Below are positions 1 through 64,000 of a stretch of DNA of 64,000 nucleotides, one piece after another; within the stretch, counting starts at the first letter, position 1; every line of letters begins with the position of its first letter. This stretch comes from Candidatus Levyibacteriota bacterium. GTDB lineage: Bacteria > Patescibacteriota > Microgenomatia > Levybacterales > UBA12049. Made by a program: the position numbers and the translations under genes. The stretch is from positions 80,689 to 144,688 of the forward strand of contig JACPLG010000008.1 of NCBI GenBank assembly GCA_016186625.1. Reading direction: 5' to 3'. Below the pieces are notes generated by a model. That model was not told where the DNA came from. It saw only the letters and a list, made by a program, of their open reading frames with translations, and searched no databases.

Positions 1-8
1 GAGGTGGT

Positions 9-305
9 ATGCCAACAGAGGGACGCAGCACTAGATCGGAATATTTTGTGAAAGGTACAGAGCCAACAAGCGAATCCGGGGTTTATAAGAAAAAGGATGA
101 TAAAGTTTACATTTGGCTCCGTGAATCCGATCCCGTCTCAACCGACGGAAAAAATAGATGGCAGGAAGGAATAGACAAATGGATTGAGGAAGTGCATAAA
201 GATGACCCACTATATCATCCGCCCGGAGAAGTTATTAATCCTCCAAGTAGTAGTTCGGAGACTCCAACGCCAAGTCCCACCACTTCCCCCACGCCCGGGG
301 TGTAA
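9..305 (+). CDS. C-terminal part of a hypothetical secreted protein with a Pro/Thr/Ser-rich tail (the ORF probably starts upstream of the window)
   Basis: Open frame from the window edge; ends in TPTPSPTTSPTPGV, a linker typical of surface proteins here. No recognisable catalytic motif. Confidence 0.3.
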   Translation: MPTEGRSTRSEYFVKGTEPTSESGVYKKKDDKVYIWLRESDPVSTDGKNRWQEGIDKWIEEVHKDDPLYHPPGEVINPPSSSSETPTPSPTTSPTPGV

Positions 306-338
306 AGCTAAAACCACACCCGGGGTGGAATAGGGTGG
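303..338. repeat. Partial copy of REP-2 family (ACACCCGGGGTGGAAT...)
   Basis: Resembles TTTACACCCCGGGTGTGGATTTA repeats at 13318, 22176, 37848, 38588, 52316, 52824. Confidence 0.35.
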
Positions 339-344
339 AATATT

Positions 345-2411
345 TTATTTTACTCTTGCGTTAAACTTTGAGGAAATTGCACTGATTACTTGTTCTCTAA
401 TTTCTGAAACTTCTTTGCTTGTTAAATTTCTATCTTCAGCTTGATAAATAATGTGAAAAGTTCTGGCATTTTCAAACTGGTCCTTAAGCTTCACTTCTCT
501 TATCAAAAAACTCTGAAGAGATATCTCCTCAATAACATCTTGAGTTGAAACTGCCTCATCCAAAACAAAAGTAATATCCTCAAAAACTGCCGGAAATTTT
601 GCCAGAGGTTTGTAAACTTTTTTATTGGTTGCGTTTTTAAGCAAGATTTCAAAGTTAATTTCAAAATCTATGAGATTGCTATTTAGAATTTCAATATATC
701 CGACATTTTCGTTTTCAATTGAGATTTCTGCTCCTCCTTCTACTCTATTTTTAACTTTGTAATTTTTTATCTCCAAATCGTCAAATAGGGCTTCGATTAG
801 TCCTTTTACTTCAAAGAAAGAGACTCCCGTTTTTTTAATAAGTCCGGCAAGAGTTAACTTTTCTTTAGGCAGGTTTTGCCCTGAGCCGATTCGGTCTGAG
901 CGGGTTCGACGTCCTGAGCTCACCGTCGAAGGACTCACGGTCGAATGACTTGTCGAACGGGCTTTTTGACTTTTATGATAGGTATTGGCAAGTTCAAAGA
1001 TTTTGATAATTTCTTTTGCCTTATTGTTCTCAGCTACCTCGAGAAGGCTTGGAACAAGAGTATTTCGAAGATATACCATATCCGAAGTTAATGGATTTTT
1101 AAGCTTAATGGCATTATTAATTGGACCGTCAAATAAATCCTCAGAAACCAGGGAATATGTGTAAACCTCAGTGTATCCCCAGTATTTAAGTGCGCTTTTA
1201 ATTCTATCTTCCCAGTAGAAATTGTTGGCATATGGAATCGTTTTGTCACTTAAGAAAGATGGGATAATACTTGGTATCCTATGGTACCCATAAATTCTTG
1301 CTATTTCTTCAATGATGTCTTCTTCTATTTTTATATCATTAATCCGTTCTGATGGAACCTCAACCTTAAAAAAACCTAAATGAGCGCTGACTTTAAAACC
1401 AAGTTTTTGAAGAATTTCAGTTGCGATATTTGGATTTATCCCAACTCCAATTATCTTGTTAATCTTCTCAAGAGAAACCTTTACAGTTTGAGTTTTTGGT
1501 TTGTTAGGATAAACATCCAGGATTTTTGAGACAACTTTTCCCTGTGCAATTTGCTGATAAAGTTCAATTCCTCTTTTTAGCGCAAGTTCCATAAACTCCG
1601 GATCCACTCCCTTTTCGTTAACAATGGCCGCTTCAGTTCTAATTCCAAGACTCATTGAAGTTTGTCTGATACGATCGGGATTATTATTATCAAGAAAAAA
1701 TAGTATTCTTTTGGTTTTTTCATTAACAACAGAATTTGCTGTTCCCATAATTCCCAAAAGGTCGATTATTTCCCCTTCCCCATTGTCAGCAACTATATCT
1801 CCACCCAGTAATCGATACTCTTTCCCATCCAAAGTTGTAATAATTTCTCCTTTTTTTGACCCTCTTATTATCATCTCTTTAGTGTTTAATAAATCGTAGT
1901 CAAACACATGAGCGGGGTGGCCAATTTCGCGCATTACATAATTTGTGACATCAACCAGATTATTAAGACTTCTTATTCCGGAAAGTTCCAGACGATTGGC
2001 AATTTCTTTTGGGCTTTTGCCAATATTAACTTCCAAGACCACAGCCATAATTCTATTTACCAGTTTTGGGTCATTTTTGATTTCAATCGGGAAAGAAATA
2101 TCTCCTTCCGCAACTTTTGGTGTTTTTGGCGGAATGTATTTTGCCGCAATTCCATTCCCTGAAAGTGAAGCCGTTGCCTCTTTTGCAATTCCTGCAACAG
2201 ACATTAAATCCGGCCTGTTGGTTGTAACCTCGATATCATAAGTGTAATCATCTCCAGCTTTCCCGCCTGCAACGCCTGCGCTAGCATAGCGGGCAGGTTC
2301 TGTCTGCCCTACCGAAACAGAAGTCAGGGAAAGTTGCCGGGCAATTTCTGAGGCACTTGCTTTTGTTTCCAAAAATTCTCTTAACCAAGAGTCAACGATT
2401 TTTATTTGCAT
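345..2411 (-). CDS. pheT: Phenylalanine--tRNA ligase beta subunit
   Basis: 688 aa; N-terminal MQIKIVDSWLREFLE..., B3/B4 and B5-like regions, C-terminal FDX-ACB-like domain. Directly downstream of pheS on the same strand. ATG start at 2409-2411. Confidence 0.9.
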   Translation of the reverse strand: MQIKIVDSWLREFLETKASASEIARQLSLTSVSVGQTEPARYASAGVAGGKAGDDYTYDIEVTTNRPDLMSVAGIAKEATASLSGNGIAAKYIPPKTPKVAEGDISFPIEIKNDPKLVNRIMAVVLEVNIGKSPKEIANRLELSGIRSLNNLVDVTNYVMREIGHPAHVFDYDLLNTKEMIIRGSKKGEIITTLDGKEYRLLGGDIVADNGEGEIIDLLGIMGTANSVVNEKTKRILFFLDNNNPDRIRQTSMSLGIRTEAAIVNEKGVDPEFMELALKRGIELYQQIAQGKVVSKILDVYPNKPKTQTVKVSLEKINKIIGVGINPNIATEILQKLGFKVSAHLGFFKVEVPSERINDIKIEEDIIEEIARIYGYHRIPSIIPSFLSDKTIPYANNFYWEDRIKSALKYWGYTEVYTYSLVSEDLFDGPINNAIKLKNPLTSDMVYLRNTLVPSLLEVAENNKAKEIIKIFELANTYHKSQKARSTSHSTVSPSTVSSGRRTRSDRIGSGQNLPKEKLTLAGLIKKTGVSFFEVKGLIEALFDDLEIKNYKVKNRVEGGAEISIENENVGYIEILNSNLIDFEINFEILLKNATNKKVYKPLAKFPAVFEDITFVLDEAVSTQDVIEEISLQSFLIREVKLKDQFENARTFHIIYQAEDRNLTSKEVSEIREQVISAISSKFNARVK
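895..962. repeat. MITE-like TCGAA/CCTGAG-rich repeat inserted in-frame in pheT
   Basis: gttcgacgtcctgagctcaccgtcgaaggactcacggtcgaatgacttgtcgaacggg shares GTCGAATGACTTGTCGAA with the element at 32565-32596. Translated as the low-complexity peptide ARSTSHSTVSPSTVSSGRRTRSDRIGSGQ in a PheT linker. Confidence 0.45.
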
Positions 2412-2475
2412 ACGCTCATGTCATTCTGAGGCTTGCCGAAGAATCTTAAGATCCTTCACTTCGTTCAGGATGACA
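2412..2475. repeat. Related short palindromic repeat in the pheS-pheT spacer
   Basis: atgtcattctgagg...cttcacttcgttcaggatgacat; inverted repeat; shares the CACTTCGTTC motif with the element next to tRNA-His. Confidence 0.3.
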
Positions 2476-3510
2476 TTAAAATTGCTCGAGAAATTCTAAT
2501 TTATTTGAATAGAGTAAGCGCAAATCATCAATTTCGATCCCTTCTTTCATCATTAGAACTCGCTCAACCCCCCAACCGAATGCGAATCCGTTGTGTTTTT
2601 CCGGATCAATCTTGCAGTTTCTTAGAACTTGAGGATGAACCATCCCCGCTCCTCCCAATTCAAGCCAGCCTTCTTTGCAGAGCTTACAGCCCCGGCCTAA
2701 ACAAACACCGCATGTTACATCCACTTCAAAAGATGGTTCGGTAAACTCAAAATGATAAGGTCTTATTCTTGATTTTCGTTCTTCTCCAAAATATGTTTTA
2801 ACAAAATATTCTAGTACTCCCTTAAGGTTTGAGATCGATAAACTAGTATTAACAGCTAATCCTTCAAACTGGTGAAACATTGGGGTATGCGAAACATCAG
2901 ACTGTCTCCTGTAACACCTAGCGATATTTAGCATTTTAATAGGAAGCTTTCCTTTTTCCATCTCTCTAATTTGACCATTTGATGTGTGTGGAGTTAAAAG
3001 CATTGGCCCATATTTTGGATGAGGGGGTGCATCTATGAAAAAGGTTTCCCAGTCATCCCTAGCAGGATGATTTTCCGAAAAGTTGAGAGCTCCGAAGGGG
3101 TACCAGTCCCATTCCACTTCAGGATAGCGGACTCGCCCAAATCCTATTTTTTCAAAAATTGATGTTATTTCCCAAATTGCCTGAGTGATGAGATGTAAGT
3201 GTCCAAGGGGAGGCCTTATTCCCGGGTCGGTTACATCAATTTTTTTGATTCTTTTCCCTAATTCTTGATTCTTAATTCTTACTTCTTGTTCGATAATGGC
3301 ACTTTCAATTGATTCCTTAACTTCATTTGCTAAGATTCCCACCTCTCTTCTTTTCTCAGGATTTATTTTTGGAAGGCGTTTTATAACAAGAGTTAACTGG
3401 CCGCTTTTTCCCAAAAATTGCAGTTTAATATGTTCAAGTTCGTCCGGGTCCTTAGCGTCCAAAATAAGTGACACCGCATTATTTTTGATATTGATGAGTT
3501 CATTTTCCAT
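2476..3510 (-). CDS. pheS: Phenylalanine--tRNA ligase alpha subunit
   Basis: 344 aa; class II aaRS motifs (FRPSYFPFTEPS-like EFTEPSFEVDV, GWAFGLGLERL-like GFAFGWGVERV). ATG start. Confidence 0.9.
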   Translation of the reverse strand: MENELINIKNNAVSLILDAKDPDELEHIKLQFLGKSGQLTLVIKRLPKINPEKRREVGILANEVKESIESAIIEQEVRIKNQELGKRIKKIDVTDPGIRPPLGHLHLITQAIWEITSIFEKIGFGRVRYPEVEWDWYPFGALNFSENHPARDDWETFFIDAPPHPKYGPMLLTPHTSNGQIREMEKGKLPIKMLNIARCYRRQSDVSHTPMFHQFEGLAVNTSLSISNLKGVLEYFVKTYFGEERKSRIRPYHFEFTEPSFEVDVTCGVCLGRGCKLCKEGWLELGGAGMVHPQVLRNCKIDPEKHNGFAFGWGVERVLMMKEGIEIDDLRLLYSNKLEFLEQF

Positions 3511-3628
3511 GATGTTTTAAGGATATCAAATTTAAAGCCAAAATGCAGTCTGCCTGTTTTATAAACATTGTCAGAGCTTGACAAGTGTTTGTGGAAAATG
3601 ATTAGCTAATATCAGATAAGAATTTATT

Positions 3629-5860
3629 ATGCCCGATAATCAGGAGCAAATTGTTGTAAAAGAAAAATCAGGATTTATAAGAAGGGTTCTTGGACCAATT
3701 TTATCCCCCTTTGATAAGCTTTTTAGTATGCTTCCCAAGGATAAACGAAAACTAACACTCCTAATTATTACCCTGGCAATTCCCATAACTGTAATAGCTG
3801 CTCTTATTCAGCAGGAGCTAAGGGGAAGAGCTGCTGGAGAAAGACAGCTCATCATGGGAATGTCTAACAGAGGTGGTTATAGTAGTAAGGATGTTAATGT
3901 TCAAGGAATTAAAGAAGCAATAGAAACAATCAGGAGAGAAACAGGACGATATCCTGCCATTTATCCATTATGGGTAAATTTTGAAGAAAGTCCAGGAAGT
4001 GGTGACCCGAGAGCCTCTTTCCCTAGTAAAGAAATTACAGATTATTTAGATGCCAGAGGTATTGCTGTTGCTATTTTTATGCAGCCCGTTGGCCCTGGGA
4101 TTGGCAGAAATGACGGAAGGTTTATTTTCTCCTCTAATACCTCTTCGTCAGTACCAAATGGCCAGATTAAGTTTGATTCTTCAAATCCCTCAAGTATAAC
4201 AAGGATATATGTAAGTAAAACTTCTTCAGGCACTGAAAATCCTGCAGGGCTTGCTAATACCTGGGTTCCTGGCGCAAAGGCTTCTGTGTTCGGCTCTGAT
4301 TCAAGTGGGAATGTAGCCTATACTGATTCAAATTTTTTTGGTTTCACTGTTAACTCTAAGGCAGACAGCGGGACTTTCTGGACGCTCGGAGTAACTGTAA
4401 ATAGAGCTGGTAGTTTGTCCGGTATTTTTTCAAACGGAAGGCCTGTCTTCATTACGATGGCCGATACTTTTGCCAAAAAATACAGCAATCAATCAATCGC
4501 AAACGGATCGTTTGATCCATTTCTGCGGCAACTTGCACAGGCTGCAAGATCGTATGGGAAACCTGTTCTTCTTAGATATGCTCATGAAATGAATGCACAT
4601 TGGTTCCCATGGACAGTTGGACAACCAGACCCAAAAAAAAGTTATGGAAGATACGTGTATTTTAATCAGGGAAATACGCCTTCGAATTATGTAGCAGCAT
4701 GGAGACGTGTTTATACAGTTATAAAATTGGAAGCTCCGAATGTTAAATTATTCTGGGTTCCATCAAGAGTGGCTCCGACAAAACTTGATATATATGATGG
4801 TTTTTACCCCGGGAATAACTACGTTGATTATGTAGGGTTTGATGCTTATAGCGGTCTAGGCGGAAATAACCCTAAGAACTATATTTCTATGTATGACTCC
4901 TACAAAAGAGTTATGGAAAAGGTACTACAGCTTTCAAATAACAGAAAACCTGTTTTTATAGGTGAAACTGGAGTCAATTCTATAAATGTACCAAGCGGTT
5001 TTAGTAGAGCGGATTGGGTGAGGCGAGGATATAATGATGCATATAACGCATGGCCCAAGCTCGCAGGAATTATTTATTTCAACTTTGATATGAGAGATAC
5101 TGAGAACAATAACTGGTTATTATCTGCTTCTCCCGAAGCGTTGTCAGCATATAGAGATATAGCTTCAAGAGCCAAGTTTCAGGGTAAATTTGAGGAAGGA
5201 TCCACACCAACACCAACCCCAGTCCTTCCAACAGTTCCGCCAATTATAGTATCGCCTACCCCATCCCTAGGTATTTCAGCCTTCATAGAGTCAGGTGGAA
5301 GTGTGGTTATGGAAGCTGAGAATAATGACAAAAGATTTAATAGAGGCAATTATAGGTGGGCAGGTGCGGCACCGGATACTCCACTCACAGCAACCTCTGG
5401 ATATGTGAACGAAGGAACTAGAAAAGGATACACAGCAGTAAGACCAAATGATGATAAAGTAACTTATTTTGAAGGAGGATATAAAAAGGGTCCTGAAGTG
5501 GTGTATAACATTAATTTCTCTTCAACTGGAACATATTATGTTTACATGAGAAGCTCAGGTCCTGATAGCAAATCAGACTCAGCTCACTATGGTCTTGATG
5601 GCGCCTATGATGGCACTATAGCCTTATATTATAGAGGGGAGGGGGGTGCTTCAACTAATTGGCAGTGGAAAGGAAATAATAATGATGGAACAAAAGCTAG
5701 AATTAGAGTTACTACTCCTGGAATTCATACGTTCCATATATACATGCGAGAAGACGGGACACAAATCGATAGAATTCGACTTTTTAAAAATTCTTCCTGG
5801 ACTCCATCACCAGGTCCTGCTGCAGATGGTCCTTCAGAAAGTCTAAGAGGGAAATTCTAG
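3629..5860 (+). CDS. Membrane-anchored glycoside hydrolase family 26-like protein with PT-linker and C-terminal beta-sandwich (CBM-like) domain
   Basis: N-terminal TM helix; LLRYAHEMNAHWFPW matches the GH26 acid/base signature (AHEMN..W..W); FIGETGVNS matches the nucleophile GE.G region; TPTPTPVLPTVPP linker. Confidence 0.55.
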   Translation: MPDNQEQIVVKEKSGFIRRVLGPILSPFDKLFSMLPKDKRKLTLLIITLAIPITVIAALIQQELRGRAAGERQLIMGMSNRGGYSSKDVNVQGIKEAIETIRRETGRYPAIYPLWVNFEESPGSGDPRASFPSKEITDYLDARGIAVAIFMQPVGPGIGRNDGRFIFSSNTSSSVPNGQIKFDSSNPSSITRIYVSKTSSGTENPAGLANTWVPGAKASVFGSDSSGNVAYTDSNFFGFTVNSKADSGTFWTLGVTVNRAGSLSGIFSNGRPVFITMADTFAKKYSNQSIANGSFDPFLRQLAQAARSYGKPVLLRYAHEMNAHWFPWTVGQPDPKKSYGRYVYFNQGNTPSNYVAAWRRVYTVIKLEAPNVKLFWVPSRVAPTKLDIYDGFYPGNNYVDYVGFDAYSGLGGNNPKNYISMYDSYKRVMEKVLQLSNNRKPVFIGETGVNSINVPSGFSRADWVRRGYNDAYNAWPKLAGIIYFNFDMRDTENNNWLLSASPEALSAYRDIASRAKFQGKFEEGSTPTPTPVLPTVPPIIVSPTPSLGISAFIESGGSVVMEAENNDKRFNRGNYRWAGAAPDTPLTATSGYVNEGTRKGYTAVRPNDDKVTYFEGGYKKGPEVVYNINFSSTGTYYVYMRSSGPDSKSDSAHYGLDGAYDGTIALYYRGEGGASTNWQWKGNNNDGTKARIRVTTPGIHTFHIYMREDGTQIDRIRLFKNSSWTPSPGPAADGPSESLRGKF

Positions 5861-5922
5861 CAAGTACCACACATATTGACTTTACTTTCTTATTAATTCT
5901 ATGATCAAATCAGGCAACTTAT

Positions 5923-8900
5923 ATGTCTTATTATTATAAGTTCAATAACCGTCTTGAAGAAGTAAAAAGCAGATCTCAAAAACTCACCAAACTCCTCAAA
6001 AAAAATAAAAAATCCATAATTGCCGTTTTGATTTTAATTGTTTTTCCTGTCTTTGTTATTGCATCTCAGCAGAGACAAGAGACAAGACAATTCGCATCGG
6101 AAAAAAATAAAGAAGAGAAAACTCCTCCACCTTCCCCAAAAGGATATATTGTAGAATTTAGTTCTTCTCCTGCAATTGCTGTTTCATCGGATGAAGAGGA
6201 TGAGGATGAAGATGAAGATAAATTAGACAAAACACTCCTAGAATCTTCCTATGAGTCTAATAAAAATAAAGTTATTGCGGAGCACCAACGCGCAAAAAGT
6301 GATGTTCTTGAAAAAATTGGAAAGAAATCATTTGATTTATCCAAAAGTAAGAAGGGTGATAAAAAAGTTGTACTTCTGTCAGAGTTTCGAAGTATTTTTA
6401 ACGGTATAGCTATTGATGCAGACGAAGAAGATATTGAGAAAATAAAAAAATCCTCATATGTAAAAGCAGTTTATCCAAATCTGGCAGTTGAAACAACACT
6501 AATGGATTCTATCCCTCTAATAAAGGCAGATAAGGTCTGGCAGGATGTTTTAGACTCAACAGGTGCTCCTGTGACTGGGAAAGGAGTAAATGTGGTAATT
6601 TTGGATAGCGGGATAGATTATACGCATGTTGATTTAGGTGGGACAGTTATTGAGGAGAGGCCTCTTGAGAAAATCAGCAATAAACCGATTATCAATTCGT
6701 ATAATACTGACTCTGCATTTTCATATAATCAAAATAGAATTGCCTATGCCTCAGGAGCGGACCAGGTGACAATTTACTCCTTTGATACCAAAAGCAGCGA
6801 AGACGTTAGTTTGGGGACTTCTGATATAACAGATCCATCTCTTCGCTTGGTTCTTCTTGCCGCAGATGAGCTTTTTTACATAAGCGGTTCTTTTAAAGTT
6901 GTTAACTTGTACCTGAAAAATCTTTCAAGTGGGCAGGTAAAGAAAATTGCCAACTTAGTTCAGGTAGACCAACAGGGTCAGGAAGACCTTGCGCTCATTT
7001 CAGGAATTGCTAGTAAATTTACATTTTCCGCCGATAAGCTATACTATGAGCGCCAGACAGGAGCTGTGGATGGTAATAAAAATATTCTTTACGCTCTCTT
7101 TGCCTATGATTTGTCAACGGGACAGGAGACAAAAATCCTGGATGATTCACCCTACGTGAGATTTGCAAAAGCTTCGGAGAATAAGCTTGTTTATTCCGTC
7201 TATGATCCTCAAGCGGCAAACTTCACAAAAAATGTAGTTAGAGATTTAGACACAGGGGAAGAAGAAGATATTATTTTTCCTGGAGTCGGGCCTGCAATTG
7301 ATTTTAAAAATAATTTAATTTTGTCTAAATCTTATGGTTCTTCTAGGACTTATGATTTATATAATATTGAAACAAAAGAGCAAAGAAAGCTTGTCTTTGA
7401 CGATTCAGAATCCGCACAGATTAATTCTCCAAACATAAACGATCTTTATTATAAACTCCCCAAAGGGCTAATTGGAGATAATGTTATTTTCTTTGAAAGA
7501 AACGACTTAACCTATCAGATAGTTGCTTTTGATTTACAAAAAAATAAGTATTCAATTATAAATCTTAAAACTTTCTCGGGGAAAGTTGCGGGTGATGGTA
7601 AAAAAGTATGTTTTGCCGCAAAATTAGATTTTGAAATTTATTGTCACAACTTCGATACTGAGTTTGCCTACCCATTACCGTCCCAAACCTATAATGAAAA
7701 AGTAAAAGGAGGAATTAATTTTTTTGATTCCGGAAAGGACGGACTGGATGATCTGGGACATGGCACTAATGTAGCCGGAGTAGCAGCAGGTAGCGGCAGT
7801 TTAAAAGGAGCTGCCCCCGGCGCTTTCCTATATTCATATAAAGTTGTGTCTGGGGAAGGTTTTGGATATGTTGATAAAATAATTGCGGGTATTGATGCGG
7901 CTGTCCAAACTAATTTTGACCTAGATCCAACGAATGATATCAAAGTTATTAACATAAGCCTTGGAGCAACTTGCGCTGGAAAGTATTCCGATATTTGCGG
8001 GCCCGCTGACCCAATGTCACGCTCAGTTAATAATGCAGTAGGAAGTGGTCTTGTAGTTGTTGCTGGCGCCGGAAATGGCGGAGCATCTGGCGATCTAATT
8101 TCAAGCCCGGGAACAGCAAGAAGAGCAATAACGGTTGGAGCAATTGATAAATCTAAAAAAATTGCGCAGTTCAGCTCACGCGGTCCTGTTATTTGGAACG
8201 ATAAAGATCTTAAAAAACCGGATGTAGTTGCTCCCGGGGTAGAAATCTGCTCCGCTCAGCTGTTTTATATTTATCGTTCATTTTTCAGATGTTTTGATGA
8301 TAAACATATAAAACAATCAGGAACATCCATGTCAACTCCTCACGTCACAGGACTTGCGGCCTTAATTCTTCAGGCTCATCCAGACTGGAGTCCGGCCCAA
8401 GTTAAAAAAGCAATAAAAGATACCGCAGTGGATTTAGATTATAATTACAACAGACAAGGTGCAGGCTTAATTAACGGGACAAAACTTTTTAAGAAATATC
8501 CTCCAGCCACTCCTACCCCAACAGCCGCTCCAACACCTTCTTCAAGAAAAGTAAATTTATTTCCTACCGCTGATTCGTTTGTGAGAAAAGATAGGCCAAA
8601 AAGTAATTTTGGGACTCTTAAATATATTCAGACTGATTCCAGCCCTGATACAATTTCATTTATTAAATTTAATTTAAGAAGTCTTGCTGACAAAAATATA
8701 ATTTCGGCAAAGTTATATTTAAAAGTAGATGATCCAAGCCAAGCAACGCAGTCTCTAAAAAGAGGGGCAGGCAACAACTGGACACAGCGAAATATTAATT
8801 ACAACAACAAGCCTTCTTTTAATGCGACCATCACCACATTTAAGGCAAATAAAAGAAACAAAATTATAGAATTAGATTTAATAAATCTGGTTAGAAATAG

Positions 8901-9015
8901 GAAAGGAGAGGTAATTACCTTAGGAATTACCTCATCCGGCACAAACCCAGCAAAATACTATTCAGTAGAAGCCAATAGATCAAATAGGCCCAAACTTGAA
9001 GTAGAATATAATTAA
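5923..9015 (+). CDS. Large secreted subtilisin-like serine protease (peptidase S8) with I9-like propeptide, a ~350-aa beta-propeller-like insertion and a C-terminal beta-sandwich domain
   Basis: VVILDSGIDYTHVDL (Asp), GHGTNVAGVAAG (His), GAGNGG (oxyanion Asn), GTSMSTPHVTGLAAL (Ser). N-terminal TM; acidic DEEDEDEDED stretch; PPATPTPTAAPTPS linker. Confidence 0.7.
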   Translation: MSYYYKFNNRLEEVKSRSQKLTKLLKKNKKSIIAVLILIVFPVFVIASQQRQETRQFASEKNKEEKTPPPSPKGYIVEFSSSPAIAVSSDEEDEDEDEDKLDKTLLESSYESNKNKVIAEHQRAKSDVLEKIGKKSFDLSKSKKGDKKVVLLSEFRSIFNGIAIDADEEDIEKIKKSSYVKAVYPNLAVETTLMDSIPLIKADKVWQDVLDSTGAPVTGKGVNVVILDSGIDYTHVDLGGTVIEERPLEKISNKPIINSYNTDSAFSYNQNRIAYASGADQVTIYSFDTKSSEDVSLGTSDITDPSLRLVLLAADELFYISGSFKVVNLYLKNLSSGQVKKIANLVQVDQQGQEDLALISGIASKFTFSADKLYYERQTGAVDGNKNILYALFAYDLSTGQETKILDDSPYVRFAKASENKLVYSVYDPQAANFTKNVVRDLDTGEEEDIIFPGVGPAIDFKNNLILSKSYGSSRTYDLYNIETKEQRKLVFDDSESAQINSPNINDLYYKLPKGLIGDNVIFFERNDLTYQIVAFDLQKNKYSIINLKTFSGKVAGDGKKVCFAAKLDFEIYCHNFDTEFAYPLPSQTYNEKVKGGINFFDSGKDGLDDLGHGTNVAGVAAGSGSLKGAAPGAFLYSYKVVSGEGFGYVDKIIAGIDAAVQTNFDLDPTNDIKVINISLGATCAGKYSDICGPADPMSRSVNNAVGSGLVVVAGAGNGGASGDLISSPGTARRAITVGAIDKSKKIAQFSSRGPVIWNDKDLKKPDVVAPGVEICSAQLFYIYRSFFRCFDDKHIKQSGTSMSTPHVTGLAALILQAHPDWSPAQVKKAIKDTAVDLDYNYNRQGAGLINGTKLFKKYPPATPTPTAAPTPSSRKVNLFPTADSFVRKDRPKSNFGTLKYIQTDSSPDTISFIKFNLRSLADKNIISAKLYLKVDDPSQATQSLKRGAGNNWTQRNINYNNKPSFNATITTFKANKRNKIIELDLINLVRNRKGEVITLGITSSGTNPAKYYSVEANRSNRPKLEVEYN

Positions 9016-9028
9016 AATCTACCTAAAC

Positions 9029-9265
9029 CTAGCCCCGTTCTTTACCTCTCATGGTTCCGTTCCAATCTGTCCACGGCACATCAGTTCTAGGTGCTTCTTT
9101 GGTTTCTCGATCTGCCAAAGCGTCTCTATATGCTTTTCCTGCATCATAAACAGGGAAGACGTGTCTTGCACCTGTATGGTCCCTTACAACCTCTGTTCCA
9201 ACTGGTATCGATGCTGACAGTCCACTTTCATTAATTCCTCCTCCAATTGTTTGTCCTGTTTCCAT
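9029..9265 (-). CDS. Hypothetical small protein P1 (paralog of the ORF at 13544-13840)
   Basis: Internal ATG (METGQTIGGG...) preceded by SD AAGGGTGGTGA; TGARHVFPVYDAG and PWTDW motifs resemble RVGHAFAVDGG and PWTEH in P2. GC-richer than flanks. Confidence 0.35.
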   Translation of the reverse strand: METGQTIGGGINESGLSASIPVGTEVVRDHTGARHVFPVYDAGKAYRDALADRETKEAPRTDVPWTDWNGTMRGKERG

Positions 9266-9317
9266 AAATATCACCACCCTTTTGTACGGGTATACTAGTA
9301 TATCCGTAATAATATTC

Positions 9318-9347
9318 TTGTAGCTTTGCAAGGCCTGGCCTTGCAAA
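9318..9347. promoter_or_regulatory. 29-bp perfect palindrome AGCTTTGCAAGGCC-T-GGCCTTGCAAAGCT between leader hairpin and P1 RBS
   Basis: Read directly from the sequence; candidate operator or RNA hairpin. Confidence 0.35.
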
Positions 9348-9363
9348 GCTAATTTAAGACCAC

Positions 9364-9433
9364 AAAAAAACCTCCCGTTTGGGAGGCTTATTGCCGTTTC
9401 TTTTTTACAACAGCACCTTACCTCCCTAGATGG
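9364..9433 (-). promoter_or_regulatory. Conserved leader: intrinsic-terminator-like hairpin CCTCCCAAACGGGAGG + U-run preceded by GGGAGG-containing hairpin (possible attenuator)
   Basis: On the minus strand: ...CCCTCCATCTAGGGAGGTAAGG...GCCTCCCAAACGGGAGGTTTTTTT, ~80 nt upstream of the P1 start. Same architecture at 14477-14553. Confidence 0.4.
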
Positions 9434-9526
9434 AGGGTAAAGAAGAAATATACCGCTGTAACCCTATTCACTAAAATTATAATAGCAAACATCAAAATAA
9501 ATCGCAAGTGACTATCTTACACTTTA

Positions 9527-9551
9527 CCTTCCCACTTTCCATGTGGGAAGG
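9527..9551. repeat. REP-1 copy (CCTTCCCACTTTCCATGTGGGAAGG)
   Basis: Perfect hairpin palindrome; same family flanks RAYT at 31129-31776. Confidence 0.7.
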
Positions 9552-9558
9552 TAGATAC

Positions 9559-9996
9559 TTATTCCGGAAATAAGAATTCTAGAATTCTAGACTGGTCTTC
9601 TATTAAAGCCCTTGGCTCTGGAAACGCTAGTGTTGAAGTATTTAAAACATCTGGAGATGAAAAATCTGCATGACATGTTAGTATTGTTCCGTCAGGCAAA
9701 ATTACCCAATCCATACTTAATACGTCTCTCACGCGGCTTAAGCGTAAGATAGGCGTTTTTGATGTTACATCTGGGATTTCTCCATGTCCATCCTGAATTG
9801 GCTTGGACCCTTTCATGATGTGTGTTTTAAAACGGTCAGGATCAACGATTTGTATTCGCCTAATTATTGTGCCTAGATGCCAAGCAATCTGAGCAGCATG
9901 GTGAATATAAAATCCCTCTAGTCTTGTTCTGGAAGAATCGCGTCCGTCTAATTTAGGACGAGAATCTGGTGTCAGACCTGGTATTTCTCCTGCCAT
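9559..9996 (-). CDS. Hypothetical protein (weak DinB/YfiT-like HH..Q His-rich motif)
   Basis: 145 aa; GFYIHHAAQIAWHLG; no confident family. Confidence 0.35.
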   Translation of the reverse strand: MAGEIPGLTPDSRPKLDGRDSSRTRLEGFYIHHAAQIAWHLGTIIRRIQIVDPDRFKTHIMKGSKPIQDGHGEIPDVTSKTPILRLSRVRDVLSMDWVILPDGTILTCHADFSSPDVLNTSTLAFPEPRALIEDQSRILEFLFPE

Positions 9997-10043
9997 TGCA
10001 GAAAAAGTCTAACAAAAACAGGAATTCCTGTCAATTTCAGTCG

Positions 10044-10388
10044 CTACTTAACTGAGGAAACTATTTGTTTGAAAGTATCCGGATCGTTCTGGACAAGATC
10101 GTTTAAGATTTTTCTGTCCAATTCCACATTTGCCTTTTTAAGTTTATTAATCAAAACACTGTATGAAATCCCCTCTTTTTTTGCAGCCTGCGAAATTCTA
10201 ATGATCCAAAGTGCTCTATTTTCTCTTTTTCTTAGTTTTCTTCCATGATATGCGTACTTCCCAGCATGAAGAGCAGCCTCTCTGGCGTCTCTAACAAGCC
10301 TTGTTTTTGTACCGGTAAAGCCTTTAGTTTGGGCAAATAATTTTTTATGTTTTCTTCGGGACACAGTCCCTCGTTTAACTCTAGACAT
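10044..10388 (-). CDS. rplT: 50S ribosomal protein L20
   Basis: MSRVKRGTVSRRKHKK...; ATG start with AGGAG SD 7 nt upstream. Confidence 0.9.
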   Translation of the reverse strand: MSRVKRGTVSRRKHKKLFAQTKGFTGTKTRLVRDAREAALHAGKYAYHGRKLRKRENRALWIIRISQAAKKEGISYSVLINKLKKANVELDRKILNDLVQNDPDTFKQIVSSVK

Positions 10389-10467
10389 ATGTCAACTCCT
10401 AACTGCTGACTACTAACTTCTAACCTTTGACGTTTAGTTGTTAGTCGTTAGAAGTTATTAGTTGCAG
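10389..10467 (-). promoter_or_regulatory. Long imperfect stem-loop in the rpmI-rplT spacer, immediately upstream of the rplT SD
   Basis: mRNA: ACTAATAACTTCTAAC...GTTAGAAGTTAGTAGT, arms of ~16 nt plus CTGC/GCAG extension. Confidence 0.3.
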
Positions 10468-10671
10468 CTATGCTGCATTAAGTTGTTTCTTTATTTTCTT
10501 ACCAAATACTGGATTTAAAACTCCCGGTTCTTTGCCGCGCCTTAGGTGGCTTTTAGTTTTATTTTTCTTAAGATGTCCAACATTTTGGTGAGAAAACATC
10601 ACTTTTCCGGTTTTTGTGACCTTAAAGCGTCTGCTTACCGACTTCTTGATTTTTTTCTTGTTCTTCTTCAT
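10468..10671 (-). CDS. rpmI: 50S ribosomal protein L35
   Basis: 67 aa, very basic, KKSVSRRFKVTKTGKV matches the L35 core. Confidence 0.85.
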   Translation of the reverse strand: MKKNKKKIKKSVSRRFKVTKTGKVMFSHQNVGHLKKNKTKSHLRRGKEPGVLNPVFGKKIKKQLNAA

Positions 10672-11218
10672 GTTTTTTCTTTTTATCCGGAGAAAGCATT
10701 GAAATTAGCTGCCTTCCCTCAAAATGTGCCTCCTTATCTACTTTTGATATGTCGGAAAGACGTGAAATCGCTTTTCCTATCACTTGATGTCCAAATTCCG
10801 GATGTCCCATTTGACGTCCTTTGAATCTGACAACAAGTTTTACCTTATCATTTCCTTCAAGAAATTCCCTAGCGCGCCTTATCATTGTCTCCAAATCATG
10901 ATCGTCCATGAACGGGCCTAGGCGAATTTCTTTTGTTTCAGAATTTTTTGATTTCTTTTTTTCTTCCCGTCTCTTTTTTTCTTCCTGATAAAGAAATTTC
11001 TTAAAGTCAATAACGCGAGCTACCGGAGGCTTGGCAAAAGGGGCAATTTCTACCAAATCCATTTCCTTTTCCCGGGCAATTTCAAGCGCTTCCCTCTTAT
11101 TAAGTATTCCAATTTGCTTTCCTTTCAGGTCCAAAACCCGAAGCTCGTTTGCAAATATTCGCTCATTGGTTCTATAGAACTTACTGCGCGTTTTATTTTT
11201 GTTATACCTTTTTCTCAA
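10622..11218 (-). CDS. infC: Translation initiation factor IF-3 (apparent non-ATG TTG start, K/E-rich linker and C-terminal tail)
   Basis: NERIFANELRVLDLKGKQIGILNKREALEIAREKEMDLVEI (N-domain) and KVKLVVRFKGRQMGHPEFG (C-domain). The listed start codon reads TTG. Confidence 0.85.
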   Translation of the reverse strand: MRKRYNKNKTRSKFYRTNERIFANELRVLDLKGKQIGILNKREALEIAREKEMDLVEIAPFAKPPVARVIDFKKFLYQEEKKRREEKKKSKNSETKEIRLGPFMDDHDLETMIRRAREFLEGNDKVKLVVRFKGRQMGHPEFGHQVIGKAISRLSDISKVDKEAHFEGRQLISMLSPDKKKKHEEEQEKNQEVGKQTL

Positions 11219-12401
11219 TTTCCTCTTTAACCCTTATTAAAAAATTGGAAAGATTAAGTTTTCCTAAATCTTTCCCATCCCTAGTTCTAAGCGAAATTTC
11301 GTTTTTCTCAATTTCCTTGTCCCCAATTATAACTAAATATGGAATTTTTTGCAAAGTCGCTTCCCTAATTTTTGCCTGAAGGGTATCGGATTTGCCAAAA
11401 ACTTCGGTTCGTATTCCGGCATTTCTTAGTTTGTCAGCGATTTTTTTTGCATAGCCTGTATGTTTATCTGTGATCGGAAGAATGGCCACCTGGACAGGAG
11501 AGAGCCAGAGAGGAAATGCTCCCTGATAATGTTCGGTCAAAATTCCAATAAATCGTTCAAGTGAGCCTGTAACAGCACGGTGTACAATTACTGGCCTTTT
11601 TGGTTTTCCATCCTTGTCAATGTATTCAAGCTTCAGCTTCTGCGGAATTTGAAAATCCAGCTGGATTGTTGCCAACTGCCAGTCTCTTCCTTGCGAATCT
11701 TTAATCTGAATATCAATTTTTGGTCCGTAAAAAGCTCCGTCTTTTTCTTTGACGCCGTATTTAACTTTTGCACTCTTAAGAGCTTTTTCAAGATCTTTTT
11801 CTGCTTCTTCCCATAATTTTTCCTCCCCCATTGCATTATCCGGCTTAGTCGATAGGAAAAATTCTGAGGCGAATCCAAAAATTTTATAAAAATTTTCAAT
11901 AAAAACCAACAACTTCTCAATTTCGTCCTGGATTTGATCAGGTCTTATGAAGTGATGCGCATCATCGATTGTGAATTGTCGTACTCTGAAAAGTCCGCCA
12001 AGTACCCCAGACAATTCGTTTCTATGTAATACTCCAAAATCCGCAATTCTAAGCGGTAGATCAACATAGCTTCTTACTCTGGATTGATAAATAAGGCATG
12101 CCTCCGGACAATTCATTGGTTTTAGCGAATAGAACTCTTTGTCAACCTCAAGTTTAAACATATTCTTATTGTAAAAATCCCAGTGACCAGAACGCTTGAA
12201 GAGATCGTTTTTAACCATTACGGGGGTAAAAACTTCCAAATACCCTTCGTTTAAGAGGTTATTTCTAAGATATTCCTGAAGAATCCTGTAAATTATATAT
12301 CCTTTATGGTGCCAAAAAACTGCGCCGGGTGCCTCTTCATGGAAAGAAAAAAGGTCAAGTTCCGCTCCGATTTGTCTGTGATCCTTAAGCTGATTAGTCA
12401 T
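11202..12401 (-). CDS. thrS: Threonine--tRNA ligase, catalytic plus anticodon-binding domains only (no N-terminal TGS/editing domains)
   Basis: Begins DHRQIGAELDLFSFHEEAPGAVFWHHKGY, aligning to E. coli ThrRS from about residue 243; 399 aa vs ~640 aa full length. Confidence 0.85.
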   Translation of the reverse strand: MTNQLKDHRQIGAELDLFSFHEEAPGAVFWHHKGYIIYRILQEYLRNNLLNEGYLEVFTPVMVKNDLFKRSGHWDFYNKNMFKLEVDKEFYSLKPMNCPEACLIYQSRVRSYVDLPLRIADFGVLHRNELSGVLGGLFRVRQFTIDDAHHFIRPDQIQDEIEKLLVFIENFYKIFGFASEFFLSTKPDNAMGEEKLWEEAEKDLEKALKSAKVKYGVKEKDGAFYGPKIDIQIKDSQGRDWQLATIQLDFQIPQKLKLEYIDKDGKPKRPVIVHRAVTGSLERFIGILTEHYQGAFPLWLSPVQVAILPITDKHTGYAKKIADKLRNAGIRTEVFGKSDTLQAKIREATLQKIPYLVIIGDKEIEKNEISLRTRDGKDLGKLNLSNFLIRVKEEIEKKV

Positions 12402-12445
12402 TGAGTAGGTATTTTATCAATCTAGCTTTGTTTTAGCAATTATGT

Positions 12446-12670
12446 TCATCTTCCGGGAATTTGTAATCTGTTGGAAAGAATATAATTAATGACCCGAGAT
12501 ACAAAATCTCCAACAATCGGAACAAAGTCAATATTTGAGGCAATAAAGCCAAGAATAGCAATAAAAACAGACAAACCGACTGTTACTCCCAATCCCCAGG
12601 CCACTCCTCCAAGAAAATTGTTTGTGAATATTTGTCTTTTATTTTTGTGGATATTTAAGTGTTTTTCCAT
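12446..12670 (-). CDS. Small membrane protein (hypothetical)
   Basis: 74 aa with two hydrophobic helices. Confidence 0.3.
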   Translation of the reverse strand: MEKHLNIHKNKRQIFTNNFLGGVAWGLGVTVGLSVFIAILGFIASNIDFVPIVGDFVSRVINYILSNRLQIPGR

Positions 12671-12707
12671 AGACTGAGTTTAGTTTAGGCAGAAATCCAA
12701 AGAAAAG

Positions 12708-13277
12708 TCAAAGATTTAAGTCTGGTGCAATTTTTTGCATGGCAGAAAGAGCAATTTGGATAAACTGCGGAAGCGCAATGTTTAGTTTTTGCTCACAAAG
12801 TGCTATCTGTTCCCGGTCTGCTCCTTGGGCAAATCCTTTTTCATTATACCTTTTCATTACAAAGTCAGGCGTAAGTGAAGCAAGTTTTTTGTCAGGATGG
12901 ACGAGCGCTGCGGCAATAATAAGACCTGACAGCTCATCACAGCAGTACATGGCCCAATCCATTTGTGATTTTGGTTCTACACCTGTTTTTTGGAAGTTAT
13001 GGGCTTTTATAGCATACATTACATCACTATCCAAAAGGTTCCCAATTCTTTGCTCAAGAACAAGTGTGTGCTGTGTTGGATTATCCCTTGTCAGCTCATA
13101 ATCTGCGTCGTGTAAAAGCCCCACAGTCCCCCATTTATTAAGAGTCAGAGAATCGGCTTTTGGATTAAGCCTCTTGCAAAGTGAGAGCATTATTACTTCA
13201 CACGCAAGATGATGTTTTATAAGATTGGGATTTGAAATAAGTCCAGTTAAAGTTTGAAGCGCGTCTTGTCTGGTCAT
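12708..13277 (-). CDS. HD-domain phosphohydrolase
   Basis: VGLLHDADYELTRD (HD motif) plus upstream His residues. Confidence 0.6.
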   Translation of the reverse strand: MTRQDALQTLTGLISNPNLIKHHLACEVIMLSLCKRLNPKADSLTLNKWGTVGLLHDADYELTRDNPTQHTLVLEQRIGNLLDSDVMYAIKAHNFQKTGVEPKSQMDWAMYCCDELSGLIIAAALVHPDKKLASLTPDFVMKRYNEKGFAQGADREQIALCEQKLNIALPQFIQIALSAMQKIAPDLNL

Positions 13278-13317
13278 GCTTTAAGTTTAGCAGATTTTTA
13301 TCAGGCAATTCATTCGG

Positions 13318-13362
13318 TTTACACCCCGGGTGTGGATTTAAGTTTACACCCTAGGATTTGTG
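13318..13362. repeat. REP-2 copy (TTTACACCCCGGGTGTGGATTTAAGTTTACACCCTAGGA)
   Basis: Two-part repeat identical in structure to copies at 52316 and 52824. Confidence 0.65.
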
Positions 13363-13363
13363 T

Positions 13364-13434
13364 GGACCCGAGAGGTATCGAACCTCTGGCCTCTTCGATG
13401 TCAACGAAGCGCTCTACCACTGAGCTACGAGTCC
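13364..13434 (-). tRNA. tRNA-Val (anticodon GAC)
   Basis: Minus-strand sequence GGACTCGTAGCTCAGTGGTAGAGCGCTTCGTTGACATCGAAG...GGTTCGATACCTCTCGGGTCCA folds as a cloverleaf; anticodon loop TTGACAT. Confidence 0.8.
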
Positions 13435-13490
13435 ATTCAAAGTCGGGCAGGTGTCAATGCAACGCTCTAACCAACTGAGCTACAACTCTA
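13435..13490 (-). pseudogene. tRNA 5'-half fragment (acceptor + D-arm + anticodon-loop TTGACAC, no T-arm) abutting tRNA-Val
   Basis: AGAGTTGTAGCTCAGTTGGTTAGAGCGTTGCATTGACAC then no pairing partner and no GTTCGA box. Confidence 0.4.
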
Positions 13491-13543
13491 TAAAATAAAC
13501 GAGCCCGAAGGCCCGTTTATTTTAACAAAATAAGTTCATTGGA

Positions 13544-13840
13544 TCAAATACAGTTAGTTCGAGGTCTTGGCATGACTTTGGCCATATTCGGTGCCTCTTC
13601 CGGAGGCGGAACATGCATTATTCCTCCATCCACTGCAAATGCGTGACCAACACGCATTGTTATACTCTCTCCGTCAGGAGTTCTTCCTGTGATAAATTCT
13701 TGTGGTGTACCACCATCTATTAATAAACCCGCTCTTCTATGTTCTGTCCATGGGTTTGCTTGTGTTACGCCTGTCATTTTATCCGCTGCATCAGCCGCTG
13801 CCCTTGATTCTCCTGTTTCAAATCCTGTCTCCGTTACCAT
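13544..13840 (-). CDS. Hypothetical small protein P2
   Basis: 98 aa; strong SD GGTAGGGGGTGAT 8 nt upstream of ATG; immediately follows P3 stop; GC-richer. Confidence 0.4.
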   Translation of the reverse strand: MVTETGFETGESRAAADAADKMTGVTQANPWTEHRRAGLLIDGGTPQEFITGRTPDGESITMRVGHAFAVDGGIMHVPPPEEAPNMAKVMPRPRTNCI

Positions 13841-13857
13841 AATTAATCACCCCCTAC

Positions 13858-14463
13858 CTAAAATTTCCCCTTTCCTTTCATTCGCAATTTTCCATTAGTG
13901 GATTCTCTTATTCCGTATCCAACTCCAGCTAATTTAGCTAATTCTTGCCCGATCTCATCATTTCTGCGGAAGGCGTTGACTACCAATACAGTTACTTTTT
14001 TTCTGGGATCTCTTACATCCGGTAATTCGTCTCTTGCGAAGAATGATGTCATGTCACTACCCACTCCAGTTCCTCTAATTTGCGCCCGGTACATTGTTGC
14101 TAACTCTGGTGTGTCTGGAATTGTTGTTAACCCCTGCCTATGTCCTTCGTTATTTGCCAGCCTTTCACCGTCTCTTTTTACCGCTTCCATTAATTCTGGA
14201 ATTTGGTTTGGAGGAAGTCTCCTGGGGTTGATAGAGAAAGTTAAGCTTGCACGTAACGCATCGGCTATAAACCAGCTACCGCCGTTTCCAGATATTGGTT
14301 CTACGCTTATTTTATCTACCTTTGTAGGGTCTATGTATGGATGTCTAGGAGAGTCTGCAATCATTCGCGCAATCACAGCCGCATCATGGCGGGTAAACTC
14401 ACCGGCTCTAAAAAGATCAGGTCTTTGACCTGTTTGTCTTGGTTCAAAATCTTGTCTTCCCAT
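13858..14463 (-). CDS. Hypothetical protein P3 (start taken at internal ATG; listed ORF begins with TTG)
   Basis: 201 aa, Arg/Asp/Gly-rich, no recognised motif; preceded by terminator-like hairpin 27 nt upstream. Confidence 0.4.
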   Translation of the reverse strand: MGRQDFEPRQTGQRPDLFRAGEFTRHDAAVIARMIADSPRHPYIDPTKVDKISVEPISGNGGSWFIADALRASLTFSINPRRLPPNQIPELMEAVKRDGERLANNEGHRQGLTTIPDTPELATMYRAQIRGTGVGSDMTSFFARDELPDVRDPRKKVTVLVVNAFRRNDEIGQELAKLAGVGYGIRESTNGKLRMKGKGKF

Positions 14464-14476
14464 ATTCTTAAGCAAC

Positions 14477-14620
14477 AAAAAAACCTCCCGTTGGGGAGGT
14501 TTCTAAGTTAGTCTAACCTTAATTATGCGTCAGACTTACCTCCCCGTAAGGAGTTGATAAGGACGAGAATAAGGTTTTTAATCTTTTCTACCATAGACAA
14601 ATACTAACAACTGGAAATAC
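14477..14620 (-). promoter_or_regulatory. Conserved leader (paralog of 9364-9433) with candidate promoter TTGACT-N17-TAGTAT and anti-antiterminator/antiterminator/terminator hairpins
   Basis: Minus strand: TTGACTtgagtatttccagttgtTAGTAT ... CTCCTTACGGGGAGGTAAG ... AACCTCCCCAACGGGAGGTTTTTTT then ATG 27 nt later. Confidence 0.4.
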
Positions 14621-14760
14621 TCAAGTCAAGAGGGGAAAAGAAGCGGAGCCCTTAAATAGCTAGAATAGTTGAATGGGTAAAATGGCTATATCATTAAGAG
14701 ACAGAATTATTATAATCGATAAACCATGTAGCCATGAAACAATTTAACAATTTACTGGCT

Positions 14761-15405
14761 TTAGCCTGTTTGGGTTACAACGGCGCGCTCGCCTGATAGC
14801 ATAAATGAGGCACCGTGTTTTTTAGCCAGTACTCCGTATTGACGTGCCGCTTTTTTGCTCCTAAGGGCTTTAAACCAGGCAAGAGAGTCCTCAACGTTTA
14901 GTCTGGCATCTCTTATCCATTCAAGTATCATTTCAACAAAGTTAAGCTGGTATTTGCCCGGAGCCTCAGCCATTTGCTCAAGCGCTATGACTTCAACTTT
15001 CTCTTTAAGCTCCGTTGAGCTGTTTGCAAGCTGTTTTATTTCAATAAGAATCTCCTGGATTTTTACCTGAATTTCGCGACTTTCCTCCCCTGTTTTTCTT
15101 TTTCCTACCTCAACAATTTCTCTATGGTATTGACTTCCCGGTTCTGTCCTTACTTTTGCTTCCTGAATTTTTAAAGCTTCAAAATCAACTTCTTCTCCTG
15201 CTTCCATTTCTCCGCCGGATTCTGTATTACGGACGCCAGATTTTCCCAAGAATTGATCCCACGCGTCATAAACAGAATCCTTCCCTACGTCACGTACTAT
15301 GGATTTTGCAACTCCCTTACCCACTCCAATTAGGGCTTCAAACGGGTTTTCAGAAATATATTGTTTTGGCTCTCTTTTGCCGCTTTTTAATTTTGTATTT
15401 TGCAT
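14761..15405 (-). CDS. Hypothetical protein (coiled-coil, K/E-rich)
   Basis: 214 aa, no motif recognised. Confidence 0.35.
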   Translation of the reverse strand: MQNTKLKSGKREPKQYISENPFEALIGVGKGVAKSIVRDVGKDSVYDAWDQFLGKSGVRNTESGGEMEAGEEVDFEALKIQEAKVRTEPGSQYHREIVEVGKRKTGEESREIQVKIQEILIEIKQLANSSTELKEKVEVIALEQMAEAPGKYQLNFVEMILEWIRDARLNVEDSLAWFKALRSKKAARQYGVLAKKHGASFMLSGERAVVTQTG

Positions 15406-15423
15406 ATTGCGACCACTAATTTA

Positions 15424-16251
15424 TCATAGGTTTCTTAGGAAATCAAGCGTTTTTTGCTGTCTTAAAATAGAAGCGAGAAGATATCTGTTGGCTCGCAGGC
15501 TTTCGCGTTCTTCTGGTTTTGCGTTTTCTATGGTTTTCTCAATCTCCGCTTCCTCCACGGTAATTTTTTCCTCCTGCGCAACTTTCTGAAGAGCAAACTC
15601 AAGTTTTAAGTCTGCCTCGGCTTTTCCTGCGTACTCGGCTCTTAAAGCCTCTGCAGTTTTTCCGGTTGAGGAGAGATATTGATCAAGACTCATTCCGAGT
15701 CTCTTGATCTCATCAAGCGTTTGGCTAAGCAGCCTGTCAACTTCCCTATCAATAAGGACTTTTGGGATTGTGATTTCTGCATTTGCGAGCAAAGCTTTGA
15801 TTATCTCATCAAGTTTTGGTTTTTCCTCCTGTTTTCCAGGCACAATAATTTTACTCTTTGCCGTAACTTTTTTAACTTCTTCTTTATACCCATCTAGCCT
15901 GACTTCGGGCGCTTCAGAAGTTATTGCGTGAAACTGCCAGTCTTTCCCTTCCAAAAGCTCTCCCTCAACATGGATCCTCGGATCCATAATGGGTTTTAGA
16001 TTGTACTCTTTAATTGCCTCTGTATAGGCTCCCGGAAGAATTTGTCTTAAAACCTCATCTTTTACTCTGGCGTTATCCAACTTTTCCTCAACCAGTTTTT
16101 TTGGCGCTTTTCCTTTGCGAAACCCAGGCAGATTGGCATTTTTAACCATTTCCGCAAGAACAATATCCCGTTCTTTTTTGACAATTGCCCAGGGAATGGT
16201 AATTTTTAGCTCAATTGTCCCGTCTGCTGTTCTCTCAATAGTTGTTTTCAT
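15424..16251 (-). CDS. tig: Trigger factor (ribosome-binding N-domain + C-domain; PPIase domain apparently absent)
   Basis: GFRKGKAPKKLVEEK matches the TF signature GFRxGxxP; only 275 aa. Confidence 0.7.
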   Translation of the reverse strand: MKTTIERTADGTIELKITIPWAIVKKERDIVLAEMVKNANLPGFRKGKAPKKLVEEKLDNARVKDEVLRQILPGAYTEAIKEYNLKPIMDPRIHVEGELLEGKDWQFHAITSEAPEVRLDGYKEEVKKVTAKSKIIVPGKQEEKPKLDEIIKALLANAEITIPKVLIDREVDRLLSQTLDEIKRLGMSLDQYLSSTGKTAEALRAEYAGKAEADLKLEFALQKVAQEEKITVEEAEIEKTIENAKPEERESLRANRYLLASILRQQKTLDFLRNL

Positions 16252-16261
16252 AGTTTTTTAG

Positions 16262-16385
16262 TGTTTACACTGAGTGAACGAAGTGCGGACGAGAAGATTC
16301 TCCGCAAATGCACTCGCTTCCGCTTCACAAGCGATCTCCTTCCAGTCCGCTCCCCACGCCTTAAGTAGGCCGGAGAGGACTTGAA
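16262..16385. repeat. MITE-like repeat copy next to the tRNA-Leu 3' end
   Basis: tgagtgaacgaagtgcggacgagaag... contains GAACGAAGTG (reverse complement of the CACTTCGTTC motif seen beside tRNA-His). Confidence 0.3.
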
Positions 16386-16467
16386 CCTCCAAGGGTTTCC
16401 CCATATGGTCCTAAACCATACGCGTCTGCCAATTTCGCCACCGGCCCGCAAATGGTATTATACCTTA
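16386..16467 (-). tRNA. tRNA-Leu (anticodon TAG), class II with long variable arm
   Basis: GGGCCGGTGGCGAAATTGGCAGACGCGTATGGTTTAGGACCATATGGGGAAACCCTTGGAGGTTCAAGTCCTCTCCGGCCTA. Confidence 0.8.
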
Positions 16468-16488
16468 CCCTCCAAAGGCGGGCAAGTT

Positions 16489-17049
16489 TTATAAGGCTAG
16501 GGCTAGGGTAGACTTTCCGTTTCTGAGTCTATATGCTTCAATTCTATTCATAAAAAAAGTAACCCTCTGTGCCCATGTAGGTGATGCAGCATATCTATGA
16601 CCAATCAAATATGGGTTGGAATCTGGATTTTCTCCAAGATAGTTTTGTCTAAGTCCTTTTGAAATTGTTTCAATTCCCTCACTCCATGAGGCAAATCTTA
16701 TAACATTATTTCCATATACTCCCCAACCCCATCCGTTGTAAGAGTTGTAAGGGATATTTTTTCCAAAAGTTGATTCAAGTCCGGCAATTGAGGCAACAAG
16801 TCTCCAGTCAAGGCTGTATTTATCTGCGCTTTCCACAAAATCAGCGGCATAAGGTGCAAGAGGAGAGCCATAGCTTTCTAAAAAGCCCTCAAGAATTTCC
16901 GTCCTATTATCAACAGGTTTTTGAGTTATTGTGGGATTTAGGGTAGCAGAAGAGCCTGATGCCTGTTCAAAAGCATAGGAATCCCCAGATACTTTGGAAA
17001 GCATTAAAATAACTAAAACAAAAGAGACTATTGCTTGGAATTTCTTCAT
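16489..17049 (-). CDS. Secreted glucosaminidase-domain (FlgJ/LytD-like) peptidoglycan hydrolase
   Basis: Signal/TM then ASIAGLESTFGKN...NGWGWGVYG, resembling the glucosaminidase LESGWG...FGI motif. Confidence 0.45.
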   Translation of the reverse strand: MKKFQAIVSFVLVILMLSKVSGDSYAFEQASGSSATLNPTITQKPVDNRTEILEGFLESYGSPLAPYAADFVESADKYSLDWRLVASIAGLESTFGKNIPYNSYNGWGWGVYGNNVIRFASWSEGIETISKGLRQNYLGENPDSNPYLIGHRYAASPTWAQRVTFFMNRIEAYRLRNGKSTLALAL

Positions 17050-17247
17050 AGACGAATAATTAAAATCCCCCGCCAAGCGTTATACTTTGCGGGGAATTAA
17101 AAAATCCTAACGTATGCATTTGGAAAAGCACACCTTAGGATCTAGTTGCGCATTATACTACTAACTATAGGATTTGTCAAGTACTTACTAGAGGATAAAA
17201 TTGCTAATTTTGAGGCTAGAGACCGTAAGTTTGCCCCATGCGTGAGG

Positions 17248-17817
17248 TTACTTCAGCTCTTCCATGATGTGGGTTACGTTTTCAGCCCAATTATTTGTGT
17301 TTCTGGGGTTATATAGGGTGACAATTTCAAATGGCGTGACTAACCCCTTATCTCTATATTTTGTTGACAATGTTTTTGTAATTGTTTCTATCGCCTCAGG
17401 ATAATTATTAAATTTGATAACTTTTCCTCCATAAATTCCCCATCCCCAGCAGTTGTGAGAATTGGCAATTTCTTTTTTACAAAGAGTTGATTCTTGCATG
17501 GCTATTGCGGGAAGCAGCCTAAAATCAATATCATATCTTCGGGCTGCCGCAACAATATCGGCCGAGTATGGCTCAAGAGAAGATGAGTACTTGGCGAAAA
17601 ACTGTCTGACAATTTCTACTTTTGAGTCTTCTTCTTCAATTATATTTTGGATTGTAGTATCTGCGGGCGGAAGAGCAGCGTAAGCTATACCTTGTGTACT
17701 TTCCCCAAGCACCTCTCCCTTTTTACTCGAACTTATGTTAAGAAGAAGAGAAAGAGAAAAGATAAGAAGGAGCGGAGTGAGCGTAAAAAAACCTACAAGG
17801 GCAGCAATTTTCCTCAT
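17248..17817 (-). CDS. Paralogous secreted glucosaminidase-domain protein
   Basis: AIAMQESTLCKK...NCWGWGIYG; same architecture as 16489-17049. Confidence 0.45.
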   Translation of the reverse strand: MRKIAALVGFFTLTPLLLIFSLSLLLNISSSKKGEVLGESTQGIAYAALPPADTTIQNIIEEEDSKVEIVRQFFAKYSSSLEPYSADIVAAARRYDIDFRLLPAIAMQESTLCKKEIANSHNCWGWGIYGGKVIKFNNYPEAIETITKTLSTKYRDKGLVTPFEIVTLYNPRNTNNWAENVTHIMEELK

Positions 17818-18076
17818 GTAAATTATTCTGTCATTTCCCAGGTTTTGTGTCAACTGATCTCTACTATTTCAAACTACTAGACAATTGAGTAATTGAGGCT
17901 ATTCTGTTACAATGTCATTTGATCTTTTTAATTCCAAATAGTGCTCGCCTAGAGCGCTGGCATAGTTACCACCGCTCTAGAGCAACCTTATAGGAAGGAT
18001 CGTCGGGAAGCGGACCGAAGGGAGCTCGCCTGCTTGACAGGGGCGGGAACTGTAGGTTCTGTCCCGAGACTCACTC

Positions 18077-18148
18077 GCGGATGTAGTTCAGCGGTAGAAT
18101 GTCTCGTTGCCAACGAGAAGGTCGCCGGTTCGATCCCGGTCATCCGCT
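18077..18148 (+). tRNA. tRNA-Gly (anticodon GCC)
   Basis: GCGGATGTAGTTCAGCGGTAGAATGTCTCGTTGCCAACGAGAAGGTCGCCGGTTCGATCCCGGTCATCCGCT. Confidence 0.8.
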
Positions 18149-18150
18149 CA

Positions 18151-18645
18151 ATGAGAGCATTTCTGACAGAAGATTTAATTTGGGAGCTCATAAGAGTTAG
18201 TCTTGGATTTATAATGCTTTGGGCTTTTTTGGACAAGCTTTTGGGTCTTGGATTCGCAACTTCCAAGGAGGGCTCATGGCTTGAGGGTGTTTCGCCAACT
18301 GCCGGATTTTTAAAATTCGGAGCCGAAGGACCTTTTTCTCCCCTTTTTCAATCTTTCTCGGGAAGCCTTGTAATTGATTTGCTGTTTATGGCAGGACTTT
18401 TTCTTGTAGGAGCGTCCCTTATTTTGGGGATTGGAATAAAGATTGCAGGATATGCGGGAGCCCTAATGACGTTTTTAATATACTTGTCTCTTTTCCCGCC
18501 AGAGAACAATCCAATTATTGATGAGCACATTATTTACATTATTTTGTTTTTAGGATTGGCAAATACTCAAAAAGGAAGAAAATACAGCTTTTCCAAACAG
18601 TGGGCAACTCTCGATTTAGTTAAAAAATACCCGATTCTTGTTTAA
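18151..18645 (+). CDS. DoxX-family membrane protein
   Basis: ATG immediately after the tRNA; four hydrophobic segments; LDKLLGLGF...LKFG pattern. Confidence 0.45.
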   Translation: MRAFLTEDLIWELIRVSLGFIMLWAFLDKLLGLGFATSKEGSWLEGVSPTAGFLKFGAEGPFSPLFQSFSGSLVIDLLFMAGLFLVGASLILGIGIKIAGYAGALMTFLIYLSLFPPENNPIIDEHIIYIILFLGLANTQKGRKYSFSKQWATLDLVKKYPILV

Positions 18646-18653
18646 TGATTTTG

Positions 18654-18677
18654 CCTTCCCACATGGAATGTGGGAAT
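18654..18677. repeat. REP-1 copy (CCTTCCCACATGGAATGTGGGAA)
   Basis: Palindromic hairpin of the REP-1 family. Confidence 0.65.
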
Positions 18678-18703
18678 TCGGATTGAGCTGTTTATTCCCC
18701 TTC

Positions 18704-19510
18704 CTAGCCTCCCCAGCCGCGGGAGCGGGCGTGGTTAAGAGCAGCCTGCGTGTCACCACCGTAGGACTTTAGCCCCTGCTCCACCCCACCGTGCCTTGCT
18801 ATATAGTTTGCAGCTCCATGTATTGCGTCTACAGCGTTGTTTATATCTGCATTCCCGTTTCCATCTCCATCCACGCCATAAGCTGTCCACGTGCCCGGCA
18901 TAAACTGTAAGGGACCTTGAGCGCCTGTTCCATAGCCACTAGATATTGCTCCGTCCCTCCCTCCTGTTTCCATGATATGCAGGCCATACAGAATTTCCCA
19001 CGGCACGCCGTATTTTGAACCAGCTTGTTTATATACCTCGTCAAACGAGCCTGGCGCACCTTGGGCTTGAGTTGAGGCTCCGGCGACCGTGGTTTGGGCA
19101 GGTTCGATAGAAGGCGAGGGATCCGGTGCGGTTACCTCCTCGTAAATTTTTGCAAGTTTTTCAGAAAGCTTTTCTTCAGCATCTGGTTTAACAGCCAGCT
19201 TTATTTCCCAGCCAGTGTTAATTATTCGCGGGTCTTCAATCCAGGGATTATTATTCCAAAGAGTTGTCCAGAATTTTGAGGAGCCGTAATATTTTTGGGC
19301 AATACCATAAAGAGTATCACCGGAAACAACGGTGTGAGTTTTTGGTGGCTGTGGCGTAGGAGAAGGTGAGGTTGTAGGGCTTGAAATTTGAGAAATGTTG
19401 TTTTGAGGCGGCGGTGGAGGTTTGTTTTCGTCCTTTAAGATTGGCGAAATGATGGTTAAAAGAAAAATAGCTCCTACTACTACTCCTACCATAAAAGACG
19501 ATACTACCAA
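18704..19510 (-). CDS. Membrane-anchored LysM-domain lytic transglycosylase
   Basis: HTVVSGDTLYGIAQKYYG (LysM) and GPLQFMPGTWTAYGVDGDGNGNADI (SLT_2/MltB-like); SPTTSPSPTPQPP linker. Confidence 0.65.
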   Translation of the reverse strand: MVVSSFMVGVVVGAIFLLTIISPILKDENKPPPPPQNNISQISSPTTSPSPTPQPPKTHTVVSGDTLYGIAQKYYGSSKFWTTLWNNNPWIEDPRIINTGWEIKLAVKPDAEEKLSEKLAKIYEEVTAPDPSPSIEPAQTTVAGASTQAQGAPGSFDEVYKQAGSKYGVPWEILYGLHIMETGGRDGAISSGYGTGAQGPLQFMPGTWTAYGVDGDGNGNADINNAVDAIHGAANYIARHGGVEQGLKSYGGDTQAALNHARSRGWGG

Positions 19511-19564
19511 AGGGTAAATAATATGTCAAACCGAGGCTGAAAGGGTTTGTTTTATAGTTACATT

Positions 19565-19650
19565 TGGTGCGGATGAGAGGACTCGAACCTCCACGCTTTT
19601 TAGGGCACAGCCACCTCAAGGCTGCGTGTATACCGGTTTCACCACATCCG
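19565..19650 (-). tRNA. tRNA-Leu (anticodon GAG), CCA encoded
   Basis: GCGGATGTGGTGAAACCGGTATACACGCAGCCTTGAGGTGGCTG...GGAGGTTCGAGTCCTCTCATCCGCACCA. Confidence 0.75.
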
Positions 19651-19651
19651 C

Positions 19652-19777
19652 TCGCCACATGGGACAAACCTCACGGTTTTTCCCAACCTGCCCGCTAATG
19701 CTGCGCATAAGCGTTGCAGGCGGGCGATTTCCCTTTAGGGACCACAAAATCAGCACTCCCAATCCAACGATTTTGTG
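19652..19777 (-). repeat. Conserved tRNA-upstream element (copy 3, with a ~37-nt hairpin insertion)
   Basis: Minus strand: CACAAAATCGTTGGATTGGGAGTGCTGATTTTGTG...CCTAAAGGGAAATCG[insertion]GTTGGGAAAAACCGTGAGGTTTGTCCCATG; matches 20942-21023 and 34643-34730. Confidence 0.5.
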
Positions 19778-19815
19778 TCTTTTATTCTATCAAGATTAGG
19801 TTTAATTTGGAAGTG

Positions 19816-19898
19816 TACCGAGGAGAGGATTCGGACCTCCAATCTCTTGCGAGAACAGCGTTCTGAACGCTGCGCGTCTACCATTTCGCCACCTCGGC
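19816..19898 (-). tRNA. tRNA-Leu (anticodon CAG)
   Basis: GCCGAGGTGGCGAAATGGTAGACGCGCAGCGTTCAGAACGCTG...GGAGGTCCGAATCCTCTCCTCGGTA. Confidence 0.8.
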
Positions 19899-19971
19899 TT
19901 GAATTGATTATATCAAAAATGAGCGTAAAAAGTTGTTATACAAGGCTATCTTTGATAAAATTAGAGCACAT

Positions 19972-20042
19972 TGCCGAGTCGTCTAATGGTAGGACAACGG
20001 ACTTTGGATCCGTTTATTTTGGTTCGAATCCAAGCTCGGCAG
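19972..20042 (+). tRNA. tRNA-Gln (anticodon TTG)
   Basis: TGCCGAGTCGTCTAATGGTAGGACAACGGACTTTGGATCCGT...TTTGGTTCGAATCCAAGCTCGGCA; perfect 7-bp acceptor. Confidence 0.7.
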
Positions 20043-20074
20043 CGAGAAAACCATCCTATATAATTGCTACCTCT

Positions 20075-20578
20075 ATGGCTGATAATATAGAGCGAGTATT
20101 AAGACAAGTTGACAGAGAAAACCCTGGATCTAGAGATACTTCTGATCAGATAAGGGCAATCATGTGGCCTGCTGTTGTGGAAAAAGGGTTTCCTAGACAG
20201 GCTGTCCTTATTGATAACGAACCTTCAGTTTATAGACATCCTCTTTTTGATTTCGTGAATTCAGATGCAAGGTTAGCGATTGGAGAAGATGTTGTCCAGT
20301 TAACATTAACAGAAAATAGATTATTGATTGCATTATGTAGGGAGATTAATAGAGCTGTTTCAAGAGAAAGTTTATTGTCTGCTATAAGCACTGACCCTGC
20401 TTTAGACACAGACCCTAAAACCGTAAATGTTCATATAGGTCACTTGAGAAGAAAGATAGCGAATGGAAGGGAAATAGATAGTCCTATAGAAACCGTTAAG
20501 GGAATTGGATATAGACTTGTAGACCCAACAGTGCCAAACGGTTATGGCTATAGCCATCCGCAGCCTTCCTTGGGTTAA
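20075..20578 (+). CDS. Winged-helix transcriptional regulator (OmpR/PhoB C-terminal DNA-binding domain-like, no receiver domain)
   Basis: LTLTENRLLIALCREINRAVSRESLLSAIS...VNVHIGHLRRKIA...IETVKGIGYRL. The listed ORF start overlaps the tRNAs, so the start is placed at the internal ATG. Confidence 0.5.
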   Translation: MADNIERVLRQVDRENPGSRDTSDQIRAIMWPAVVEKGFPRQAVLIDNEPSVYRHPLFDFVNSDARLAIGEDVVQLTLTENRLLIALCREINRAVSRESLLSAISTDPALDTDPKTVNVHIGHLRRKIANGREIDSPIETVKGIGYRLVDPTVPNGYGYSHPQPSLG

Positions 20579-20941
20579 TCAGGCTAAGGCGGACAAGTCC
20601 CTCAGTGCCTACAATAATTATCTGATTCGAGAGGGAGACCCAGATGATGGATCGGCCGTAAGATCTCGCCCTCTTGGAATTTGAGGATCTGGTCTTCTTC
20701 CTGTAAGAAAAAAATATCTTATTGCTTCAGTCTCATGAGCGATTGCCCTTGGGCTCCCTGGTAAACCAGGATATCTGGGAGGCGGGCAACCAACGAGTGC
20801 GCGATCAGCAACAAATCTTTCTGGCATTTTCAATATACATAATACTTTATTACCCTTTTCAAATCAACTTCCTTGCCTCTTCCCCACGACTTTTGTATAA
20901 TTGTTTTCGATATAAGATAATTGCTCGCCTAATAAAGAGGA

Positions 20942-21023
20942 GCGAAATCGTTGGATTGAGAGTGTCGATTTCGCTACCCCTAAAGGGAAATCGTTGGGAA
21001 AAACCGCGAGGTTTGTCCCATTT
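20942..21023 (+). repeat. Conserved tRNA-upstream element (copy 1): two hairpins directly 5' of tRNA-Phe
   Basis: GCGAAATCG-TTGGATTGAGAGTGT-CGATTTCGC ... GGGAAAAACCGCGAGGTTTGTCCC. Confidence 0.5.
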
Positions 21024-21096
21024 AGCCGAGTTAGCCAAGTTGGTCAAGGCATCCGCCTGAAGAGCGGACTATCTCAGTTCGATTCTGAGACTCGGC
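21024..21096 (+). tRNA. tRNA-Phe (anticodon GAA)
   Basis: GCCGAGTTAGCCAAGTTGGTCAAGGCATCCGCCTGAAGAGCGGACTATCTCAGTTCGATTCTGAGACTCGGCA. Confidence 0.8.
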
Positions 21097-21161
21097 ACAA
21101 TTCGTTTATCCTGACGAGGTCGGAGGAGCTCACATCCTCAGCACAGTTCGAATTAAAATAA

Positions 21162-22115
21162 ATGAATTTAGAATTAGCCGCTGAGAGGTACAACCGCTTG
21201 CCCGAAGCTTCTTATCGCGACACGCGATATATTGATCTCTCTCACTGGGCAGATGGAGAAAGAACAAGAAGAGCTGCGCAAAGAGATCTTGGCCGAAGAA
21301 CTGCCAGAGCAACATTTTCAGCTCTTCCTTCAAATATTCGTGATCGAGAATTTATAGATAGGCCCGTTACCATCCTATTTCCGGGTACTTTAATTCCAGC
21401 AAGTGCTACTTTCAGAGAACAGTTACCGGTAATTGAAGATTCCTCAAAACCTGTACTGTTAGACTATTCAGATAGAAGATTTTCCCAGGAAATACTAAGG
21501 TCTCAGGTTGTAGATTTTATTGAATCGCCTCCCGTAAACGGAAGAGACGTCAATCTCATAGGTTTTTCTTTTGGAGCAGCCAATGTTATTGATCTATTAA
21601 GCCACGAGCCTAGCGTGCGTGAAAGAATCCGTAGAGTAATTTTGATGGGAGCTCTTTTTTCCTCCCATGATCTTAAAAACAGCTTAGGATATAGGGTTGT
21701 AAAAGCTCTTCATCCTGTTGTTCGAGAAGGAACTCTTTGGCCAGTTGTTCCTCTTCTAAGACGCCGGGTTAAGGTAAATGATGACCCAATGCTTTTAGGG
21801 CAAGAAGGAGGCATTCATGGGTCTAAAGCAGCTGTTAGCCACAAAGCGTTCGCTGAGAGGGCTGCTTCAGTTGTATCAAGAGATCCAATTGAAACTCTAG
21901 GACAGATAACGGATATTCCCACTCTATTTTTTTATTGGGAAAACGACGAGTCTGATCCGGGAAGGAGATTAGTTTTGGCAAAAGCATTCCCTAATTCTGA
22001 AACAGTACATGTTTCAGGAAATCACGGACACACCATATCTGAGTCCCATGAAATAAATCCTGAAATTGGCAGATTTCTTGAACCTTCCCACGAAGAGTTG
22101 TTAGCTGCGGCTTAA
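21162..22115 (+). CDS. Alpha/beta-hydrolase fold protein
   Basis: LIGFSFGAANV (GxSxG nucleophile elbow), C-terminal GNHGH; GC-richer than flanks. Confidence 0.5.
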   Translation: MNLELAAERYNRLPEASYRDTRYIDLSHWADGERTRRAAQRDLGRRTARATFSALPSNIRDREFIDRPVTILFPGTLIPASATFREQLPVIEDSSKPVLLDYSDRRFSQEILRSQVVDFIESPPVNGRDVNLIGFSFGAANVIDLLSHEPSVRERIRRVILMGALFSSHDLKNSLGYRVVKALHPVVREGTLWPVVPLLRRRVKVNDDPMLLGQEGGIHGSKAAVSHKAFAERAASVVSRDPIETLGQITDIPTLFFYWENDESDPGRRLVLAKAFPNSETVHVSGNHGHTISESHEINPEIGRFLEPSHEELLAAA

Positions 22116-22127
22116 TTTATTTCTTAT

Positions 22128-22262
22128 TTTCAATGGGGTCGGATTTGGGATTTTGGGAAATCGAAACCACCCCCGAAACCACCCCGGGGGTGGAATTAGG
22201 TTTACACCCTAGGAATTTTCTATAGATTTTTCCTCAATGGGGTCGGATTTGGGGTTTTGGCG
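22128..22262. repeat. REP-2 copy (22176-22218) flanked by ~30-bp direct repeats CAATGGGGTCGGATTTGGGRTTTTGG
   Basis: The second direct repeat encodes the MFS C-terminus (QNPKSDPIEEKSIE); the first is a duplicate downstream of the stop codon. Confidence 0.5.
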
Positions 22263-23474
22263 GCGGGCAAGGTATATAAAAGGAAGAGCTGCTAACTGAA
22301 AGACTGAAGATATTCCGTAAGATATAGGATAACCATAAATATCTGCCGTTTTCCCCAGGGCCGGCTGGATAACAACTCCTCCGCTTGATCCGAGAAGAGT
22401 ATCAAAAGAAAGAACTGTTGCCCTTTGTTCGCTTGGTATTAATCCATTAAGATACGCTTGGCGAATTGGCATTAGTGCAGCAAAAAGCAGTCCCCATAGG
22501 AAAATCAAGCCAATTACCAGCCAGAAATTATTGGCAAAAGCTACCAGAATAAGAATAAGGCCTGTTAAAAATGTTCCCAAAATTAAGGCTGAAGTCCGCT
22601 TTTTAAAAAGTCTTCGGATTCTTGATGCTGCAATTCCTCCTGCAATTTGTGAAAGTCCGGTAAGTGCGGCAATAATCCCTGCTATTGCATATGCTTCTTT
22701 ATCTCCATAAAGCTGCAGTAAAAATGGCTGAAGCGCATAAAAAATATAAAAGCTCACGCCTGTTGCAAAAGGAGCTGTAAACATGATGTAGCGAACAGGA
22801 GGATTCCGCAGCCCGTGGTCAATTGATCTTGAAAAGATTTTTTTCATTTCCAAAAAAGGCTGTTTTGTTTTTTTAGGCGAGAACCCAAGATCCTGCATTA
22901 AAACAAAAGCCGTTGCAAAGTTTATTAATAACACTACGGAGCGAAGAATATAGGGGACTCCAAGGTTAGTTACTTGAGCAATAACTCCCCCACTGATTGC
23001 ACCCGCAAGCATGGCCGTACCTCCAACAATTTGACCTTTTGCAAAAACTCCTTCAAGATGCCCTTTAAAATTTGTTGCATGGAGCGCATCCACCAGCCAC
23101 GCCTCAGTTGCGCCTGAGAAAAAGGTATATCCAAGTCCCAAAAGAACAGATGAGGCAGCCCATCCCCAAAACGGGCCTTGAATTTGCCACATATAAAGAT
23201 ATAGCGCGGTTGATACTGCAAGCGTGAGTGCCCCTAAAAGATAAGAAATACGGCGGCCGTAAGTATCTGCAACAATTCCGGTTGGTATCTCAAATATTAC
23301 GTAGCCTAATGAAAAGAATCCGTTTGCAAGAAATGCTTCAAAGTTAGACAGTCCAGCATCAAGAAGAAATATTGTATTTATCCCCCAGATAAAAGAAGTG
23401 GCCAGGGTGTTTCCTAAGATTAAATAAAGATAGATTGTTTGGATATTACTTGGTTTTCTTAACAATCGAAGCAT
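22209..23474 (-). CDS. MFS transporter
   Basis: 12 TM segments; GIVADTYGRRISYLLG (MFS loop 2-3 motif). Confidence 0.7.
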   Translation of the reverse strand: MLRLLRKPSNIQTIYLYLILGNTLATSFIWGINTIFLLDAGLSNFEAFLANGFFSLGYVIFEIPTGIVADTYGRRISYLLGALTLAVSTALYLYMWQIQGPFWGWAASSVLLGLGYTFFSGATEAWLVDALHATNFKGHLEGVFAKGQIVGGTAMLAGAISGGVIAQVTNLGVPYILRSVVLLINFATAFVLMQDLGFSPKKTKQPFLEMKKIFSRSIDHGLRNPPVRYIMFTAPFATGVSFYIFYALQPFLLQLYGDKEAYAIAGIIAALTGLSQIAGGIAASRIRRLFKKRTSALILGTFLTGLILILVAFANNFWLVIGLIFLWGLLFAALMPIRQAYLNGLIPSEQRATVLSFDTLLGSSGGVVIQPALGKTADIYGYPISYGISSVFQLAALPFIYLARRQNPKSDPIEEKSIENS

Positions 23475-23510
23475 TAGATATTAATATAAATTTTCCAGCA
23501 TATTGTCAAT

Positions 23511-23545
23511 GACCGATTTTAAAAATGTTATAATAACAACTCCAA
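23511..23545 (+). promoter_or_regulatory. Candidate sigma-70 promoter TTGTCA-N17-TGTTATAAT upstream of alr
   Basis: ttgtcaatgaccgattttaaaaatgttataat, read directly from the sequence. Confidence 0.45.
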
Positions 23546-24670
23546 ATGGCAAGGATAATAGATAAACTCCTCGGGAAAAATTATGTACCTCTAAATGTTG
23601 TAGAAGTTTCAAAAAGCTCTTTAATTCATAATTACAAATACCTGACTAAACTTGCCGGGATTCCGGTTGCGCCGGTTCTTAAAAGCAATGCATATGGACA
23701 CGGAATTGAACTGGTTGGAAAAATACTTGACCCACTATCTCCTCCAATGTTTTGCGTCGATAGCATATTCGAAGCATACCAGTTGTTAAAAATTAAAATT
23801 AAAACACCCGTCCTTGTTATGGGATATGTTAGCGGAGAGAATTTAAAAATTAAAAAACTCCCCTTCTCTTTTTCTGCCTATACAAATGAAATGCTTGAAA
23901 ATGTTGCCAAATTTCAGCCACAAGCTCCGGTTCATATTTTCGTAGATACCGGAATGCATAGAGAAGGAGTTCCGCTCGAACATCTTGAGCGGTTTATAAG
24001 AAAAGCACAAAAATTCGGTTTAAAAATAGCAGGTCTTATGTCCCATTCTGCCAAGCCTGACGACCCATTTCATATAAATACTGTGCGGCAAATTAAAAAT
24101 TTTAAAGAGGCTTTTAATATTGGAAAAAGACTGGGAGTCGAGTTTGCCTATATTCATCTCTTTGCATCAGTTGGAGTAATGAATATCAAAAATTTTTCAA
24201 TGAGGGGAAATATGGCAAGGGTTGGAAAAGCACTTTATGGAATTGATGTTGTTGAGAACAGCGAAGAACTAAGGCCTGCCCTAGAGCTTAAATCAACAAT
24301 AATCCAGGTTAAAGACTTGAAAAAAGGAGAAAGAGTCGGGTATGATCTTGTCTTTAAGGCTCCAAAAGATATGGTGACAGCTGTTCTTCCGATTGGATAT
24401 AATGACGGAGTTGATAGAAGGCTTTCAAATAAAGGATTTGTCCAGGTTAATGGAATTTATTGTCAAATAATCGGAAGAGTCAGTATGAATATTACAGTAA
24501 TTGATGTGACTGATGTTAAAAATCCCCGCGTTGGACAAAAAGTTATTATTTTTTCAAATAGACCGAAAGATAAAAACTCAATATTTAATGTGTCCCAAGT
24601 TTGTGATGCAATCCCGTATGAGCTGATGTCTCATATTTACCCAACAACAAGAAGGGTATTGGCCAATTAA
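23546..24670 (+). CDS. alr: Alanine racemase
   Basis: VLKSNAYGHG (PLP-binding Lys motif); two-domain length 374 aa. Confidence 0.85.
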   Translation: MARIIDKLLGKNYVPLNVVEVSKSSLIHNYKYLTKLAGIPVAPVLKSNAYGHGIELVGKILDPLSPPMFCVDSIFEAYQLLKIKIKTPVLVMGYVSGENLKIKKLPFSFSAYTNEMLENVAKFQPQAPVHIFVDTGMHREGVPLEHLERFIRKAQKFGLKIAGLMSHSAKPDDPFHINTVRQIKNFKEAFNIGKRLGVEFAYIHLFASVGVMNIKNFSMRGNMARVGKALYGIDVVENSEELRPALELKSTIIQVKDLKKGERVGYDLVFKAPKDMVTAVLPIGYNDGVDRRLSNKGFVQVNGIYCQIIGRVSMNITVIDVTDVKNPRVGQKVIIFSNRPKDKNSIFNVSQVCDAIPYELMSHIYPTTRRVLAN

Positions 24671-27600
24671 ATTACGTACTCATCCCATGACCTTATTGGT
24701 AGATCCTCGATCCTTTTGGTAGCAATCGTTTTTATAAAAAGCTCTGCTTTTTTTAGATTTGTAAAAAGAGGAATATTGTGATCTACCGCACCTCTTCGCA
24801 TTAAGTAGTCATCGCTTAAGTGCTTGGCCAAATAGATATCTGAAATATTTATGGCCAGATCAATGAATCCTTTTTGGAAATAATCCAAAATATTTGGGTT
24901 TTTGCCCTCATAAATTTTATAGATTCTTTTAACCGTTATACCATTTTGATTTAAGAAATTAGCGGTTTTCTCGGTGGCATAAATTGGAATACCTAGCTTT
25001 AAAAGATATGGGATTGAATCTAGAAATTTTATTTTATTTTCATCTCCTCCAAGAGTAACAAATACTCCTTTTTTTGGGATTTTTCCTCCAACGGAAAGCT
25101 CTGCCTTAAGGAAAGCTTCTTCAAGATCCTGTCCAAAACATGCCACTTCTCCAGTTGAAGTCATCTCAACATCAAGCACCGGATCCGCACCCGCAAGTCT
25201 GGCAAATGAAAATTGAGCAACTTTAGTTGCAACATATGGATAATCCATATGGCCTATTATTTTTTCGTCTTTGCATTTGCCAAAAAAAGAGTCAATTGCA
25301 ACATCCATAAAGTTTATTCGAGTCACTTTTGAAATAAAAGGAAAAGTGCGTGAACTTCTAAGATTAATTTCAATAACAGAAATATCATTATCCTTTGCAA
25401 GACACTGAATGTTAAAAGGGCCGGTTATTAGCAAATTTTTTGCAAGACCCTCGGAAACTGCCCGCAGTTTTCGAAGAGTTTCTATATAAATTTTTTGTGG
25501 GGGAAAAACAATTGATGCATCGCCCGAGTGAACTCCTGCATTTTCAACGTGCTCTGAGACCGCAAAAACTTTTATTTTTCCGTTCTGTGCCACAGCATCT
25601 ATTTCAATTTCTTTCGCATCCTCAATAAATTTGGAAATGGTTACCGGGTACTCTTTTGAGATCACGGAAATTTTTTCAAGAAATGATACCAGTTCTTCAT
25701 TTGAATGAATTATTCTCATGTTGCTTCCCGAAAGCACAAATGACGGACGAACCAATACCGGAAAGCCGACTTTTTTTACAAAATTTAGGGCATCGGAAAC
25801 ATTGGTAAAATTATTCCATGGAGGCTGTTTTATATTTAATTTGTCAAGAAGAGAGGAAAATTTACCCCTGTCTTCTGCTTGATCAATATTTTTAGGATCT
25901 GTTCCCAAAATGTTAAATCCGTAAGCTTTAAGTTCTTTTGCCCTGTTATTTGGGGTTTGTCCCCCAACAGATACAACTGTTCCAAGAGGTTTTTCAAATT
26001 CCAAAATATCCGCAATCCTCTCAAAAGTCAGCTCTTCAAAATATAATTTATCAGAGATATCGTAATCTGTTGAGACAGTCTCAGGATTGCAGTTTATAAC
26101 GATTGTCTTCTTCTTATGTTTTTTAAGAGCTTTAATTGCAGCAACACTTGTCCAGTCAAACTCAACAGAAGATCCAATTCTGTACGGGCCAGATCCTAGC
26201 ACAACAACCCCCAATTTTGCGGAAGGCTTTATGTCATTATGGGAGGCATTGTATGTAAGATATAAGTAATTAGTTTGCGCTGGGAATTCTCCCGCTAGGG
26301 TATCTATTTGAAAAACTGACGGGATAATTCCAAATTTTTTCCTGATTCTTCTAATTTCAAGTCCCAATTTGTCGGTAAGTTCTCCTATTCTTTTGTCTGA
26401 AAAGCCGAGCTGTTTTAACTCAAGGAGCTCGGATTTATCAAATATTAATTTTTTGTTTTTCCTAATTTTATCTTCATGGTTTGTGATGTTTCTGATCCTA
26501 TAGAGAAACCAAGGGTCAATACCGGTGAGTTTATAAACTTTATTGACGGCAGAATTCCTCTTGAAGCTTTCAGATATGGCAAAAATTCGCTCAGGCGTGG
26601 GTTTTTCCAAAGCTTCGGTTAGTCTTCCATTTGAAAAATCAGCAAACATCTCATCGTTTACAACTCCTTCAAAGTCAAGATCCAGCATTCTGATTGCTTT
26701 TTGATATGCCTCACCAAAAGTGCGGCCTATTCCCATCACTTCCCCAACGGACTTCATACTGCTTCCTATTCTGGGATCTGCATTTTTAAATTTATTTATA
26801 TCCCAGCGGGGAATTTTTATGGTTACATAATCAAGAGCCGGTTCAAAGCAAAATTGTGTTGCTTTGGTAACTTTGTTAGTAAGTTCCACTAGATTCATCC
26901 CTAAGGCCAGTTTTGCCGCAACATAAGCCAAAGGATAGCCCGTTGCCTTACTAGCAAGGGCTGAGCTTCTAGAAAGCCTTGCGTTTAGTTCAATTACATA
27001 GTATTCAAGCTGCCCGTTTTTTGGGCGGGGATTTAGCGCAAACTGCACATTACACTCCCCTACAATCCCTAGACTTCTTACTATTTTTATAGAAACGCTC
27101 CTAAGCTTATGGTATTCATTGTTTGTAAGAGTTTGAGAAGGGGCAATTACAACTGATTCTCCGGTATGGATTCCCAATGGGTCCATATTTTCCATATTGC
27201 ACACCGTAACCGCGTTATCAGCGCTGTCCCTAACCACCTCGTATTCAACTTCTTTATAATGGTGAAGATATTTCTCAATTAAAACCTGCGGAACAAATGA
27301 AAACGCTTTTTCCAAAATCCTCTCAAGCTCTTTTTGGCTATTTGCAATTCCTGAGCTCTGACCTCCTAGTGCAAAACCCGCTCTTACCATAACCGGATAT
27401 TTAATTTTGGAAGCAATTTTAATTGCCTCTTTTATGCTTGTTGCAGCTTGACTCGGAGGAGTAAACACATTGATTTTTTTAAGATGTTCAACAAATTTTT
27501 TTCTGTCTTCTGAAATATCAACTGCTGAAATTGGAGATCCTAGAATTTTAACTTTATTTTTTCTAAGAATTCCTTTTTTATTTAGCTTAAGCCCGCAATT

Positions 27601-27885
27601 GAGAGCGGTTTGTCCTCCAAAAGAAATCAAGATTCCGTCTGGCTTTTCTTTTTTAATTATTTTTTCAACAAAAAATGGACTAACCGGGAGAAAATAGACT
27701 TTATCTGCAAGGTAATCTGATGTTTGGATGGTAGCAATGTTAGGGTTTACCAAAACAGTTTTTATTCCCTCTTCCTTAAGTGCTTTTATGGCCTGAGAGC
27801 CAGAGTAATCAAACTCCCCCGCCTCCCCAATTTTTAATGCACCTGAGCCTAGTATCAAGACTTTCTTAATGTTTGCTTTGTTCAT
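24667..27885 (-). CDS. carB: Carbamoyl-phosphate synthase large subunit
   Basis: 1072 aa; duplicated ATP-grasp halves; C-terminal MGS-like domain; conserved CPSase signatures throughout. Confidence 0.95.
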   Translation of the reverse strand: MNKANIKKVLILGSGALKIGEAGEFDYSGSQAIKALKEEGIKTVLVNPNIATIQTSDYLADKVYFLPVSPFFVEKIIKKEKPDGILISFGGQTALNCGLKLNKKGILRKNKVKILGSPISAVDISEDRKKFVEHLKKINVFTPPSQAATSIKEAIKIASKIKYPVMVRAGFALGGQSSGIANSQKELERILEKAFSFVPQVLIEKYLHHYKEVEYEVVRDSADNAVTVCNMENMDPLGIHTGESVVIAPSQTLTNNEYHKLRSVSIKIVRSLGIVGECNVQFALNPRPKNGQLEYYVIELNARLSRSSALASKATGYPLAYVAAKLALGMNLVELTNKVTKATQFCFEPALDYVTIKIPRWDINKFKNADPRIGSSMKSVGEVMGIGRTFGEAYQKAIRMLDLDFEGVVNDEMFADFSNGRLTEALEKPTPERIFAISESFKRNSAVNKVYKLTGIDPWFLYRIRNITNHEDKIRKNKKLIFDKSELLELKQLGFSDKRIGELTDKLGLEIRRIRKKFGIIPSVFQIDTLAGEFPAQTNYLYLTYNASHNDIKPSAKLGVVVLGSGPYRIGSSVEFDWTSVAAIKALKKHKKKTIVINCNPETVSTDYDISDKLYFEELTFERIADILEFEKPLGTVVSVGGQTPNNRAKELKAYGFNILGTDPKNIDQAEDRGKFSSLLDKLNIKQPPWNNFTNVSDALNFVKKVGFPVLVRPSFVLSGSNMRIIHSNEELVSFLEKISVISKEYPVTISKFIEDAKEIEIDAVAQNGKIKVFAVSEHVENAGVHSGDASIVFPPQKIYIETLRKLRAVSEGLAKNLLITGPFNIQCLAKDNDISVIEINLRSSRTFPFISKVTRINFMDVAIDSFFGKCKDEKIIGHMDYPYVATKVAQFSFARLAGADPVLDVEMTSTGEVACFGQDLEEAFLKAELSVGGKIPKKGVFVTLGGDENKIKFLDSIPYLLKLGIPIYATEKTANFLNQNGITVKRIYKIYEGKNPNILDYFQKGFIDLAINISDIYLAKHLSDDYLMRRGAVDHNIPLFTNLKKAELFIKTIATKRIEDLPIRSWDEYVI

Positions 27886-27991
27886 TCAATTGTTTGAATA
27901 ATATTAAATATCAAATATAAAATAGTAAATATACATAGAAAATTTTAAATATATTTTATTTTTGATTTGTATTTTTTAAATTTCATTTTTA

Positions 27992-29047
27992 CTATTTAAT
28001 ATGTTTTAAGAAATAATCAAAGATCCACTCTGTGTCTTCGGGGCCCGGTGTTGCTTCAGGATGAAATTGGACCGACATGACTGGTTTTCTTTTATGAATA
28101 ATCCCCTCGTTTGAATTGTCATTTGCATTTGTAAACCAAGGATAAAAATTTGGCGGAATTTTACTTACTTCAAATCCGTGATTTTGAGTTGTTATAAAAC
28201 ACCGCTGAGTTGGTTTCCCCTTTTCAAATAATAGGCATGGCTGATTTTGACTCCTGTGGCCGTATTTAAGTTTTGCAGTGTCTCCGCCTGAAGCTAAAGC
28301 TAAGAGCTGATTTCCCAAACAAACTCCGAGGATTGGAATGCTCAGAGACATTAATTTCTTAATGTTTTCAATAGTTCGGAGGACAAACTTGGGATTTCCC
28401 GGACCATTTGAAATCACAACTGCGTCAATTCTCATTCTTAGTTCTTCATTTGTCAAATCAAAATCCCAAGGTACAGTGATTACATTTACCTTTCTTTTTA
28501 AAAGAGCCCTCTGAATATTTCTTTTTGCACCGCAATCAATCAGAAGAATATTTTTGGAAGACTTAGAATAAGTCTCCCTGTTAATTTTTTTCGTTGAAAC
28601 TTTCTCTACCAAATTTTCATGGTCAGGATCATAGAACAGTATGTCTTGTTCTAAAACGATTTTTCCAAGAAGCGTTCCTTTTTTTCTTATCATCTGCGTA
28701 AGGAGTCTAGTGTCTTTAATTTGTAACCCGGGAATATTTTCTGAGACCAGCCAATCAGATAAAGATTGCTTACTCTGAAAGTGATATGGTGTGTCTATGT
28801 AGTTACTCACAATGAGTCCAGATACCATAATCTTGTCAGCTTCCCAGAATTTTTTGTCAGGAATTCCATAATTTCCTACCAGAGGATATGTAAGGACAAG
28901 AATTTGTCCTTTGTAAGATGGATCAGTAAGGCTTTCAGGATAACCCATCATTCCGGTTGAAAAGACAACTTCCCCGGCGGAGGATATATTTGCCCCAAAA
29001 CTCTCACCTTCAAAAGTTAAGCCATTTTTAAATACTAACTTCCCCAT
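27992..29047 (-). CDS. carA: Carbamoyl-phosphate synthase small subunit (glutamine amidotransferase)
   Basis: GVCLGNQLLALASGG (class I GATase Cys) and CPSase small N-domain. Confidence 0.9.
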   Translation of the reverse strand: MGKLVFKNGLTFEGESFGANISSAGEVVFSTGMMGYPESLTDPSYKGQILVLTYPLVGNYGIPDKKFWEADKIMVSGLIVSNYIDTPYHFQSKQSLSDWLVSENIPGLQIKDTRLLTQMIRKKGTLLGKIVLEQDILFYDPDHENLVEKVSTKKINRETYSKSSKNILLIDCGAKRNIQRALLKRKVNVITVPWDFDLTNEELRMRIDAVVISNGPGNPKFVLRTIENIKKLMSLSIPILGVCLGNQLLALASGGDTAKLKYGHRSQNQPCLLFEKGKPTQRCFITTQNHGFEVSKIPPNFYPWFTNANDNSNEGIIHKRKPVMSVQFHPEATPGPEDTEWIFDYFLKHIK

Positions 29048-29057
29048 TTCGTTTTAC

Positions 29058-30032
29058 TCACTTACTTTTTCCTAAAATCAAAGCAAGGAGTGCCATTCGG
29101 ATATACATACCGTTTCTAATTTCCGAGCGAAGGTACACCGCATTTGGATTTTTATCAACTTCCGGAAGTATTTCGCCAACGCGGGGCAAAGGGTGCATAA
29201 AAATCGTGTTTTTACCAGCCCTCTCTTTTATAAGTTTGTTATCAAGTACAAAGCGATTTTTTACCTTTTCATACGCGCTTTCGGACTTAAACCTTTCTTT
29301 TTGAACTCTTGTCCAATACCAAAAATCCGCATTTTTTGGAATATCTTTCTCCGATTCAATTTCTACCAACTCTAGCTTCCCACTTTCCATGTGGGAACTC
29401 AGATCTTCCCTGCTTAATCGAAGCTCTTTTGGGGAAAGAAGATAAAGTTTATTACCATTGAACTTTGAGAGACCCCGGATTAATGAATGGATTGTTCTTC
29501 CATTTAACATATCTCCTGCCAAAACTCCTATTAAATTATCTAGTTTTTTTGTTCGCTCATAAATTGTATAAAGGTCAAGCAAAGCTTGTGTGGGGTGTTC
29601 TCCGATTCCGTCACCTGCATTGATAACAGGAACAAACCCAGCTGCCTGGGCTGCCTTAAGCGTCGCTCCTTTCTTTGGATGCCTGAGGACAATTACATCA
29701 CAGTAAGCCTCAAAAACCCTGATCGTATCCTCAAGACTTTCCCCCTTTGAAACCGATGAAAAATGTTCTGGATCAAGAATTTCAACAGTTGAGCCTCCAA
29801 GTTGTTTTACTGCTGCGACAAATGATCCGAAGGTTCTACTTGACGGTTCATAAAAAATAAGGGTAACAATGTTACCCTTAAGAAGATCCGAAGGTCTTGC
29901 GTTTTTGGCAATTAGAAGCATGCCCACGGTTTTCTTAAAAAGAATAGATATGTCCTTAGGGGAAAATTGATCCAGAGAAATAATATCTTTACCTTTGTAT
30001 TTACCATTTATGGGCTCAATCGGACTGACCAT
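29058..30032 (-). CDS. pyrB: Aspartate carbamoyltransferase catalytic subunit
   Basis: FYEPSSRTFGSF (STRTR-type motif), MHPLPRVGEI (HPLPR, ATCase-type rather than OTCase HCLP); adjacent to carAB. Confidence 0.8.
   Translation of the reverse strand: MVSPIEPINGKYKGKDIISLDQFSPKDISILFKKTVGMLLIAKNARPSDLLKGNIVTLIFYEPSSRTFGSFVAAVKQLGGSTVEILDPEHFSSVSKGESLEDTIRVFEAYCDVIVLRHPKKGATLKAAQAAGFVPVINAGDGIGEHPTQALLDLYTIYERTKKLDNLIGVLAGDMLNGRTIHSLIRGLSKFNGNKLYLLSPKELRLSREDLSSHMESGKLELVEIESEKDIPKNADFWYWTRVQKERFKSESAYEKVKNRFVLDNKLIKERAGKNTIFMHPLPRVGEILPEVDKNPNAVYLRSEIRNGMYIRMALLALILGKSK
29376..29397. repeat. REP-1 copy lying in-frame inside pyrB (encodes ...SSHMESGK...)
   Basis: CTTCCCACTTTCCATGTGGGAA within the pyrB ORF. 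Confidence 0.6.
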
Positions 30033-30139
30033 AAAAAAATCCTTCGACTAGCTTAGGATTAACCAGCGAACTCTGGGACTAAAGTCTAACAAAAAGAATA
30101 TCTTGCGTCAATGAGAAAATAGTTTGGTAAAATATCTTT

Positions 30140-31093
30140 GTGAAGAAACACTTCGTTTTCTTTGTTTGCATACTGATAATAGCAGGGAGCGGTTTTGGTC
30201 TTTTTGTGTATCACCAAAAATCACTAGCCAGAAATATTTACTCCCCTCTTCCGGACTCATTGAACAAAAAGGAAAATCCAGAGGTTATGAGTCTTGATTT
30301 TTGGCTGCCGAGTCTGTTTGGTTTTTTTGACAGCGATGATGTCCCCGCGCTTAGTGCAAAATCGGTGTTGGTTTATGATCTTTCGGAAGAAAAGACAATT
30401 TATGAGAAAAATTCCAAAGATCGGCTTCCTATGGCATCTCTCACTAAAATTATGACTGCAATGGTGGCAATTGACCACAAAAGAGAGGATGATCGCTATA
30501 CTATATCTTCAGAGGATCTGGTTGGAGAAAATACAATCGGACTCTCGGCTGGAGAATCAATGAGTTTGGAAGAGCTTCTTTATGGTATTTTTATGTATTC
30601 TGCAAATGAAGCCGCTGAGGCACTTGCATCTAATACTTTAGGCCGCGAAAGTTTTATCAAGGCCATGAATGACAAGGCAAAAGCGCTCGGCCTTGAAAAC
30701 ACAAATTTCACCAACCCAACGGGTTTTGAAGGCGATGGAGACCAATATACTACAGCTTATGACTTACTCGTACTCTCGCGATATGCTGTCACAAACTATC
30801 CTCAAATCATAAAAGCATCAAGCACTGAGAAAATTTTTATTCCGCAAACAGAAGATCACTATGCATATGATATGTATAACCAGACAAATTTAATAACTTC
30901 CTATCCCGGTGTAAAAGGTTTAAAAGATGGATATACTCCCGAAGCAGGGCTTTGTCTGGTTACATATCTTGATTACGGCGGACATAAAATTATAGGAATT
31001 ATTCTGGGAAGTGAAAACAGAAGGCAGGAAATGAAGTCGTTGCTTGATTATTCTCTCCGCCAACAAGGCATCGAACCCCCACCCCACAGCTAA
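30140..31093 (+). CDS. D-alanyl-D-alanine carboxypeptidase (peptidase S11, PBP5-like)
   Basis: SLTK (SxxK), SANE (SxN), KDGYT (KTG-like); N-terminal TM anchor. Confidence 0.8.
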   Translation: MKKHFVFFVCILIIAGSGFGLFVYHQKSLARNIYSPLPDSLNKKENPEVMSLDFWLPSLFGFFDSDDVPALSAKSVLVYDLSEEKTIYEKNSKDRLPMASLTKIMTAMVAIDHKREDDRYTISSEDLVGENTIGLSAGESMSLEELLYGIFMYSANEAAEALASNTLGRESFIKAMNDKAKALGLENTNFTNPTGFEGDGDQYTTAYDLLVLSRYAVTNYPQIIKASSTEKIFIPQTEDHYAYDMYNQTNLITSYPGVKGLKDGYTPEAGLCLVTYLDYGGHKIIGIILGSENRRQEMKSLLDYSLRQQGIEPPPHS

Positions 31094-31097
31094 TGTA

Positions 31098-31120
31098 CCT
31101 TCCCACATGGAAAGTGGGAA
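31098..31120. repeat. REP-1 copy flanking RAYT-1
   Basis: CCTTCCCACATGGAAAGTGGGAA. Confidence 0.7.
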
Positions 31121-31128
31121 CACAGAAT

Positions 31129-31776
31129 TCAGTCATCGATGTCGATTAGAGAATCAAAAAGCGCCGGGTCAATATCATTAGTTTCCTCGACAAAACTTTG
31201 ATAGTCTCTTTCTGGATTCGATCGCGCAAAATAAGAAAGAATAAAACCTGTATCACAAAAAACATGTTTTTCCCCATAAATATAGTTACAATAAGACGAA
31301 TATGGGTAAACTCTACATTCACACATGGAAAGTGGGAAAGGGTTTCGGTGAATATATTTTGACAGTTGCAGAAGATGCCCATCGCTTTCAATATACTTTG
31401 CTTTAAAACTTCCTTGAAACAGTGGTCCTACTCTATCGTACTTAGTATTGAAATACCTTGTATAACTGTCTGATAATTTTCTTAGAAAGTGTGTAATGCC
31501 ATTATCGGTTAATTGTTTGACTAGGAGATGAAAATGGTTAGGCATCAAGCAAAAACAAAAAATACTTACTAGTTCTGTTTGGCTGTCTACTTTCTTAAGT
31601 TTAACGATTCCCCTTCTGTAGTCAGATAGTTTCATGGGCTGAGGAGATTTTCGATAAAAGTCCAGAGTTTCTAAAAATCTAAGATAGTCCCACCTATCCA
31701 AAAAGATATCTCTTTTTTCCACACCTCTATTATAAATGTGGAAGAATCCGTCGGTGATAAAAGGAGGATTCTTCAT
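31129..31776 (-). CDS. REP-associated tyrosine transposase (RAYT; IS200/IS605 TnpA-like HUH Y1 transposase), family 1
   Basis: HIYNRGV, MPNHFHLLV (HUH), YIHRNP (catalytic Tyr); flanked by REP-1 copies on both sides. Confidence 0.8.
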   Translation of the reverse strand: MKNPPFITDGFFHIYNRGVEKRDIFLDRWDYLRFLETLDFYRKSPQPMKLSDYRRGIVKLKKVDSQTELVSIFCFCLMPNHFHLLVKQLTDNGITHFLRKLSDSYTRYFNTKYDRVGPLFQGSFKAKYIESDGHLLQLSKYIHRNPFPLSMCECRVYPYSSYCNYIYGEKHVFCDTGFILSYFARSNPERDYQSFVEETNDIDPALFDSLIDIDD

Positions 31777-31806
31777 AAGCGTAATATATTAATTTAACCA
31801 TAAGTA

Positions 31807-31831
31807 CCTTCCCACATGTCAAGTGGGAAGG
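31807..31831. repeat. REP-1 copy flanking RAYT-1
   Basis: CCTTCCCACATGTCAAGTGGGAAGG. Confidence 0.7.
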
Positions 31832-31896
31832 TAAACTTTCCCTCTGGAGCTTGGGTTTGATATGCGCTTCTTATCCTTGTATAATATTAGCTACGC

Positions 31897-31979
31897 GCCG
31901 CGGTGGTGGAATGGTAGACACGAAGGCCTTAAGAGCCTTTGCCCTCACGGGTGTGAGAGTTCGAGTCTCTCTCGCGGTA
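31897..31979 (+). tRNA. tRNA-Leu (anticodon TAA), preceded by a TTGTATAAT -10
   Basis: GCCGCGGTGGTGGAATGGTAGACACGAAGGCCTTAAGAGCCTT...GAGAGTTCGAGTCTCTCTCGCGGTA. Confidence 0.8.
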
Positions 31980-31981
31980 CC

Positions 31982-32015
31982 GGGGACTAGCTCAGTTGAA
32001 GTAGCGACTAATTTT
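31982..32015 (+). pseudogene. tRNA 5'-fragment (acceptor + D-arm only)
   Basis: GGGGACTAGCTCAGTTGAAGTAGCGACTAATTTTC then intact tRNA-Pro begins. Confidence 0.3.
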
Positions 32016-32089
32016 CGGGGTGTAGCGTAGTTGGCTAGCGCGCCTCGTTTGGGACGAGGAGGTCGTCGGTTCGAATCCGACCACCCCGA
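32016..32089 (+). tRNA. tRNA-Pro (anticodon TGG)
   Basis: CGGGGTGTAGCGTAGTTGGCTAGCGCGCCTCGTTTGGGACGAGGAGGTCGTCGGTTCGAATCCGACCACCCCGA. Confidence 0.8.
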
Positions 32090-32099
32090 CTGGAAGTAT

Positions 32100-32411
32100 T
32101 TAAGGTTGGCCTTCTTCGAGATATGGGACGGGAATATCAGTTTCTAGTGCCCTATTTGATAATGCTACTTCTATGGCTCCAATTTGCTCATCAGTTGGAT
32201 CAGGTATGTCTCTCTTTGCAGCAATTGTTGCTGTGCTCCATCTTACATCAGCATGAAACCTTCGATCAATTTCAGCAACAAAACTTGGGTCAGGACCATC
32301 TAATTCTTCCGTTGTGTGGGATTGCTCATTTAGCCCAGGTCCATTAACTACTCGTGGAATAAAGGGAATCGGTCCTAAAAATGCCTCGTGTCTTGAAGAA
32401 CTATTTGCCAT
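32100..32411 (-). CDS. Hypothetical acidic protein
   Basis: 103 aa; GC-richer; weak RBS; no motif. Confidence 0.3.
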   Translation of the reverse strand: MANSSSRHEAFLGPIPFIPRVVNGPGLNEQSHTTEELDGPDPSFVAEIDRRFHADVRWSTATIAAKRDIPDPTDEQIGAIEVALSNRALETDIPVPYLEEGQP

Positions 32412-32466
32412 AATTAATCCGCAATATAAATCATCTATAGCTATAAGTCAAGAAAGCAGAATCTGA

Positions 32467-32598
32467 GCGGGTGAAGGGAATCCCATTCGACTTCGCTCAG
32501 GGTAAACTTCTCATCCCTTCACGCTGGATTCCACCAGCCCACCGCGAATGGTGAGCAATTCGTCATGAGCTCATTGTCGAATGACTTGTCGAATCCAG
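32467..32598. repeat. MITE-like element at the tRNA-Gly 3' end, bounded by a partial duplicate of the tRNA 3' end (GAGCGGGTGAAGGGAATCCC)
   Basis: Intact tRNA 3' AGAGCGGGTGAAGGGAATCGAACCC at 32598-32621 and partial copy at 32467-32488; between them ATTCGAC...GTCGAATGACTTGTCGAA. Confidence 0.5.
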
Positions 32599-32669
32599 AG
32601 CGGGTGAAGGGAATCGAACCCTCGTATCCACTTTGGAAAAGTGGTGTTCTGCCATTGAACTACACCCGC
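32599..32669 (-). tRNA. tRNA-Gly (anticodon TCC)
   Basis: GCGGGTGTAGTTCAATGGCAGAACACCACTTTTCCAAAGTGGATACGAGGGTTCGATTCCCTTCACCCGCT. Confidence 0.8.
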
Positions 32670-32862
32670 GCGCGAAGCGTGGGACGAAACCAAGGGTTTC
32701 TTCCCAACGATCTTCCTTTAAGGATGCACGAGGCCGGTAAAATCATCAAGCGAGCGGCCCTGACGTGCAATATCTAGCGTTTTGCGTAATCTTAATTCTA
32801 TCAAACTTGAGTGGTTATATTCAATTATTTCACGGCGCGGAGGACGAAAGCGCGGTTGATTA

Positions 32863-33534
32863 TTATTCTTTTGGAGTTGGAGTTACGGATGAGAGATCGC
32901 TTCCTACAATAACTAATACTTCCCCATCTTCTCCAGTGGCAAATTTTTCAATCTTACCAACCGGCCCTCTTTCTTCAAGAACTTTTGTGAGTTCTTCTAT
33001 AAATTCTTCCGCAACGTCACTATTTACAGTTATAATTGTTTCCGTATAGTTTGAATTGTCGGCATTCCCTACGGTAGAAACTACAAATCCAGCACCTTCA
33101 AGAAGCTCTTTTACCCGTGCTCCCTCTCCGGCTATGCCGCTGCCGTTTTGCACTTCAATTTCATAAGCTTTCCTGTCTACATCTACTTTCGTTGGGGTTG
33201 GTGAAGTTTGCGGTAGTTTGATTGACTTTTCAGGCTTATCACTTAAAAAGCTGGGATTGAAGTTCTGGCTGAAAAAAAGAAAACCCCCAAACATCAAAAA
33301 TCCTACGGGAACGACAACCAGTATTATTAAAAGGATTTTTTTCCAGCTGATTCCTCCCGAGCTCTCAATTTCATCGAGGCTGTCTGCGGTTTCCTCAGGC
33401 TTAACCTCAGCCGGAGCCTGGTCTGTGGTCTTATCATCACCGGCTTTTTCTTCGTTTTCTTCCACCTCAATAGTAACTTTTGCTTCCGGTATTTCAGTTA
33501 CTTTTTTTATTCTTTTAGGTTTTTTCTCGGCCAT
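32863..33534 (-). CDS. LytR_C-domain membrane protein
   Basis: Acidic N-terminus, one TM, EIEVQNGSGIAGEGARVKELLEGAGF...TETIITVNSD (LytR C-terminal domain pattern). Confidence 0.5.
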   Translation of the reverse strand: MAEKKPKRIKKVTEIPEAKVTIEVEENEEKAGDDKTTDQAPAEVKPEETADSLDEIESSGGISWKKILLIILVVVPVGFLMFGGFLFFSQNFNPSFLSDKPEKSIKLPQTSPTPTKVDVDRKAYEIEVQNGSGIAGEGARVKELLEGAGFVVSTVGNADNSNYTETIITVNSDVAEEFIEELTKVLEERGPVGKIEKFATGEDGEVLVIVGSDLSSVTPTPKE

Positions 33535-33585
33535 TTAAAATCCGCCTACTTATATAGTAAATATACTTTGTAGCAAATGTCAAAC

Positions 33586-34566
33586 TTATTTAAATGAGCG
33601 GATGGTTATTATTGCGGCGGAGACAAACGGAATTGAGAGAAGAGCGCCCATTACCCCAAATAATCTTGCCCCAATTAAAATTGCAACAATTATTACAACA
33701 GGATTAAGTCCTACTGCTTTTTGCATTATTTTGGGTACCAGAATATTATTTTCCGCAAGCTGAATGCCAATGTAGGCCAAAACCACAGAAACAGCCATAA
33801 CGGGCGAGATTGCAAGGCCAACTATTACAGCTGGAATTGCGGCAATTATCGGTCCAAGTGTTGGAATAATTTCCAGTATTCCTGCCAAAATTGCCAGGGG
33901 AAGCGCAAAGGGAACTCCAAGAACAGTTAGGACAATCCAGGTAATTGTCCCAACCACTAAAGATAATACAATCTGACCCCTAAGCCATGCTCCGAGCTTT
34001 TGTTCCACCAGATGAATTGTCAGAATTATCTTTTGCCTATATCTCTCCGGTAAGAGATTTGGAATTTCCCTTCCAATTTTCTCCCGCTCAATCAGCATAT
34101 AAAAACTTAAAACAAATATTGAAATAACAGTAAATATTCCTCCAAAAAACCGTGTTGTAAAAGACAGAGCATTTTGTCCAATCAGGCCTGTTAATGGTGA
34201 TAAATAGTTTTCTATCTGAGCATTACTAACCTGAAATCCTAAGACTTGGCTAGCCAAATTTAGATACGTTGGGATTGCCTTAAATAATGCCTGGATTTGG
34301 GAAATGAAAAAAGGAAGGATCGGGACTACCAAAAGAACAATTGCGGCTATTACAAGGCTATATACAACAGTTACTGTAAGAAAGTTTGGAAGTCTAAAGC
34401 GTTTCAGGCCGCGAACAATAGGAGTTAGTGCTGCCATTATAATGTAGGAGATGAAAAGCGCAAGAAGGATACTTCTTATCTGGTAAAGAAAAAGGGCAAG
34501 AGCTACCAGGAGAACTGTAGCTAAGATATGGTTATTGAGTACGTATTTAACTATAGGATTTTGCAC
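33586..34566 (-). CDS. AI-2E family transporter (PerM/UPF0118)
   Basis: 326 aa, 8 TM segments, family-typical topology and loop motifs. Confidence 0.55.
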   Translation of the reverse strand: MQNPIVKYVLNNHILATVLLVALALFLYQIRSILLALFISYIIMAALTPIVRGLKRFRLPNFLTVTVVYSLVIAAIVLLVVPILPFFISQIQALFKAIPTYLNLASQVLGFQVSNAQIENYLSPLTGLIGQNALSFTTRFFGGIFTVISIFVLSFYMLIEREKIGREIPNLLPERYRQKIILTIHLVEQKLGAWLRGQIVLSLVVGTITWIVLTVLGVPFALPLAILAGILEIIPTLGPIIAAIPAVIVGLAISPVMAVSVVLAYIGIQLAENNILVPKIMQKAVGLNPVVIIVAILIGARLFGVMGALLSIPFVSAAIITIRSFK

Positions 34567-34642
34567 TGCTTCAATTATAGCATATTTTGTTTGATTTTGA
34601 GCGGATTTCGAGGTAAAATAGTATGGTAACCTTTTAGATTAA

Positions 34643-34730
34643 CGCAAAATCGCTGGATTGGGAGTGTCGGTTTTGCGAATCAATAAAGGGAAAATCGTTG
34701 GGAAAAAACCGTTAGGTTTTGTCCCATTTA
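34643..34730 (+). repeat. Conserved tRNA-upstream element (copy 2)
   Basis: CGCAAAATCG-CTGGATTGGGAGTGT-CGGTTTTGCG ... GGGAAAAAACCGTTAGGTTTTGTCCC; stem changes relative to copy 1 are compensatory. Confidence 0.5.
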
Positions 34731-34772
34731 GGCCCTGTAGCTCAACGGATAGACCTGCCCGCTAAGCAGCAT
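34731..34772 (+). pseudogene. tRNA 5'-fragment (acceptor + D-arm + degenerate anticodon arm)
   Basis: GGCCCTGTAGCTCAACGGATAGACCTGCCCGCTAAGCAGCATG; no T-arm. Confidence 0.35.
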
Positions 34773-34845
34773 GCGCCCGTAGCTCAACGGATAGAGCAAG
34801 ACGGTTCTAACGTCAAGGTTGGGGGTTCGATTCCCTCCGGGCGTG
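34773..34845 (+). tRNA. tRNA-Arg (anticodon TCT)
   Basis: GCGCCCGTAGCTCAACGGATAGAGCAAGACGGTTCTAACGTCAAGGTTGGGGGTTCGATTCCCTCCGGGCGTG. Confidence 0.75.
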
Positions 34846-34855
34846 CAAGTATGGT

Positions 34856-34911
34856 AGGCAGGGCGAGTGCGTTCTAAGCACCAGGTTGGGGGTTCGATTC
34901 CCTGCCTGCCG
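34856..34911 (+). pseudogene. D-arm-less partial tRNA-Arg(TCT) copy
   Basis: GGCAGGG-CGAGTGCGTTCTAAGCAC-CAGGTTGGGGGTTCGATTCCCTGCCTGCC; same anticodon loop GTTCTAA as the neighbouring tRNA. Confidence 0.4.
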
Positions 34912-35072
34912 GCAGGCAGGCCTCCGGGGTCGCACTTCGGCATCAGTCCGGCAAACTCATGACAAGAGCTCAGTGCAAGCTGAGTTTGACGAAGCGACCT
35001 GAGGGATGAGAAGTTTACCCTGAGTACTTCGGTTTACTCAGCATAAACGAAGTCGAAGGGATTCCCTCCAGG
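34912..35072. repeat. MITE-like repeat with partial tRNA 3' duplicate (GATTCCCTCCAGGGTC)
   Basis: cgaagtcgaagggattccctccagggtc; CCTGAG and TCGAA motifs as in the other copies. Confidence 0.35.
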
Positions 35073-35073
35073 G

Positions 35074-35541
35074 TCACAGATGTCTTCCCCTGAGGTAAGC
35101 TTCGGCAGCCTCTCTCATTGAGTGTTCAGGGAATTCTCCTGTACGATTATGCGCAAACCGTTGATAAATACTGCCACGTAAAAGCTCGAGTTTTTCGGTT
35201 GTTAAAAATCTGAAGTCATTTGCTAAAGCAAATCCCTCTCCAACAACTTCTATTACTTTTTCCATAGGTACATCGTGAGACGCCCGAACATTATCTGGAT
35301 GAATTCTATCAGCCACAGATTTAATTGCTTGCAGCTTTGATTGATCTTCCAATAAAGCTTCTCGTAACTCTAAAGGATTTTCACCAGTTTCTCTGACTAT
35401 AAGGGCTATAACTGCTCCTTGCGCAGTAACGGAAGCAGGACAAGCCATGCTAGCTCTAATGAAATAAAAATAGGCTATTTCCGCCATACTCCTTGGGAAG
35501 CCTTCACTCATGTCAGTTTGCGCAGTTTCAGCTGTACTCAC
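35074..35541 (-). CDS. Hypothetical protein
   Basis: 155 aa, GC-richer; no motif. Confidence 0.35.
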   Translation of the reverse strand: MSTAETAQTDMSEGFPRSMAEIAYFYFIRASMACPASVTAQGAVIALIVRETGENPLELREALLEDQSKLQAIKSVADRIHPDNVRASHDVPMEKVIEVVGEGFALANDFRFLTTEKLELLRGSIYQRFAHNRTGEFPEHSMREAAEAYLRGRHL

Positions 35542-35572
35542 AGGTGAATTCTAAATTAAGCCATGTTAAATT

Positions 35573-36379
35573 TCAATTACCCAGTAGGTATTGGGCCGCT
35601 TCTTGGTCAAGTACAGCCGTTACTCTTGGATGGATGCGTAAAAACGAGGCTGGAGCGTCTGATGAAACTGGACCTTTCAGTGTGCGATTTACACCCCAAG
35701 CCTTATGTACTCCTTTTGCAATTAATATAATCCATCGAGCTCTTAGTATGTCCCCTATACCTTGAGTTAATGCTCCTTCTGGAATTTGACTTGGATCTTC
35801 AAAAAGTCTTGCGTTTGCTTCTCTGGTTTGAAGGTCTAGTGTGACATATCTTACAGTTGAGTCAGGTTCTGATCCTTTTTCGTTAAAACCAATATGACAC
35901 GTTGTGCCAGGGCCAATACCCACCACCGCAAGATCTACCGGTTGTCTTGCCTCAAGTAACGCTCTGTATCGCTGGGCTTCTTCATCTGCGCTTGGGGCTC
36001 CCCCGTTTGGAATATTCCATTCACCAACCGGAACGTGATCCATTAAATGCCTCCGCATAAAGCTAGCATAACTATCTAGGCTAGCTGGATCGATTGGATG
36101 GTATTCGTCCAGATTAACTATCGTAGTTTTACTTAAATTCACTATTCCCTCTTGAGCGCTAGCTACGATTAGTCCGTACATACCAATAGGTGTGTTCCCA
36201 GTAGGTAAAGTCAATACTGAAGTAGGTTTTGTTCTAATTTGTTCGATAATCAAACCAGCTGCATATGCGTCTACAGCTTCCGCGTTTGGGAGTACAACTA
36301 ACTCAGGTGGATAAGTAACTGAGCTAGGCTCAGGAAAGCGCCCCTCTGGTACTACAATCCTACTTTCAGCTGCTGTCAT
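35573..36379 (-). CDS. Glucosamine-6-phosphate deaminase/6-phosphogluconolactonase-family protein (NagB-like)
   Basis: LTLPTGNTP and VGIGPGTTCHIGFNEKGS resemble NagB GLPTGSTP and GIGPDGHIAFNEP; GC-richer. Confidence 0.55.
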   Translation of the reverse strand: MTAAESRIVVPEGRFPEPSSVTYPPELVVLPNAEAVDAYAAGLIIEQIRTKPTSVLTLPTGNTPIGMYGLIVASAQEGIVNLSKTTIVNLDEYHPIDPASLDSYASFMRRHLMDHVPVGEWNIPNGGAPSADEEAQRYRALLEARQPVDLAVVGIGPGTTCHIGFNEKGSEPDSTVRYVTLDLQTREANARLFEDPSQIPEGALTQGIGDILRARWIILIAKGVHKAWGVNRTLKGPVSSDAPASFLRIHPRVTAVLDQEAAQYLLGN

Positions 36380-36531
36380 TTTTAGTATAAAAACTTATTG
36401 CGAAGAATTCTACATAATAATATTTCTTTTTGCAAGTAAATTAAAAAATTTACACTAGATTGTCTAGATTGTAGAATATAGTCATTACTGCAGGTTTGAA
36501 GACTCGGGAGAGGCTGTGATATACTTTTTGA

Positions 36532-37098
36532 ATGAAGTTGGCAGTTTTGGGGGGAAGATTTGATCCTATTCATACTGGTCATATTTTGGTTGCTCGTCAG
36601 GTTTTAGAACTTGTTCCTGACATTGATAAAGTTCTGTTTATCCCAGCAAACAAGCATCAGTGGAAATCAACAGTTGCTGATGCCAACGATCGGATGGAGA
36701 TGATCAAACTTTGTCTTGAATATAAAATGGAGGTTTCAGATATCGAGTTGAAAAGAAAGGGAATAAGCTACTCAATAGATACGATAAGAGCATTAAAGCA
36801 AGAAAGAGGAGCACAAATTTTTTGGATAATAGGTTCTGATATAGTTACGGAGTTTGACCGGTGGAAAAAAGCAGATGAACTGGTAAAAGAAGCTACTTTT
36901 CTTGTTTTTCCAAGAGACCCTTATGATCTTCCCACGAACCTACCGGTTGGATTCGAACTAATTTCAGGACCAAATCTTTTGGTAACTAGCTTCTCAGGGA
37001 CTGCAATTAGAGAGAGAGTAAAAACGGGAAAATCAATAAAGTATCTTGTACCAGAACCGGTTGAGCGATATATTAAAGAAAATAAGCTTTATGTTTAG
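36532..37098 (+). CDS. nadD: Nicotinate-nucleotide adenylyltransferase
   Basis: GGRFDPIHTGH (HxGH nucleotidyltransferase motif), ISSTAIRERV-like SGTAIRERV. Confidence 0.85.
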   Translation: MKLAVLGGRFDPIHTGHILVARQVLELVPDIDKVLFIPANKHQWKSTVADANDRMEMIKLCLEYKMEVSDIELKRKGISYSIDTIRALKQERGAQIFWIIGSDIVTEFDRWKKADELVKEATFLVFPRDPYDLPTNLPVGFELISGPNLLVTSFSGTAIRERVKTGKSIKYLVPEPVERYIKENKLYV

Positions 37099-37846
37099 TC
37101 TACCCCAAATTAATCCCGAAGCAGAAGAAAAAAAGATCGTCTCTTTTTTGAGAAAAACGTTTCACGAACAAAAGATTGAAAAAGCAGTAATTGGAGTTTC
37201 AGGAGGAATTGATTCGTCGGTAAGCTTGACACTGCTTGCTAAAGCTATACCTGCAGAAAATATTTTAGCCCTAAACCTTCCCTATTTTAATGAAATTGAT
37301 AAAGACATTCCAGAACTTGAGAAAACACTTAATATGCGAATAACTACTGTATCGATCAAAAAAACAACGGATGAAGTAATCTCTCGTTTAGAAATTTCTG
37401 AGGAAGAGGCACTTCGCCGCGGCAATATTTCGGCAAGAGTCCGAATGATTGTCCTCTATGATTTTGCTAAAAAACATAGCTCTCTTGTTGTAGGTACTGA
37501 AAACAGATCTGAACACCACATGGGCTATTTTACGCGCTTTGGTGACGAAGCGTCAGATATTGAGCCAATCCAGCATTTGTATAAAACCCAGGTTTATGAA
37601 TTAGCAAGATATCTTGGAATTCCGCGTTCGATTATTGACAAATCTCCTTCTGCTAATCTTTGGCAACAGCAGACTGATGAAGGCGAATTCGGGTTTTCTT
37701 ATGCTGAAGCTGACCAAGTTCTTTATCGTTACTTTGATAAAAAGGAAAAGACCGAACAAATCGAAAAAGATTTTCCAAGTGCAGGAAAAATTATCGACTT
37801 TGCCAATAAAAACTCCTACAAACACCACGTCCCATACCACCTTTAG
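37091..37846 (+). CDS. nadE: NH3-dependent NAD+ synthetase
   Basis: VIGVSGGIDSSV (PP-loop SGGxDS); internal ATG at 37091 chosen because the listed ORF overlaps the nadD end. Confidence 0.85.
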   Translation: MFSLPQINPEAEEKKIVSFLRKTFHEQKIEKAVIGVSGGIDSSVSLTLLAKAIPAENILALNLPYFNEIDKDIPELEKTLNMRITTVSIKKTTDEVISRLEISEEEALRRGNISARVRMIVLYDFAKKHSSLVVGTENRSEHHMGYFTRFGDEASDIEPIQHLYKTQVYELARYLGIPRSIIDKSPSANLWQQQTDEGEFGFSYAEADQVLYRYFDKKEKTEQIEKDFPSAGKIIDFANKNSYKHHVPYHL

Positions 37847-37847
37847 C

Positions 37848-37903
37848 TTTACACCTTTACACCCCGGGTGTGGATTTACCTTGACACCCCAGGGATTTAG
37901 ATT
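37848..37903. repeat. REP-2 copy flanking RAYT-2
   Basis: CTTTACACCTTTACACCCCGGGTGTGGATTTACCTTGACACCCCAGGGA. Confidence 0.65.
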
Positions 37904-37917
37904 TAAAGTTAGTTTAT

Positions 37918-38580
37918 ATGCCAAGAAGGAGATTTGTTTTAGCTACCAATGAAACTTACCACATATATAACAGGTCTGTTGCTAAGGAGTCGATATTTTC
38001 TTCAGCTACTTGTTTAAACAAGATAATCGAGATATCAGACTATTATCGATACCATCAAGAGCTTAGGCTGTCTAAGTTTAAAAAATTACCCGTTGATCAG
38101 AAAAAGAGCTATTTAGATTCGATTAAGAACAGGGAGAAACTTGTAGACATCTATTCATTTGCTTTTATGCCTAATCACTACCATTTCTTATTGAAACAAC
38201 TGGTCGATAATGGAATCGTAAATTTTATTTCTAATTTTCAAAATAGTTTTGCTAAATACTTTAATATAAAAAATGATCGAAACGGTGCTTTATTTCTGAA
38301 CCCCTTTAAAGGAAAAAGAATAGAGTCTGAAGACCAGTTTGTTCATGTCTCAAGATATATTCACCTAAATCCTGTCACTTCATACTTGGTTGAGTTTAAA
38401 GACTTACCAGATTATCCTTGGACTTCTTTTAGAATCTACCATTACGGTTTAAATTTATTTGTAAATACTAAGCTGATACTGGAGAGTTTTAAATCCATAA
38501 AGAGTTATTACAATTTTGTGGAAGATCAAGTAGATTATCAAAGAAGTCTTGCTTTAATAAAGGATTTAGTTCTTGAGTGA
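37918..38580 (+). CDS. REP-associated tyrosine transposase (RAYT), family 2
   Basis: HIYNRSV, MPNHYHFLL (HUH), YIHLNP (Tyr); flanked by inverted REP-2 copies. Confidence 0.8.
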   Translation: MPRRRFVLATNETYHIYNRSVAKESIFSSATCLNKIIEISDYYRYHQELRLSKFKKLPVDQKKSYLDSIKNREKLVDIYSFAFMPNHYHFLLKQLVDNGIVNFISNFQNSFAKYFNIKNDRNGALFLNPFKGKRIESEDQFVHVSRYIHLNPVTSYLVEFKDLPDYPWTSFRIYHYGLNLFVNTKLILESFKSIKSYYNFVEDQVDYQRSLALIKDLVLE

Positions 38581-38587
38581 TTTACCT

Positions 38588-38630
38588 AATATCCTAGGGT
38601 GTAAACCTAAATTCACCCCCGGGGTGTATG
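38588..38630. repeat. REP-2 copy (inverted orientation) flanking RAYT-2
   Basis: CTAGGGTGTAAACCTAAATTCACCCCCGGGGTGTA. Confidence 0.65.
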
Positions 38631-38682
38631 CGGGACGATATTTGCTTGATTTGGGGTTCAGTTAGTTTTAAGATTGTAGTCA

Positions 38683-39363
38683 ATGATTCCTATTGCTGAT
38701 TCTGTAAAAGCCAAGCGTTTCCCCATTTTCAATATAGGAATAATTATTCTCACAGTTTTTGTTTTTTATCTTCAAATAACCAGTCCTGAATCATTCACCT
38801 ATCAATATGCCTTAATTCCTTCCCAAATCGACTTTGCTAACTTCTCAACTTTGTACCCTTTTGTTACCTCAATATTTCTTCACGGCGGATTTTTACACAT
38901 TATTTCCAATATGATATTTCTCTGGGTATTTGGAGATAATGTTGAGGGACACTTTCCTTTCTTAACCTACCCCTTTTTATACATTGGGTCAGGAATAGTG
39001 GCTAGCCTTGCACAGTACATTATTAGCCCAGCGTCAAATATACCCATGCTGGGGGCATCCGGTGCTGTTGCAGGGGCATTGGGCGCATATTTTGTGTTAT
39101 TTCCCCACCATAAAATAAAGACCTTTGTCCCTTTCTTTGGCTTCTTTACTATGGTAAATATAAGCGCAGTTTTTATGCTTGGGTATTGGTTTGTTTTGCA
39201 AATCTTATCAGGAGCGGCAAGTTTATCCGGACCATCTGATATTGGTGGTGTTGCTTTCTGGGCACATGTGGGAGGATTTGTCTTTGGCGCAGCCGCAGCG
39301 AAACTCCTTGACCTATTCAAACACGAAGAACAACACACAGATCATGCCGAGCTTTCCCCATAG
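38683..39363 (+). CDS. Rhomboid-family intramembrane serine protease
   Basis: HGGFLHIISNM, GASGAVAGALGAY (GxSG), later His in FWAHVGGF. Confidence 0.75.
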   Translation: MIPIADSVKAKRFPIFNIGIIILTVFVFYLQITSPESFTYQYALIPSQIDFANFSTLYPFVTSIFLHGGFLHIISNMIFLWVFGDNVEGHFPFLTYPFLYIGSGIVASLAQYIISPASNIPMLGASGAVAGALGAYFVLFPHHKIKTFVPFFGFFTMVNISAVFMLGYWFVLQILSGAASLSGPSDIGGVAFWAHVGGFVFGAAAAKLLDLFKHEEQHTDHAELSP

Positions 39364-39392
39364 CCTCAGAAGATGATATAATTAGCAAGAGT

Positions 39393-39467
39393 GGTGGATG
39401 TAGCTCAGTGGTAGAGCTCCTGGTTGTGGTCCAGGTGGCCGCGGGTTCGATCCCCGTCATCCACCCA
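39393..39467 (+). tRNA. tRNA-His (anticodon GTG) with G(-1)
   Basis: gGTGGATGTAGCTCAGTGGTAGAGCTCCTGGTTGTGGTCCAGGTGGCCGCGGGTTCGATCCCCGTCATCCACCCA. Confidence 0.8.
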
Positions 39468-39898
39468 TTCGACTCACTTCGTTCGCTCATGGCTGTAAGC
39501 CGGAGTCGAATGTCCTGAGTTCATCGAAGGACAAAATGTCTTTTTTCATTTACATTCTCCGTAGCTCATCCAATCAACTATATATTGGACAAACGAATAA
39601 TTTTGAAAATCGGACAAAGCAACATATTGCAAAAGATTGTAAAGCAGCGAAATTTACTAAAGATCATGAAGACTTCAAGCCCGTTTATAAAGAGGAGTAC
39701 CCTACAAGATTAGAAGCAATGAGAAGAGAAGCACAGATTAAAAAATGGTCAAGAGCAAAAAAAGAAGCGCTTATTGCAGGAAATTTGAAAGAACTTAAAA
39801 ATTTAAGCAAAAAGAAATAGTAAGTGAGATCATCGAGCCTGAGCCTGAGGTTCACTTCAGAGTCGAAGACCTGTCGAACCATCCCCGTCATCCACCCA
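39468..39898 (+). mobile_element. Minimal tRNA-integrated cassette: GIY-YIG nuclease gene bounded by a 16-bp direct repeat of the tRNA-His 3' end and ATTCGAC.../...GTCGAACC termini
   Basis: CCCCGTCATCCACCCA at 39453-39468 and again at 39883-39898; left end ATTCGACTCACTTCGTTCGCTCA, right end GAGTCGAAGACCTGTCGAACCAT. Confidence 0.55.
39536..39820 (+). CDS. GIY-YIG nuclease-domain protein (UPF0213/YhbQ-like)
   Basis: FFIYILRSSSNQLYIGQTNNFENRTKQH matches the GIY-YIG core. Confidence 0.7.
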   Translation: MSFFIYILRSSSNQLYIGQTNNFENRTKQHIAKDCKAAKFTKDHEDFKPVYKEEYPTRLEAMRREAQIKKWSRAKKEALIAGNLKELKNLSKKK

Positions 39899-40068
39899 AA
39901 TTAAATGCGCTCGGACTCACAAATGCAGTTTGGCTTGCTATAACAGGCAAATCATATCTTTTTCATCTTCACTTTTTCTGATTTGATTGGAAACTTTCTG
40001 AATGTATGCAAATGGAGTTCGGATATCTATGGTGAGCTTTTCCATACTTATACCTAGCAAGACGTAGC

Positions 40069-41019
40069 TCAATAACCTAAGTGTTTACCAAATGTAGTTG
40101 TGTCAATTGGTAAACTGGCTACATATTGGTTTATGCAATATCTTAAAGTTTCTCTCTTATTTTGCCATCTATGGTTATTGCCCAGTTTCTTAGCTATTTG
40201 TTTCTCAAAAGAAGTTTCCCATATGGCCTTAAGCAATACCATATCATCTGTAAAACTTGATAGATCCTCTAACTCAAGATCGCTGGCCGTAGCATCAATT
40301 GTATCTAAATATTTTCTTATCTGTTTTTCACTGAAATCATAAGCTAACTGACTAGTACCATCAGGTGCTGTGAAGTTCCAGAATCGGCCAGTGAAAGGGC
40401 TAGTGATTACATCGAATCCCACAGGAGCGATAAACTTATGCTCAAAATCCATGACTCCACCTGGCAACATATTAAATGGTCCTAAATCACCGTGCGTTAA
40501 AACTTGTGGTAGATTGACGACTCTTGCCTCTGCCATAGCGAATGCTTTCTCGAGATCTTCTATGCTAAGGTCAGGATTTTCCTCGATAACATTATCTAAG
40601 TTAACCCCGTCACGCAAATTACCTTGTTCTCTAAATGAAGGAGCAGATTTTAACTGTGCAACTAAAAATAGACTTGCAATACGGCAGTATTGATCAAAGG
40701 AAGTCTCTTCTATGACGCCGGTGGCCGCGTATTCTTCCCTAAATATATCGCCAAAAGTTCTAGTGCCTAGAGAGGATTCGGTAAAATAGTATGTATCAGC
40801 ATCAATTTCTCCATCACTTAATACTTCTGGAGTAGGAAATCCCATATCATGCAGAGTTCTTGCAAACTCTACTTCATCACGGATACTATTCTTAGACCCA
40901 GTTTTTAAATATCTGTCGCCATAGATAGATAGGTAGACAATTCCTTGACTTATAGTACGTGCCTTTACAAAATGCCAATCAGTATTCTCGAGTTGCAGCT
41001 GTTGTTTTAATACTTCCAT
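40069..41019 (-). CDS. Aminoglycoside/choline-kinase-like phosphotransferase (APH fold)
   Basis: THGDLGPFNML (Brenner motif HGDxxxxN) and VMDFEH (D-F/W-E metal-binding motif). Confidence 0.7.
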   Translation of the reverse strand: MEVLKQQLQLENTDWHFVKARTISQGIVYLSIYGDRYLKTGSKNSIRDEVEFARTLHDMGFPTPEVLSDGEIDADTYYFTESSLGTRTFGDIFREEYAATGVIEETSFDQYCRIASLFLVAQLKSAPSFREQGNLRDGVNLDNVIEENPDLSIEDLEKAFAMAEARVVNLPQVLTHGDLGPFNMLPGGVMDFEHKFIAPVGFDVITSPFTGRFWNFTAPDGTSQLAYDFSEKQIRKYLDTIDATASDLELEDLSSFTDDMVLLKAIWETSFEKQIAKKLGNNHRWQNKRETLRYCINQYVASLPIDTTTFGKHLGY

Positions 41020-41224
41020 CGTTAATTAGACCATAAACGAATAATTATTACATATACGTAGACGAGGCGGTAAGGTGCAATCTTACTATTTACAAAATAG
41101 ATTTTATACTATTAATTCTAATAGTCAATATCAGGGAGTTTATGCAACTTATGGAAACTCCTAATCACATAACTCAAAAAGCCTTGAGGCTATATAACTA
41201 GGCAAAATAAAACTTAATCATCCT

Positions 41225-42385
41225 CTACATTAAACTGAGGAGGTTGGGCCTTATTCCAAATGTTGAATAAAGATCGTTGAGCGTCATTTCGGGATGTTTT
41301 TTACGCCGAGACTCCGACTCAGAAAGTATTTTACGCATTGAACTCTCCTCACCCGATATAGCTTCCGCAACTCTGGGCGTAGACATGGATCCATCGATGA
41401 AAGACTGTAAAACACTTTGGACATTCACAAAACCCTCCGACTGCAACCAAACTTCCTCTATCAGGGAGCGAACAATTTTTCTAAGTACGTACGAGTGCCT
41501 CTTATTTCCGGGCATTAACCCTTCTGCTGTTAGCTCATCTATCACGCGACAAAGATTCGCCATGTAATGAGCATCCAAATCAGAGATATGACCAAATGTA
41601 CCCTTGAATTGCTCCGCTAGCTTTCTCCATGGCATCAATGAAAATTTATTTTCACCTGTTAGTGCACGTTCAACCCTGCCCATGCCCAGGCCCACATCAA
41701 ATGCCGTGTGTTCAAAAGGAACTACTGATGTGCCTTCGGAAATTCCATCAATGTCCACAATCCTACCAATCTGCAGACAATCAGATAAGTCTTGATTCTG
41801 ATCATAGCCTTCTGAAGCGAACCACGCGATTACCCCACGCCCGTGCAGGTCCCCTTCTCCAAAGCTCCATTCATGCTTCAATACTTCAGGGTCTTCAATG
41901 ATACGAACCTGATTTGGGTCTAGAGAGGCAGACCTTAGTGCCGACTCTAGAGGATGACCTCCAATTGTAGAGAATATTAGGTTCTTTTTGTTAAGCCCCA
42001 GTGCACTTAACATATCAACAAAATATTCCATTGCCTTATCATGACTCACATTGAAAAGACCGCTGCCAAGCATGTGAAATAATGATGTATAATTTATATC
42101 TACACGAGCAGTGTCAAAAGTGCCGCCAGTTCCACCTAAGCGAAGACATTTTTGTATAAAAGCAAAATTGGAAGGGGTCGTATCACCGGAGAACATCGAT
42201 TTGAACGGAGTGATTGTCGCATTAGTAAACAAAACTGTGGGATCGTCAATGACTAATGGGAAAGAATCGTGCGTCGTAAATCCATTGTCTTGATGATATT
42301 CCAGAAATGAAGATTTTATAGATTCTACTACAGCGACTTCTTTATCTTGATGATATTCCTGAGGTGAAGATTTTATAGATTCCAT
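41225..42385 (-). CDS. Standalone alanyl-tRNA synthetase catalytic-domain paralog (no editing or C-Ala domains)
   Basis: DPTVLFTNATITPFK, IQKCLRLGG...TSLFHMLGSGLFN, DVGLGMGRVERAL, HSYVLRKIVRSL align to AlaRS residues about 1-370 (LLFTNAGMNQFK, CVRAGG...HTFFEMLGNFSFG, DTGMGLERI, RGYVLRRIIRRA). Confidence 0.7.
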   Translation of the reverse strand: MESIKSSPQEYHQDKEVAVVESIKSSFLEYHQDNGFTTHDSFPLVIDDPTVLFTNATITPFKSMFSGDTTPSNFAFIQKCLRLGGTGGTFDTARVDINYTSLFHMLGSGLFNVSHDKAMEYFVDMLSALGLNKKNLIFSTIGGHPLESALRSASLDPNQVRIIEDPEVLKHEWSFGEGDLHGRGVIAWFASEGYDQNQDLSDCLQIGRIVDIDGISEGTSVVPFEHTAFDVGLGMGRVERALTGENKFSLMPWRKLAEQFKGTFGHISDLDAHYMANLCRVIDELTAEGLMPGNKRHSYVLRKIVRSLIEEVWLQSEGFVNVQSVLQSFIDGSMSTPRVAEAISGEESSMRKILSESESRRKKHPEMTLNDLYSTFGIRPNLLSLM

Positions 42386-42509
42386 TACAGCGACTCCTTA
42401 GATGCTGGGCAAGTTTTATAAAAGTACAGTATAGTATCATAATGAACTAATCTTGTAAAATAATTAAAACTACCTTCATTAAATGAGAACAGACCATGAA
42501 GGGTATCTA

Positions 42510-43142
42510 TCACTCGTGATCGCCCAGTCTCCATACGTTACCGCGGCCCACTTTATGCTCACCCGTTGAGTCTATACGCAAGGCAGCACCCTCGCCAATT
42601 GCCACAAAAGGGCATGTGCCAACCTTATGAAAACTTGTCCATGCAGACCTGGCTTTATCGAAGGAATCTTGATTTGCGTGCACCTGCACACAAGCAGAAA
42701 CGATCCCCCAACCTTTCCTCACCTCAAATACGTCGCTACCTTCGTGAATATACCAAGAAGATAGAGCCTGAGCCCCGGCGCTCATTCCAGCAATGTGAGC
42801 ACCTCGCTCAAAAGCCGCAATTAAAAGCCCCACAATGTCCCATTCAGAAAATAATCGCATTAACTGATCAGTATCACCACCACCTAAATATATCACCGAT
42901 GAAGACTTGATCGCATTGATCGCATACTCACGACCCTTTTTCTCCGTAGGGACCAAAACCTTAAATTTATCGCCAAAAACAGATGTAATGGAATCAGAAT
43001 ATGCAACGCTATCTTGTGCCGCAAAGCCAAAAAAAGCGAAGGTAGATCCTTCAGACGCAAGAGACTTTATATCCTCATCGATCTGATATGTCTCACCGTC
43101 TCTAATTTCTCCACCACCGATTAAATAAATTGAACCTATCAT
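42510..43142 (-). CDS. Peptidase S51 family protein (dipeptidase E/cyanophycinase-like)
   Basis: HIAGMSAGAQAL (GxSAG nucleophile), downstream His/Glu candidates; 210 aa. Confidence 0.65.
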   Translation of the reverse strand: MIGSIYLIGGGEIRDGETYQIDEDIKSLASEGSTFAFFGFAAQDSVAYSDSITSVFGDKFKVLVPTEKKGREYAINAIKSSSVIYLGGGDTDQLMRLFSEWDIVGLLIAAFERGAHIAGMSAGAQALSSWYIHEGSDVFEVRKGWGIVSACVQVHANQDSFDKARSAWTSFHKVGTCPFVAIGEGAALRIDSTGEHKVGRGNVWRLGDHE

Positions 43143-44626
43143 ATCGACATACGAATCAAAGGATTTTTATTAGAGCGTATATTTGCGCTAGACTGACACA
43201 CCCCACTCATTAGCTTAACTGAAACAGCATGAGTATCAATATTTGATTTCACATCACTTATATTGATTCGTCCAAGGATAAACTCAATAAACTCACGTAT
43301 AACACGATCTTTGGCTTTCTCCCCCGTAAGTCCAGTAACGTCAGCCTGCTGTTCTAGATCACGAGCAGATATCCTAAAGAAGGCTTTGCCTTCGCCAAAC
43401 ATACCAACATTGCGAAATACGTATATTTCAAAATGATTGTTACCGCCAACCTCAAATTCATCGGAATTATCAACATCATGCTGATGCTTGGATTGATAGT
43501 TATGAATCTGAATACACTGAAAAGGACCTTGTTGAATAATAAATTGCTGATGCTTTACCCTACCATTGCCTTTATACAGATCAGCATTTGGCGCAGCCCA
43601 TGAACGCCTCGAGAAGCTACTGTGCATCAAATTCACAGAGATATTGCAAATATTCTCACCGCTCCTAAGCAGCCGAATAATGTTAAACGAATCCACCTCG
43701 CCATAATCAGAAATTTTGTCTAGGTATTGCTTCGAAGAAAGACCAGTCCGCTCGTAATCAGATCCAAAATATCTAATGTAGTCTTCCTCATTTAAATTAA
43801 GAATGAGTCCACTCGGAGTCAATGGAGATGAAAAAATCTCTAATTGATCAGGTTGCTTATCATCAACAAGGCCAGACTGATACATTTGCCAGGCCATATC
43901 GAACAAGTGATACCCACTAAATGCTACTTTTCCAAAACCATCCTTAAGACCATGAGATTCTTGGGTTATTACCTCCTGCGGAAACCTCCACGAACCATCA
44001 GCATGCATAATCTGCATCGACGTTACGGGTACATTAAATTTTTTCGCTGTCCCTGAAATCAGTTCTCGGACTTTATCGAAGCCATACTCGTATCTTCGCT
44101 GAACATCTATAGAAAAAATGGTTGGTTTGTCGGCCAGATGCAACTTGTACAGATCCAGAAGTTCACTGTAATCATCAATTAAACCCATAGCTTGAGAACG
44201 ATCAACACTGATCGCCTTCCTAGCTGTAATGGGCTTATCCATAAGAATATGCAACCCTTTGCGAAGAGCCCATTCGGCATATGCCTTATGAGCTGTAGGC
44301 TCTGTAGCAATCACAACCCCTTGTATATCAAATTTATTAACCAAAGCATCTAACATCGCCCTAGAGTGATCAGGAATGCCATCAGCTGTATCAAAAGAGT
44401 CAAGATATAACATCTCCAAATCATACCTCTGATCTTTAAGGTATGAATCCACAGTATCCATTTGCCGCTTCAGATCTACAGCTGCAATTAAGCGTATAGG
44501 ATAATCTGCAGCCAACCTAAAAAAGGCAGGGACATAGATCCGCTTCGCATGAGGCCCAACTCCAATTAGCAGTAAATTTACAGTTTTCATATTGTTATCT
44601 TTTATCATATTATCAATCTTATACAC
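43139..44626 (-). CDS. Gfo/Idh/MocA-family NAD(P)-dependent oxidoreductase-like protein
   Basis: VNLLLIGVGPHAKRIYVPAF (Rossmann), GVVIATEPTAHKAYAEWALRKGLHILMDKP (EKP-type motif). Its 3' end overlaps the start of the S51 gene by 4 nt. Confidence 0.55.
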   Translation of the reverse strand: MYKIDNMIKDNNMKTVNLLLIGVGPHAKRIYVPAFFRLAADYPIRLIAAVDLKRQMDTVDSYLKDQRYDLEMLYLDSFDTADGIPDHSRAMLDALVNKFDIQGVVIATEPTAHKAYAEWALRKGLHILMDKPITARKAISVDRSQAMGLIDDYSELLDLYKLHLADKPTIFSIDVQRRYEYGFDKVRELISGTAKKFNVPVTSMQIMHADGSWRFPQEVITQESHGLKDGFGKVAFSGYHLFDMAWQMYQSGLVDDKQPDQLEIFSSPLTPSGLILNLNEEDYIRYFGSDYERTGLSSKQYLDKISDYGEVDSFNIIRLLRSGENICNISVNLMHSSFSRRSWAAPNADLYKGNGRVKHQQFIIQQGPFQCIQIHNYQSKHQHDVDNSDEFEVGGNNHFEIYVFRNVGMFGEGKAFFRISARDLEQQADVTGLTGEKAKDRVIREFIEFILGRINISDVKSNIDTHAVSVKLMSGVCQSSANIRSNKNPLIRMSI

Positions 44627-44673
44627 AACTGCAAGAATGCACTTCTTGTCAATTCACTTCTTTCTATGATACG

Positions 44674-45561
44674 ATGAGATCCTTTAAGTTACAAATTAGG
44701 AGCAATGGACAGAATATGAACCACATAGAGAATCGAGAGAATATGAACCACATAGAGAATCAATGGGGAGTTGAACGTCTGAGTCCAGATAACTCAGCCG
44801 AAGCATGTGAGCTCCTACCTGCACTCGCATCAAACGAAATTGCAGCTATTCAAATTGCTCAATTCTTAGGTAGACAAGACTTGGATATCGTCATTCAGAA
44901 CATGAGCCGACAAAATATACAATGGTACGAAAACAGAGAGTTCCAACAGGGTAGAATTGGCATAAACGCCACAGGATTTGGTTATGAATCTGGCGGCAAG
45001 CAAAGATACTTTGACCTCACCCCAGAAGCCGCGAAGGTTCGAGATGAAATATTTAAGGGAGCTTCAAACCCAATTGATAAAATTATTAAATTCTTTTCAT
45101 CAAATGGATATAATGCATCCATAGCGACTGAACCAGGCATGCAAAATGCGCAGTACTTCGCAGGCCTCATTAGAGCAATGGGAGCAAAAAGCACGCTGCA
45201 TTTTGACTATGCTCCAAACCAGCTTCCAGGCTGGAGCGTCTCTGATGCAGATGAACAATATGGTCTCGTTTTATACCTTCAGATGCCAACTGAAGGAGGG
45301 GAATTAACTGTCTACAATCGCCCATGGCAGCCAGAAGATGAGTCCCACAACAATGATATTGGACAAAAGGGAAGATACGGATTCGCAGAGGATTTCCTAG
45401 AAGACACACCGCATGCCACAATATCGCCTAAAGCGGGAGACTTAGTAGTATTTAAAACACGCAACTTCCATCAAGTAGCGGCTATCAACTCAGATAAACC
45501 AAGATTAGGCCTTACCACCTTCATGACATTGAAAGATGGGTCGCTATCGTTGTGGAGCTAA
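44674..45561 (+). CDS. 2-oxoglutarate/Fe(II)-dependent oxygenase-like protein
   Basis: LHFDYAP (HxD), GGELTVYN, TRNFHQV (distal His). In-frame 24-bp tandem duplication at the N-terminus (MNHIENRENMNHIEN). Confidence 0.5.
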   Translation: MRSFKLQIRSNGQNMNHIENRENMNHIENQWGVERLSPDNSAEACELLPALASNEIAAIQIAQFLGRQDLDIVIQNMSRQNIQWYENREFQQGRIGINATGFGYESGGKQRYFDLTPEAAKVRDEIFKGASNPIDKIIKFFSSNGYNASIATEPGMQNAQYFAGLIRAMGAKSTLHFDYAPNQLPGWSVSDADEQYGLVLYLQMPTEGGELTVYNRPWQPEDESHNNDIGQKGRYGFAEDFLEDTPHATISPKAGDLVVFKTRNFHQVAAINSDKPRLGLTTFMTLKDGSLSLWS

Positions 45562-45575
45562 CTACACACATTTAC

Positions 45576-46409
45576 TTACCAAAGATCTGACTCGAAAAAA
45601 CTGCGAAACTTCCTCATAACCTCTTTAGTAAAGGGCCCAACTGATCCGTCCCCCACGGGAACGTCATTCAACTTGGTCACGGGCATTATGTCCATTCCGG
45701 TAGCGGTGATAAACAGTTCCGACGCACCTAGTAGCTCCTGTACAGAAAAGTCACAAGCCTCAGCCCGAACAGAAAGTTGTAATTTATTAATTATGATATC
45801 GCGCGTAATCCCCTCCAGAATCCCTGTTTTAGGAGTCACAAGAGAACCATCTATTGCTGCAAATACATTACTCATCGTTCCTTCGCGTACCATACCTTCG
45901 GAATGATAGATAACCTCATCTATGTCATTAGGGATAGAATTGAATTGACGAATCGCCTCTATGTAATTATTCGTTTTGGCTTGTGGTTTATACCTTTGAA
46001 ATTCGGAAAGTAAAACATGGACTCCGTTAGCATAATCTTCAGAGGGGCGCGGAATACGCTGGTCAACCATAATAACTATTGTAGGTATTTTCGTTGTAGA
46101 GAGTGTCATTGAGGGCCCACCAGAAATAGTGACACGCATAACCTTTTCGCCCTCAACAGACTCATTCGCTTTAAGTGTTTGTACCACCCACTCAGTAATC
46201 AGCTCTTTTGGCCAAGGCAAATTCAGTGATATTTCCTGACAAGATCGATAAAGCCTATCTATATGTTTTTCTAACATAAACGGACGCCCCTTTGAAGTCA
46301 TCATAAACTCAAAAACAGCGTAGCCACGCGAATAGCCTAAATCACGTGGAGATATAAGCAGATCATCTTCATTGACAAGTTGACCATTTAAGAAATGCAC
46401 ACTCTTCAT
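45576..46409 (-). CDS. Class IV (fold type IV) PLP aminotransferase (BCAT/DAAT/ADCL family)
   Basis: AKTNNYIEAI (catalytic Lys..NYL), EGTMSNVFAA, GILEGITR. Confidence 0.7.
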   Translation of the reverse strand: MKSVHFLNGQLVNEDDLLISPRDLGYSRGYAVFEFMMTSKGRPFMLEKHIDRLYRSCQEISLNLPWPKELITEWVVQTLKANESVEGEKVMRVTISGGPSMTLSTTKIPTIVIMVDQRIPRPSEDYANGVHVLLSEFQRYKPQAKTNNYIEAIRQFNSIPNDIDEVIYHSEGMVREGTMSNVFAAIDGSLVTPKTGILEGITRDIIINKLQLSVRAEACDFSVQELLGASELFITATGMDIMPVTKLNDVPVGDGSVGPFTKEVMRKFRSFFESDLW

Positions 46410-46577
46410 AAAATAAATTACCTCTTATTATACACCCCTCCATGTCCCACCCTACGGTACTGCAAGGATGAGCGGAACACTTAGAGCCCGAGGCGTGCAA
46501 TGATACTAGATGGAGAGTAAGCTATACGAATTCAGTGAAAGAGGTGCGATAAAATGCTAGTTCTTGTGCTTGGAGAG

Positions 46578-46614
46578 TGCTATAATAGGTCCGAACATCA
46601 TTCGGTAGGCTACC
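46578..46614 (+). promoter_or_regulatory. Extended -10 promoter TGCTATAAT followed by palindrome CCGAACATCATTCGG (copy 1)
   Basis: Near-identical 37-nt block repeated at 47259-47296. Confidence 0.5.
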
Positions 46615-46681
46615 CCAAGTTTTTTGGCCTCGATTTTTGACACCCAGATTCGCAAGTTCGAACCTTTGGTATAATACTTTT

Positions 46682-47194
46682 ATGCAGAAAACTAGCAAAC
46701 CATTAGCACATATTATTATTGGATTTGTAGGTTCTGGAAAGACAACATTTGCTCGTAAACTTGAAAAAGAAACAGGAGCCGTTCGGTTTACCAAAGATGA
46801 ATGGATGGTAAGAGTATTTGGAAATACTCCTCCTAAAGACAAATTTGAAGAATATGATAGTAAAATGACATCGCTTGCAACAGAAATGGCGCTTAAATGC
46901 TTAAAAGCAGGAATAAGTGTCATTATTGACGAAGGATTTTGGGTAAAAGAGCACCGAGAAGCAATCAGAGAAAAAGTAAATAGTGTGGGTGCTATCCCAA
47001 AACTTTATTATATTGAAGCACCTTTTGAGACGATGAAAGCAAGAACTTTAAGAAGAACAGAAAATCCTCCTGTTGATTCTTTTACGATTGACGAAGAATC
47101 TTTTAATCAATACTGGAGACATTTTCAGCCTCCCGATAAAGATGAAGAATTTAAATTAATAAGTCAAGAAGATTTAAACCAACCGCTACGATAA
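46682..47194 (+). CDS. P-loop NTPase/kinase (AAA_33, zeta-toxin/CPT-like)
   Basis: IIIGFVGSGKTTFARKL (Walker A), DEGFW (Walker B-like); start at internal ATG. Confidence 0.6.
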   Translation: MQKTSKPLAHIIIGFVGSGKTTFARKLEKETGAVRFTKDEWMVRVFGNTPPKDKFEEYDSKMTSLATEMALKCLKAGISVIIDEGFWVKEHREAIREKVNSVGAIPKLYYIEAPFETMKARTLRRTENPPVDSFTIDEESFNQYWRHFQPPDKDEEFKLISQEDLNQPLR

Positions 47195-47258
47195 AGTCTT
47201 TTTCAATATAGAACCGCAAACGCGGTATTGTAAAGCTCTATTTCCTGAAGTTGCAGTT

Positions 47259-47296
47259 TGCTATAATAAGTCCGAACATCGTTCGGCAGGCTACCC
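47259..47296 (+). promoter_or_regulatory. Extended -10 promoter TGCTATAAT followed by perfect palindrome CCGAACATCGTTCGG (copy 2)
   Basis: tgctataataagtccgaacatcgttcggcaggctaccc. Confidence 0.5.
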
Positions 47297-47349
47297 ATTT
47301 TTAGCCCTATAGTTTATTTAAGGCTCATTTTTTGATATAATTCCTCCTT

Positions 47350-48429
47350 ATGCCGCAAGACAGACAATTTGAGGAACGACAAAGAGAAAGCGAGCCATCG
47401 CCTTTGATATCAATTACAGCTGTAGGATTTGAACACAGATTTTATAATATTCAATGTTTAGGATCTGTTTTTGAACAAACACACGTAGCCCTGTCGGCGA
47501 ACAGATCGGCAAGAAATATAGTCTATTTAGAAGATGCAGGGAAGACCGTAGTAGTCGCAGATGCACGAAAAAGAGACGTTGAGGTATTTGGACTTGCAGG
47601 TTTTTTAGTAAAGGAAGCTTTTGTGGCACAATTCAGAACCGAGCCCGACAGGACCTATGTTGCAGCTATGGTAAGAAAAATTGGGACGGAAATTTCAAGA
47701 GGCGACTTCTCGAGTCTGCCCGTAACAAGCGTCCAAAATTTTGTTCTGAATCTAGGTCTTGATGATATAAGGACAGACAGATATTTTGATGTTGAATTTG
47801 AAGCTCATACGCCAGGAGCTATTAGAAACGATAATAAATCCCAAGAAAGATTCCAGAGACTATCAGCAGAAGCCATTAGTAAGTGGGAGAGTGGTCAATT
47901 TGATGAGTCTTTAAGTGCTTACAAACGTGCTAAAGCTGTAATCCACGCATCCGGAGCAGCAAGAAATCCAGAAATTGTCCAACAAATTAGAAGATTAGTA
48001 AAAGAATTAGCTAATAATCCTCAAGGCGGAAATATCGTTTTACTTTTAGGAGAAAGTCATTTGCCGGTCATTGACATGCTTCAAAGACAAATTGGCAATA
48101 TGCCATCTGTCACGTTCGACAAGAAAAGAGGAAAAGTTTTTGCTGACAGCCCAGAAGGAAAATTGGATAAAGCTATGTTATCTAAAGAACAAGCACCTGA
48201 TTTAACCTATGTCCAATCTCTTTTACTTGTTCATGCTATTGGCGAGTTGGCTCAAATGTATATGGCGAGCCAAGATATGGGAACTTTTATGACAAATTAT
48301 GAGGATGTTTATAAAAAATGCGCAGAGATTACAGAACGGTTAAGCATCGATGAGATTAGACAATTATGTGAGAGTAGAACTCAAATTGGCCAATACTTTC
48401 TAAGAAAAATATTACCCAATCTCCGTTAA
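47350..48429 (+). CDS. Hypothetical protein (GC-richer, 359 aa)
   Basis: No recognisable motif; follows operator copy 2. Confidence 0.4.
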   Translation: MPQDRQFEERQRESEPSPLISITAVGFEHRFYNIQCLGSVFEQTHVALSANRSARNIVYLEDAGKTVVVADARKRDVEVFGLAGFLVKEAFVAQFRTEPDRTYVAAMVRKIGTEISRGDFSSLPVTSVQNFVLNLGLDDIRTDRYFDVEFEAHTPGAIRNDNKSQERFQRLSAEAISKWESGQFDESLSAYKRAKAVIHASGAARNPEIVQQIRRLVKELANNPQGGNIVLLLGESHLPVIDMLQRQIGNMPSVTFDKKRGKVFADSPEGKLDKAMLSKEQAPDLTYVQSLLLVHAIGELAQMYMASQDMGTFMTNYEDVYKKCAEITERLSIDEIRQLCESRTQIGQYFLRKILPNLR

Positions 48430-48654
48430 TTTCGACTGAGGAAATATCGGTTCCGATACCTGATTTGTACGTAATTGTTCTAAGAACTCATCCCTTAGAT
48501 TTCACTCCCTCCAAAGGCGGGCAGGCAGGATAAACATCATGGACTTGCTTCTTTTTAGCCTCAAATCTGCTATAATCCCCTCTTATGGGAGTCGAGGATT
48601 ATTTTCCAAACATCCAATTTCCCATAGCCTAGCTTATTTGTTATACTATATTTT

Positions 48655-48888
48655 ATGTTTCTGTTGACGCTTCCAGTAAAAATTCTCGGAATCACGGGAA
48701 CAATAATCTTAATTACAGTTGTTTACTGGCTGTTTGTAGGAGTAGGGCTAAATTTTGGAGTAAAGAATGAGCCATGCGCACAAGTTATGGCAAAGGCAAA
48801 AAATCCCATCTCAGGAGTGGAGCGTGAATTTTCCAGTCCGTGCAAAGTGCCAGTGGGCTGGCAGATAACAGAAGAAGGAAGGTTATAA
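48655..48888 (+). CDS. Small membrane protein
   Basis: 77 aa, one TM; TGCTATAAT -10 at ~48567. Confidence 0.3.
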   Translation: MFLLTLPVKILGITGTIILITVVYWLFVGVGLNFGVKNEPCAQVMAKAKNPISGVEREFSSPCKVPVGWQITEEGRL

Positions 48889-49401
48889 TCTTTCTACAGA
48901 ATGAAGAAGTAGAACTGATCCCTCAGACCATCTTCCAATACCGCTATCATCAAGAGCAATATCCTTCCCGTCCAGAGGAAGTCCGATGGCTCGCTCAAGT
49001 TCAACTCTATCCATGATCCTTACCCTTCCTTTAAGATGAACATTCACAGTTTCTCCGAGCCCAACCTCGCCTTCTACCGTGTCTTTTGGTAGCACAAATA
49101 TTGTTTTTGAGATGATAAGAAGACGTCCTTGCTGACCGAGTAATCCTTGCCCACCTGCATTAACAAAAAAAACTCTTTTTGTCACCCAGTCGGTGATCTG
49201 AGAATCCACTTCAACAGTTAGCCCATCATATACCAACGGGTCCTTTATAACATTTGCAGCCTCAACTGTTATCTTGACAGTCTCTTTGTCTCTTGCGTCT
49301 TCCTTTGCAGGCTGTGTAGCCCGGCTTAGTATAAAAAGCAGTATAAAAATAACCGCAAAAATTATTACGACAATTGAAATTAATATGGATCTTTGTCCCA
49401 T
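48883..49401 (-). CDS. Membrane-anchored hypothetical protein
   Basis: N-terminal TM then a soluble domain; start at the internal Met. Confidence 0.4.
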   Translation of the reverse strand: MGQRSILISIVVIIFAVIFILLFILSRATQPAKEDARDKETVKITVEAANVIKDPLVYDGLTVEVDSQITDWVTKRVFFVNAGGQGLLGQQGRLLIISKTIFVLPKDTVEGEVGLGETVNVHLKGRVRIMDRVELERAIGLPLDGKDIALDDSGIGRWSEGSVLLLHSVERL

Positions 49402-49450
49402 AGTGCTACGTATTATAGGATATCTTTTGTGGAAATGCAAGCGTGGTTAA

Positions 49451-50620
49451 TTAGATTTGACGTTTTATAAATGAGGTCAGCTTTTTTACTTTCTCAATCC
49501 CACTCTGCCCTTCTTTTAAAATCTCAAACTCATCATGAATTTCCCCAACCAGACTTTCAACTGCGTCTTCAAGCGTAACAATTCCCTGAGTTTGCCCTTT
49601 CTCATTCCTAACTGCCGCCATATGAATTCTCCTTGCTCTCATCATAAGCATAACATCGTCTATTTTTTCGCTGCCAAATACTTTAGGAAGACTTCTAATT
49701 ATTCCAAGTTCTCCAAGTGTTTTGTCTCTATTCCTTAAGACAAAGGTCCTATACAAGTCTTTTATCAGTTCAATTTTAGGTTGGGAGACTAGATTTCTAA
49801 AGACATCTTTGATGTGAATGAAGCCTACAACATTATCTATTGTCCTCTCATAGATAGGAAAACGGCTATGTGGATTTTGCTGTAAAGTTTTGATGACCTC
49901 TTTTAGAGGAGTTGACCTTTCAAACGCAATGACTCTTTCTTTAGGAACCATAATTTTTTCAACCGGAGTATCTCCAAGCCGCAGCACCGAATAGACCATT
50001 TCAGCTTCTTCCTTTTCAATTGCACCCTCCTGCGCGCTTTGAGCTAGTATCATTTTTATTTCTTCTTCTGAGTGAACCAGCTGATGTCCGGATGGCGCTT
50101 TAAAACCGATTGCTTTTAAAACAAGTATTCCAGCGCCATTTAATATAAAAATAAAAGGTTTGAAAATAGTAGTAAAAATGCTAAGTGGTGTGATTATAAG
50201 AAAAGAGGTTTTTTCGGCACGTTGCAGAGCAATTGACTTTGGAGCTAGCTCTCCCAGGACTATATGAAGAAAAGTTATAGCGGAAAAGGCTATTGCAAAT
50301 GACAGTCCGTGCGCGGAAAGCGAGACTACGCCATTCGGCAAAAAGCTTTGAAGAGATGGTTCAATAAGTCGGGCTAGAAACGGCTCACCAACCCATCCAA
50401 GACCAAGGCTGGCAATTGTAATTCCAAGCTGGGTTGCGGAAATAAAAGTATCAAGATTTTTTAGGGATTTCTGGACAAGTACCGCTGTCTGATTTCCCTC
50501 TTTTACCAGCTCATCAATTCTGGTTTTTCTAACACCAACAAGGGCAAACTCAGAGGCTACAAAAAATCCGTTGAGAAAAACTAGAAAAATAAGAAACAGA
50601 AGCTGGGGAATAACGTCCAT
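49451..50620 (-). CDS. HlyC/CorC-family transporter (DUF21/CNNM + CBS pair + CorC_HlyC)
   Basis: LLFLIFLVFLNGFFVASEFALVGVRKTRI (DUF21), CBS-like repeats, C-terminal transporter-associated domain. Confidence 0.75.
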   Translation of the reverse strand: MDVIPQLLFLIFLVFLNGFFVASEFALVGVRKTRIDELVKEGNQTAVLVQKSLKNLDTFISATQLGITIASLGLGWVGEPFLARLIEPSLQSFLPNGVVSLSAHGLSFAIAFSAITFLHIVLGELAPKSIALQRAEKTSFLIITPLSIFTTIFKPFIFILNGAGILVLKAIGFKAPSGHQLVHSEEEIKMILAQSAQEGAIEKEEAEMVYSVLRLGDTPVEKIMVPKERVIAFERSTPLKEVIKTLQQNPHSRFPIYERTIDNVVGFIHIKDVFRNLVSQPKIELIKDLYRTFVLRNRDKTLGELGIIRSLPKVFGSEKIDDVMLMMRARRIHMAAVRNEKGQTQGIVTLEDAVESLVGEIHDEFEILKEGQSGIEKVKKLTSFIKRQI

Positions 50621-50663
50621 TGAGAAATAAGTATAACACTTAGTTATACTTGGAGCAATTAAG

Positions 50664-51725
50664 TTATGCGAGTAAATCCTCGGGAGGGAAGCGGTTGGGA
50701 GAGCTAACGGTTGCCAGATTTGAAGCGTTAGATGAGATATCCTGTCCTTCTGGGGGTAATGGATGTGGAGCTCTAAGCGTAACAATTCCGTTTACATTTG
50801 CAGTTTGTGAATATCCCTTATAGGATCTAGCTAGAGTGGGAACTCGTCTAGCAATAGGGGACATAATTTGCGATTTCATCTCACCAGGGATGTTAAAAAA
50901 AGTATCAGAGGCTTTTATTAGATCCCTCAGCGAAATACTACCATAGTATGGTAAAGAATCATTGCTTCCGGTATAAATATTGCCATCGCTATTCAGTTGA
51001 ATACTAACAGAAGCAGTTGTTATGGACGGATCATCCTGATCAGCAACTTGTATTGCAAAACTCCAAATTGCTGATTCTGGATCAAATAAATTTCTTGTCT
51101 CCGGAAAAATATAATAGATAACTCCTCCTTCATAGTACTCATAATCTCTATAGCCTAAACTATCCAAAATTTCAATGTGTTTGGAGGGATTTACCACAAT
51201 TCTTGCGTATGTTTCCTGAATAAATGGATCCGAGTTTGTCTGCAGAAACTCTCCCATCACGTCAATAGCAACTTGATATTTTCCATTTTGTTGTTCTCGT
51301 TCTTCTTGCGCTTCATTCTCTGCGTCTGAATTACCAGAGGTAACCTCCGCTGAAATATTTTGTGTTCTTAGAGAGGGTATTTCGCTGGCTGTTTCTATTG
51401 CCGGAGGGAAAGTTATGTCTTCTCTGAATTCCGAAGATTGAAACGGATTTTCTGCGGCAAACACATGTTTTTCACCAGATATTCCAGGATTCAGCGCTGA
51501 TCCATCTGCTGGAAGAGAATCTTGAGGGAAAGTTATGTCAACTTGATAGGCGCCGGTGTGAGCTGAAACTTTTTGTCCGGTTGTGCGTAACTCTCCTGAT
51601 TCGACAATTGGCGGAGGGAATGGTGGGAGTGACTCTTGTTGAGAGGAAACAGGAGCGGCAACACCAGTAACCCCAGCGGCAGTTGCTAATAAAGTTTTTA
51701 ATAATCTCTCTCTTCCCGCGCTCAT
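50664..51725 (-). CDS. Secreted hypothetical protein
   Basis: Signal peptide LLKTLLATAAGVTGVAAPV; no motif. Confidence 0.4.
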   Translation of the reverse strand: MSAGRERLLKTLLATAAGVTGVAAPVSSQQESLPPFPPPIVESGELRTTGQKVSAHTGAYQVDITFPQDSLPADGSALNPGISGEKHVFAAENPFQSSEFREDITFPPAIETASEIPSLRTQNISAEVTSGNSDAENEAQEEREQQNGKYQVAIDVMGEFLQTNSDPFIQETYARIVVNPSKHIEILDSLGYRDYEYYEGGVIYYIFPETRNLFDPESAIWSFAIQVADQDDPSITTASVSIQLNSDGNIYTGSNDSLPYYGSISLRDLIKASDTFFNIPGEMKSQIMSPIARRVPTLARSYKGYSQTANVNGIVTLRAPHPLPPEGQDISSNASNLATVSSPNRFPPEDLLA

Positions 51726-51805
51726 CCCCGAACTTAAACCATCTTTAAAACTATAACACAACATAACAAATATATCTATAGGGTAGAATTTTGGGCAACT
51801 TGAAA

Positions 51806-52177
51806 TTATATTAGGGAGCCGTGTTTTGATACAAATTGCCGGGTAGGCTCGGATAAGTGAAGCTTCTGCACTTCACCAAGCGTAAAAAAATCCAGGAGCT
51901 GTCCCTCACCCCGTTCTATTTTGTTTACATTATCATCAGTTAACCTTGCGTGATAACAATTTTCTGAGATAAACTCCACTTCTTCTATTTTTATGCTTGC
52001 TTCTTTTTCAACGCGCCGCGCCATGGCTTCTTCAAATGATTCTCCGCCGTCTTTTTCTCCACCAATAAAACACCATTCATGCTCTTTGGCATCAAGTGGT
52101 CCGCTCATTTTATACATAAGAAGCGCTTTTCCTTTGTAAGTTAGAAGAATTAAGCAGGTTAGGGTCTTATCATCCAC
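51806..52177 (-). CDS. NUDIX hydrolase
   Basis: GGEKDGGESFEEAMARRVEKEASI (Nudix box GX5EX7REUXEEXGU). Confidence 0.7.
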   Translation of the reverse strand: MDDKTLTCLILLTYKGKALLMYKMSGPLDAKEHEWCFIGGEKDGGESFEEAMARRVEKEASIKIEEVEFISENCYHARLTDDNVNKIERGEGQLLDFFTLGEVQKLHLSEPTRQFVSKHGSLI

Positions 52178-52315
52178 AACTTTATTATAGACTTATTTAA
52201 CAAGAAAAGTTGGAGGAAAAAGTATGTCAGGGGTAATTATAGCAGAAGATACCATATTTTAAGAACAAGAAAATCCTTAAGATTACATCCAAGCGTAAAT
52301 TCAAGCTTACACAGT

Positions 52316-52358
52316 TTACACCCCGGGGGTGGATTTAGCTTTACACCCCAGGATTTAA
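52316..52358. repeat. REP-2 copy upstream of C39-like gene
   Basis: TTTACACCCCGGGGGTGGATTTAGCTTTACACCCCAGGA. Confidence 0.65.
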
Positions 52359-52404
52359 TTTAAGTGCGCAAGGCACTTGTTAATAAAATTATAAATTCTA
52401 CAAT

Positions 52405-52806
52405 GTGTCTATGAAAGCCGTGAGACAAGAGCATTTTTCAGGATGTGCTGTTGCTTGTGTTGCATTTGTTTTACGAACAAACTATAAAAGCGCACTTAAG
52501 AGTTTTGATAAAGGTTCGGAAAGAGCCCGAATTCGTGGTTTTTATAGCCGCGAGATTATTGTTGCACTTGAAAGAAATGGGCTTAAATACGCTCTTAAAT
52601 ATGTGGGAAGAAAAAAGAATGATGATTACCCTAAAGGCACAATTGTCTTTACCAAGAGAGACTCAAAACGACCTTTCGGACATTATCTTTGCAAAACAGA
52701 AAAAGGATGGATGGATCCATGGATAAATTTCCCAAGACTGAGTGCTAAAGCCGGCTTTCGCAAACACCTCCCCGGAAAAGCAGTTTATGCAATAATAAAA
52801 CATTGA
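52405..52806 (+). CDS. Small peptidase C39-like (papain-fold) domain protein
   Basis: SGCAVACVAFVL (Cys) and FGHYLC...GWMDPW (His, Trp), in the order expected of C39-like peptidases. Confidence 0.45.
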   Translation: MSMKAVRQEHFSGCAVACVAFVLRTNYKSALKSFDKGSERARIRGFYSREIIVALERNGLKYALKYVGRKKNDDYPKGTIVFTKRDSKRPFGHYLCKTEKGWMDPWINFPRLSAKAGFRKHLPGKAVYAIIKH

Positions 52807-52823
52807 AATTTCCGCTCCTAGGT

Positions 52824-52866
52824 TTACACCCCGGGTGTGGATTTAGCTTTACACCCCAGGAGTTTG
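52824..52866. repeat. REP-2 copy downstream of C39-like gene
   Basis: TTTACACCCCGGGTGTGGATTTAGCTTTACACCCCAGGA. Confidence 0.65.
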
Positions 52867-52893
52867 TTAGAGTTGTTGAGAGTTGTTGGATCA

Positions 52894-54084
52894 TTACTTC
52901 CTGACAAAGAGGAGGGCGTTGGGGATTGCGCGGCCGGGCCCGACTTTATATCCTCCGCTCCAAAGAGCGGTTGAGCCGCCAGAGTCTAAGTTCAGGGCAT
53001 TTTGAATGCCCATTGCGTGTAAAACGCGTGCCATCTGTGCTGCGTTTACTCCGTGTACTACTCCGATGTAAGCAGTTGAACCGGTTGCTCCTGCAAAACT
53101 TCTGCTTCCTGCACCAGCCCGTTTTACTTCATCATCTCCTCCAAAAACCACATTCCCACCGGAGACAAGAAGTGGTTGATTTGCCAAAACGCTATCTACT
53201 CCAGTATCTCTTCCCCACCCAGAACTTGCTCCAATAAATCTCGCAGAATTTCCTGAGAAAATTACAGCCGGAACACTGCTATAAACATTGTTATCAGAAT
53301 TAAAATAAACCTTATTCTTATTCATAAGAAGAGTGTCAAATGAGTTAGCCTTACCCGCGCAGCTTGGGTATGAAGCCGGACAAAAATACGAACCGTTAAC
53401 TCCGGCAAATGCTCCGCTTCTTGCCACATAATCGCCCAGAGCAAGGACTGGACAATTGTCGCGGCAGTCCCCGTCTGATGCTGTATCCACAATTACTCTT
53501 GTTGAGGCAAGATCCGCTGCGACGACGTCAACTATAAATTCTCCAAAATCAGTTTTGACTTTTTGTCTTGAGTAACCGGAGCCAGGCACGGCATTACTCA
53601 CTGGAACGCTTGCTGAAGAAGCAGCAATATTTGAAGAGGTAGGCGTCTTTGGTGCTTCCTGATCGATCTTTAAACTAAGCTGGGAAAACTGGGCAGAGGC
53701 AGATGAATAGTTTCTTTTTGAGAGAAGACTAAGCGCATTTGCAAATGTTTTTTCGTAATCGGAAACATTCCTCTTTGCGTCTTTAGCATCTATTATTTTC
53801 TCATAAAGCAAAACCGCCTGGATATAAGTTTTTTCAATGTTGCTAATTGTTTCCTCAAGTTCTTTATTTTTTTTGTACTGATCTTCTGATTTAAGTTTTG
53901 TTAGCTCTTTTTCAATATTTTGGTTTGTGGTCTTTAGGTTCTTATTTTCTTTTTTTGTTTGGGCTGTTAGGGCGGTTAGGGATATTAGGGCTATTAGGGA
54001 TATCGCAAGTGCGAGCCCTGGAAGGCTGAGGTGTTTAGGGAGAATGGAAAGATTATTGAAATAAGACTTTATCCTGGGATTCAT
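52894..54084 (-). CDS. Phosphodiester glycosidase (NAGPA/DUF2233) family membrane protein
   Basis: NALNLDSGGSTALW (NAGPA signature), N-terminal TM, coiled-coil spacer. Confidence 0.6.
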   Translation of the reverse strand: MNPRIKSYFNNLSILPKHLSLPGLALAISLIALISLTALTAQTKKENKNLKTTNQNIEKELTKLKSEDQYKKNKELEETISNIEKTYIQAVLLYEKIIDAKDAKRNVSDYEKTFANALSLLSKRNYSSASAQFSQLSLKIDQEAPKTPTSSNIAASSASVPVSNAVPGSGYSRQKVKTDFGEFIVDVVAADLASTRVIVDTASDGDCRDNCPVLALGDYVARSGAFAGVNGSYFCPASYPSCAGKANSFDTLLMNKNKVYFNSDNNVYSSVPAVIFSGNSARFIGASSGWGRDTGVDSVLANQPLLVSGGNVVFGGDDEVKRAGAGSRSFAGATGSTAYIGVVHGVNAAQMARVLHAMGIQNALNLDSGGSTALWSGGYKVGPGRAIPNALLFVRK

Positions 54085-54404
54085 TTTTTGCTTTCTTCAA
54101 TATCTTTATGAAGCTGCCGTTTTAATTCTTCTGCTGTTTTTTTAATCTTATCTTCTATGTTGTCAACGCTTTTTGTAAGAAGTTTCCAGATTTTTTGTTG
54201 TTCATCTTCTGCCAGAAGCTTTAAAAATTCCTGTTTATCAATTTCAGTGAGCTCTGAAAGGACAACGTCTAGAATCGCATGGTGCAGATTGTCCTGCGCC
54301 AGTTCAATCAAGTGCTTCCTTTCTTCCTGGCTTAGATCCATGTCTGCCAAAGCAAGGCTAAGCGAAGAAGTTTCTATAACATGTGAATAAAAATGCGTTT
54401 TCAT
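54081..54404 (-). CDS. Hypothetical protein
   Basis: Start at the internal Met; coiled-coil-like; ATGA overlap with the downstream gene. Confidence 0.3.
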   Translation of the reverse strand: MKTHFYSHVIETSSLSLALADMDLSQEERKHLIELAQDNLHHAILDVVLSELTEIDKQEFLKLLAEDEQQKIWKLLTKSVDNIEDKIKKTAEELKRQLHKDIEESKK

Positions 54405-54441
54405 AAAATGAGAATTGTTCGATTGCTCGATTGTTTCATTG

Positions 54442-55311
54442 TTAAATTGGATCAACTGGTCCCAATGGTATAGTATCATTAGGATCGTCAATAAAAAAAT
54501 ATAGCACAGGTCCAACTCCCCCTCCGTCAACACGCTCCAAATATTTCATTACCTCAGGGGAGCCTCCCAAATGTTTTCCTGTCCACTCAGCCGGGCCTGC
54601 ATCCCCAATAACAGCAACCATTGCCCTGCCGTTTTGCGGATTTACAACAAGCATTTTTCGGAATTTAAAAAAATCCCGATACTGGGCAATCCTTTGATTG
54701 AACTGCGGAGCAAGAAAAGTTTGGACAGCAATATAATACTTCTCTTGTGCTACATCTTGTTGAGTCATGTTTGCCCTGGATGTGGTGAAATAACCCCACG
54801 CGCCAAGGCCGGGAGCCATACCGGATGAATAATAGGCTGAAGCTTCCTGCCTGTTACCGTCAAAATGGGAGGACATATTGTCACCCGGGTAGCGGGCTAG
54901 GTGCTGCTCTGCTCCTATTAAGCCATAACTTCTATTAAGTCGCAAGCCAGAAAGTTGGGCGCTTACCTTCATCCCATATTTTTTTGAAAGAATTTGGCCA
55001 ATCTCCTCTTCTTCCTGGGAAGTTAAGGGTCTTACTGTATTAGGCAGTATTGATGACAAATCTGAAATCACAAAGGCTCTATCAACAACTTCTTCTGAAA
55101 CTTGATTTTGGGGGACCTGGGCAGGCGTTGTACTTTTTTGAATAGGGGAAGTGAGTAACACCAAACTCCCAAGAGAGCCCACCGCCAGTTGTTTGGTATT
55201 TCGGCTTAGCCATTCAAAAGAGTTTTTATGTTTTTTAATGAGGGTTTTTTGAAGATTTTTGTGTTTTTTTACCCACCTCTGCCTGAGGAATTGGTAATTC
55301 TGAGACTGCAT
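54442..55311 (-). CDS. Membrane-anchored RlpA-like double-psi beta-barrel protein
   Basis: MLVVNPQNGRAMVAVIGDAGP...GSPEVMKYL resembles RlpA vrVtN.eNGksvvVrVnDRGP. Confidence 0.4.
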   Translation of the reverse strand: MQSQNYQFLRQRWVKKHKNLQKTLIKKHKNSFEWLSRNTKQLAVGSLGSLVLLTSPIQKSTTPAQVPQNQVSEEVVDRAFVISDLSSILPNTVRPLTSQEEEEIGQILSKKYGMKVSAQLSGLRLNRSYGLIGAEQHLARYPGDNMSSHFDGNRQEASAYYSSGMAPGLGAWGYFTTSRANMTQQDVAQEKYYIAVQTFLAPQFNQRIAQYRDFFKFRKMLVVNPQNGRAMVAVIGDAGPAEWTGKHLGGSPEVMKYLERVDGGGVGPVLYFFIDDPNDTIPLGPVDPI

Positions 55312-55435
55312 ACAAAAATTGTAACAAAAAAAAGACTAGTCAAGCAATTTTTGTGTATAATTGCATGGTTGTCCCGTTAGATATTTAGCGGGCTAAATTA
55401 AGAATGATTTGTGATAATAACAAGATATCTAACGG

Positions 55436-55570
55436 GATGAAAGAGAAAATGTTTGAAATCGTTTTGTTTTTAGTGGGTCTTGCTGGTCTTTTAATTCTTT
55501 TTACATTGCTTTACGCCGGGCCAAGATTTATTTTTAATAAGGTTTTAGATATCCTTAACATAACCTTATG
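55436..55570 (+). CDS. 44-aa membrane peptide translationally coupled (ATGA) to the next gene
   Basis: MKEKMFEIVLFLVGLAGLLILFTLLYAGPRFIFNKVLDILNITL. Confidence 0.25.
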
Positions 55571-56026
55571 AAGTTTAAATTTATTATAGCTGTGGCTCTT
55601 ATCGTATTGGCAGTCGCGGCGATTATTTTAAACAAAGAAAAGAATAATAAATCTTTAGTTGATTCAACCAAATCTCATCAGGATTTAAAAAAATCTGAGA
55701 GCTTTTCTATAGTTCTTAATGAGCAAAACGCTTCTGGTCAAAGTGGACTTGCAACCATTGAAGCAAAAAATGATGTAATTGAGGTAAGAATTCTATCAGT
55801 CGGGTTTTCTCCAAACATTAATCAAGGATCAAATATTCACTCAGGCAGTTGTCAAAATGTGGGAAAAGAAATATATAAATTAGTTCCCGTGGCTAATGGC
55901 AAATCAGAAACAGTTATTATTGCTACGTGGAAAGAGTTTGAGGATCAGCTTCCGCTTGTTCTAGTTATTAATAGTCCAGAAGAATTACCAAGCATTTCCT
56001 CATGCGGTGAAATCAGTATTCAATAA
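55568..56026 (+). CDS. Secreted CHRD-like domain protein
   Basis: Signal/TM; SGQSGLATIE...NIHSGSC pattern reminiscent of the CHRD AHIH.G motif. Confidence 0.3.
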   Translation: MKFKFIIAVALIVLAVAAIILNKEKNNKSLVDSTKSHQDLKKSESFSIVLNEQNASGQSGLATIEAKNDVIEVRILSVGFSPNINQGSNIHSGSCQNVGKEIYKLVPVANGKSETVIIATWKEFEDQLPLVLVINSPEELPSISSCGEISIQ

Positions 56027-56110
56027 AAACCCACTCTCTCATAAAACGATCTTTAAATCATTAGTAGAAAGAGTGGGATAATAATAACTGCGTAAATAAG
56101 CCTAACAGGT

Positions 56111-56341
56111 TTATCTTTTGGACATTTTTGTCCAAGCGTCATAGCCGAGCCAAAGCCCTGATGCTCCTACTAATACGTATACCAACCATTCAACTTGTGG
56201 CCACGCGCCAAGAACCAAATTTACAACGTTCCAGTTAGCTCCTAAGAATCCTCCAAGTCCAACAAGTCCCCAGTTGACGGCTCCTACTACAACAAGAAAT
56301 GTCGCAGATGTTTCTACCCATTTCATGCTTTGTGCGTTCAA
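56111..56341 (-). CDS. DUF378-family small membrane protein
   Basis: VGAVNWGLVGL...GYDAW typical of DUF378. Confidence 0.55.
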   Translation of the reverse strand: MNAQSMKWVETSATFLVVVGAVNWGLVGLGGFLGANWNVVNLVLGAWPQVEWLVYVLVGASGLWLGYDAWTKMSKR

Positions 56342-56397
56342 ATTATTTCACCCCCTTTCGCCCTATATATCTAGTTATGCATATCCCAAAAATTCTG

Positions 56398-57972
56398 TCA
56401 AGAGCCTATATTTAGTGTGAAGCCAAGAGGCTTAACGCTATTCCACTTCTCTTTGGTTATCTCTTTAAGTGTTGAGTTTTTTATTAAGAGACAGGATGGG
56501 TTTCCATTTATCGAGAGTCTCTCATAGTTTTGTTCAATTTCTAGCAAATATGCTCTATGTTTTTTGTTCTGCCCAAAACAGGCATCAAAGTAAAAATCAG
56601 GCGGCTTGCTTTCAAACATAAGCAATCTATCTTCTTTAAATCTATCAATTAATGGCATATGGGCTGTGTACCACGTATGCTGATATGCGGAGGGCCTATT
56701 TGCAATCCAATAAATTAAGTCATCTCTTTCTTCAACAAATATTGTGTCATTTTCTTTTGATAATAACTTAATAGCACTACCGTACGTAAATTCCTGGGCA
56801 TAATTAGTATTAAATTCCGAAACACGGTCAATCTTTTCCCAAATAAAAAAACTAGGAGAGATAAAAATAAAAATTGCCATAACAAAAAAAGGCATCAAAA
56901 AATTGAATCTGAGCTTTTTATTCCAAGCGTTAAATAATTCAAAAACGATTAGAAAAGTAACAAAGATAAAAAGGCCATACCAAACATTCATATGGTATGC
57001 CTCATAAAACATTTTCCCAGGCACCGTTGGTCTAATATTTGAAATTGCTAGAATTATAAACATAATAATAAATCCAACCCTTTTTAATTTAAAAGAATAA
57101 AAGATACCGGCCGATAGAAAAACGGCACTGAAGAAAATTAAAATTTGCCTTAGTAAATTATTTTCACCTTCAGTAAAAATACGAAGAGGATATGAGAGGG
57201 TATTTAAAATTCCCAGGCCATAAACATTATTTCCCCTCAGCTCTTGTCCGATTATTTCTTTATTATAAAAATAGACATTTAATAAGAAATCCTTAACGGA
57301 AACAGTCAGTATTGATACGAGCGAAAGCGTTACAAAAATTGCCAAGGAATAAGCTTTCTTTTTTAAGTCTTTTCTGCCAACAAGGACCATTAGTAACAAG
57401 ATTATAGAAAGAGGCGCATACGGCTCTCGTATTGCCGCACAAAACCAGCCAAATACTCCAGCTAGTATATAGTCAAGCTTAGATAATTCTCTTTCGTTTA
57501 CTTTCTCCCAAACTATACCCACCAAATACATTAAAGGGTATATTATGAAACTTTCTCCTAAGAAATGGTCGCCAAAAACGTAAAATTTTGTTGCCTCAAA
57601 AAAAATTAATGCCAAAGCAGCTTTAATCCTAAATCTTAAAATGAGTAGAATTCCAAATGCAAAAGAAAATAAAAATAGAAAAATTTTGTGTATAAGAATT
57701 AAAGAATAAATTGTGCTCGGCTGGGAAATTTTTTGAATTAAAAAACTAATAAACGGAAGCAGAAAACTGTGGTTAAAGAAAAAATCTACATAGATTTCCT
57801 TGCCATTTAGTAAGAAATACCCTCCCATGTAGTTAAAACAATCATCAAAACAACCAAAAGCCGCTAAGCGCTGATAATAAAAATAAGTGAAGAAAAGAAA
57901 AACTCCGCAGTATGCTATAAATGCCGTTAGGAGAGTCTTGTTGTCTAAAACAATTTTTTTAAGCCTATCCAC
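56398..57972 (-). CDS. Polytopic membrane protein (possible GT-C-type glycosyltransferase)
   Basis: More than 12 TM segments and a C-terminal soluble domain; family assignment uncertain. Confidence 0.35.
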   Translation of the reverse strand: MDRLKKIVLDNKTLLTAFIAYCGVFLFFTYFYYQRLAAFGCFDDCFNYMGGYFLLNGKEIYVDFFFNHSFLLPFISFLIQKISQPSTIYSLILIHKIFLFLFSFAFGILLILRFRIKAALALIFFEATKFYVFGDHFLGESFIIYPLMYLVGIVWEKVNERELSKLDYILAGVFGWFCAAIREPYAPLSIILLLMVLVGRKDLKKKAYSLAIFVTLSLVSILTVSVKDFLLNVYFYNKEIIGQELRGNNVYGLGILNTLSYPLRIFTEGENNLLRQILIFFSAVFLSAGIFYSFKLKRVGFIIMFIILAISNIRPTVPGKMFYEAYHMNVWYGLFIFVTFLIVFELFNAWNKKLRFNFLMPFFVMAIFIFISPSFFIWEKIDRVSEFNTNYAQEFTYGSAIKLLSKENDTIFVEERDDLIYWIANRPSAYQHTWYTAHMPLIDRFKEDRLLMFESKPPDFYFDACFGQNKKHRAYLLEIEQNYERLSINGNPSCLLIKNSTLKEITKEKWNSVKPLGFTLNIGS

Positions 57973-58084
57973 TTATTCATTATAATACTTTTAAGTTTTT
58001 TAAAAACTGATCTATTTTGAGCATTTGTATTCTACTTTTGTTCTATTGATATTCGTAAAAATTTCTCATATATTGGTTAGGTAT

Positions 58085-58200
58085 GCCCTTTACTGCTCAG
58101 AATACATTTTTCGCCTCGTTCTCTTCGATTCCACTCAGGGTAAACAGGGTAAATCTTGTTCGTATACTCAGAAAAATCTTCAAAATGTATATGTTCTGGT
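58085..58200. repeat. MITE-like repeat copy upstream of dinB
   Basis: cgattccactcagggtaaacagggtaaa shares CTCAGGGTAAAC with the element at tRNA-Gly. Confidence 0.3.
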
Positions 58201-58216
58201 TTTTGGCTTAAAGTAG

Positions 58217-58239
58217 CTTCCCACATGGAAAGTGGGAAG
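58217..58239. repeat. REP-1 copy
   Basis: CTTCCCACATGGAAAGTGGGAAG perfect palindrome. Confidence 0.7.
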
Positions 58240-58253
58240 CAAGTTCTTATTAT

Positions 58254-59528
58254 TTGTTTATGAAACGAGTGATTCTTCATATTGACTTCGATTCGTATTT
58301 TGCATCTTGCGAACAGCAGTTTGACCCAACGCTGCGAGGCAAACCGATTGGAGTTACCGCAACAAACGGCAGGACTTGTATTATTGCCGCAAGTAGAGAA
58401 GCTAAAAAGCTTGGAATTCCCAGCGTTTCAAGAGTTTGGGAGGCGCGGAAGGTTTGCCCGCAGCTAATTACAGTTGGGGCTCATTTTGAAAAATATTGGG
58501 AAATAACCAAGCTTTTCTTAAATATTTGCAAAGATTACTCCCCTTATGTTGAGCTATTTTCACTGGATGAAGTATTTATTGACATAACTGGGACAGAAAA
58601 TTTGTTCGGCGGAAGATATAAGATTGTTGGGACAATAAAAAGCAGAGTGGAAAAAGAAATTGGTGAATATATTACTGTTTCAGTCGGACTTTCTTACAAC
58701 AGACTTCTTGCCAAACTTGCTTCAGGACTGAATAAACCTAATGGTTTCGTTGAGATTGGCCCAACGGACGTTGAGAAAGTTTATTCAAAAATAAAATTAA
58801 CAGATTTTTGTGGGATTGGGGCTCGTATTGAGCGGCGCTTAAACAAGATTGGTATTTATACTCCTTTACAGCTTCGTGCCGCCTCTTTGGAAGTTTTGAT
58901 TGCCGAATTTAAAGACGTTGAAGGTCATTTTTTGAAAAAATTAGGTTTGGCCCAAGATGATTCGGAAGTTATCCCCTATTATTTAGGAGGAGAAACCAAG
59001 TCTGTAGGTAGAAGTTATTGTCTTCCAAAGAACGAATATGATCAAAGGGTAATTTTACAAAACATATATGAACTTTGCGAAGAAATAGGGATAAAGCTTC
59101 GCCGGCTAAACAAAAAAGCAAAAACCATTGGGCTGTATTTGGGAGGAGGACAAAATCATCACGGTAGAAAAACGGTAACCGATTATATTGACTGGGGTTC
59201 TGATATTTTTGGTTTGTGCAAGGCTTTATATAACGAATGGGAGTTTGAAAAACTATCTCGCGAGGAAGGAATGGTAAGGCAAATCAGTGTTTGGGCCGGA
59301 AATTTAGAAGACGGTTCGAACCTAACCCTATTGCTTTTTGATCAGCCCAAAAGTTCAAAACTCCAAAAAGCAGTAGATCAAATAAATGAAAGATTTGGGG
59401 ATCACACAATTAGAAATGGTTTTGTTCACAACTGCCCAAATCTTAAGACTGTACCCAATGGCTATATGGCAGATAAATTTGAAAGACAAAAATTAGCGAA
59501 GGAGTTCAGAGACTACATACAAAATTAG
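58254..59528 (+). CDS. dinB: Y-family DNA polymerase IV
   Basis: ILHIDFDSYFASCE (Y-family motif I), SVGLSYNRLLAKLAS, HhH region. Confidence 0.85.
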   Translation: MFMKRVILHIDFDSYFASCEQQFDPTLRGKPIGVTATNGRTCIIAASREAKKLGIPSVSRVWEARKVCPQLITVGAHFEKYWEITKLFLNICKDYSPYVELFSLDEVFIDITGTENLFGGRYKIVGTIKSRVEKEIGEYITVSVGLSYNRLLAKLASGLNKPNGFVEIGPTDVEKVYSKIKLTDFCGIGARIERRLNKIGIYTPLQLRAASLEVLIAEFKDVEGHFLKKLGLAQDDSEVIPYYLGGETKSVGRSYCLPKNEYDQRVILQNIYELCEEIGIKLRRLNKKAKTIGLYLGGGQNHHGRKTVTDYIDWGSDIFGLCKALYNEWEFEKLSREEGMVRQISVWAGNLEDGSNLTLLLFDQPKSSKLQKAVDQINERFGDHTIRNGFVHNCPNLKTVPNGYMADKFERQKLAKEFRDYIQN

Positions 59529-60315
59529 CCTCTTTTATAATTTCTTCAATTTTATTTTTAGGAATATTTATTTGATTTAAAAAATTTGGATTTTCGCAGA
59601 TTTGCTTGATGAGGACTACATCTCTTGAGAGGAGTTCCTGTTTTTGAGTTAGTGATAGATATGAAAGCTGGGTTATAGGATATAATTTGTATTTCTCAAT
59701 GAGCTCTCTTAGGCTTGAGTCTTCCGGATAAGTCCAGCTTATCACATCAATTCCTTCACAAAGTGCGTAGGAGAGGGCATCTGAGGTAATTTTAGTATTT
59801 GTGACAAGAAGCGCTTTTGAAAAGTTGTGCTTTTGCCTGATGTCATCAAATCTTGCTTTCGTATACAAAGAAACATGTATTTGGGATTTAATCCCAGGTC
59901 TGTTATGAAATTTACACTCGACAAATATTTTTTTATCTTTTGATTTTGCAACTATATCTATTTCATGGTTTACACATTTGCCAACAAGAAATGTACCGAT
60001 CTCTGTTTGAAATCCCTGGGCTTTTAAAATCTGGGCAACGTAAACTTCAAAAGGAAAACCAGTGGGACCAAGTTGCATAATTGAGCTTTTAAGGGAATAT
60101 TTAGTTCTGACATAGGGTTCATTGTTTTCCTCCAAAAATTCCTCAATATGACGATAGATCTCATAGGTTGGGATGTTGTCGTAAATGCGTTTTTTTATAT
60201 GCTCTAGGACAAGACTATGCAGCCTTGAAGGAACACCTGCTCTTCTAATTGATGAGAGCAGTTTTTCTTCTGAAAAATCCTCGCTCGTCCCATCCGCTTT
60301 AATTACCTGGAGCAT
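59506..60315 (-). CDS. ATP-cone domain fused to Mrr-like restriction-endonuclease (PD-(D/E)xK) domain
   Basis: N-terminal MLQVIKADGTSEDFSEEKLLSSIRRAG (ATP-cone), then FEVYVAQILKAQGF...DIVAKSKDKKIFVECKF. Confidence 0.55.
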   Translation of the reverse strand: MLQVIKADGTSEDFSEEKLLSSIRRAGVPSRLHSLVLEHIKKRIYDNIPTYEIYRHIEEFLEENNEPYVRTKYSLKSSIMQLGPTGFPFEVYVAQILKAQGFQTEIGTFLVGKCVNHEIDIVAKSKDKKIFVECKFHNRPGIKSQIHVSLYTKARFDDIRQKHNFSKALLVTNTKITSDALSYALCEGIDVISWTYPEDSSLRELIEKYKLYPITQLSYLSLTQKQELLSRDVVLIKQICENPNFLNQINIPKNKIEEIIKEANFVCSL

Positions 60316-60329
60316 ATAACTATATTAAT

Positions 60330-61757
60330 CTAACGGTTAATTCTTTTAAATACATAAAAGCCTCCTGACTTAAAAATCGGTATAAAGTCAGGATCAGATT
60401 TAATTTTTTCAAAAGCAGCCTTCTCACCGCTATTCATAGACCTACTTGTCAGAAAAATTGCTTTATCTGCAATATCCAGTCCCCTTGGGATAACATAAAC
60501 ATGGCGTCTTTGAGAAAGCTGAGCCCCAATATTATTTGTGGCTGCAATCTTTTCATCGGGAGTAAGCAATGAAATGTAGCTATAAATTTCCATTTTCTCA
60601 GGAAGCGCTCTTTTGTAGGTTTTAAGGCTTGGATGACGGGAATAAGGAAGAGGTCCATAGTCATAAGCGGAAATGATTGAGAAAATAATAATCATTGCTC
60701 CAAACGCGTTGTATGAAATCTGAGGAATTTTTGATTTTAGAAATTTAATTCCAAATATTGCGGAGATAAAAATAAAAGGAGTGATAGCTGCTGAGTATTG
60801 GTAATAAATCTGGTGAAGCGGATTACTCGCGCTTAAAAGATTAATTACAAGGTCTGGCCCGGCAAAAATTAAAAATAGCGGAGCAAAAAATGAAAGATAT
60901 CCAAGAGGAATAAATAGCTGTTTTATAAATAAAATTCTGTCGGGCATAAGAAGAGTTTTAATCGTTTTTTGCGGTTCAAGAAAAATGTTTGCAGCAATCT
61001 CAAGCGGAGAATCTCCAAAGCTTGAGTAATAAGGAATTGCAAAATGTTGTTTTCCTAAATTCTGAGGCATCAAATGCCAGATTAATAGGTAAAAAATAAA
61101 GAAAGAAGAAAGAGTAATAAATGTTCCAAGCATTTTCTTTTTGTGGGCAAAAAACAAATAGATTCCAACAAGTCCGGTTATAAGCCAAATTTGCTCTTTG
61201 GTAATCGCGGCAAGAATTAGAAAAATAAGCATGGATCTCCAGTTTTTTTTAAACATAAAATAAAAAGCGCACAGAAAAAATGTTGTCGCAAGAGTTACAG
61301 AATGAAAATCAAAAAGGTTTGTAAAGTGGACGGCAGGGCTTAAAAAATAAGAAAGCGCAAAAACCAAAGATATGTTTTTATTTTTCAAAACATGGTTTGA
61401 TATTAAATATACAAATAATCCACCGAATGAGAGAACTATTGTTTGAATTAATAAAAGAGTACGCGGGTCTTCCCAAATTAAGTAAAAAGGAGCAAATAAG
61501 ACAAGTATAAAATCCGAATGGAAGGCAAGCCGGGATACTTCCCGCGTTGCATTTGGATCTGTGAGCATAAAAATATTTCCGTGGGCGCTGTTCCATACGG
61601 TCTGCACCATATTGCCGAGGTCAAACTTGCCGGCGTAGAAGTTCTCGTATCGAAGAAACGTTGCATACGTAAAATAGCTCAAATAGCTAATTGTCAGAAT
61701 AGCTAAAATTATTTCGTGGGCGTATTTTTTTAGATTTTTCGGTAAGACTTTTCCCAT
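60330..61757 (-). CDS. DUF2079-family polytopic membrane protein
   Basis: RYENFYAGKFDLGNMVQTVWN (hallmark FDLG..Q..WN). Confidence 0.55.
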   Translation of the reverse strand: MGKVLPKNLKKYAHEIILAILTISYLSYFTYATFLRYENFYAGKFDLGNMVQTVWNSAHGNIFMLTDPNATREVSRLAFHSDFILVLFAPFYLIWEDPRTLLLIQTIVLSFGGLFVYLISNHVLKNKNISLVFALSYFLSPAVHFTNLFDFHSVTLATTFFLCAFYFMFKKNWRSMLIFLILAAITKEQIWLITGLVGIYLFFAHKKKMLGTFITLSSFFIFYLLIWHLMPQNLGKQHFAIPYYSSFGDSPLEIAANIFLEPQKTIKTLLMPDRILFIKQLFIPLGYLSFFAPLFLIFAGPDLVINLLSASNPLHQIYYQYSAAITPFIFISAIFGIKFLKSKIPQISYNAFGAMIIIFSIISAYDYGPLPYSRHPSLKTYKRALPEKMEIYSYISLLTPDEKIAATNNIGAQLSQRRHVYVIPRGLDIADKAIFLTSRSMNSGEKAAFEKIKSDPDFIPIFKSGGFYVFKRINR

Positions 61758-62698
61758 ATTAACACTGAAAAAAGGAAAATTAACTCGGAAATTACCAAGA
61801 TTATTCTTGAAAAAATTGAGACAGCCCCGGCATCTTGGACACTTAAGATTTGAGATAACCCTAAAGTCACAACAAGTTCCCTTACCCCAAGACCCATCGG
61901 GGTTATAAAACTAAGATACCCTATTAAAAGAGAAAATACAAAAAAAGAACCAAGTATTAAAAAAAGATTAAGTCCAAGTGAAAAAATTGAGATAAAAATA
62001 AAATAATTACCTGTCCCAAAAATAAAATATGTTAAAACCGAAAATAGTATAAGTTTGATTTTCGATTTTCCGCTGAATCCCGGAAGAAGGTAGTTTGATA
62101 CTCGTTTTGTAGCTGAATATTTTTTATTATAGATTATGCCTGTTACTATGAAGAAGATAAAAGTCGCAATAAGTACTAGCGGTAAAAGGGATATTAGTTT
62201 TGTTTGCAATGTCCCCGGGTTAAGAAACCACGGAATCGAAAATATTGAAACAATACCGCAGCCTATTATGACAAGCTGAATATCCGCAATAATTGAAACG
62301 CCGAGAGTTTTTTTATCAATTCCAAGAGCGCTAAATTGCTCCGCACGGCCTAAAAATGACCAGATGTTGCCGGGCGTATACCTTTTTAACTCCGAAAAAG
62401 AAAATCTATATGTGTTTTCTCTAAAATTTATTTTATATCCAAGTTCGGCAAGTTCCAGCTGCCAGAGAAAGCTTCGCATAAGAAAATAAATAAAAAATGC
62501 AAAAATTCCCAGGATTAGATAGAGGAGACTTATATTGCCAAGATTTATGTTAAGCTCGGTACTTTTATCGGCAATAAGTTTGAGAATAAATAAAATTGAA
62601 ACAAATGAGATCGGCCAACCGATTAAAAACTTCCCCCAGGAAATTAGTTGATTTTTGTTTACGCCCACCAAGTTTATTATATATTTTTTATGGAGCAA
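61730..62698 (-). CDS. Flippase-like/lysylphosphatidylglycerol-synthase-TM-family membrane protein (UPF0104)
   Basis: YTPGNIWSFLGRAEQ motif; 8 TM segments. Confidence 0.45.
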   Translation of the reverse strand: MLHKKYIINLVGVNKNQLISWGKFLIGWPISFVSILFILKLIADKSTELNINLGNISLLYLILGIFAFFIYFLMRSFLWQLELAELGYKINFRENTYRFSFSELKRYTPGNIWSFLGRAEQFSALGIDKKTLGVSIIADIQLVIIGCGIVSIFSIPWFLNPGTLQTKLISLLPLVLIATFIFFIVTGIIYNKKYSATKRVSNYLLPGFSGKSKIKLILFSVLTYFIFGTGNYFIFISIFSLGLNLFLILGSFFVFSLLIGYLSFITPMGLGVRELVVTLGLSQILSVQDAGAVSIFSRIILVISELIFLFSVLIWEKSYRKI

Positions 62699-62713
62699 TT
62701 GTAGGCCTCCGGC

Positions 62714-63295
62714 CTAGAGAGCCTGTTGTACGGTGGGAGTTGGGGTAAAAGTTGGGGTTGGAGACGACTGGGCCCCACTATATACAAAATTTCTCGTGAG
62801 TGTTTTTTGAGCGTTACCCACAACGCTTTTTACCCTTAGATCAAATTTAATATTTCCGTTTGGAAGATTATAAAGAGCGATTGATCTGTCATCATATGAA
62901 GACCAAGTGCCATTGCTTATTCGATAAGACCAAACAACTGCGCAATAATCTCCGGCAATATAATCTATATCAACCATCACTGGATTATCCGATACGTTTT
63001 CATTTTCATCAGGATTTGAAATTGAAATATCACCGATTCCGCTTTTGCACGCCTCTTTAGTTACAATGATTTCTTTTTCGTTTGGCGCAGCCTGTGTGAT
63101 AACAATAGTTTCATTTTTAGCGTTATCCTTTTCACTGCCCTTACTGCCTGTTAAATTGTTTAGATTTAGAATAATAACGGTTAAAAGAACTGGAATAGTA
63201 AGAAGAGCAGTGAAAAATTCAATGTGCGGTTTTTTGGTATGAAACTCCTTAATTGATCTCTTTAATCTCGTCCAGCTATGCTTAATGCCTTCCAT
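62714..63295 (-). CDS. Membrane-anchored hypothetical protein with PT-linker
   Basis: TM, then SPTPTFTPTPT tail. Confidence 0.35.
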   Translation of the reverse strand: MEGIKHSWTRLKRSIKEFHTKKPHIEFFTALLTIPVLLTVIILNLNNLTGSKGSEKDNAKNETIVITQAAPNEKEIIVTKEACKSGIGDISISNPDENENVSDNPVMVDIDYIAGDYCAVVWSYRISNGTWSSYDDRSIALYNLPNGNIKFDLRVKSVVGNAQKTLTRNFVYSGAQSSPTPTFTPTPTVQQAL

Positions 63296-63357
63296 GTGAT
63301 AAAAAATGACCCCTCCGAGCCATTATCATTGTATCAGATTGATCCATTTTTGCAAAT

Positions 63358-63390
63358 TTGTTGAGGATTATGAGGCTATCTGATAAAATG
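63358..63390 (+). promoter_or_regulatory. Candidate promoter TTGTTG-N17-TGATAAAAT driving the tRNA-Arg locus
   Basis: ttgttgaggattatgaggctatctgataaaat; the tRNA fragment starts ~8 nt downstream. Confidence 0.4.
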
Positions 63391-63396
63391 AATGCG

Positions 63397-63438
63397 TGCA
63401 CCCGTAGCTCAATGGATAGAGCACATCGCTTCGGATCA
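63397..63438 (+). pseudogene. tRNA-Arg(TCG) 5'-fragment (acceptor + D-arm + anticodon loop CTTCGGA, no T-arm)
   Basis: GCACCCGTAGCTCAATGGATAGAGCACATCGCTTCGGATCAC; no matching 3' half downstream. Confidence 0.4.
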
Positions 63439-63478
63439 CAAATTGATTTCAAAGCACAAATAACTTATAATTTGAGCT

Positions 63479-63916
63479 ATGAAGAGATGTAGTAGGTGTA
63501 AAAAAGAAAAGTCTATTGAAGATTTTAATTTTAAAAATAGAGCTAAGCAGACTCGGCAATATCAGTGCAAAGATTGCAGCCGAATATATATAAGGTCACA
63601 TTATGAAAGAAACAAGAAGTACTATCTTTTAAAAGCAAAGCTCAGAAATGAAGCAAACAGAAAGGAAATCAAAGCATATATATGGAATTTTCTCAATAGT
63701 AATCCATGCGTAGACTGTGGGGAGAAAGATCCGATAGTTTTAGAATTCGATCACTTATCGGACAAGATAGCAGATATCTCCGCAATGTACAGAAATTATA
63801 ATTTGCAAAAAGTTAAAAGTGAAATTGAAAAGTGTCAGGTCAGATGCGCAAATTGTCATAGAAGAAAAACGGCAAATGAGCAGGGATGGAATAAAAATTT
63901 TGCCTCTGTAGCTTAA
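63479..63916 (+). CDS. HNH endonuclease with N-terminal CxxC...CxxC zinc finger
   Basis: CVDCGEKDPIVLEFDHLSDK...CQVRCANCHRRKT (HNH). The 3' end overlaps the tRNA-Arg 5' end by ~15 nt. Confidence 0.7.
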   Translation: MKRCSRCKKEKSIEDFNFKNRAKQTRQYQCKDCSRIYIRSHYERNKKYYLLKAKLRNEANRKEIKAYIWNFLNSNPCVDCGEKDPIVLEFDHLSDKIADISAMYRNYNLQKVKSEIEKCQVRCANCHRRKTANEQGWNKNFASVA

Positions 63917-63973
63917 CGGATAAAGCGCTGGTCTTCGGAACCAGTAATGCGGGTTCGATTCCTGCCAGGGGCG
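63902..63973 (+). tRNA. tRNA-Arg (anticodon TCG)
   Basis: GCCTCTGTAGCTTAACGGATAAAGCGCTGGTCTTCGGAACCAGTAATGCGGGTTCGATTCCTGCCAGGGGCG. Confidence 0.75.
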
Positions 63974-64000
63974 CAACGTATTGCTGCAAGGTAGCACGTT

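Follow-up and report, generated by a model that had tools for sequence, protein, structure and literature searches.

An 87-nt segment within the pheT gene of this Candidatus Levyibacteriota bacterium (the site B insert; 876..962, minus strand, codons 484-512) probably derives from, or is a piece of, a dispersed GC-rich repeat element inserted into the gene, and the best reading overall is that a permissive loop tolerates this selfish repeat DNA, much as for the Rickettsia palindromic elements (RPEs). The segment, delimited by its sequence, its translation and the comparison with homologues, encodes ARSTSHSTVSPSTVSSGRRTRSDRIGSGQ and is open in the pheT frame along its 29 minus-strand codons, with no stop. 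Site B is empty in 115 of the 120 closest PheT homologues, the sister sequence P0002 included, which makes the insertion lineage-specific and bears out the in-frame entry of dispersed-repeat DNA into an essential gene that a sequence-only reading of the same DNA had proposed; the comparison of orthologues had been set beforehand as the refutation test, and the insert turned out not to be common to them. An ancestral linker was rejected on the same count. Mobility of this DNA is suggested by the patterns of presence and absence of such sequences among relatives.

The window, i.e., the whole stretch of DNA analyzed, comprises 64 kb of a 238-kb contig, a single metagenome-assembled one; the relatives compared with it are labeled P#### for their PheT sequences and L### for their loci. 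The pheT gene (345..2411, minus strand) was identified from its ORF, Pfam, an NCBI match and Foldseek, and encodes the PheRS beta subunit: the protein matches a Candidatus Levybacteria PheT of NCBI at 100%, contains the Pfam domains B3_4, B5, tRNA_synthFbeta (CLM) and FDX-ACB, and its model matches PheRS beta chains with an E value of about 1e-50. It measures 688 aa, as compared to 645-648 aa in typical relatives. pheT is a single-copy essential translation gene. In a neighbor-joining (NJ) tree with bootstrap, P0002 is the sister of the window PheT (82%); the deep nodes of the tree being weak, only sister pairs were taken from it.

A segment rich in TCGAA and CTGAG is indeed present in pheT and reads in frame on the minus strand, although its extent had been given as about 66 bp at 895-962: the peptide ARSTSHSTVSPSTVSSGRRTRSDRIGSGQ requires 87 nt, and the insert therefore spans 876-962. 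Its GC content is 61% in a gene of 35% GC; all the other 87-nt intervals of pheT have a mean of 0.35 (sd 0.048, maximum 0.48), against which the insert (0.61) has a z of 5.4, and across the 64 kb only 0.4% of the 87-nt intervals reach it. Internally, the insert consists of about five tandem TTCGAC-N-GCTCAG modules in a single orientation, and it includes two in-frame 15-nt tandem duplications, the first at 881..908 (CTGAGCCGATTCG / CTGAGCGGGTTCG; repeat search, spacing 15) and the second at 919..948 (CTCACCGTCGAAGGA / CTCACGGTCGAATGA; repeat search and TRF, the latter with period 15, 2.1 copies and 88% matches). These duplications indicate that slippage acted at site B, and the residues of the loop vary among homologues, with slight differences in length too, which would be in line with ordinary loop evolution, namely the duplication or slippage of pheT's own sequence with no imported repeat DNA. 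Such an origin is nonetheless highly unlikely, as the GC content of the insert is foreign to the gene, its modules fit a cross-phylum repeat consensus (TCC-TTCGAC-..-AGCTCAGGAC-G) and canonical repeat units are found at the corresponding place in independent relatives, e.g., CTTTCGACAAGCTCAGGACAA in P0008.

Imported repeat DNA is also indicated by an ORF-less 115-nt element (32483..32597, minus strand; defined by sequence, fold and alignment) located at the 3′ end of its target, tRNA-Gly(tcc) (32598..32669, minus strand; ARAGORN and Rfam). On either side of the element lie 18 nt of the tRNA 3′ end, in duplicate (32465-32482 and 32598-32615), and it folds with −41.4 kcal/mol (z −3.2). The start of the pheT insert corresponds to the left end of the element, TTCGACAAGTCATTCGAC..., and the right end of the element reads CCCTGAGCGAAGTCGAATGG. 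The 18-mer GTCGAATGACTTGTCGAA (940..957, plus strand, exact match) occurs exactly twice in the window, within the pheT insert and at 32576-32593 beside tRNA-Gly(tcc), and none of 100 shuffles gave two matches; on the coding strand it represents the first 18 nt past the junction GCCCG. Blastn aligned the insert with the element over 43 nt (77%, E 6e-4), and the first 48 nt of the insert correspond to the left end of the element at 30 of 33 positions plus one 15-nt indel or duplication, a match obtained on removing one copy of the duplication at 919..948. The sequence sharing between the pheT insert and the tRNA-Gly element that had been claimed thus stands, with the 18-mer and with the match at the element terminus, both of which would be hard to reach by local evolution. 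Clearly related copies of the pheT insert in the 64-kb window amount to this single one, plus the module-bearing flanks of a GIY-YIG cassette.

The extra residues attributed to PheT number 29 and have no counterpart in the 115 homologues with an empty site. Their assignment to a catalytic-core linker was revised, since the model places them instead in the loop of a beta-hairpin within the CLM (B6/B7) domain, a catalytically inactive part of the beta subunit. Pfam PF17759 (tRNA_synthFbeta, CLM) covers residues 398-573, no Pfam domain was found within the 29 residues, and the PDB alignments of PheT break at the insert; in S. haemolyticus PheRS (2RHQ_B) the equivalent is a short ...GNGEGELP... 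between 'RLYEIGRVFF' and 'VEYLSGIL'. AlphaFold gives residues 483-514 as coil with pLDDT <50, between strands 469-479 and 516-526. The insert is thus predicted to form a disordered loop of 29 residues that connects two strands in the "catalytic-like" domain, itself non-catalytic, and this low-confidence coil between confident beta-strands suggests a surface location compatible with the fold. The predicted junction peptides are ...SQKAR, STVSPSTVSSGR and IGSGQNLPK. The DNA of the empty site in L002, L004 and L006 reads ...AAAGAT/TTACC... (the slash marks the site), and the junctions display at most an imperfect, ambiguous target duplication of 5-7 nt, G[T/G]CAAAA. These boundaries bear on the possibility that repeat-bearing reads were mis-joined into pheT. 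The single metagenome-assembled contig, the exact protein forming a cluster of 1 and the short GC-rich repeats, a classic cause of mis-assembly, would all favor an artefact; yet the insert counts exactly 29 codons in open frame, conserved PheT resumes precisely on both of its sides, comparable in-frame inserts lie at the site B loop in independent assemblies from other samples, and a further insert of the same gene (site A, see below) is present in two other assemblies, so that a mis-joining is very improbable.

Folding of the site B insert was not better than that of shuffles (z −0.76 as RNA and −0.62 as DNA), and no terminal inverted repeats were found in it, the sole inverted repeat being 12 nt long with 83% identity (899-910 / 952-963). 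Together with the single orientation of the modules, this leaves the insert short of the textbook hallmarks that the label 'MITE-like' had implied, and a hairpin or MITE structure for site B was rejected on the fold; hairpins or palindromes are found in the site A insert and in the 21-nt palindromes of relatives. What the segment does share with MITEs is a small size without a transposase gene of its own (87 nt inside the pheT frame), and, as in the case of RPEs, it lies in frame in a housekeeping ORF and is absent from orthologues. Rfam at the gathering threshold returned only tRNAs and chance matches over the whole window, none of them at the insert, and a search of positions 800-2550 at E up to 5 recovered no family there either, with two chance matches across both runs. 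One could suppose that the insert is removed or skipped, through RNA or protein splicing or a translational bypass such as those of mitochondrial byp and T4 gene 60, or that it was put to use as a new functional loop or RNA structure: short GC-rich inserts in AT-rich coding sequence resemble byp elements and yeast mitochondrial GC clusters, and the site A hairpin, conserved almost perfectly, hints at constraint, for site A only. For the site B insert this is extremely unlikely. Being open in frame, it leaves nothing to be skipped; an intein would require far more than 29 residues, and these include no Pfam domain; no intron or other RNA family was recognized by Rfam at the insert; its secondary structure is not significant; and its restriction to this genome leaves no sign of selection in its favor. 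Intein, self-splicing intron and bypass element were rejected as identities of the segment (29 aa, no Pfam or Rfam match, no in-frame stop).

Other short inserts are present in pheT. At site A (2262..2297, minus strand; residues 39-50), homologue comparison, blastn and folding delimited an in-frame insert of 36 nt, PARYASAGVAGG, which forms a GC-rich hairpin (−15.7 kcal/mol), is carried by only 4 of the 120 closest homologues and is common to two other assemblies; AlphaFold pLDDT is <50 at residues 42-52. An intergenic relative, itself a hairpin (−19.8 kcal/mol), lies upstream of tRNA-Leu(gag) at 19685..19724 (blastn, 88% over 41 nt, E 5e-6). Four further Levybacteria lineages carry short GC-rich inserts of their own in the site B loop (P0007, 48 nt; P0008, 21 nt; P0019, 21 nt; P0073, 18 nt). 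The pheT genes of P0019 and P0017, 97.2% identical at the nucleotide level, differ by exactly two 21-nt palindromes, of which the one at site C is identical in P0003 and P0019 and absent from P0017. The site C palindrome recurs at site B of P0019 and P0073, which belong to different clades, and the perfect palindrome CCTGCCTGCCGGCAGGCAGG, found in the window beside tRNA-Arg(tct) (34901..34920; from sequence), has the sequence that is inserted at pheT site B of these two. Outside pheT, a module of the TTCGAC-N-GCTCAGG family lies in frame in the PfkB kinase of another Levybacteria genome (L076), with a 14-nt direct duplication; target duplications of related insertions are hence diverse, being absent for the 21-nt palindromes, 14 nt long in L076 and 18 nt long at the tRNA ends. 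The hairpin that had been described in the pheS-pheT spacer (2412..2475, minus strand; GTCATYCTGA...CGAAG...) does exist, with −20.1 kcal/mol, but its supposed relation to the insert is not borne out: blastn gave no significant alignment between the two, and the hairpin belongs to a different repeat family. It is nearly identical at the P0008 locus; P0002, P0003, P0004, P0007, P0019 and P0073 have other hairpins instead, and the P0017 spacer is reduced to 3 nt.

The recurrence of inserts could reflect a homing-like, site-specific spread, as opposed to random landings sorted by selection, in which a nuclease-driven process, e.g., that of the UPF0213-type GIY-YIG cassettes with the same modules, places inserts at defined pheT positions or copies them there between genomes by recombination. 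Identical inserts at the same positions of diverged genes, with a patchy presence, speak in its favor: 35 of the 36 nt of the site A insert agree in the window and P0002, whose pheT genes are 73.5% identical, the palindrome of sites C and B is shared as described above, and the junction sequences at site B are common to the window and P0007. On the other hand, the site B loop received three unrelated repeat families, at insertion points 1-2 codons apart, a pattern more in keeping with a filter by selection than with a single recognition site; the conservation of the hairpins could equally reflect constraint, or precise excision where they are absent; and the pheT target is unlike a tRNA 3′ end. 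We consider the explanation possible but rather doubtful.

The modules of the insert belong to a family that also flanks small GIY-YIG nuclease ORFs beside tRNA genes, in the window and elsewhere. Among genome contigs, the 17-mer TTCGACAAGCTCAGGAC has at least 120 matches in many phyla, with non-random flanks (CC directly before 115 of 128 among the matches listed), and it occurs in 83 viral contig stretches, where 71 of 87 matches have the CC prefix. In the window, a 413-nt GIY-YIG cassette (39468..39880, plus strand; sequence, Pfam, PDB and fold) lies at the tRNA-His 3′ end, with 18 nt of that end duplicated on its two sides (39450-39467 and 39881-39898), and comprises a hairpin leader with TTCGAC../CCTGAG..TCGAAGG modules (fold z −3.0), a 94-aa ORF (39536-39820) and a module-rich right flank. 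The ORF is recognized as GIY-YIG (PF01541, E 2.2e-19) and matches the UPF0213 proteins 1ZG2 and 1YWL in the PDB. A target that is restored or duplicated at recurring equivalent sites, as in homing, is a property of this cassette. Several features make the GIY-YIG cassettes look mobile, which would favor a homing-like spread: 28 of 80 homologues lie directly downstream of a same-strand tRNA, of many identities, and the tRNA tail recurs after the ORF, over at least 10 nt, in 8 of these 28 loci vs. 0 of 28 controls; module density near the ORFs is 1.50 per 100 nt upstream vs. 0.24 distally; the upstream leaders are structured (mean z −2.1 vs. −0.7); and in L032 the ORF stands between perfect inverted repeats composed of the module, each about 31 nt long. 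Most module copies, however, have no GIY-YIG ORF nearby (one was present at 3-4 of the 120 genome loci among the matches listed, and at 1 of the 83 viral loci); it may just be that the repeats were there first and the cassettes inserted into them. The strict composite motif CTGAG[CT]-N2-14-[GT]TCGAAG was found within 80 nt upstream of only 6 of the 80 ORFs, which also weakens the case for homing. When the pheT insert was compared by blastn with the 80 GIY-YIG loci, the top score was 24 bits vs. a dinucleotide-shuffle mean of 23.8; at such a level, the link between insert and cassette rests on short shared modules. Full-text literature searches with the repeat sequences returned unrelated primers or one plant paper only, and the searches on GIY-YIG/UPF0213 (COG2827), CPR, repeats and MITEs yielded no description of such elements or of the module family.

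Returning to selfish DNA tolerated in a permissive loop, a piece of about 57 nt would have entered between codons 483 and 484, and slippage would then have enlarged it to 87 nt. It presumably survived because it is in frame, stop-free and hydrophilic, and because it occupies a beta-hairpin tip of the CLM domain, which is not catalytic; its translation there is predicted to yield a disordered 29-residue surface loop that leaves the fold undisturbed. As it appears harmless to the fold at this loop, and assuming neutrality, we infer tolerated selfish DNA and not an adaptation. Purifying selection acting as a filter may likewise explain why different repeat families pile up at few permissive loops (A, B, and C). 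The leading candidate for the mechanism of insertion, put forward as a hypothesis, would be nuclease-driven copying tied to the small GIY-YIG cassettes, which bear the same modules at tRNA 3′ ends. A wider reading can be offered only tentatively, namely that the TTCGAC-N-GCTCAGG modules are the ends of minute mobile elements that form a class not recognized so far. Each cassette, about 0.4 kb long, may then have a UPF0213-type GIY-YIG nuclease of 90-100 aa as its sole product, with hairpin or inverted-repeat modules on both sides of the ORF, and may insert at tRNA 3′ ends with 10-18 nt of the target duplicated; ORF-less copies may have spread over many bacterial phyla and viral contigs, and essential genes of CPR may gain in-frame inserts, in a homing-like manner, at identical codons of diverged pheT.

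Tiny, streamlined CPR genomes would thus still tolerate selfish repeat DNA in a single-copy essential translation gene, and the repeated use of the same surface loops offers a natural map of permissive sites in PheRS. Such inserts inflate or distort marker-gene alignments built from metagenome-assembled genomes, with consequences for annotation and phylogenomics. A statistical association links the module family with small GIY-YIG (UPF0213) genes located at tRNA ends, and were it causal, it would provide a role for a widespread protein family together with a new type of minimal mobile element.

Parts of this picture recall known systems. Yeast and other fungal mitochondrial GC clusters and byp elements are short GC-rich mobile palindromes of AT-rich genomes that can sit in protein-coding genes; they are organellar, and byp is bypassed in translation, whereas the insert described here is open and presumably translated. 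REP/BIME sequences are short GC-rich hairpin repeats tied to the gene of a small single-domain nuclease, RAYT (Y1), which is flanked by the repeats, and they resemble the present case in combining such hairpins with a small nuclease gene framed by repeats. The RAYT fold is however HUH-Y1 and not GIY-YIG/UPF0213, the association observed here is a statistical one, and REPs are extragenic by definition while the present repeats enter coding loops. With free-standing and intron-borne GIY-YIG homing endonucleases such as T4 seg and I-TevI (PMC2988022), the likeness lies in a small, patchily distributed cassette that occupies one and the same site in hosts that have diverged, with the target restored; the ORF described here differs in having only 94 aa and no DNA-binding extension, and it matches UPF0213 proteins in preference to characterized homing enzymes, the model of group I intron endonucleases scoring 23.5, far below its cut-off of 56. 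To our knowledge, the encoded protein has no known cleavage activity. Bacterial MITEs found in genes (Nezha and other cyanobacterial MITEs, Correia, ERIC, BOX; PMC10969869) are, like the inserts described here, small and non-autonomous and, as these would be, dispersed, some of them with in-frame fusions; the GIY-YIG cassette may correspond to an ORF-carrying relative with the same end modules. Unlike them, the pheT insert has neither terminal inverted repeats nor a clear target-site duplication, the candidate partner is a GIY-YIG nuclease and not a known transposase, and the duplications that do occur measure as much as 14-18 nt and reconstitute the tRNA 3′ end. By description, the inserts also resemble RPEs, which PMC10969869 presents as short dispersed repeats lying in frame in unrelated housekeeping genes of a small-genome bacterium, translated as an extra peptide at positions compatible with the protein fold, and with no known transposase. 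RPEs are palindromes of about 100-150 bp confined to Rickettsia (Ogata et al., 2000, 2002, via PMC10969869), whereas the present inserts measure 18-87 nt, the one at pheT site B is a one-orientation tandem array of half-modules instead of a palindrome, and the module family extends over many phyla.

The window belongs to a metagenome-assembled genome of Candidatus Levybacteria (CPR/Microgenomates). Its pheT gene (345..2411, minus strand), near pheS (2476..3510), encodes a protein of 688 aa with 100% identity to an NCBI Levybacteria protein and carries, in a loop that we call site B, an in-frame insert whose peptide, ARSTSHSTVSPSTVSSGRRTRSDRIGSGQ, is abundant in Ser, Thr, Arg and Gly. The TCGAA/CCTGAG-rich segment described in the sequence-only reading is indeed there and in frame, but its proposed extent (895-962) is too short, since the peptide requires 87 nt and therefore spans 876-962 on the minus strand (residues 484-512). 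The GC content of the insert is 0.61, against a mean of 0.35 for the other 87-nt windows of pheT (sd 0.048, maximum 0.48; z = 5.4), and only 0.4% of the 87-nt windows scanned across the 64 kb are equally GC-rich. Its coding strand reads GCCCG-TTCGACAAGTCA-TTCGACCGTGAGTCC-TTCGACGGTGAGCTCAGGACG-TCGAACCCGCTCAGAC-CGAATCGGCTCAGGGCAA, with about five TTCGAC-N-GCTCAG modules in a single orientation and two in-frame 15-nt tandem duplications (881-893/896-908 and 919-933/934-948), by which an initial segment of some 57 nt seems to have been enlarged through slippage. That the loop grew by purely local expansion, of which tandem duplication would be the visible trace, is nevertheless very improbable: the 18-mer GTCGAATGACTTGTCGAA has exactly two copies in the window, at 940-957 in pheT and at 32576-32593, and two matches were obtained in none of 100 shuffles.

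The second copy lies in an ORF-less element of 115 nt (32483-32597) that immediately follows the 3' end of tRNA-Gly(tcc) (32598-32669, minus strand). At its borders 18 nt of the tRNA 3' end are duplicated (32465-32482 and 32598-32615), and in tRNA orientation it starts with TTCGACAAGTCATTCGACAATGAGCTCATGACG. Aligned to the left terminus of this element, the pheT insert agrees over its initial 48 nt at 30/33 positions once a single 15-nt indel, equivalent to a tandem duplication, is allowed for, and ungapped-style blastn aligns 43 nt at 77% (E 6e-4); the sequence sharing with the tRNA-Gly element claimed beforehand thus stands. Inside the element the tRNA end recurs in inverted form, AGCGTGAAGGGAT, and the element's fold is strong (-41.4 kcal/mol, z -3.2). 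A cassette of 413 nt (39468-39880) follows tRNA-His (39394-39466): it opens with TTCGACTCAC..., has a structured leader closing with GTCCTGAGTTCATCGAAGGAC (fold z -3.0), encodes a 94-aa GIY-YIG ORF (39536-39820; PF01541, E 2e-19) whose nearest solved proteins are the UPF0213 proteins 1ZG2 and 1YWL, and is completed by a module-rich right flank (TCGAA/CTGAG) and a second copy of 18 nt from the 3' end of tRNA-His (region 39394-39898). The site B insert therefore has its building blocks and one terminus in common with elements at duplicated tRNA ends.

Other tRNA genes of the window have repeats beside them. tRNA-Arg(tct) (34773-34846) lies between incomplete duplicates of its two halves, the 5' half at 34727-34765 and the 3' half at 34860-34914, beyond which come the palindrome CCTGCCTGCCGGCAGGCAGG and a repeat-rich stretch of 170 nt (region 34727-35085) that is a reverse-oriented relative of the tRNA-Gly element (74 nt, 73%). 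A partial tRNA-Arg 5' half at 63394-63432, 82% identical to the one at 34769, precedes a 145-aa Cys-rich ORF (63479-63916) that overlaps the start of tRNA-Arg(tcg) (63902-63974) and shows by eye an HNH-like C-terminal motif, with no match in Pfam or NCBIfam; region 63394-63974 may be a further nuclease cassette at a tRNA gene. Conserved sequences of 35-50 nt, e.g., AAATCGTTGGATTGGGAGTG... and GTTGGGAAAAACCG...GGTTTGTCCCAT, adjoin several tRNA genes in both orientations (19654-19778, 20945-21026, 32687-32723, 34642-34718), and may be shared tRNA promoter/processing signals or element remnants. The family TTTACACCCCGGGTGTGGATTTAGCTTTACACCCCAGGA occurs seven times or more, with copies in either orientation (291-330, 13317-13368, 22175-22226, 37855-37906, 38582-38634, 52314-52365, 52822-52873), one overlapping the end of the window's first ORF, while the seven palindromic hairpins TACCTTCCCACATGGAAAGTGGGAAGGTA (9521-9556, 18648-18683, 29369-29404, 31092-31127, 31314-31338, 31801-31836, 58210-58245) may act as terminators or form another repeat family.

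Of the 120 PheT homologues closest in sequence (53-71% identical, for the most part 645-648 aa long), 115 are empty at the site B position, including the sister P0002 (82% bootstrap; ...GGGGAT|CTTCCG...) and the homologues P0003 and P0004 (...AAAGAT|TTACC...). An ancestral linker, expected to recur in orthologues, is ruled out by this alignment, which supports the insertion that had been proposed and makes it lineage-specific. Inserts at site B occur in 5 of the 120, in different clades: besides the 87 nt of the window, they measure 48 nt in P0007 (GCCCATTCGG...CAAGCTCAGGAT...TTCAGGACAA, with junctions as in the window), 21 nt in P0008 (the canonical unit TTCGACAAGCTCAGGAC), and 21 and 18 nt in P0019 and P0073, which have in common the palindrome CCTGCCTGCCGGCAGGCAGG, also found at 34901-34920 adjoining tRNA-Arg. 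An assembly artefact could in principle place a repeat in a single contig, and with inserts recurring at this loop we give that explanation very little credence.

Two more pheT loops are occupied. Near the N-terminus, at site A, an in-frame insert of 36 nt (2262-2297, minus strand) encodes PARYASAGVAGG, is present in just 4 of the 120 homologues, and matches an intergenic hairpin beside tRNA-Leu (19685-19724; 88% over 41 nt, E 5e-6); the window and P0002 copies are identical at 35/36 positions, the whole genes at 73.5%. Near the C-terminus, at site C, a 21-nt palindrome, CCTGCCTTGCCGGCAGGCAGG, was verified in the DNA of P0003 and P0019, where it is identical, and a similar or decayed 7-residue version appears in five homologues at the protein level. 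Such near-identity in diverged genes may reflect recurrent site-specific insertion, homing-like spread carried by recombination, or constraint on the hairpin, and precise excision may account for patchy absence. The pheT genes of P0019 and P0017 share 97.2% nucleotide identity, their sole insert difference being exactly two 21-nt palindromes, at which no target duplication was obvious; their pheS-pheT spacers are also unequal (99 vs. 3 nt), and gain or loss is therefore fast relative to point mutation. This spacer (2412-2475 in the window; also loci L003, L005, and L127) is a hot spot for hairpin repeats, with a 57-nt hairpin common to the window and P0008 and unrelated ones in other relatives.

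The insert had been located in a catalytic-core linker, whereas Pfam places residues 484-512 within the tRNA_synthFbeta 'catalytic-like' domain (residues 398-573). This domain is the catalytically inactive B6/B7 part of the beta subunit; the catalytic core lies in PheS. The AlphaFold model (mean pLDDT 75) agrees in fold with solved beta chains of PheRS (Foldseek E about 1e-50) and renders residues 483-514 as coil with pLDDT <50 between confident strands (469-479 and 516-526); residues 42-52 of the site A insert are likewise coil with pLDDT <50. The counterpart in S. haemolyticus PheRS (2RHQ_B) is a short GNGEGELP between RLYEIGRVFF and VEYLSGIL, the remaining PDB alignments break off at the insert, and homologues differ in the loop residues. 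Levybacteria PheT is a short protein (about 645 aa when free of inserts) that apparently lacks the N-terminal B2 module: solved beta chains align to it only from around their residue 150, and no tRNA_bind (B2) domain is detected by Pfam in the window protein.

Splicing, bypass or a functional role is hardly credible for the site B insert: its folding is no better than that of shuffled sequence (z -0.76 as RNA, -0.62 as DNA), no Rfam family matches it, and intein, intron and bypass element were each rejected. Of its six reading frames, three are open. No terminal inverted repeat was found in it, nor a clear target duplication, and by these tested criteria it is not a member of the MITE class, to which the sequence-only reading likened it.

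The canonical unit TTCGACAAGCTCAGGAC recurs at no fewer than 120 loci of a species-representative genome collection, in Sphingomonadales, Dehalococcoidia, Anaerolineae, Bacteroidota, Gallionella, Methylococcales, Verrucomicrobia, Planctomycetota, Levyibacteriota and others. Among the matches listed, CC directly precedes it in 115/128 and a pyrimidine (T or C) occupies position -3 in 121/128; it is likewise present in 83 stretches of viral contigs (CC prefix in 71/87). Flanks so far from random indicate that its occurrence is not due to chance. Copies in low-GC genomes are intergenic in 19/25 of the matches listed, a few falling within long ORFs. A second coding insertion in Levyibacteriota, at locus L076 (JACPDD010000010.1, 320-375), lies inside a PfkB-family kinase ORF, in frame as IRSTSSGQ, with a 14-nt direct duplication, AAATATCAAATATC, on either side. 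No description of this family was found in the full-text literature by sequence.

The link between modules and GIY-YIG ORFs is suggestive and causally unproven. Homing-like, site-specific spread, possibly driven by a GIY-YIG nuclease, is a doubtful though overlapping account, as it could be the mechanism of the repeat insertion itself. In 80 metagenomic loci with an ORF related to the window's GIY-YIG ORF, a same-strand tRNA lies directly upstream in 28, with at least eleven tRNA identities, and a copy of the tRNA tail of at least 10 nt follows the ORF in 8/28 (0/28 in control regions). Module hexamers are about six-fold denser in the 120 nt upstream (1.50 vs. 0.24 per 100 nt distally), the leaders are structured (mean z -2.1 vs. 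-0.7), and the layout tRNA end, TTCGAC..GCTCAG, CCTGAGC..GTCGAAGGG, ORF recurs. At locus L032 (Altererythrobacter fulvus NZ_JBANRM010000001.1, 4098-4487) the ORF (4139-4429) sits between perfect inverted repeats of about 31 nt built of the canonical unit, CCGTTCGTCCTGAGCTTGTCGAAGGACGCGC; the arrangement resembles an autonomous cassette with inverted repeats on both flanks (repeat, nuclease ORF, repeat), or else a cassette within the loop of a hairpin repeat. However, unit-bearing loci hold a GIY-YIG ORF in only 3-4 of 120 genome loci (among the matches listed) and 1 of 83 viral loci, just 6/80 ORFs have the strict composite motif ahead of them, the site B insert aligns to the leaders no better than shuffles do, and pre-existing repeats might be mere landing places for the cassettes. 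A GIY-YIG-based family of mini mobile elements is a tentative proposal.

The insert is most probably a dispersed-repeat fragment that was inserted in pheT, retained, expanded and translated with neutral or nearly neutral effect. A fragment of a dispersed repeat element would have entered pheT and been kept, being in frame, stop-free, hydrophilic and at a permissive beta-hairpin tip; the two 15-nt duplications would have enlarged it later, and its translation would be of little or no selective consequence. Selection on an essential gene would explain why three unrelated repeat families are found at the same loops. Likenesses exist with in-frame bacterial MITEs and mitochondrial GC clusters, the closest being the Rickettsia palindromic elements, which lie in frame in housekeeping genes at fold-compatible positions (PMC10969869). 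The pheT inserts differ from the latter in their length (18-87 nt), in the non-palindromic tandem architecture at site B, in their CPR host, in belonging to a cross-phylum module family, and in the association of its modules with tRNA ends and GIY-YIG ORFs.

Follow-up and report, generated by a model that had tools for sequence, protein, structure and literature searches.

Two minus-strand leaders of Candidatus Levybacteria probably act as leader-peptide transcription attenuators on a shared RNA chassis

Two loci on the minus strand of a 64-kb stretch of DNA (64,000 nucleotides, hereafter the window) are likely to be ribosome-mediated leader-peptide transcription attenuators of the trp/phe/ilv type, sharing one RNA chassis. 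This reading draws on sequence features, conservation, a constraint on the reading frame, alternative folds and, in related genomes, the link between the aromatic type of leader and the genes that follow it. The PheS protein encoded in the window matches one from a Candidatus Levybacteria MAG at 100% identity. A phage origin, suggested by the many scattered tRNAs, was rejected: megablast against a phage collection gave no match, and the Pfam matches were bacterial housekeeping genes.

Results

Architecture of the two leaders

Read along the minus strand, each locus has a putative promoter, then the GGGAGG hairpin and another small hairpin, and finally a CCUCCC/GGGAGG-U7 terminator that is nearly identical in the two. 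The parts of copy 1 are as follows.

9479-9507, minus strand: putative promoter of sigma-70 type (promoter scan and sequence), with -35 TTGCGA (9507-9502), a 17-nt spacer and an extended -10 TGcTATTAT (9487-9479)
9418-9471, minus strand: leader open reading frame (ORF), 17 aa, GTG to TAA, MNRVTAVYFFFTLHLGR (homologous peptides, frame relative to the GGAGG landmark)
9421-9437, minus strand: hairpin 1:2 (anti-antiterminator), with region 1 CCCTCC (9437-9432), loop ATCTA and region 2 GGGAGG (9426-9421)
9392-9415, minus strand: middle hairpin UGCUGUU/AACGGCA in the interval from region 2 to the terminator (dG -7.4, z -4.0)
9364-9389, minus strand: intrinsic terminator, stem AAGCCTCCC-AAAC-GGGAGGTT plus T7, with the core GCCTCCC-AAAC-GGGAGG (9387-9364 including T7; hairpin and U-run scan, folding)
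9322-9350, no strand: perfect 29-bp palindrome AGCTTTGCAAGGCC-A-GGCCTTGCAAAGCT in the interval from the terminator to the next ORF

The corresponding parts of copy 2 are these.

14601-14629, minus strand: putative promoter of sigma-70 type (promoter scan), with -35 TTGACT (14629-14624), a 17-nt spacer and -10 TAGTAT (14606-14601)
14523-14594, minus strand: leader ORF, 23 aa, ATG to TAA, MVEKIKNLILVLINSLRGGKSDA (16 homologous peptides, frame kept)
14535-14558, minus strand: inner hairpin, CTCC (14553-14550), loop TTAC and GGGGAGG (14545-14539)
14477-14504, minus strand: intrinsic terminator, stem AGAAACCTCCC-CAAC-GGGAGGTTTTT with the core CCTCCC-CAAC-GGGAGG (14499-14477 including T7), T7 ending at 14477

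The original prediction had described two look-alike loci with a GGGAGG hairpin and a terminator, and both were confirmed, at 9437-9364 and 14553-14477. The promoter in each leader and the short ORF after each promoter had been missed.

The leader ORF starts 7 nt past the -10 box in copy 1 and 6 nt past it in copy 2, where the ATG coincides with the predicted transcription start. Because the start codons are so close to the -10 boxes, both ORFs are probably translated without a 5' leader. Each contains a run of putative regulatory codons, TAT TTC TTC TTT (Tyr-Phe-Phe-Phe, 9450-9439) in copy 1 and CTT ATT CTC GTC CTT ATC (Leu-Ile-Leu-Val-Leu-Ile, 14573-14556) in copy 2. In both leaders, the codon run lies just 5' of, or within, the 5' arm of the first hairpin, the stop codon falls in GGGAGG or a few codons past it (in copy 1, TAA at 9420-9418 immediately 3' of GGGAGG), and an intrinsic terminator separates the leader ORF from the structural gene. 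The stem of hairpin 1:2 in copy 1 lengthens outward as CTTTACC/GGTAAGG, and the inner hairpin of the copy 2 type is extended in related leaders as CUUAACUCC/GGGAGGUAAG. Region 3 of copy 1, CCTCCC (9386-9381), is complementary to region 2; the complementarity noted earlier between the upstream GGGAGG and the CCTCCC of the terminator is real.

Within the 64-kb window there are exactly two matches to the pattern CCTCC-N3-8-GGAGGTTTT, compared with 0.01 in shuffles (0 of 100 shuffles reached 2), and the exact GGGAGGTAAG is present only at the two leader loci. A scan of the 64 kb for hairpins with U-runs turned up no other intergenic terminator of comparable kind, and the two leader terminators are the only strong intrinsic ones in the window. 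The hairpins and U-runs could simply be ordinary terminators of the upstream genes in which the same sequence was reused, as both stand downstream of a same-strand gene, the 145-aa ORF and DUF5660, respectively. However, they lie ~170 and ~260 nt beyond the stop codons of these genes, with a promoter and a conserved ORF in between; other genes of the window lack such terminators, and in all related loci the CCUCCC/GGGAGG type was found only after a leader ORF. We regard this explanation as extremely unlikely. A scenario raised together with the original prediction, in which the terminator belongs to the upstream gene and an independent promoter follows it, does not fit, since the promoter lies upstream of the terminator and, in copy 2, the next start codon follows the U-run after just 13 nt. 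The promoter scan found no promoter-like site between the terminator of copy 1 and the ORF that follows it.

The next start codon had been placed 27-80 nt past the U-run, which we correct to 13 nt in copy 2 (ATG at 14463) and 98 nt in copy 1, where the ATG at 9265 is preceded by a Shine-Dalgarno sequence; alternatively, copy 1 offers an in-frame TTG at 9346, within the palindrome and 17 nt past the U-run. The perfect 29-bp palindrome after the copy 1 terminator is present at 9350-9322, as had been reported. Among the loci examined, it is confined to this genome, and other loci have different hairpins at its position. As a second copy was found neither in the window nor among 28 retrieved loci, the palindrome was rejected as a repeated element.

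Conservation in related leaders

About 30 related leaders were gathered from other Candidatus Levybacteria contigs, partly via PheS or DUF5660 irrespective of the motif, and the design of the window leaders is kept across them. The promoter geometry is shared by 32 related leaders, of which 28 have the start codon 6-10 nt past the -10 hexamer (exactly 7 nt in 17), and no Shine-Dalgarno sequence was found ahead of the leader ORF start. One match from the metagenome scan (L005), GC-rich and in an unrelated context, was set aside as a chance match.

We distinguish class B, the aromatic type represented by copy 1, from class A, the Leu/Ile/Val type represented by copy 2. Peptides with F/Y/W runs homologous to copy 1 were found at 12 loci, including MRNLTAVYFYFTFPNGR, MTRITTVWFYFTFPNGR, MNRNWYYFYFTSPTGR and MIRTAVWYYFTSLTGR, and 16 peptides are homologous to copy 2, with the branched-chain-type pattern M..NLI(I/V/L)(V/A)(I/L)(L/I)NS..GGK..A. 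The N-termini of the peptides are free to vary while the codon run is kept, and in the aromatic peptides F, Y and W are swapped among themselves, the position always remaining aromatic. Between start codon and GGAGG landmark, the distance shifts in steps of three only (45/48/51 and 43/46), with a single exception (L025_B), which is 1 nt shorter and stops earlier. The spacer that separates the stop codon from the terminator ranges from 23 to 34 nt and falls into all classes modulo 3. Regions 2, 3 and 4 are altered together in L028 (GGGCGG / CCGCCC / GGGCGG) and in L025:3245 (GGCGGG / CCCGCC / GGCGG).

The original prediction had proposed attenuation controlled by a ligand or a protein. Its attenuator architecture stands, but the sensor is probably a different one, given the conserved leader ORF with its codon runs. 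A leader of the riboswitch, T-box or PyrR-like kind, picking among three structures by binding a ligand or protein, would account for the existence of three mutually exclusive helices, and the conserved middle hairpin could in principle serve as its binding site. A hairpin does occupy the middle position in every related leader, but the stems differ and both sequence and loop vary. Conservation is poor in the unpaired parts, in contrast to the reading frame and the codon runs, which persist. An Rfam scan of the window and 10 related loci returned only tRNAs at threshold. The T-box consensus had been described as absent, and the Rfam T-box model matched neither the window at its gathering threshold nor, at E up to 10, one of the two leaders. 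We consider control by ligand or protein binding very unlikely.

Alternative structures and the proposed mechanism

The three mutually exclusive structures suggested earlier held in folding and are kept in the ~30 related leaders. Under constraint folding, the 1:2, 2:3 and 3:4 pairings exclude each other, and the position of the ribosome chooses among them. With the ribosome masking the RNA at the stop codon, only the terminator formed; the free RNA folded into hairpin 1:2 plus the terminator, and a ribosome stalled at the regulatory codons gave the antiterminator. As long as the 3' arm of the terminator is still missing, the antiterminator scores -16 to -27 kcal/mol, and in copy 1 the middle hairpin sits inside the antiterminator whenever the latter forms.

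Among 11 class B leaders, 94.5% of the cells were paired in hairpin 1:2 and every cell was paired in the 2:3 and 3:4 helices. Formal covariation within the class was not significant (the class B score was matched by 21 of 500 shuffles), and the class B alignment contained no double changes in the antiterminator. The formal covariation is weak because regions 1-4 are nearly invariant within a class. In the model-guided alignment of all types (A4, A5), the middle region was too ragged for pair counts. Support for the structures was drawn from conservation, from slid-partner controls and from divergent members, not from formal covariation.

Transcription start, translation of the ORF, stalling, termination and the regulatory outcome are predicted from the sequence and would be linked in the following way. 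A sigma-70-type promoter would start transcription at, or a few nt from, the start codon of the leader ORF. When charged tRNA is plentiful, the ribosome would reach the stop codon and cover region 2, the CCUCCC/GGGAGG-U7 terminator would form, and termination would release a transcript of ~105-118 nt; without translation, both hairpin 1:2 and the terminator would form. When charged tRNA is short, the ribosome would stall at Tyr-Phe-Phe-Phe in copy 1 or Leu-Ile-Leu-Val-Leu-Ile in copy 2 and cover region 1. Region 2 would then pair with the CCUCCC of region 3 around the middle hairpin while the 3' arm of the terminator has yet to be transcribed, and the resulting antiterminator would allow RNA polymerase to read on into the downstream genes.

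Genes downstream of the leaders

The genes and ORFs considered in the window are listed here.

345-3510, minus strand: pheS (3510-2476) and pheT (2411-345), which follow leaders of the copy 1 type in related genomes
9029-9265, minus strand: first ORF after copy 1, 78 aa, orphan, ATG with the Shine-Dalgarno sequence GGGTGGTGA
13858-14463, minus strand: first ORF after copy 2, 201 aa, ATG 13 nt past the U-run
13544-13840, minus strand: second ORF after copy 2, 98 aa, orphan
13362-13434: tRNA-Val(GAC), beyond the 98-aa ORF

In related genomes, at loci found via PheS irrespective of the motif, the aromatic leader stands after rplT(-greA) and before pheS-pheT, usually with at least one extra ORF between the leader and pheS. 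It immediately precedes the prephenate dehydratase gene at one locus (L017) and a full shikimate/aromatic operon together with pheST at another (L022), where the peptide contains W, Y and F. A TTT-type peptide, MKRYYVMSIKTTTS, lies ahead of HAD-thrS (L021). At these loci of related genomes, the aromatic and Thr leaders are followed by genes for metabolism or charging of the amino acid that they would sense.

Within the window, no gene of known amino-acid function follows either leader. Copy 1 is separated from pheST by two genes on the plus strand (3629-5860 and 5923-9015), one GH26-like and one a subtilase gene, so copy 1 no longer reaches pheST and, judging from this arrangement, would control only the 78-aa orphan ORF, presumably the sole gene still under this leader. 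The 78-aa ORF had no Pfam or NCBIfam match. Since pheS carries its own conserved TGATATCCT promoter-like box and apparently has its own promoter, the leader would supply no more than one of two inputs to pheST.

The 13-nt gap behind copy 2 leaves no room for a promoter, and the 201-aa gene must therefore rely on read-through. Copy 2 would control this ORF and probably also the 98-aa ORF, both of them orphans. No recognisable branched-chain gene was found beside the Leu/Ile/Val type, and at each of its 17 loci the targets are orphan ORFs; these downstream ORFs gave nothing in Pfam or NCBIfam, and a PDB profile search was empty. tRNA-Val(GAC) was rejected as the target, as it is on the opposite strand in 9 of 15 loci. 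The 201-aa protein matched only itself in a word-indexed protein search; a full HMMER scan of 1.8 billion representatives yielded 5-7 relatives, a tiny lineage-specific family. AlphaFold gave a poor model from the single sequence (pLDDT 38) and a pLDDT of 79 with 6 sequences. Foldseek found no match for the model in the PDB, and the predicted fold weakly resembles RelE/ParE-type toxins.

The first ORFs are poor in the residues that their leaders would sense: in a test that ignores the shared ancestry of the loci, I+L+V accounted for 0.162 vs 0.223 after branched-chain leaders (p = 1.3e-4; background 0.240) and F+Y+W for 0.042 vs 0.067 after aromatic leaders (p = 2e-3; background 0.098). Small proteins are generally poor in hydrophobic residues, which bears on this comparison.

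The leaders might instead be free-standing small genes, whose ~105-118 nt RNA and/or 17-23-aa peptide acts in trans without controlling the adjacent genes in cis. With a promoter of their own and a strong terminator, a short RNA is the expected main product; the class A peptide is conserved past the Leu/Ile/Val run, and the downstream genes are variable orphans. There is a precedent in Sinorhizobium, where the attenuator-derived RNA rnTrpL and the leader peptide peTrpL are reported to have functions in trans (PMC6614838, PMC7298713). However, the gene 13 nt behind copy 2 depends on read-through, and the aromatic leaders are matched with pheA, shikimate genes and pheST and the Thr leader with thrS, which argues for cis control. 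A purely trans-acting role therefore appears improbable; a trans role could exist besides attenuation, not replacing it.

Leaders of the erm/cat type stall ribosomes through the nascent peptide or translation stress. Stalling in the Levybacteria leaders could likewise be set by the nascent peptide or by general translation stress (antibiotics, ribosome shortage) and not by amino-acid supply. The conserved non-hydrophobic positions of the class A peptide (N..NS.xGGK) would fit this, for conservation reaching past the codon run (NS.xGGK) is superfluous for a pure codon sensor, and the class A downstream genes lack a link to branched-chain amino acids. Yet the N-termini vary while the codon run persists, F, Y and W interchange but stay aromatic, and the types pair up with cognate genes, namely thrS, pheST, pheA and the shikimate operon. 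That the ORFs downstream are in turn poor in the sensed residues also suits amino-acid-specific control. We judge stalling by peptide or stress unlikely and favour codon-run sensing of amino-acid supply.

Discussion

Rfam RF01859 (Phe_leader, pheL-pheA of gamma-proteobacteria) matched copy 1 with 37.0 bits and copy 2 with 46.6 bits, below its gathering score of 55. The leaders resemble this family in their nested hairpins followed by a GCCUCCC..GGGAGGC-U terminator, and one class B leader (L017) is likewise located ahead of prephenate dehydratase. However, the better match falls on the Leu/Ile/Val copy and is thus not aromatic-specific, and the class B leaders L006, L009 and L010 had no match at E up to 0.01. 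Because of these two observations and the sub-threshold scores, we interpret the likeness as one of architecture and terminator, not of family membership. RNAI and other weak Rfam matches stem from the terminator alone.

In E. coli, the pheM-pheST leader occupies the same spot, thrS-infC-rpmI-rplT-[leader]-pheS-pheT, and also comprises a short peptide with a Phe/Tyr run, a GGAGG-like region 2 and a GCCUCC/GGAGGC terminator with U7. The class B model picked out the pheM-pheST attenuator as its best match in 9 kb of E. coli sequence, at 23.5 bits, a likeness too weak to show common descent. In contrast to pheM, the Levybacteria version would be leaderless according to prediction, the interval up to pheS usually holds at least one additional ORF, and pheS apparently has its own promoter. 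In the window, the link between leader and pheST is moreover broken by the two inserted genes.

Leader peptides combined with a terminator and antiterminator are also found outside proteobacteria, including before aminoacyl-tRNA synthetase genes. Classical attenuators of Actinobacteria precede trp, ilvB, trpS and leuS (PMC1262725), and a three-hairpin attenuator is reported for C. glutamicum ilvBNC (PMC11857589). The Levybacteria leaders belong to another phylum, have unrelated sequences and reuse one chassis for several amino acids, often ahead of orphan genes. A parallel for leaderless sensing comes from mycobacteria, where short polycysteine ORFs with an AUG or GUG start are reported to control downstream genes through stalling at a codon run (bioRxiv 10.1101/834739). 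The Levybacteria leaders differ in carrying a canonical intrinsic terminator, which points to transcriptional control.

We found no Rfam family or paper covering these leaders, or attenuation of such kind in CPR/Patescibacteria. These bacteria have very small genomes with few recognisable regulators, and to our knowledge almost nothing is known of their nutrient sensing. If our reading is right, the mechanism is a textbook one, and its occurrence in Levybacteria adds a phylum to the range of classical attenuation. As a more tentative idea, which we put forward as possible but doubtful, one RNA chassis may have been copied and re-coded within Levybacteria genomes into sensors for aromatic residues, Leu/Ile/Val and Thr, and perhaps also for Leu and Met/Cys. 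In addition to genes for synthetases and biosynthesis, these sensors would switch on fast-evolving, lineage-specific small proteins poor in the sensed residue, one with the weakly RelE/ParE-like fold, as a starvation programme of reduced, probably host-dependent bacteria that could stop translation or act on the host.

The ~20-aa ORFs and ~110-nt transcripts predicted here are missed by gene callers, which gives the leaders value for annotation. E. coli and Levybacteria would show the same solution at the same spot of the thrS-infC-rpmI-rplT-pheST cluster. If the attenuator reading is true, a reusable leaderless leader-peptide attenuator lets Levybacteria track how well individual tRNAs are charged. 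The leaders would then flag a set of orphan genes as a starvation response and provide a direct handle on which amino acids Levybacteria experience as limiting.

Short reading frames in the two leaders

The two look-alike minus-strand leaders, copy 1 (about 9347-9560) and copy 2 (about 14479-14760), are intergenic, and each contains a short open reading frame (ORF) that the original prediction had overlooked. These ORFs start six or seven nt 3' of the -10 hexamer of a promoter of good quality, placed 5' of the terminator in both leaders by the promoter scan.

9996-9559, minus: 145-aa ORF upstream of copy 1
9507-9479, minus: copy 1 promoter, TTGCGA-17-TGcTATTAT
9471 (GTG) to 9418 (TAA), minus: copy 1 short ORF, product MNRVTAVYFFFTLHLGR
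9265-9029, minus: 78-aa ORF downstream of copy 1
15405-14761, minus: DUF5660 gene upstream of copy 2
14629-14601, minus: copy 2 promoter, TTGACT-17-TAGTAT
14594 (ATG) to 14523 (TAA), minus: copy 2 short ORF, product MVEKIKNLILVLINSLRGGKSDA
14463-13858, minus: 201-aa ORF downstream of copy 2

We number the successive pairing blocks as regions 1 to 4, with 1:2 being the anti-antiterminator, 2:3 the antiterminator, and 3:4 the terminator, of which region 3 (CCTCCC) is the 5' arm. The Tyr-Phe-Phe-Phe codons of copy 1 end 2 nt 5' of region 1 (CCCTCC), and its stop codon lies immediately 3' of region 2 (GGGAGG). The Leu-Ile-Leu-Val-Leu-Ile codons of copy 2 end 3 nt 5' of the first hairpin, with the stop codon 13 nt 3' of region 2. 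A sequence check reproduced exactly the hairpins, near-identical terminators, and 29-bp palindrome described previously.

An ordinary terminator at the end of the upstream gene had been considered as an alternative. However, the window holds two occurrences of the pattern CCTCC-N3-8-GGAGGTTTT, where shuffles predict 0.01, and a hairpin and U-run scan of the whole 64 kb detected no other comparable intergenic terminator. The two are therefore not generic gene-end signals. GC-rich hairpins with U-runs are very rare in the whole window, with only weak candidates outside the two leaders, several of them having protein-like sequence immediately 3'. The organism seems to keep canonical intrinsic terminators for attenuators. 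A 13-bp hairpin (CTACCTTCCCAC..GTGGGAAGGTAAA, 9523-9555), having no U-run on the minus strand, abuts the 145-aa ORF stop codon on one side and the copy 1 -35 box on the other.

Related loci and leader types

Scattered over the window are 13 tRNA genes, and thrS-infC-rpmI-rplT occur in it as a gene string. A "Candidatus Levybacteria bacterium" MAG encodes a protein with 100% identity to the PheS of the window, and a phage collection gave no match; the window therefore belongs to a CPR/Patescibacteria genome. Two DNA-pattern scans, covering species genomes and metagenomes respectively, yielded 13 usable loci; L005, a pattern-scan locus, was left out as a chance match. Eleven look-ups with the motif-blind anchors PheS and DUF5660 added 14 more, including some duplicates. 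The leader design first described from the two copies recurs in other Candidatus Levybacteria contigs (with handles such as L004 and L028), which represent related genomes, so that locus counts are not independent events.

All related loci share the order tig - DUF5660 - leader A - one to four small ORFs - tRNA-Val - HD protein - DUF5665 - thrS - infC - rpmI - rplT - (greA) - leader B - ... - pheS - pheT, where type A denotes Leu/Ile/Val-run leaders like copy 2 and type B aromatic-run leaders like copy 1. Every CCTCC..GGAGG-T4+ terminator in these loci follows a short ORF, and these ORFs fall into a few types. Type B peptides include MRNLTAVYFYFTFPNGR, MNRVLVVLFYFTSLTGR, MTRITTVWFYFTFPNGR, MIRTAVWYYFTSLTGR, MIKGLNFGFYFTHPTGR, and MNRNWYYFYFTSPTGR, and type A peptides follow M..(K/N)NLI(I/V/L)(V/A)(I/L)(L/I)NS(L/F)xGGKxxA. 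Additional leader types in related genomes use the same chassis:

L021 5227-5326: Thr-run peptide MKRYYVMSIKTTTS, before HAD-thrS
L028 7486-7586: Thr-run peptide MKQLYINKFYTITTLS, at the type A position, in an operon running into thrS
L004 222-332 and L023 2317-2427: peptide MKDLLALIKKLLGISKKESSS, in tandem just 5' of type A
L025 3245-3351: peptide MKSLMTCQMLCIA

A type B covariance model scored 83-116 bits for type B, 33-50 for type A, and 28-40 for other types, and found only the two copies in the window.

At 13362-13490 (minus), tRNA-Val(GAC) has an apparent 5' half of a second tRNA upstream, ending at a GAC anticodon; in L026 (11150-11500) and L027 (11870-12160), a complete tRNA-Val is apparently nested between halves of another tRNA-like sequence. 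The tRNA-Val(GAC) gene lies on the leader strand in 6 loci and on the opposite strand in 9.

Predicted alternative RNA structures

For both types, RNAalifold returned hairpin 1:2 together with the terminator. In type A, an extra outer helix pairs the regulatory codons (AACCUUAUUAU) with AUAACUAAGGUU, and three sequences show CG-to-UA double changes in it. Region 2 and the terminator are separated in every leader by a small hairpin, whose stem sequences differ (UUGCC/GGCAA, UGCG/CGCA, GUUGC/GCAAC, GUGUCUU/AAGACAU, CUGUU/AACAG) and whose z-score lies between about -2 and -5 except in two leaders.

Folding under different ribosome masks produced the three mutually exclusive structures originally proposed. 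The free RNA folds as hairpin 1:2 plus terminator. When a ribosome masks the regulatory codons, GGGAGGU and ACCUCCC pair with each other and enclose the middle hairpin, scoring -16 to -27 kcal/mol before the terminator 3' arm exists, and a mask at the stop codon leaves the terminator alone.

Within a type, covariation was not significant, the type B score being reached by 21 of 500 shuffles, because the three G/C blocks hardly vary; all cells of the 2:3 and 3:4 helices are paired, and five of seven pairs are invariant in each. In divergent members, by contrast, the blocks change together: GGGCGG / CCGCCC / GGGCGG in L028, GGCGGG / CCCGCC / GGCGG in L025:3245, and GGAGGUUG / CAACCUCC in the Thr leader of L021. 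Such jointly altered sequences are the informative cases for the predicted pairing.

Probable translation of the short ORFs

Of 32 leaders, 28 have the start codon 6-10 nt 3' of the -10 hexamer (exactly 7 nt in 17), and no Shine-Dalgarno sequence precedes the start codons of the 32. This geometry fits leaderless translation that begins at the very 5' end of the transcript. Both AUG and GUG starts occur, as they do in mycobacterial leaderless mRNAs (10.1101/834739). Within a type, the distance from start codon to GGAGG changes in whole-codon steps (45/48/51; 43/46), with the single exception of L025_B, where this distance is 1 nt less and the ORF meets a stop codon sooner, whereas the noncoding spacer from stop codon to terminator (23 to 34 nt) falls into every class modulo 3. 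Peptide N-termini are free to vary while the codon run is kept, and aromatic residues interchange yet remain aromatic. All our statements on leader expression are inferred from sequence.

Proposed amino-acid specificity and target genes

Aromatic leaders lie upstream of pheS-pheT. The one in L017 is 8 nt 5' of a prephenate dehydratase (PDT+ACT) gene, and that of L022, with Trp, Tyr, and Phe codons in its peptide, precedes genes for DAHP synthase, DHQ synthase, EPSP synthase, shikimate kinase, shikimate dehydrogenase, dehydroquinase, and chorismate synthase, followed on the same strand by prephenate dehydrogenase/dehydratase, chorismate mutase, an aminotransferase, pheS, and pheT. In L021, a Thr-run leader lies 5' of thrS.

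The Leu/Ile/Val type adjoins a cognate gene in none of the loci. Its peptide is conserved outside the codon run too, and hence the peptide or short RNA may have a role of its own. Proteins that have to be made during a shortage would be expected to use little of the scarce amino acid. We compared the first downstream ORFs, ignoring kinship among loci. Mean I+L+V was 0.162 after type A vs 0.223 after type B (Mann-Whitney p = 1.3e-4), both below the 0.240 of large window ORFs; F+Y+W was 0.042 after type B vs 0.067 after type A (p = 2e-3), both below the background of 0.098. This depletion would be an indirect signal of amino-acid specificity in both types.

Only 13 nt separate the end of copy 2 from the ATG of the 201-aa ORF, which is followed by a 98-aa ORF; the 201-aa ORF is therefore reachable by read-through only. 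Copy 1 is followed by the palindrome, the 78-aa orphan ORF, two plus-strand genes, and pheS-pheT.

3629-9015, plus: two genes, encoding a GH26-like/GH115_C protein and an S8 subtilase with I9 inhibitor domain and CBM96
3511-3550, minus: TGATATCCT or GATATACT box 6-9 nt 5' of the pheS start codon, conserved in most loci

Related genomes have the leader next to pheS on a single strand, and from synteny with L015 and L019 the plus-strand pair looks like an insertion that uncoupled the copy 1 leader from pheST. The box near the pheS start also occurs in L015, L017, L019, L024, L026, and L028, and its conservation suggests that pheS has its own promoter (extended -10) and a probably leaderless mRNA. 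This lineage may commonly use leaderless starts.

Only this genome carries the perfect 29-bp palindrome (9322-9350) that lies 3' of the copy 1 terminator; L004 and L023 carry the hairpin TCGCGTTTGACGCGA at its position, and L022 one with 13-nt arms (TTGTCATTGCGAG/CTCGCAATGACAA). On read-through RNA, such post-terminator hairpins may stabilise the 5' end or serve as a protein site.

In the more distant 1.08-Mb genome of L021, the pre-pheS leader (9381-9493) encodes MHKTAQSFFFFAFA and has GCGGAGG/CCUCCGC pairing, with the downstream start codon in a hairpin loop instead of a U-run terminator; it may be a translational variant. L021 also has a GC-rich, strongly self-complementary stretch of about 180 nt (5340-5525), with its own promoter-like site, between its Thr-type leader and HAD-thrS.

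Comparison with known attenuators

The probable mechanism of these leaders is classical attenuation. Closest by function are the pheM-pheST and pheL-pheA attenuators of E. coli and those upstream of trp, ilvB, trpS, and leuS in Actinobacteria (PMC1262725). E. coli K-12 has the same gene order as Levybacteria, thrS-infC-rpmI-rplT-pheM-pheS-pheT, in which pheM is a leader peptide of 14 residues between rplT and pheS, and its attenuator was the best match of the type B model in 9 kb (23.5 bits). The Rfam Phe_leader threshold of 55 bits was not reached by copy 1 (37.0) or copy 2 (46.6), the better match being the Leu/Ile/Val copy. For the leaderless start, the closest are mycobacterial polycysteine short ORFs (10.1101/834739), which act on translation without a terminator, whereas the Levybacteria leaders carry one. 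Full-text literature searches found no paper linking CPR, Patescibacteria, or Levybacteria to leader peptides or attenuators. The interest of these leaders lies in the phylum, in one chassis reused for several amino acids, and in the orphan targets.

Follow-up and report, generated by a model that had tools for sequence, protein, structure and literature searches.

Four truncated tRNA 5′ halves in the window, the 64,000-nt stretch of a Candidatus Levybacteria (CPR) genome analysed here, are probably the relics of resident, originally single-copy tRNA genes that were split by mobile inserts, each of which brought in a whole tRNA of divergent sequence but identical anticodon. Such recurrent swapping of tRNA genes in ultra-small (CPR) bacteria is apparently undescribed, as no description of it was found in the literature, searches with the palindrome sequence itself included. 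All the sequences compared are metagenome assemblies.

The window has 13 intact tRNAs, identified with ARAGORN and Rfam. The four fragments, numbered by position as sites 1 (Val), 2 (Pro), 3 and 4 (both Arg), gave no tRNA call even at E ≤ 10 (ARAGORN, Rfam RF00005), and they lack the T-arm and 3′ acceptor strand of a complete cloverleaf; their existence, proposed in a preliminary description of this DNA, was borne out by half-tRNA profiles and by identity to intact alleles of relatives. With the 13 tRNAs as queries, a blastn-short search of the window recovered the Arg relics and some 3′ repeats and was too noisy for Val and Pro; nhmmer with half-tRNA profiles was used in its place. As for the 3′-end repeats, they derive from tRNA-Gly(TCC) (32465-32482) and tRNA-His (39881-39897), and are classical-looking direct repeats that represent separate events; with them in the window, the systematic 5′ pattern first described is not exclusive.

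Site 3 lies in a tRNA-Arg(TCT) gene and has the following parts:

34731-34753, forward strand: first part of the relic (acceptor 5′ strand and D-arm, ending in ATAGA), identical at 23/23 positions to the tRNA-Arg(TCT) of contig L004 and 19 nt upstream of the intact gene.
34754-34862, forward strand: 109-nt cassette, with left terminus CCTGCCCGCTAAGCAGCAT, intact tRNA-Arg(TCT) at 34773-34845, and right terminus CAAGTATGGTAGGCAGG.
34863-34900, forward strand: second part of the relic (D-stem 3′ strand, anticodon arm, and T-arm up to TTCGATTC).
34901-34920, unstranded: perfect palindrome of 20 nt, CCTGCCTGCCGGCAGGCAGG, which interrupts the old T-arm.
34921-34932, forward strand: third part of the relic (T-stem 3′ strand, acceptor 3′ strand, and discriminator).

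When both inserts are excised in silico, the parts rejoin and ARAGORN calls a tRNA-Arg(TCT), which is identical to that of L004/L012 at 73/74 positions and to the adjacent intact gene at only 60/74. The preliminary description had considered that a full tRNA, with an unusual intron or as a split gene, might span such regions; at site 3 one does after removal of the two inserts, but no known type of intron corresponds to these, and the region contains an intact cognate tRNA. Likewise, the D-arm-less copy reported after the tRNA-Arg at 34773 is present, but it is the remainder of the same old gene (34863-34900 plus 34921-34932) and not a separate copy.

Regarding site 1, in tRNA-Val(GAC), its features in the direction of transcription are:

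13519-13547, reverse strand: promoter-like site (TTGATC-17-TAAAAT with TG) that precedes the relic and is the sole candidate promoter for the incoming tRNA.
13452-13489, reverse strand: relic, positions 1-38 of the resident tRNA-Val(GAC), AGAGTTGTAGCTCAGTTGGTTAGAGCGTTGCATTGACA, comprising the acceptor, the D-arm, and the anticodon stem 5′ strand and loop, and ending in the anticodon loop after TTGACA.
13435-13451, reverse strand: left terminus of the cassette, CCTGCCCGACTTTGAAT, identical at 17/17 positions to the left terminus in contig L095.
13362-13434, reverse strand: intact incoming tRNA-Val(GAC), a short-D-loop allele, with 17 nt between relic and gene.

The interval first noted as a tRNA fragment (13435-13490) is thus in part relic (38 nt), its other 17 nt being the terminus of the insert. 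The relic was detected with E = 0.004 in 1.19 Mb (nhmmer, 5′-half profile), and 34-35 of its 38 positions are identical to the intact tRNA-Val(GAC) at the orthologous locus in relatives, where the motif TTTTGTTAAAAT is kept upstream of tRNA-Val; the short-D-loop allele type is that of the resident gene in L115 and L150. The 3′ relic is absent at site 1, having been lost; L095 has the same junction and, in addition, retains both the right terminus AAAGTCCAGTCAGGCGGG and the 3′ part of the old gene. At both sites 1 and 3, the intact tRNA is in a protein-less cassette of ∼110 nt with GC-rich inverted termini, CCTGCCCGC ... GCAGGCGGG, and CCTGCCCG has 5 copies in the window where 0.73 would be expected. 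Both the flanks of site 1 and the entire site 4 recur in independent assemblies; Logan unitigs agree with the site 1 flanks but end in the D-arm or in the relic anticodon loop, so that they are uninformative on the relic-cassette junction, and short-read unitigs break within these tRNAs.

The comparison of syntenic loci that had been suggested at the outset found empty sites, an identical filled site (L095), decaying relics, and nests of up to three layers. In ∼45 related contigs tRNA-Val lies beside a gene for an HD protein; most of these genes are intact and un-nested, and ten are nested (L094, L095, L096, L118, L133, L134, L139, L140, L142/143), the one in L139 with three layers. Relics on both sides, 5′ and 3′, are present at site 3 and in L095, L140, L094, L118, L133, L134, L021, and L028, and in the last of these in-silico excision also restores a valid tRNA-Pro. 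The same architecture occurs in tRNA-Arg(TCG) (L021), tRNA-Pro (L028), tRNA-Val (L066), and, in Saccharibacteria, tRNA-Lys (L078). Terminus-flanked tRNAs number 10 among the 241 tRNAs in 2.9 Mb, each of them within a relic of its own tRNA species and 0 in non-tRNA DNA; the anticodons of relic and intact gene are identical wherever the loop of the relic is preserved, and the two never differ in orientation. Decay of the relic is seen in L095, L118, and L134. Since sites 1, 2, and 4 have no 3′ relic, their nested origin rests on the comparison with relatives, which also upholds the earlier view that the fragments are not recent local duplications: the relics match the alleles of relatives, while their intact neighbors diverge.

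Site 2, in tRNA-Pro(TGG), is the most reduced and consists of:

31981-31998, forward strand: relic, the first 18 nt of the resident tRNA-Pro(TGG), CGGGGACTAGCTCAGTTG, identical at 18/18 positions to the start of the syntenic tRNA-Pro in L004/L022.
31999-32015, forward strand: 17-nt spacer from the relic to the intact tRNA-Pro, without the CCTGCC terminus.
32016-32089, forward strand: intact tRNA-Pro(TGG), whose allele type is foreign: it is closest to L068/L075 and not to the Levybacteria relatives.

The position of the relic, directly after tRNA-Leu(TAA), is syntenic. No recognizable termini and no 3′ relic were found at this site, which is an older or a different event with 18 nt left.

Site 4, in tRNA-Arg(TCG), has a different composition:

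63398-63435, forward strand: relic, comprising the 5′ half of a tRNA-Arg(TCG) of the resident type up to and including the anticodon loop CTTCGGA; of the 5′ halves it has the best score (E = 1.2e-5).
63436-63478, forward strand: spacer with the motif TTGATTTCAAAG, kept upstream of homologous HNH ORFs.
63479-63916, forward strand: HNH endonuclease ORF of 145 aa, matching phrog_2255 “HNH endonuclease” (E = 1e-35), with its stop codon within the D-loop of the tRNA.
63902-63973, forward strand: intact tRNA-Arg(TCG) of the HNH-linked allele type.

The four fragments had been described as abutting the intact genes; at site 4 this does not hold, as the relic lies 466 nt upstream of the intact tRNA-Arg(TCG) with the 145-aa ORF between them. 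The relic is identical at 34/38 positions to the tRNA-Arg(TCG) of L325, versus 27/38 to the intact downstream gene, and its allele type reads GCACCCG...CATCGCTTCGGA...; the invading allele type extends to the 3′ half of the intact tRNA, and the 3′ relic is lost. In the translated ORF, the catalytic motif of the His-Me finger, DH...N...CxxCH, is visible; sequence searches of Pfam, NCBIfam, and PDB returned nothing, and PHROGs was the database that matched. The ORF has 3551 homologues, and a 31% homologue is inside a true group I intron of a tRNA (L077); in 6/6 contexts examined it overlaps the start of tRNA-Arg(TCG), each time with a degenerate Arg 5′ half upstream. Its presence beside this candidate target gene is polymorphic, with none in L325, L021, and L028; in L325, the only contig in which the synteny around site 4 is kept, tRNA-Arg and tRNA-Lys are adjacent and the HNH ORF is absent. 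Judged from its sequence, the vehicle of site 4 is different from that of sites 1 and 3: a free-standing, putatively homing HNH ORF fused by overlap to tRNA-Arg(TCG).

Such a vehicle recalls free-standing homing endonuclease genes that move together with adjoining or substitute gene segments. In the mitochondrial atp6 of Allomyces, a GIY-YIG element studied by Paquin et al. in 1994 reportedly introduced a 3′ end of foreign origin, the native one being displaced. A free-standing homing endonuclease, T4 SegB, is found in a tRNA gene cluster (PMC2330249). Site 4 is like these systems in the tight linkage of its ORF to the gene copy that it would bring or protect, in the displaced resident fragment adjacent to it, and in its variable presence; it differs in that the unit is a complete tRNA, the first bases of which encode the C-terminus and stop of the ORF, and in that sites 1-3 have no endonuclease gene.

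As for the mechanism, a short mobile DNA with a whole tRNA gene would enter the cognate resident gene in the same orientation and leave a 5′ and a 3′ relic. The incoming tRNA would take over decoding and may be transcribed from the old promoter, with a leader formed by the 5′ relic and the insert terminus that RNase P would remove; the relics, presumably non-functional, would then decay or be deleted, the 5′ one being probably under more constraint owing to its position between promoter and gene. The match of cargo and target could arise from insertion guided by homology, or it may be that only cognate replacement is viable with one gene per anticodon. The mobile-element idea of the preliminary description thus survives as insertion into tRNA genes with a signature unlike that of a classical integrase, but not as replacement of the 5′ region only, because a whole tRNA was inserted and the old gene was split.

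Classical integrase integration at the 5′ part of the tRNA, followed by deletion of nearly all of the island so that the displaced 5′ fragment remained beside a hybrid tRNA, is quite improbable. Sublocation classes of integrative elements that target tRNA genes with tyrosine or serine integrases were reportedly defined by Williams in 2002. Like the window inserts, these elements land in a tRNA gene, bring a replacement segment, let the tRNA function survive, and leave a displaced fragment; however, they are kb-sized, encode an integrase, and replace only the 3′ part with an identical repeat, the 3′ fragment being at the far end of the island, whereas the window insert has ∼110 nt and no protein gene, carries a whole divergent tRNA, splits the D-loop or anticodon loop, and has relics on both sides. 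An integrase would fit the solitary 5′ relics of sites 1, 2, and 4, the direct repeats at tRNA-Gly and tRNA-His, and the large serine recombinase gene that adjoins tRNA-Lys in L325, a relative of L095, but no integrase ORF is present at any of the four sites: the inserts at sites 1-3 have 17-109 nt, and site 4 has the HNH ORF only. In addition, the fragments are 5′ parts and not exact repeats of the intact gene, with no 3′ direct repeat, and in the intact genes both strands of the acceptor and anticodon stems are co-adapted and differ from the relic. The intact tRNA is considered wholly foreign and not hybrid because L095 combines the junction and terminus of site 1 with the right terminus and the old 3′ part.

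It is quite improbable that the 5′ halves are kept for a role, be it as a leader that controls processing, as a decoy for tRNA-targeting nucleases, or as a half-site for the HNH enzyme. The remnant of the Arg anticodon loop (TTGCTTCGRA) and the nearby TTGATTTCAAAG are recognizable upstream of HNH ORFs in divergent genomes, and the 5′ relics of the window outlast the 3′ ones; yet the remaining parts of the relics are degenerate, their length and end-point vary by site, and the position between promoter and gene accounts for retention without function. The decoy or processing-signal idea, raised with the first observation, found no support, as relics decay in L095, L118, and L134, and so do the remnants upstream of HNH in L082-L089.

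We regard as very improbable that the interrupted genes are still functional as split or intron-containing tRNAs, with the inner tRNA freed by RNase P and RNase Z and the outer halves paired via the complementary termini and joined, as in archaea. Removal of the insert does restore perfect tRNAs at site 3 and in L028, and in predicted folds the inner cloverleaf stands on a stem of paired termini within the old helices; nonetheless, the outer copies decay in the three contigs named above, an intact tRNA with the same anticodon is always there, the insert positions vary (33/34, 36/37, 37/38, D-loop, T-arm), and the flanking exons that rejoin to a valid tRNA at site 3 have no counterpart at sites 1, 2, and 4, which lack a 3′ half altogether. 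We know of no bacterial enzyme for protein-mediated tRNA splicing, nor of a splicing endonuclease in the bacterium of the window. A group I core is missing too: RF00028 had no match in the window at E ≤ 10, the stretch 63300-64000 included, with the intron of L077 as a positive control at 67 bits, and with permissive thresholds no Rfam family explained the inserts in the whole window or in 63300-64000. Group I introns, some encoding HNH endonucleases, do occur in tRNA genes of Patescibacteria (PMC13011429); they share with the window the phylum, the interruption of the anticodon loop, and the HNH homologue of L077, but the window has no catalytic core, and a complete tRNA follows the insert instead of a 3′ exon. 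Split, permuted, and multi-intron tRNA genes are known in archaea, as is intron transposition in Thermoproteales (reviewed in PMC4090602 and PMC4390854); they have comparable interruptions of D-arm, anticodon loop, and T-arm, with flanking complementary sequences that can form a helix, while the window host is a bacterium, its outer gene decays, and the insert holds a tRNA with the same anticodon that is predicted to work.

Least probable of all is tandem duplication of a tRNA followed by truncation and divergence of the upstream copy, which would suit the shared anticodon and orientation and the tandem tRNA-like pairs in L105, L106, and L117, but not a relic near-identical to orthologues elsewhere beside an intact gene that is the divergent one, an old 3′ part downstream of the intact gene (nested and not tandem), or an insert bounded by conserved inverted termini.

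Beyond the splitting of resident genes, we tentatively propose an undescribed class of miniature “tRNA replacement cassettes”, a reading that may well be right although we stop short of favoring it: protein-less units of ∼110 nt with 9-10-nt GC-rich inverted termini and one tRNA, which would spread among CPR by landing in the cognate gene and destroying the resident, so that the host depends on the cassette copy (addiction by essential-gene replacement), with repeated rounds giving nests up to three deep and mosaic alleles. They would be the cargo-bearing branch of a widespread palindromic family, with an invariant 20-nt palindrome from CPR to virus-like contigs of 65% GC and in-frame insertions in essential protein genes. 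If true, tRNA genes in genomes with one gene per anticodon are still replaced by horizontally acquired alleles, mosaic tRNA alleles are thereby explained, and relics and nests are a readable fossil record of tRNA replacement; the strategy would be a minimal selfish one, in which the essential gene is replaced and not merely restored. The HNH-tRNA-Arg(TCG) fusion and the invariant palindrome are leads toward the enzymes involved. As for annotation, standard tools miss or mis-call the relics, the nested genes, and the in-frame palindromes of pheT and typA, and short-read assemblies break there.

The layout of the cassette is a terminus (CCTGCCCGC or the variant CCCGCCTGC), a 5-10 nt leader, the tRNA, a 4-11 nt trailer, and the complementary terminus, and it inserts into the anticodon loop or D-loop of the old gene. 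At site 3 and in L021, L028, L095, L134, and L139, the junctions are clean and lack the target-site duplication that a DDE transposase makes; this absence is compatible with insertion of the IS200/IS605 type, in which a Y1 (HUH) transposase acts 3′ of a fixed 4-5-nt target, the left flank being just loosely conserved (mostly ending in A). The sequences of the termini vary (CCTGCCCGC, CCCGTCTGCC, ACTTGCC, TCCCGATA), so that a single family or mechanism may not account for all of them. The CCTGCC-type cassettes could not be linked to any transposase, recombinase, or other enzyme, and a search of 2.9 Mb of loci for terminus pairs 200-4000 nt apart that enclose a transposase-sized ORF yielded no convincing autonomous copy. 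The ORFs between two hairpins of L028 are dinB, a hypothetical gene, and typA, none of them a transposase.

Taken as short non-coding units with terminal inverted repeats, these elements have 20-109 nt and either CCTGCCCGC/GCAGGCGGG or CCTGCCTGCC/GGCAGGCAGG at their ends, the palindromic ones of the wider family measuring 20-75 nt; they are multi-copy in related loci and variable in presence, the tRNA-Val sites being empty or filled. Five units with these termini are in the window (2262-2297, 13435-13451, 19687-19724, 34754-34862, and 34901-34920), together with a lone terminus-like match at 48518-48529. The 20-nt palindrome is identical in L021, L022, L048, L080, and L118, and in 35 IMG/VR stretches, far above chance; a scan of IMG/VR with the hairpin pattern gave >120 matches, which were set aside because in GC-rich DNA a pattern of 18 bases and a variable gap would give about as many by chance. 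The 8-mers of the termini are significantly enriched near tRNAs, which is not taken as proof of targeting because it reflects in part a general preference for intergenic DNA. A DNA-uptake sequence was discarded as an explanation of CCTGCC, which has too few copies, and so was a sequencing-adapter artefact in the case of the palindrome, given its compensatory natural variants (L064, CCTGCCTACCGGTAGGCAGG) and its precise in-gene junctions in independent projects.

Rickettsia palindromic elements, other MITE-like palindromic repeats, and the GC clusters of yeast mitochondria are the natural comparison set. The elements of the window resemble them as short, non-coding, GC-rich palindromes with many copies in a small AT-rich genome, found in frame in essential genes (pheT, typA) and also in RNA genes; they differ in the terminus CCTGCCCGC/GCAGGCGGG, which is unrelated, in the lack of target-site duplication, and in the subclass with a tRNA passenger, found only in cognate tRNA genes. 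Two empty hairpins are present in the window:

19687-19724, forward strand: empty 38-nt hairpin that belongs to the same terminus family and precedes tRNA-Leu(GAG) by 36 nt.
2262-2297, reverse strand: empty 36-nt hairpin in pheT, in frame (12 codons).

The same palindromic family is also in frame in typA, and the insertions in pheT and typA are of 12 and 25 residues, respectively.

The window records the replacement of resident tRNA genes by incoming cognate ones on at least four occasions; the small mobile units that delivered the newcomers were of at least two kinds. The window carries ordinary bacterial housekeeping genes (e.g., pheT and carB); one of its proteins has 100% identity to a protein from a metagenome-assembled genome of Candidatus Levybacteria, and the genes around its AI-2E transporter gene are in synteny with contigs of other Levybacteria and Microgenomates. 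ARAGORN and Rfam found 13 intact tRNAs in the window and called none of the four reported 5′-half fragments as a tRNA; reading of the sequence confirmed all four, and those at sites 1, 3, and 4 were also picked up by an nhmmer profile built from tRNA 5′ halves, so that the preliminary description of such fragments near intact tRNAs was correct, if understated. The fragments are:

13452-13489, minus strand: site 1, Val-like acceptor, D-arm, and anticodon loop (nhmmer, E=0.004)
31981-31998, plus strand: site 2, Pro-like, 18 nt (sequence reading)
34731-34753, plus strand: site 3, Arg-TCT-like, 23 nt (sequence reading and nhmmer profile)
63398-63435, plus strand: site 4, Arg-TCG 5′ half (nhmmer, E=1.2e-5)

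At sites 1-3 an intact tRNA of the same anticodon lies 17-19 nt downstream, and here the fragments do abut intact genes as reported; at site 4 they do not, the distance being 466 nt with a 145-aa ORF in between.

Set against loci of relatives (numbered with the prefix L), the fragments prove to be resident alleles and the intact genes newcomers. The Pro fragment matches the first bases of the syntenic tRNA-Pro in L004 and L022 at 18/18 positions, and the intact tRNA-Pro of the window resembles non-Levybacteria alleles (L068 and L075). The Arg-TCT fragment matches the L004 tRNA at 23/23 positions; when 34731-34753, 34863-34900, and 34921-34934 are joined, ARAGORN calls a tRNA-Arg(TCT) that is 73/74 identical to L004 and L012 and only 60/74 identical to the intact gene inside it. 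Therefore, the old gene carries two inserts, and the D-arm-less partial copy noted earlier is present but is the remainder of this gene. The inserts are:

34754-34862, plus strand: 109-nt unit in the D-loop of the old gene, made of CCTGCCCGCTAAGCAGCAT, the intact tRNA, and CAAGTATGGTAGGCAGG
34901-34920: 20-nt perfect palindrome CCTGCCTGCCGGCAGGCAGG in its T-arm

Among the tRNA-Arg(TCT) alleles of L003-L013, L022, and the window, the acceptor stem is of type GGCCCYG or GCGCCCG and the anticodon stem of type ACATCG, GAGTGC, or AAGACG, in various combinations. This mixing suggests recombination between alleles; serial replacement would explain the mosaic.

Regarding site 1, 80 metagenome contigs with the HD-domain gene that comes after tRNA-Val were compared. 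About 45 of them have a tRNA-Val gene, in most cases intact and un-nested, and usually the "long D-loop" allele GGGCTCNTAGCTCAGTTGGTTAGAGCGTTGCATTGACATTGCAAAGG...; the site 1 fragment matches these un-nested alleles at 34-35 of 38 positions. Contig L095 has the same junction, with an identical 17-nt left terminus CCTGCCCGACTTTGAAT, followed by a tRNA near-identical to that of site 1, a right terminus AAAGTCCAGTCAGGCGGG, and the old 3′ part, whose T-arm is already damaged; the same insertion is thus present in the window, stripped of its right terminus and of the 3′ relic. At this locus, nested tRNA-Val genes also occur in L094 (insertion in the D-loop after GGTAGA|), L096 (allele types reversed), L118 (whose old T-arm contains the 20-nt palindrome), L133, L134, L140, L142/143, and L139 (three layers). 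Other tRNAs and lineages show this architecture too, in L066 (tRNA-Val), L021 (tRNA-Arg(TCG), split at 33/34), L028 (tRNA-Pro, with a 41-nt hairpin in the D-loop and a tRNA cassette in the anticodon loop), and the Saccharibacteria genome L078 (tRNA-Lys). Replacement by nested insertion is recurrent across lineages of the CPR, the ultra-small bacteria that include Levybacteria.

Some tRNA-like genes lie in tandem with tRNA-Val (or surround it as a relic) at L105 475-551, L106 2007-2083, and L117 161-237, and as the old copies in L096 and L133; their acceptor, D-arm, and T-arm are normal, and in place of the anticodon arm there is a simple hairpin with a stem of 6-7 bp and a loop of 3-4 nt (e.g., GTCCGATGAACATCGGAC and GGTCGCCTTAGGCGAC). 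Near the end of a Falkowbacteria contig (L039 3678-3941) the tRNA 5′ half GCGGGATTAGTATAGTGGTAGTACAGRAGTCTCC occurs three times at 116-nt spacing, and GGTGTAAAC occurs twice downstream of the tRNA-Val of the window (13300-13355, minus strand).

In the 2.9 Mb of sequence fetched, 10 of 241 tRNAs are directly flanked by such termini; all 10 are enclosed, in the same orientation, by a relic of their own tRNA species, and none of them lies in non-tRNA DNA, which argues for at least tRNA-gene-directed insertion. The inserts join the target cleanly: target-site duplication is absent, and as a rule all target bases are kept. The termini are imperfect inverted repeats of CCYG units (CCTGCCCGC versus CCCGCCTGC), with ACTTGCC and TCCCGATA as further types; the window has 5 copies of CCTGCCCG, where 0.73 would be expected, and in three data sets 8-mers from the termini are over-represented in the 100 nt around tRNAs, an effect that is partly a general intergenic preference. 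Folding of nested transcripts predicts an inner cloverleaf on a terminus-terminus stem arising from the old helices. No autonomous copy of these CCTGCC-type units was seen in the 2.9 Mb. GCCCGCCTTTGGAGGG lies upstream of tRNA-Leu(TAG) (~16455-16475, minus strand) and again at 48500-48529 (minus strand), beside a CCTGCCTGCC terminus.

The vehicle at site 4 is different. Here the 145-aa ORF (63479-63916) encodes an HNH endonuclease, matching phrog_2255 at E=1e-35, and has 3551 homologues of ~144 aa. In 6/6 homologue contexts examined, spanning several gene neighbourhoods, the last 10-15 nt of the ORF overlap the start of tRNA-Arg(TCG) (63902-63916 in the window; L082-L090), with the stop codon (TAA or TAG) inside the D-arm. 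Every HNH ORF examined is preceded by the motif TTGATTTCAAAG and by a decayed tRNA-Arg 5′ half (...TTGCTTCGRA...), of which the window has the best-preserved copy. In L325, the only syntenic relative found, tRNA-Arg directly adjoins tRNA-Lys with no HNH ORF; the relic matches this tRNA-Arg(TCG) at 34/38 positions and the linked tRNA at 27/38. The linked tRNA has the HNH-associated allele type in its 5′ and 3′ halves alike, and therefore the whole gene arrived with the ORF. No group I core was found at site 4; in the Saccharibacteria contig L077 (12236-12818) a group I intron (RF00028, 67 bits) encoding a 31% homologue of the window ORF interrupts an Asn-like tRNA, so that the free-standing module is related to intron-borne endonucleases like those reported from tRNA introns of Patescibacteria (PMC13011429). 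It may be speculated that RNase P cleavage of an HNH-tRNA co-transcript removes the stop codon and might limit endonuclease expression. L001, a contig of an independent assembly near-identical to the window across this region, has a further GIY-YIG ORF (575-960, past window position 64000) between tRNA-Arg(TCG) and tRNA-Lys(CTT). GIY-YIG ORFs also adjoin tRNAs in L003, L008, L028, and L078, and a large serine recombinase gene (Resolvase and Recombinase domains) abuts tRNA-Lys(CTT) at L325 1-1330.

Two separate elements in the window repeat the tRNA 3′ end:

32465-32669, minus strand: tRNA-Gly(TCC), last 18 nt repeated after a ~115-nt insert
39394-39897, plus strand: tRNA-His, last 17 nt repeated after a ~414-nt insert with a GIY-YIG ORF at 39536-39820

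Both repeats start at the T-loop TTCG|AT and both inserts have ATTCGAC...GTCGAA inverted ends; they are a second class of tRNA-targeting mini-element, leaving 3′ fragments. At the four sites classical integrase events are unlikely: no integrase is present, the intact genes are foreign throughout, and both relics remain in L095. Mobile elements had been proposed to replace the tRNA 5′ region; insertion into tRNA genes holds, but a whole tRNA is inserted and not a 5′ half only. Functional split or intron-containing genes are unlikely too, as the outer copies decay, the 3′ half is missing at three window sites, and the intron core is absent. Since independent projects show the same structures, an assembly artefact is improbable, even if short-read unitigs break inside these tRNAs and so give no direct confirmation of the junction at site 1. 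The nested geometry contradicts tandem duplication, as does the pattern of identities; the earlier view that the fragments are not simple recent duplications agrees with their match to resident alleles of relatives.

The replacement genes were inserted whole, orientation and anticodon of insert and old gene match in every case, the relics decay, and the insertion sites are polymorphic. The incoming tRNA would be read from the old promoter, with relic and terminus as a 5′ leader cut off by RNase P; this would account for seeing only same-orientation insertions, and would make a 5′ relic harder to delete than a 3′ relic. At site 1 a single promoter-like site is present, upstream of the Val relic; it is an extended -10 that is also kept in relatives, and a hairpin-like motif kept upstream of several tRNAs directly precedes the old Arg-TCT start. 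The cognate match may come from cargo-target homology during insertion, or from survivorship, if loss of a single-copy tRNA is tolerated only when the same anticodon is supplied. Known principles are here combined: tRNA genes as targets, restoration of target function, palindromic mini-elements, and homing endonucleases; a literature search found no description of a whole tRNA nested in its predecessor, nor of nested tRNAs in CPR. The conserved hairpin-like motif has the sequence GTTGGGAAAAACCGNGAGGTTTGTCCCA and directly precedes tRNA-Leu(GAG), tRNA-Phe, the old tRNA-Arg(TCT), and tRNA-Gly(TCC); it may act as a promoter for tRNAs or as a leader element, or be one more repeat. Its copies are:

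19660-19687, minus strand
20993-21020, plus strand
~34697-34730, plus strand
~32672-32710, minus strand

The terminus family also has empty members, with no tRNA cargo:

2262-2297, minus strand: 36 nt in pheT, phase 0, 12 codons
19687-19724: empty member

The first lengthens PheT by PARYASAGVAGG in its conserved N-terminal region, and a 75-nt member at L028 6193-6267 gives TypA 25 extra residues immediately ahead of the DTPGHADF motif. Both members have CCTGCCCGC/GCAGGCGGG termini and lie in frame in essential genes, and both encode P-A-R...A-G-G because the termini dictate these residues. In-frame insertion in protein genes is known from the Rickettsia palindromic elements, which these members resemble in this respect.

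Several CPR lineages share the 20-nt palindrome unchanged (window 34901-34920; L021 9114; L022 432; L048 435; L080 684; L118), and the literature search did not find its sequence printed. IMG/VR has it in 35 stretches (L171-L205), where chance expectation is far below 1; many of these stretches are 60-68% GC, and some of the copies lie within tRNA genes, in the variable loop of a tRNA-Met (L195 and L172) or in a D-loop (L202). A natural variant in L064 keeps the palindromy by a compensatory change.
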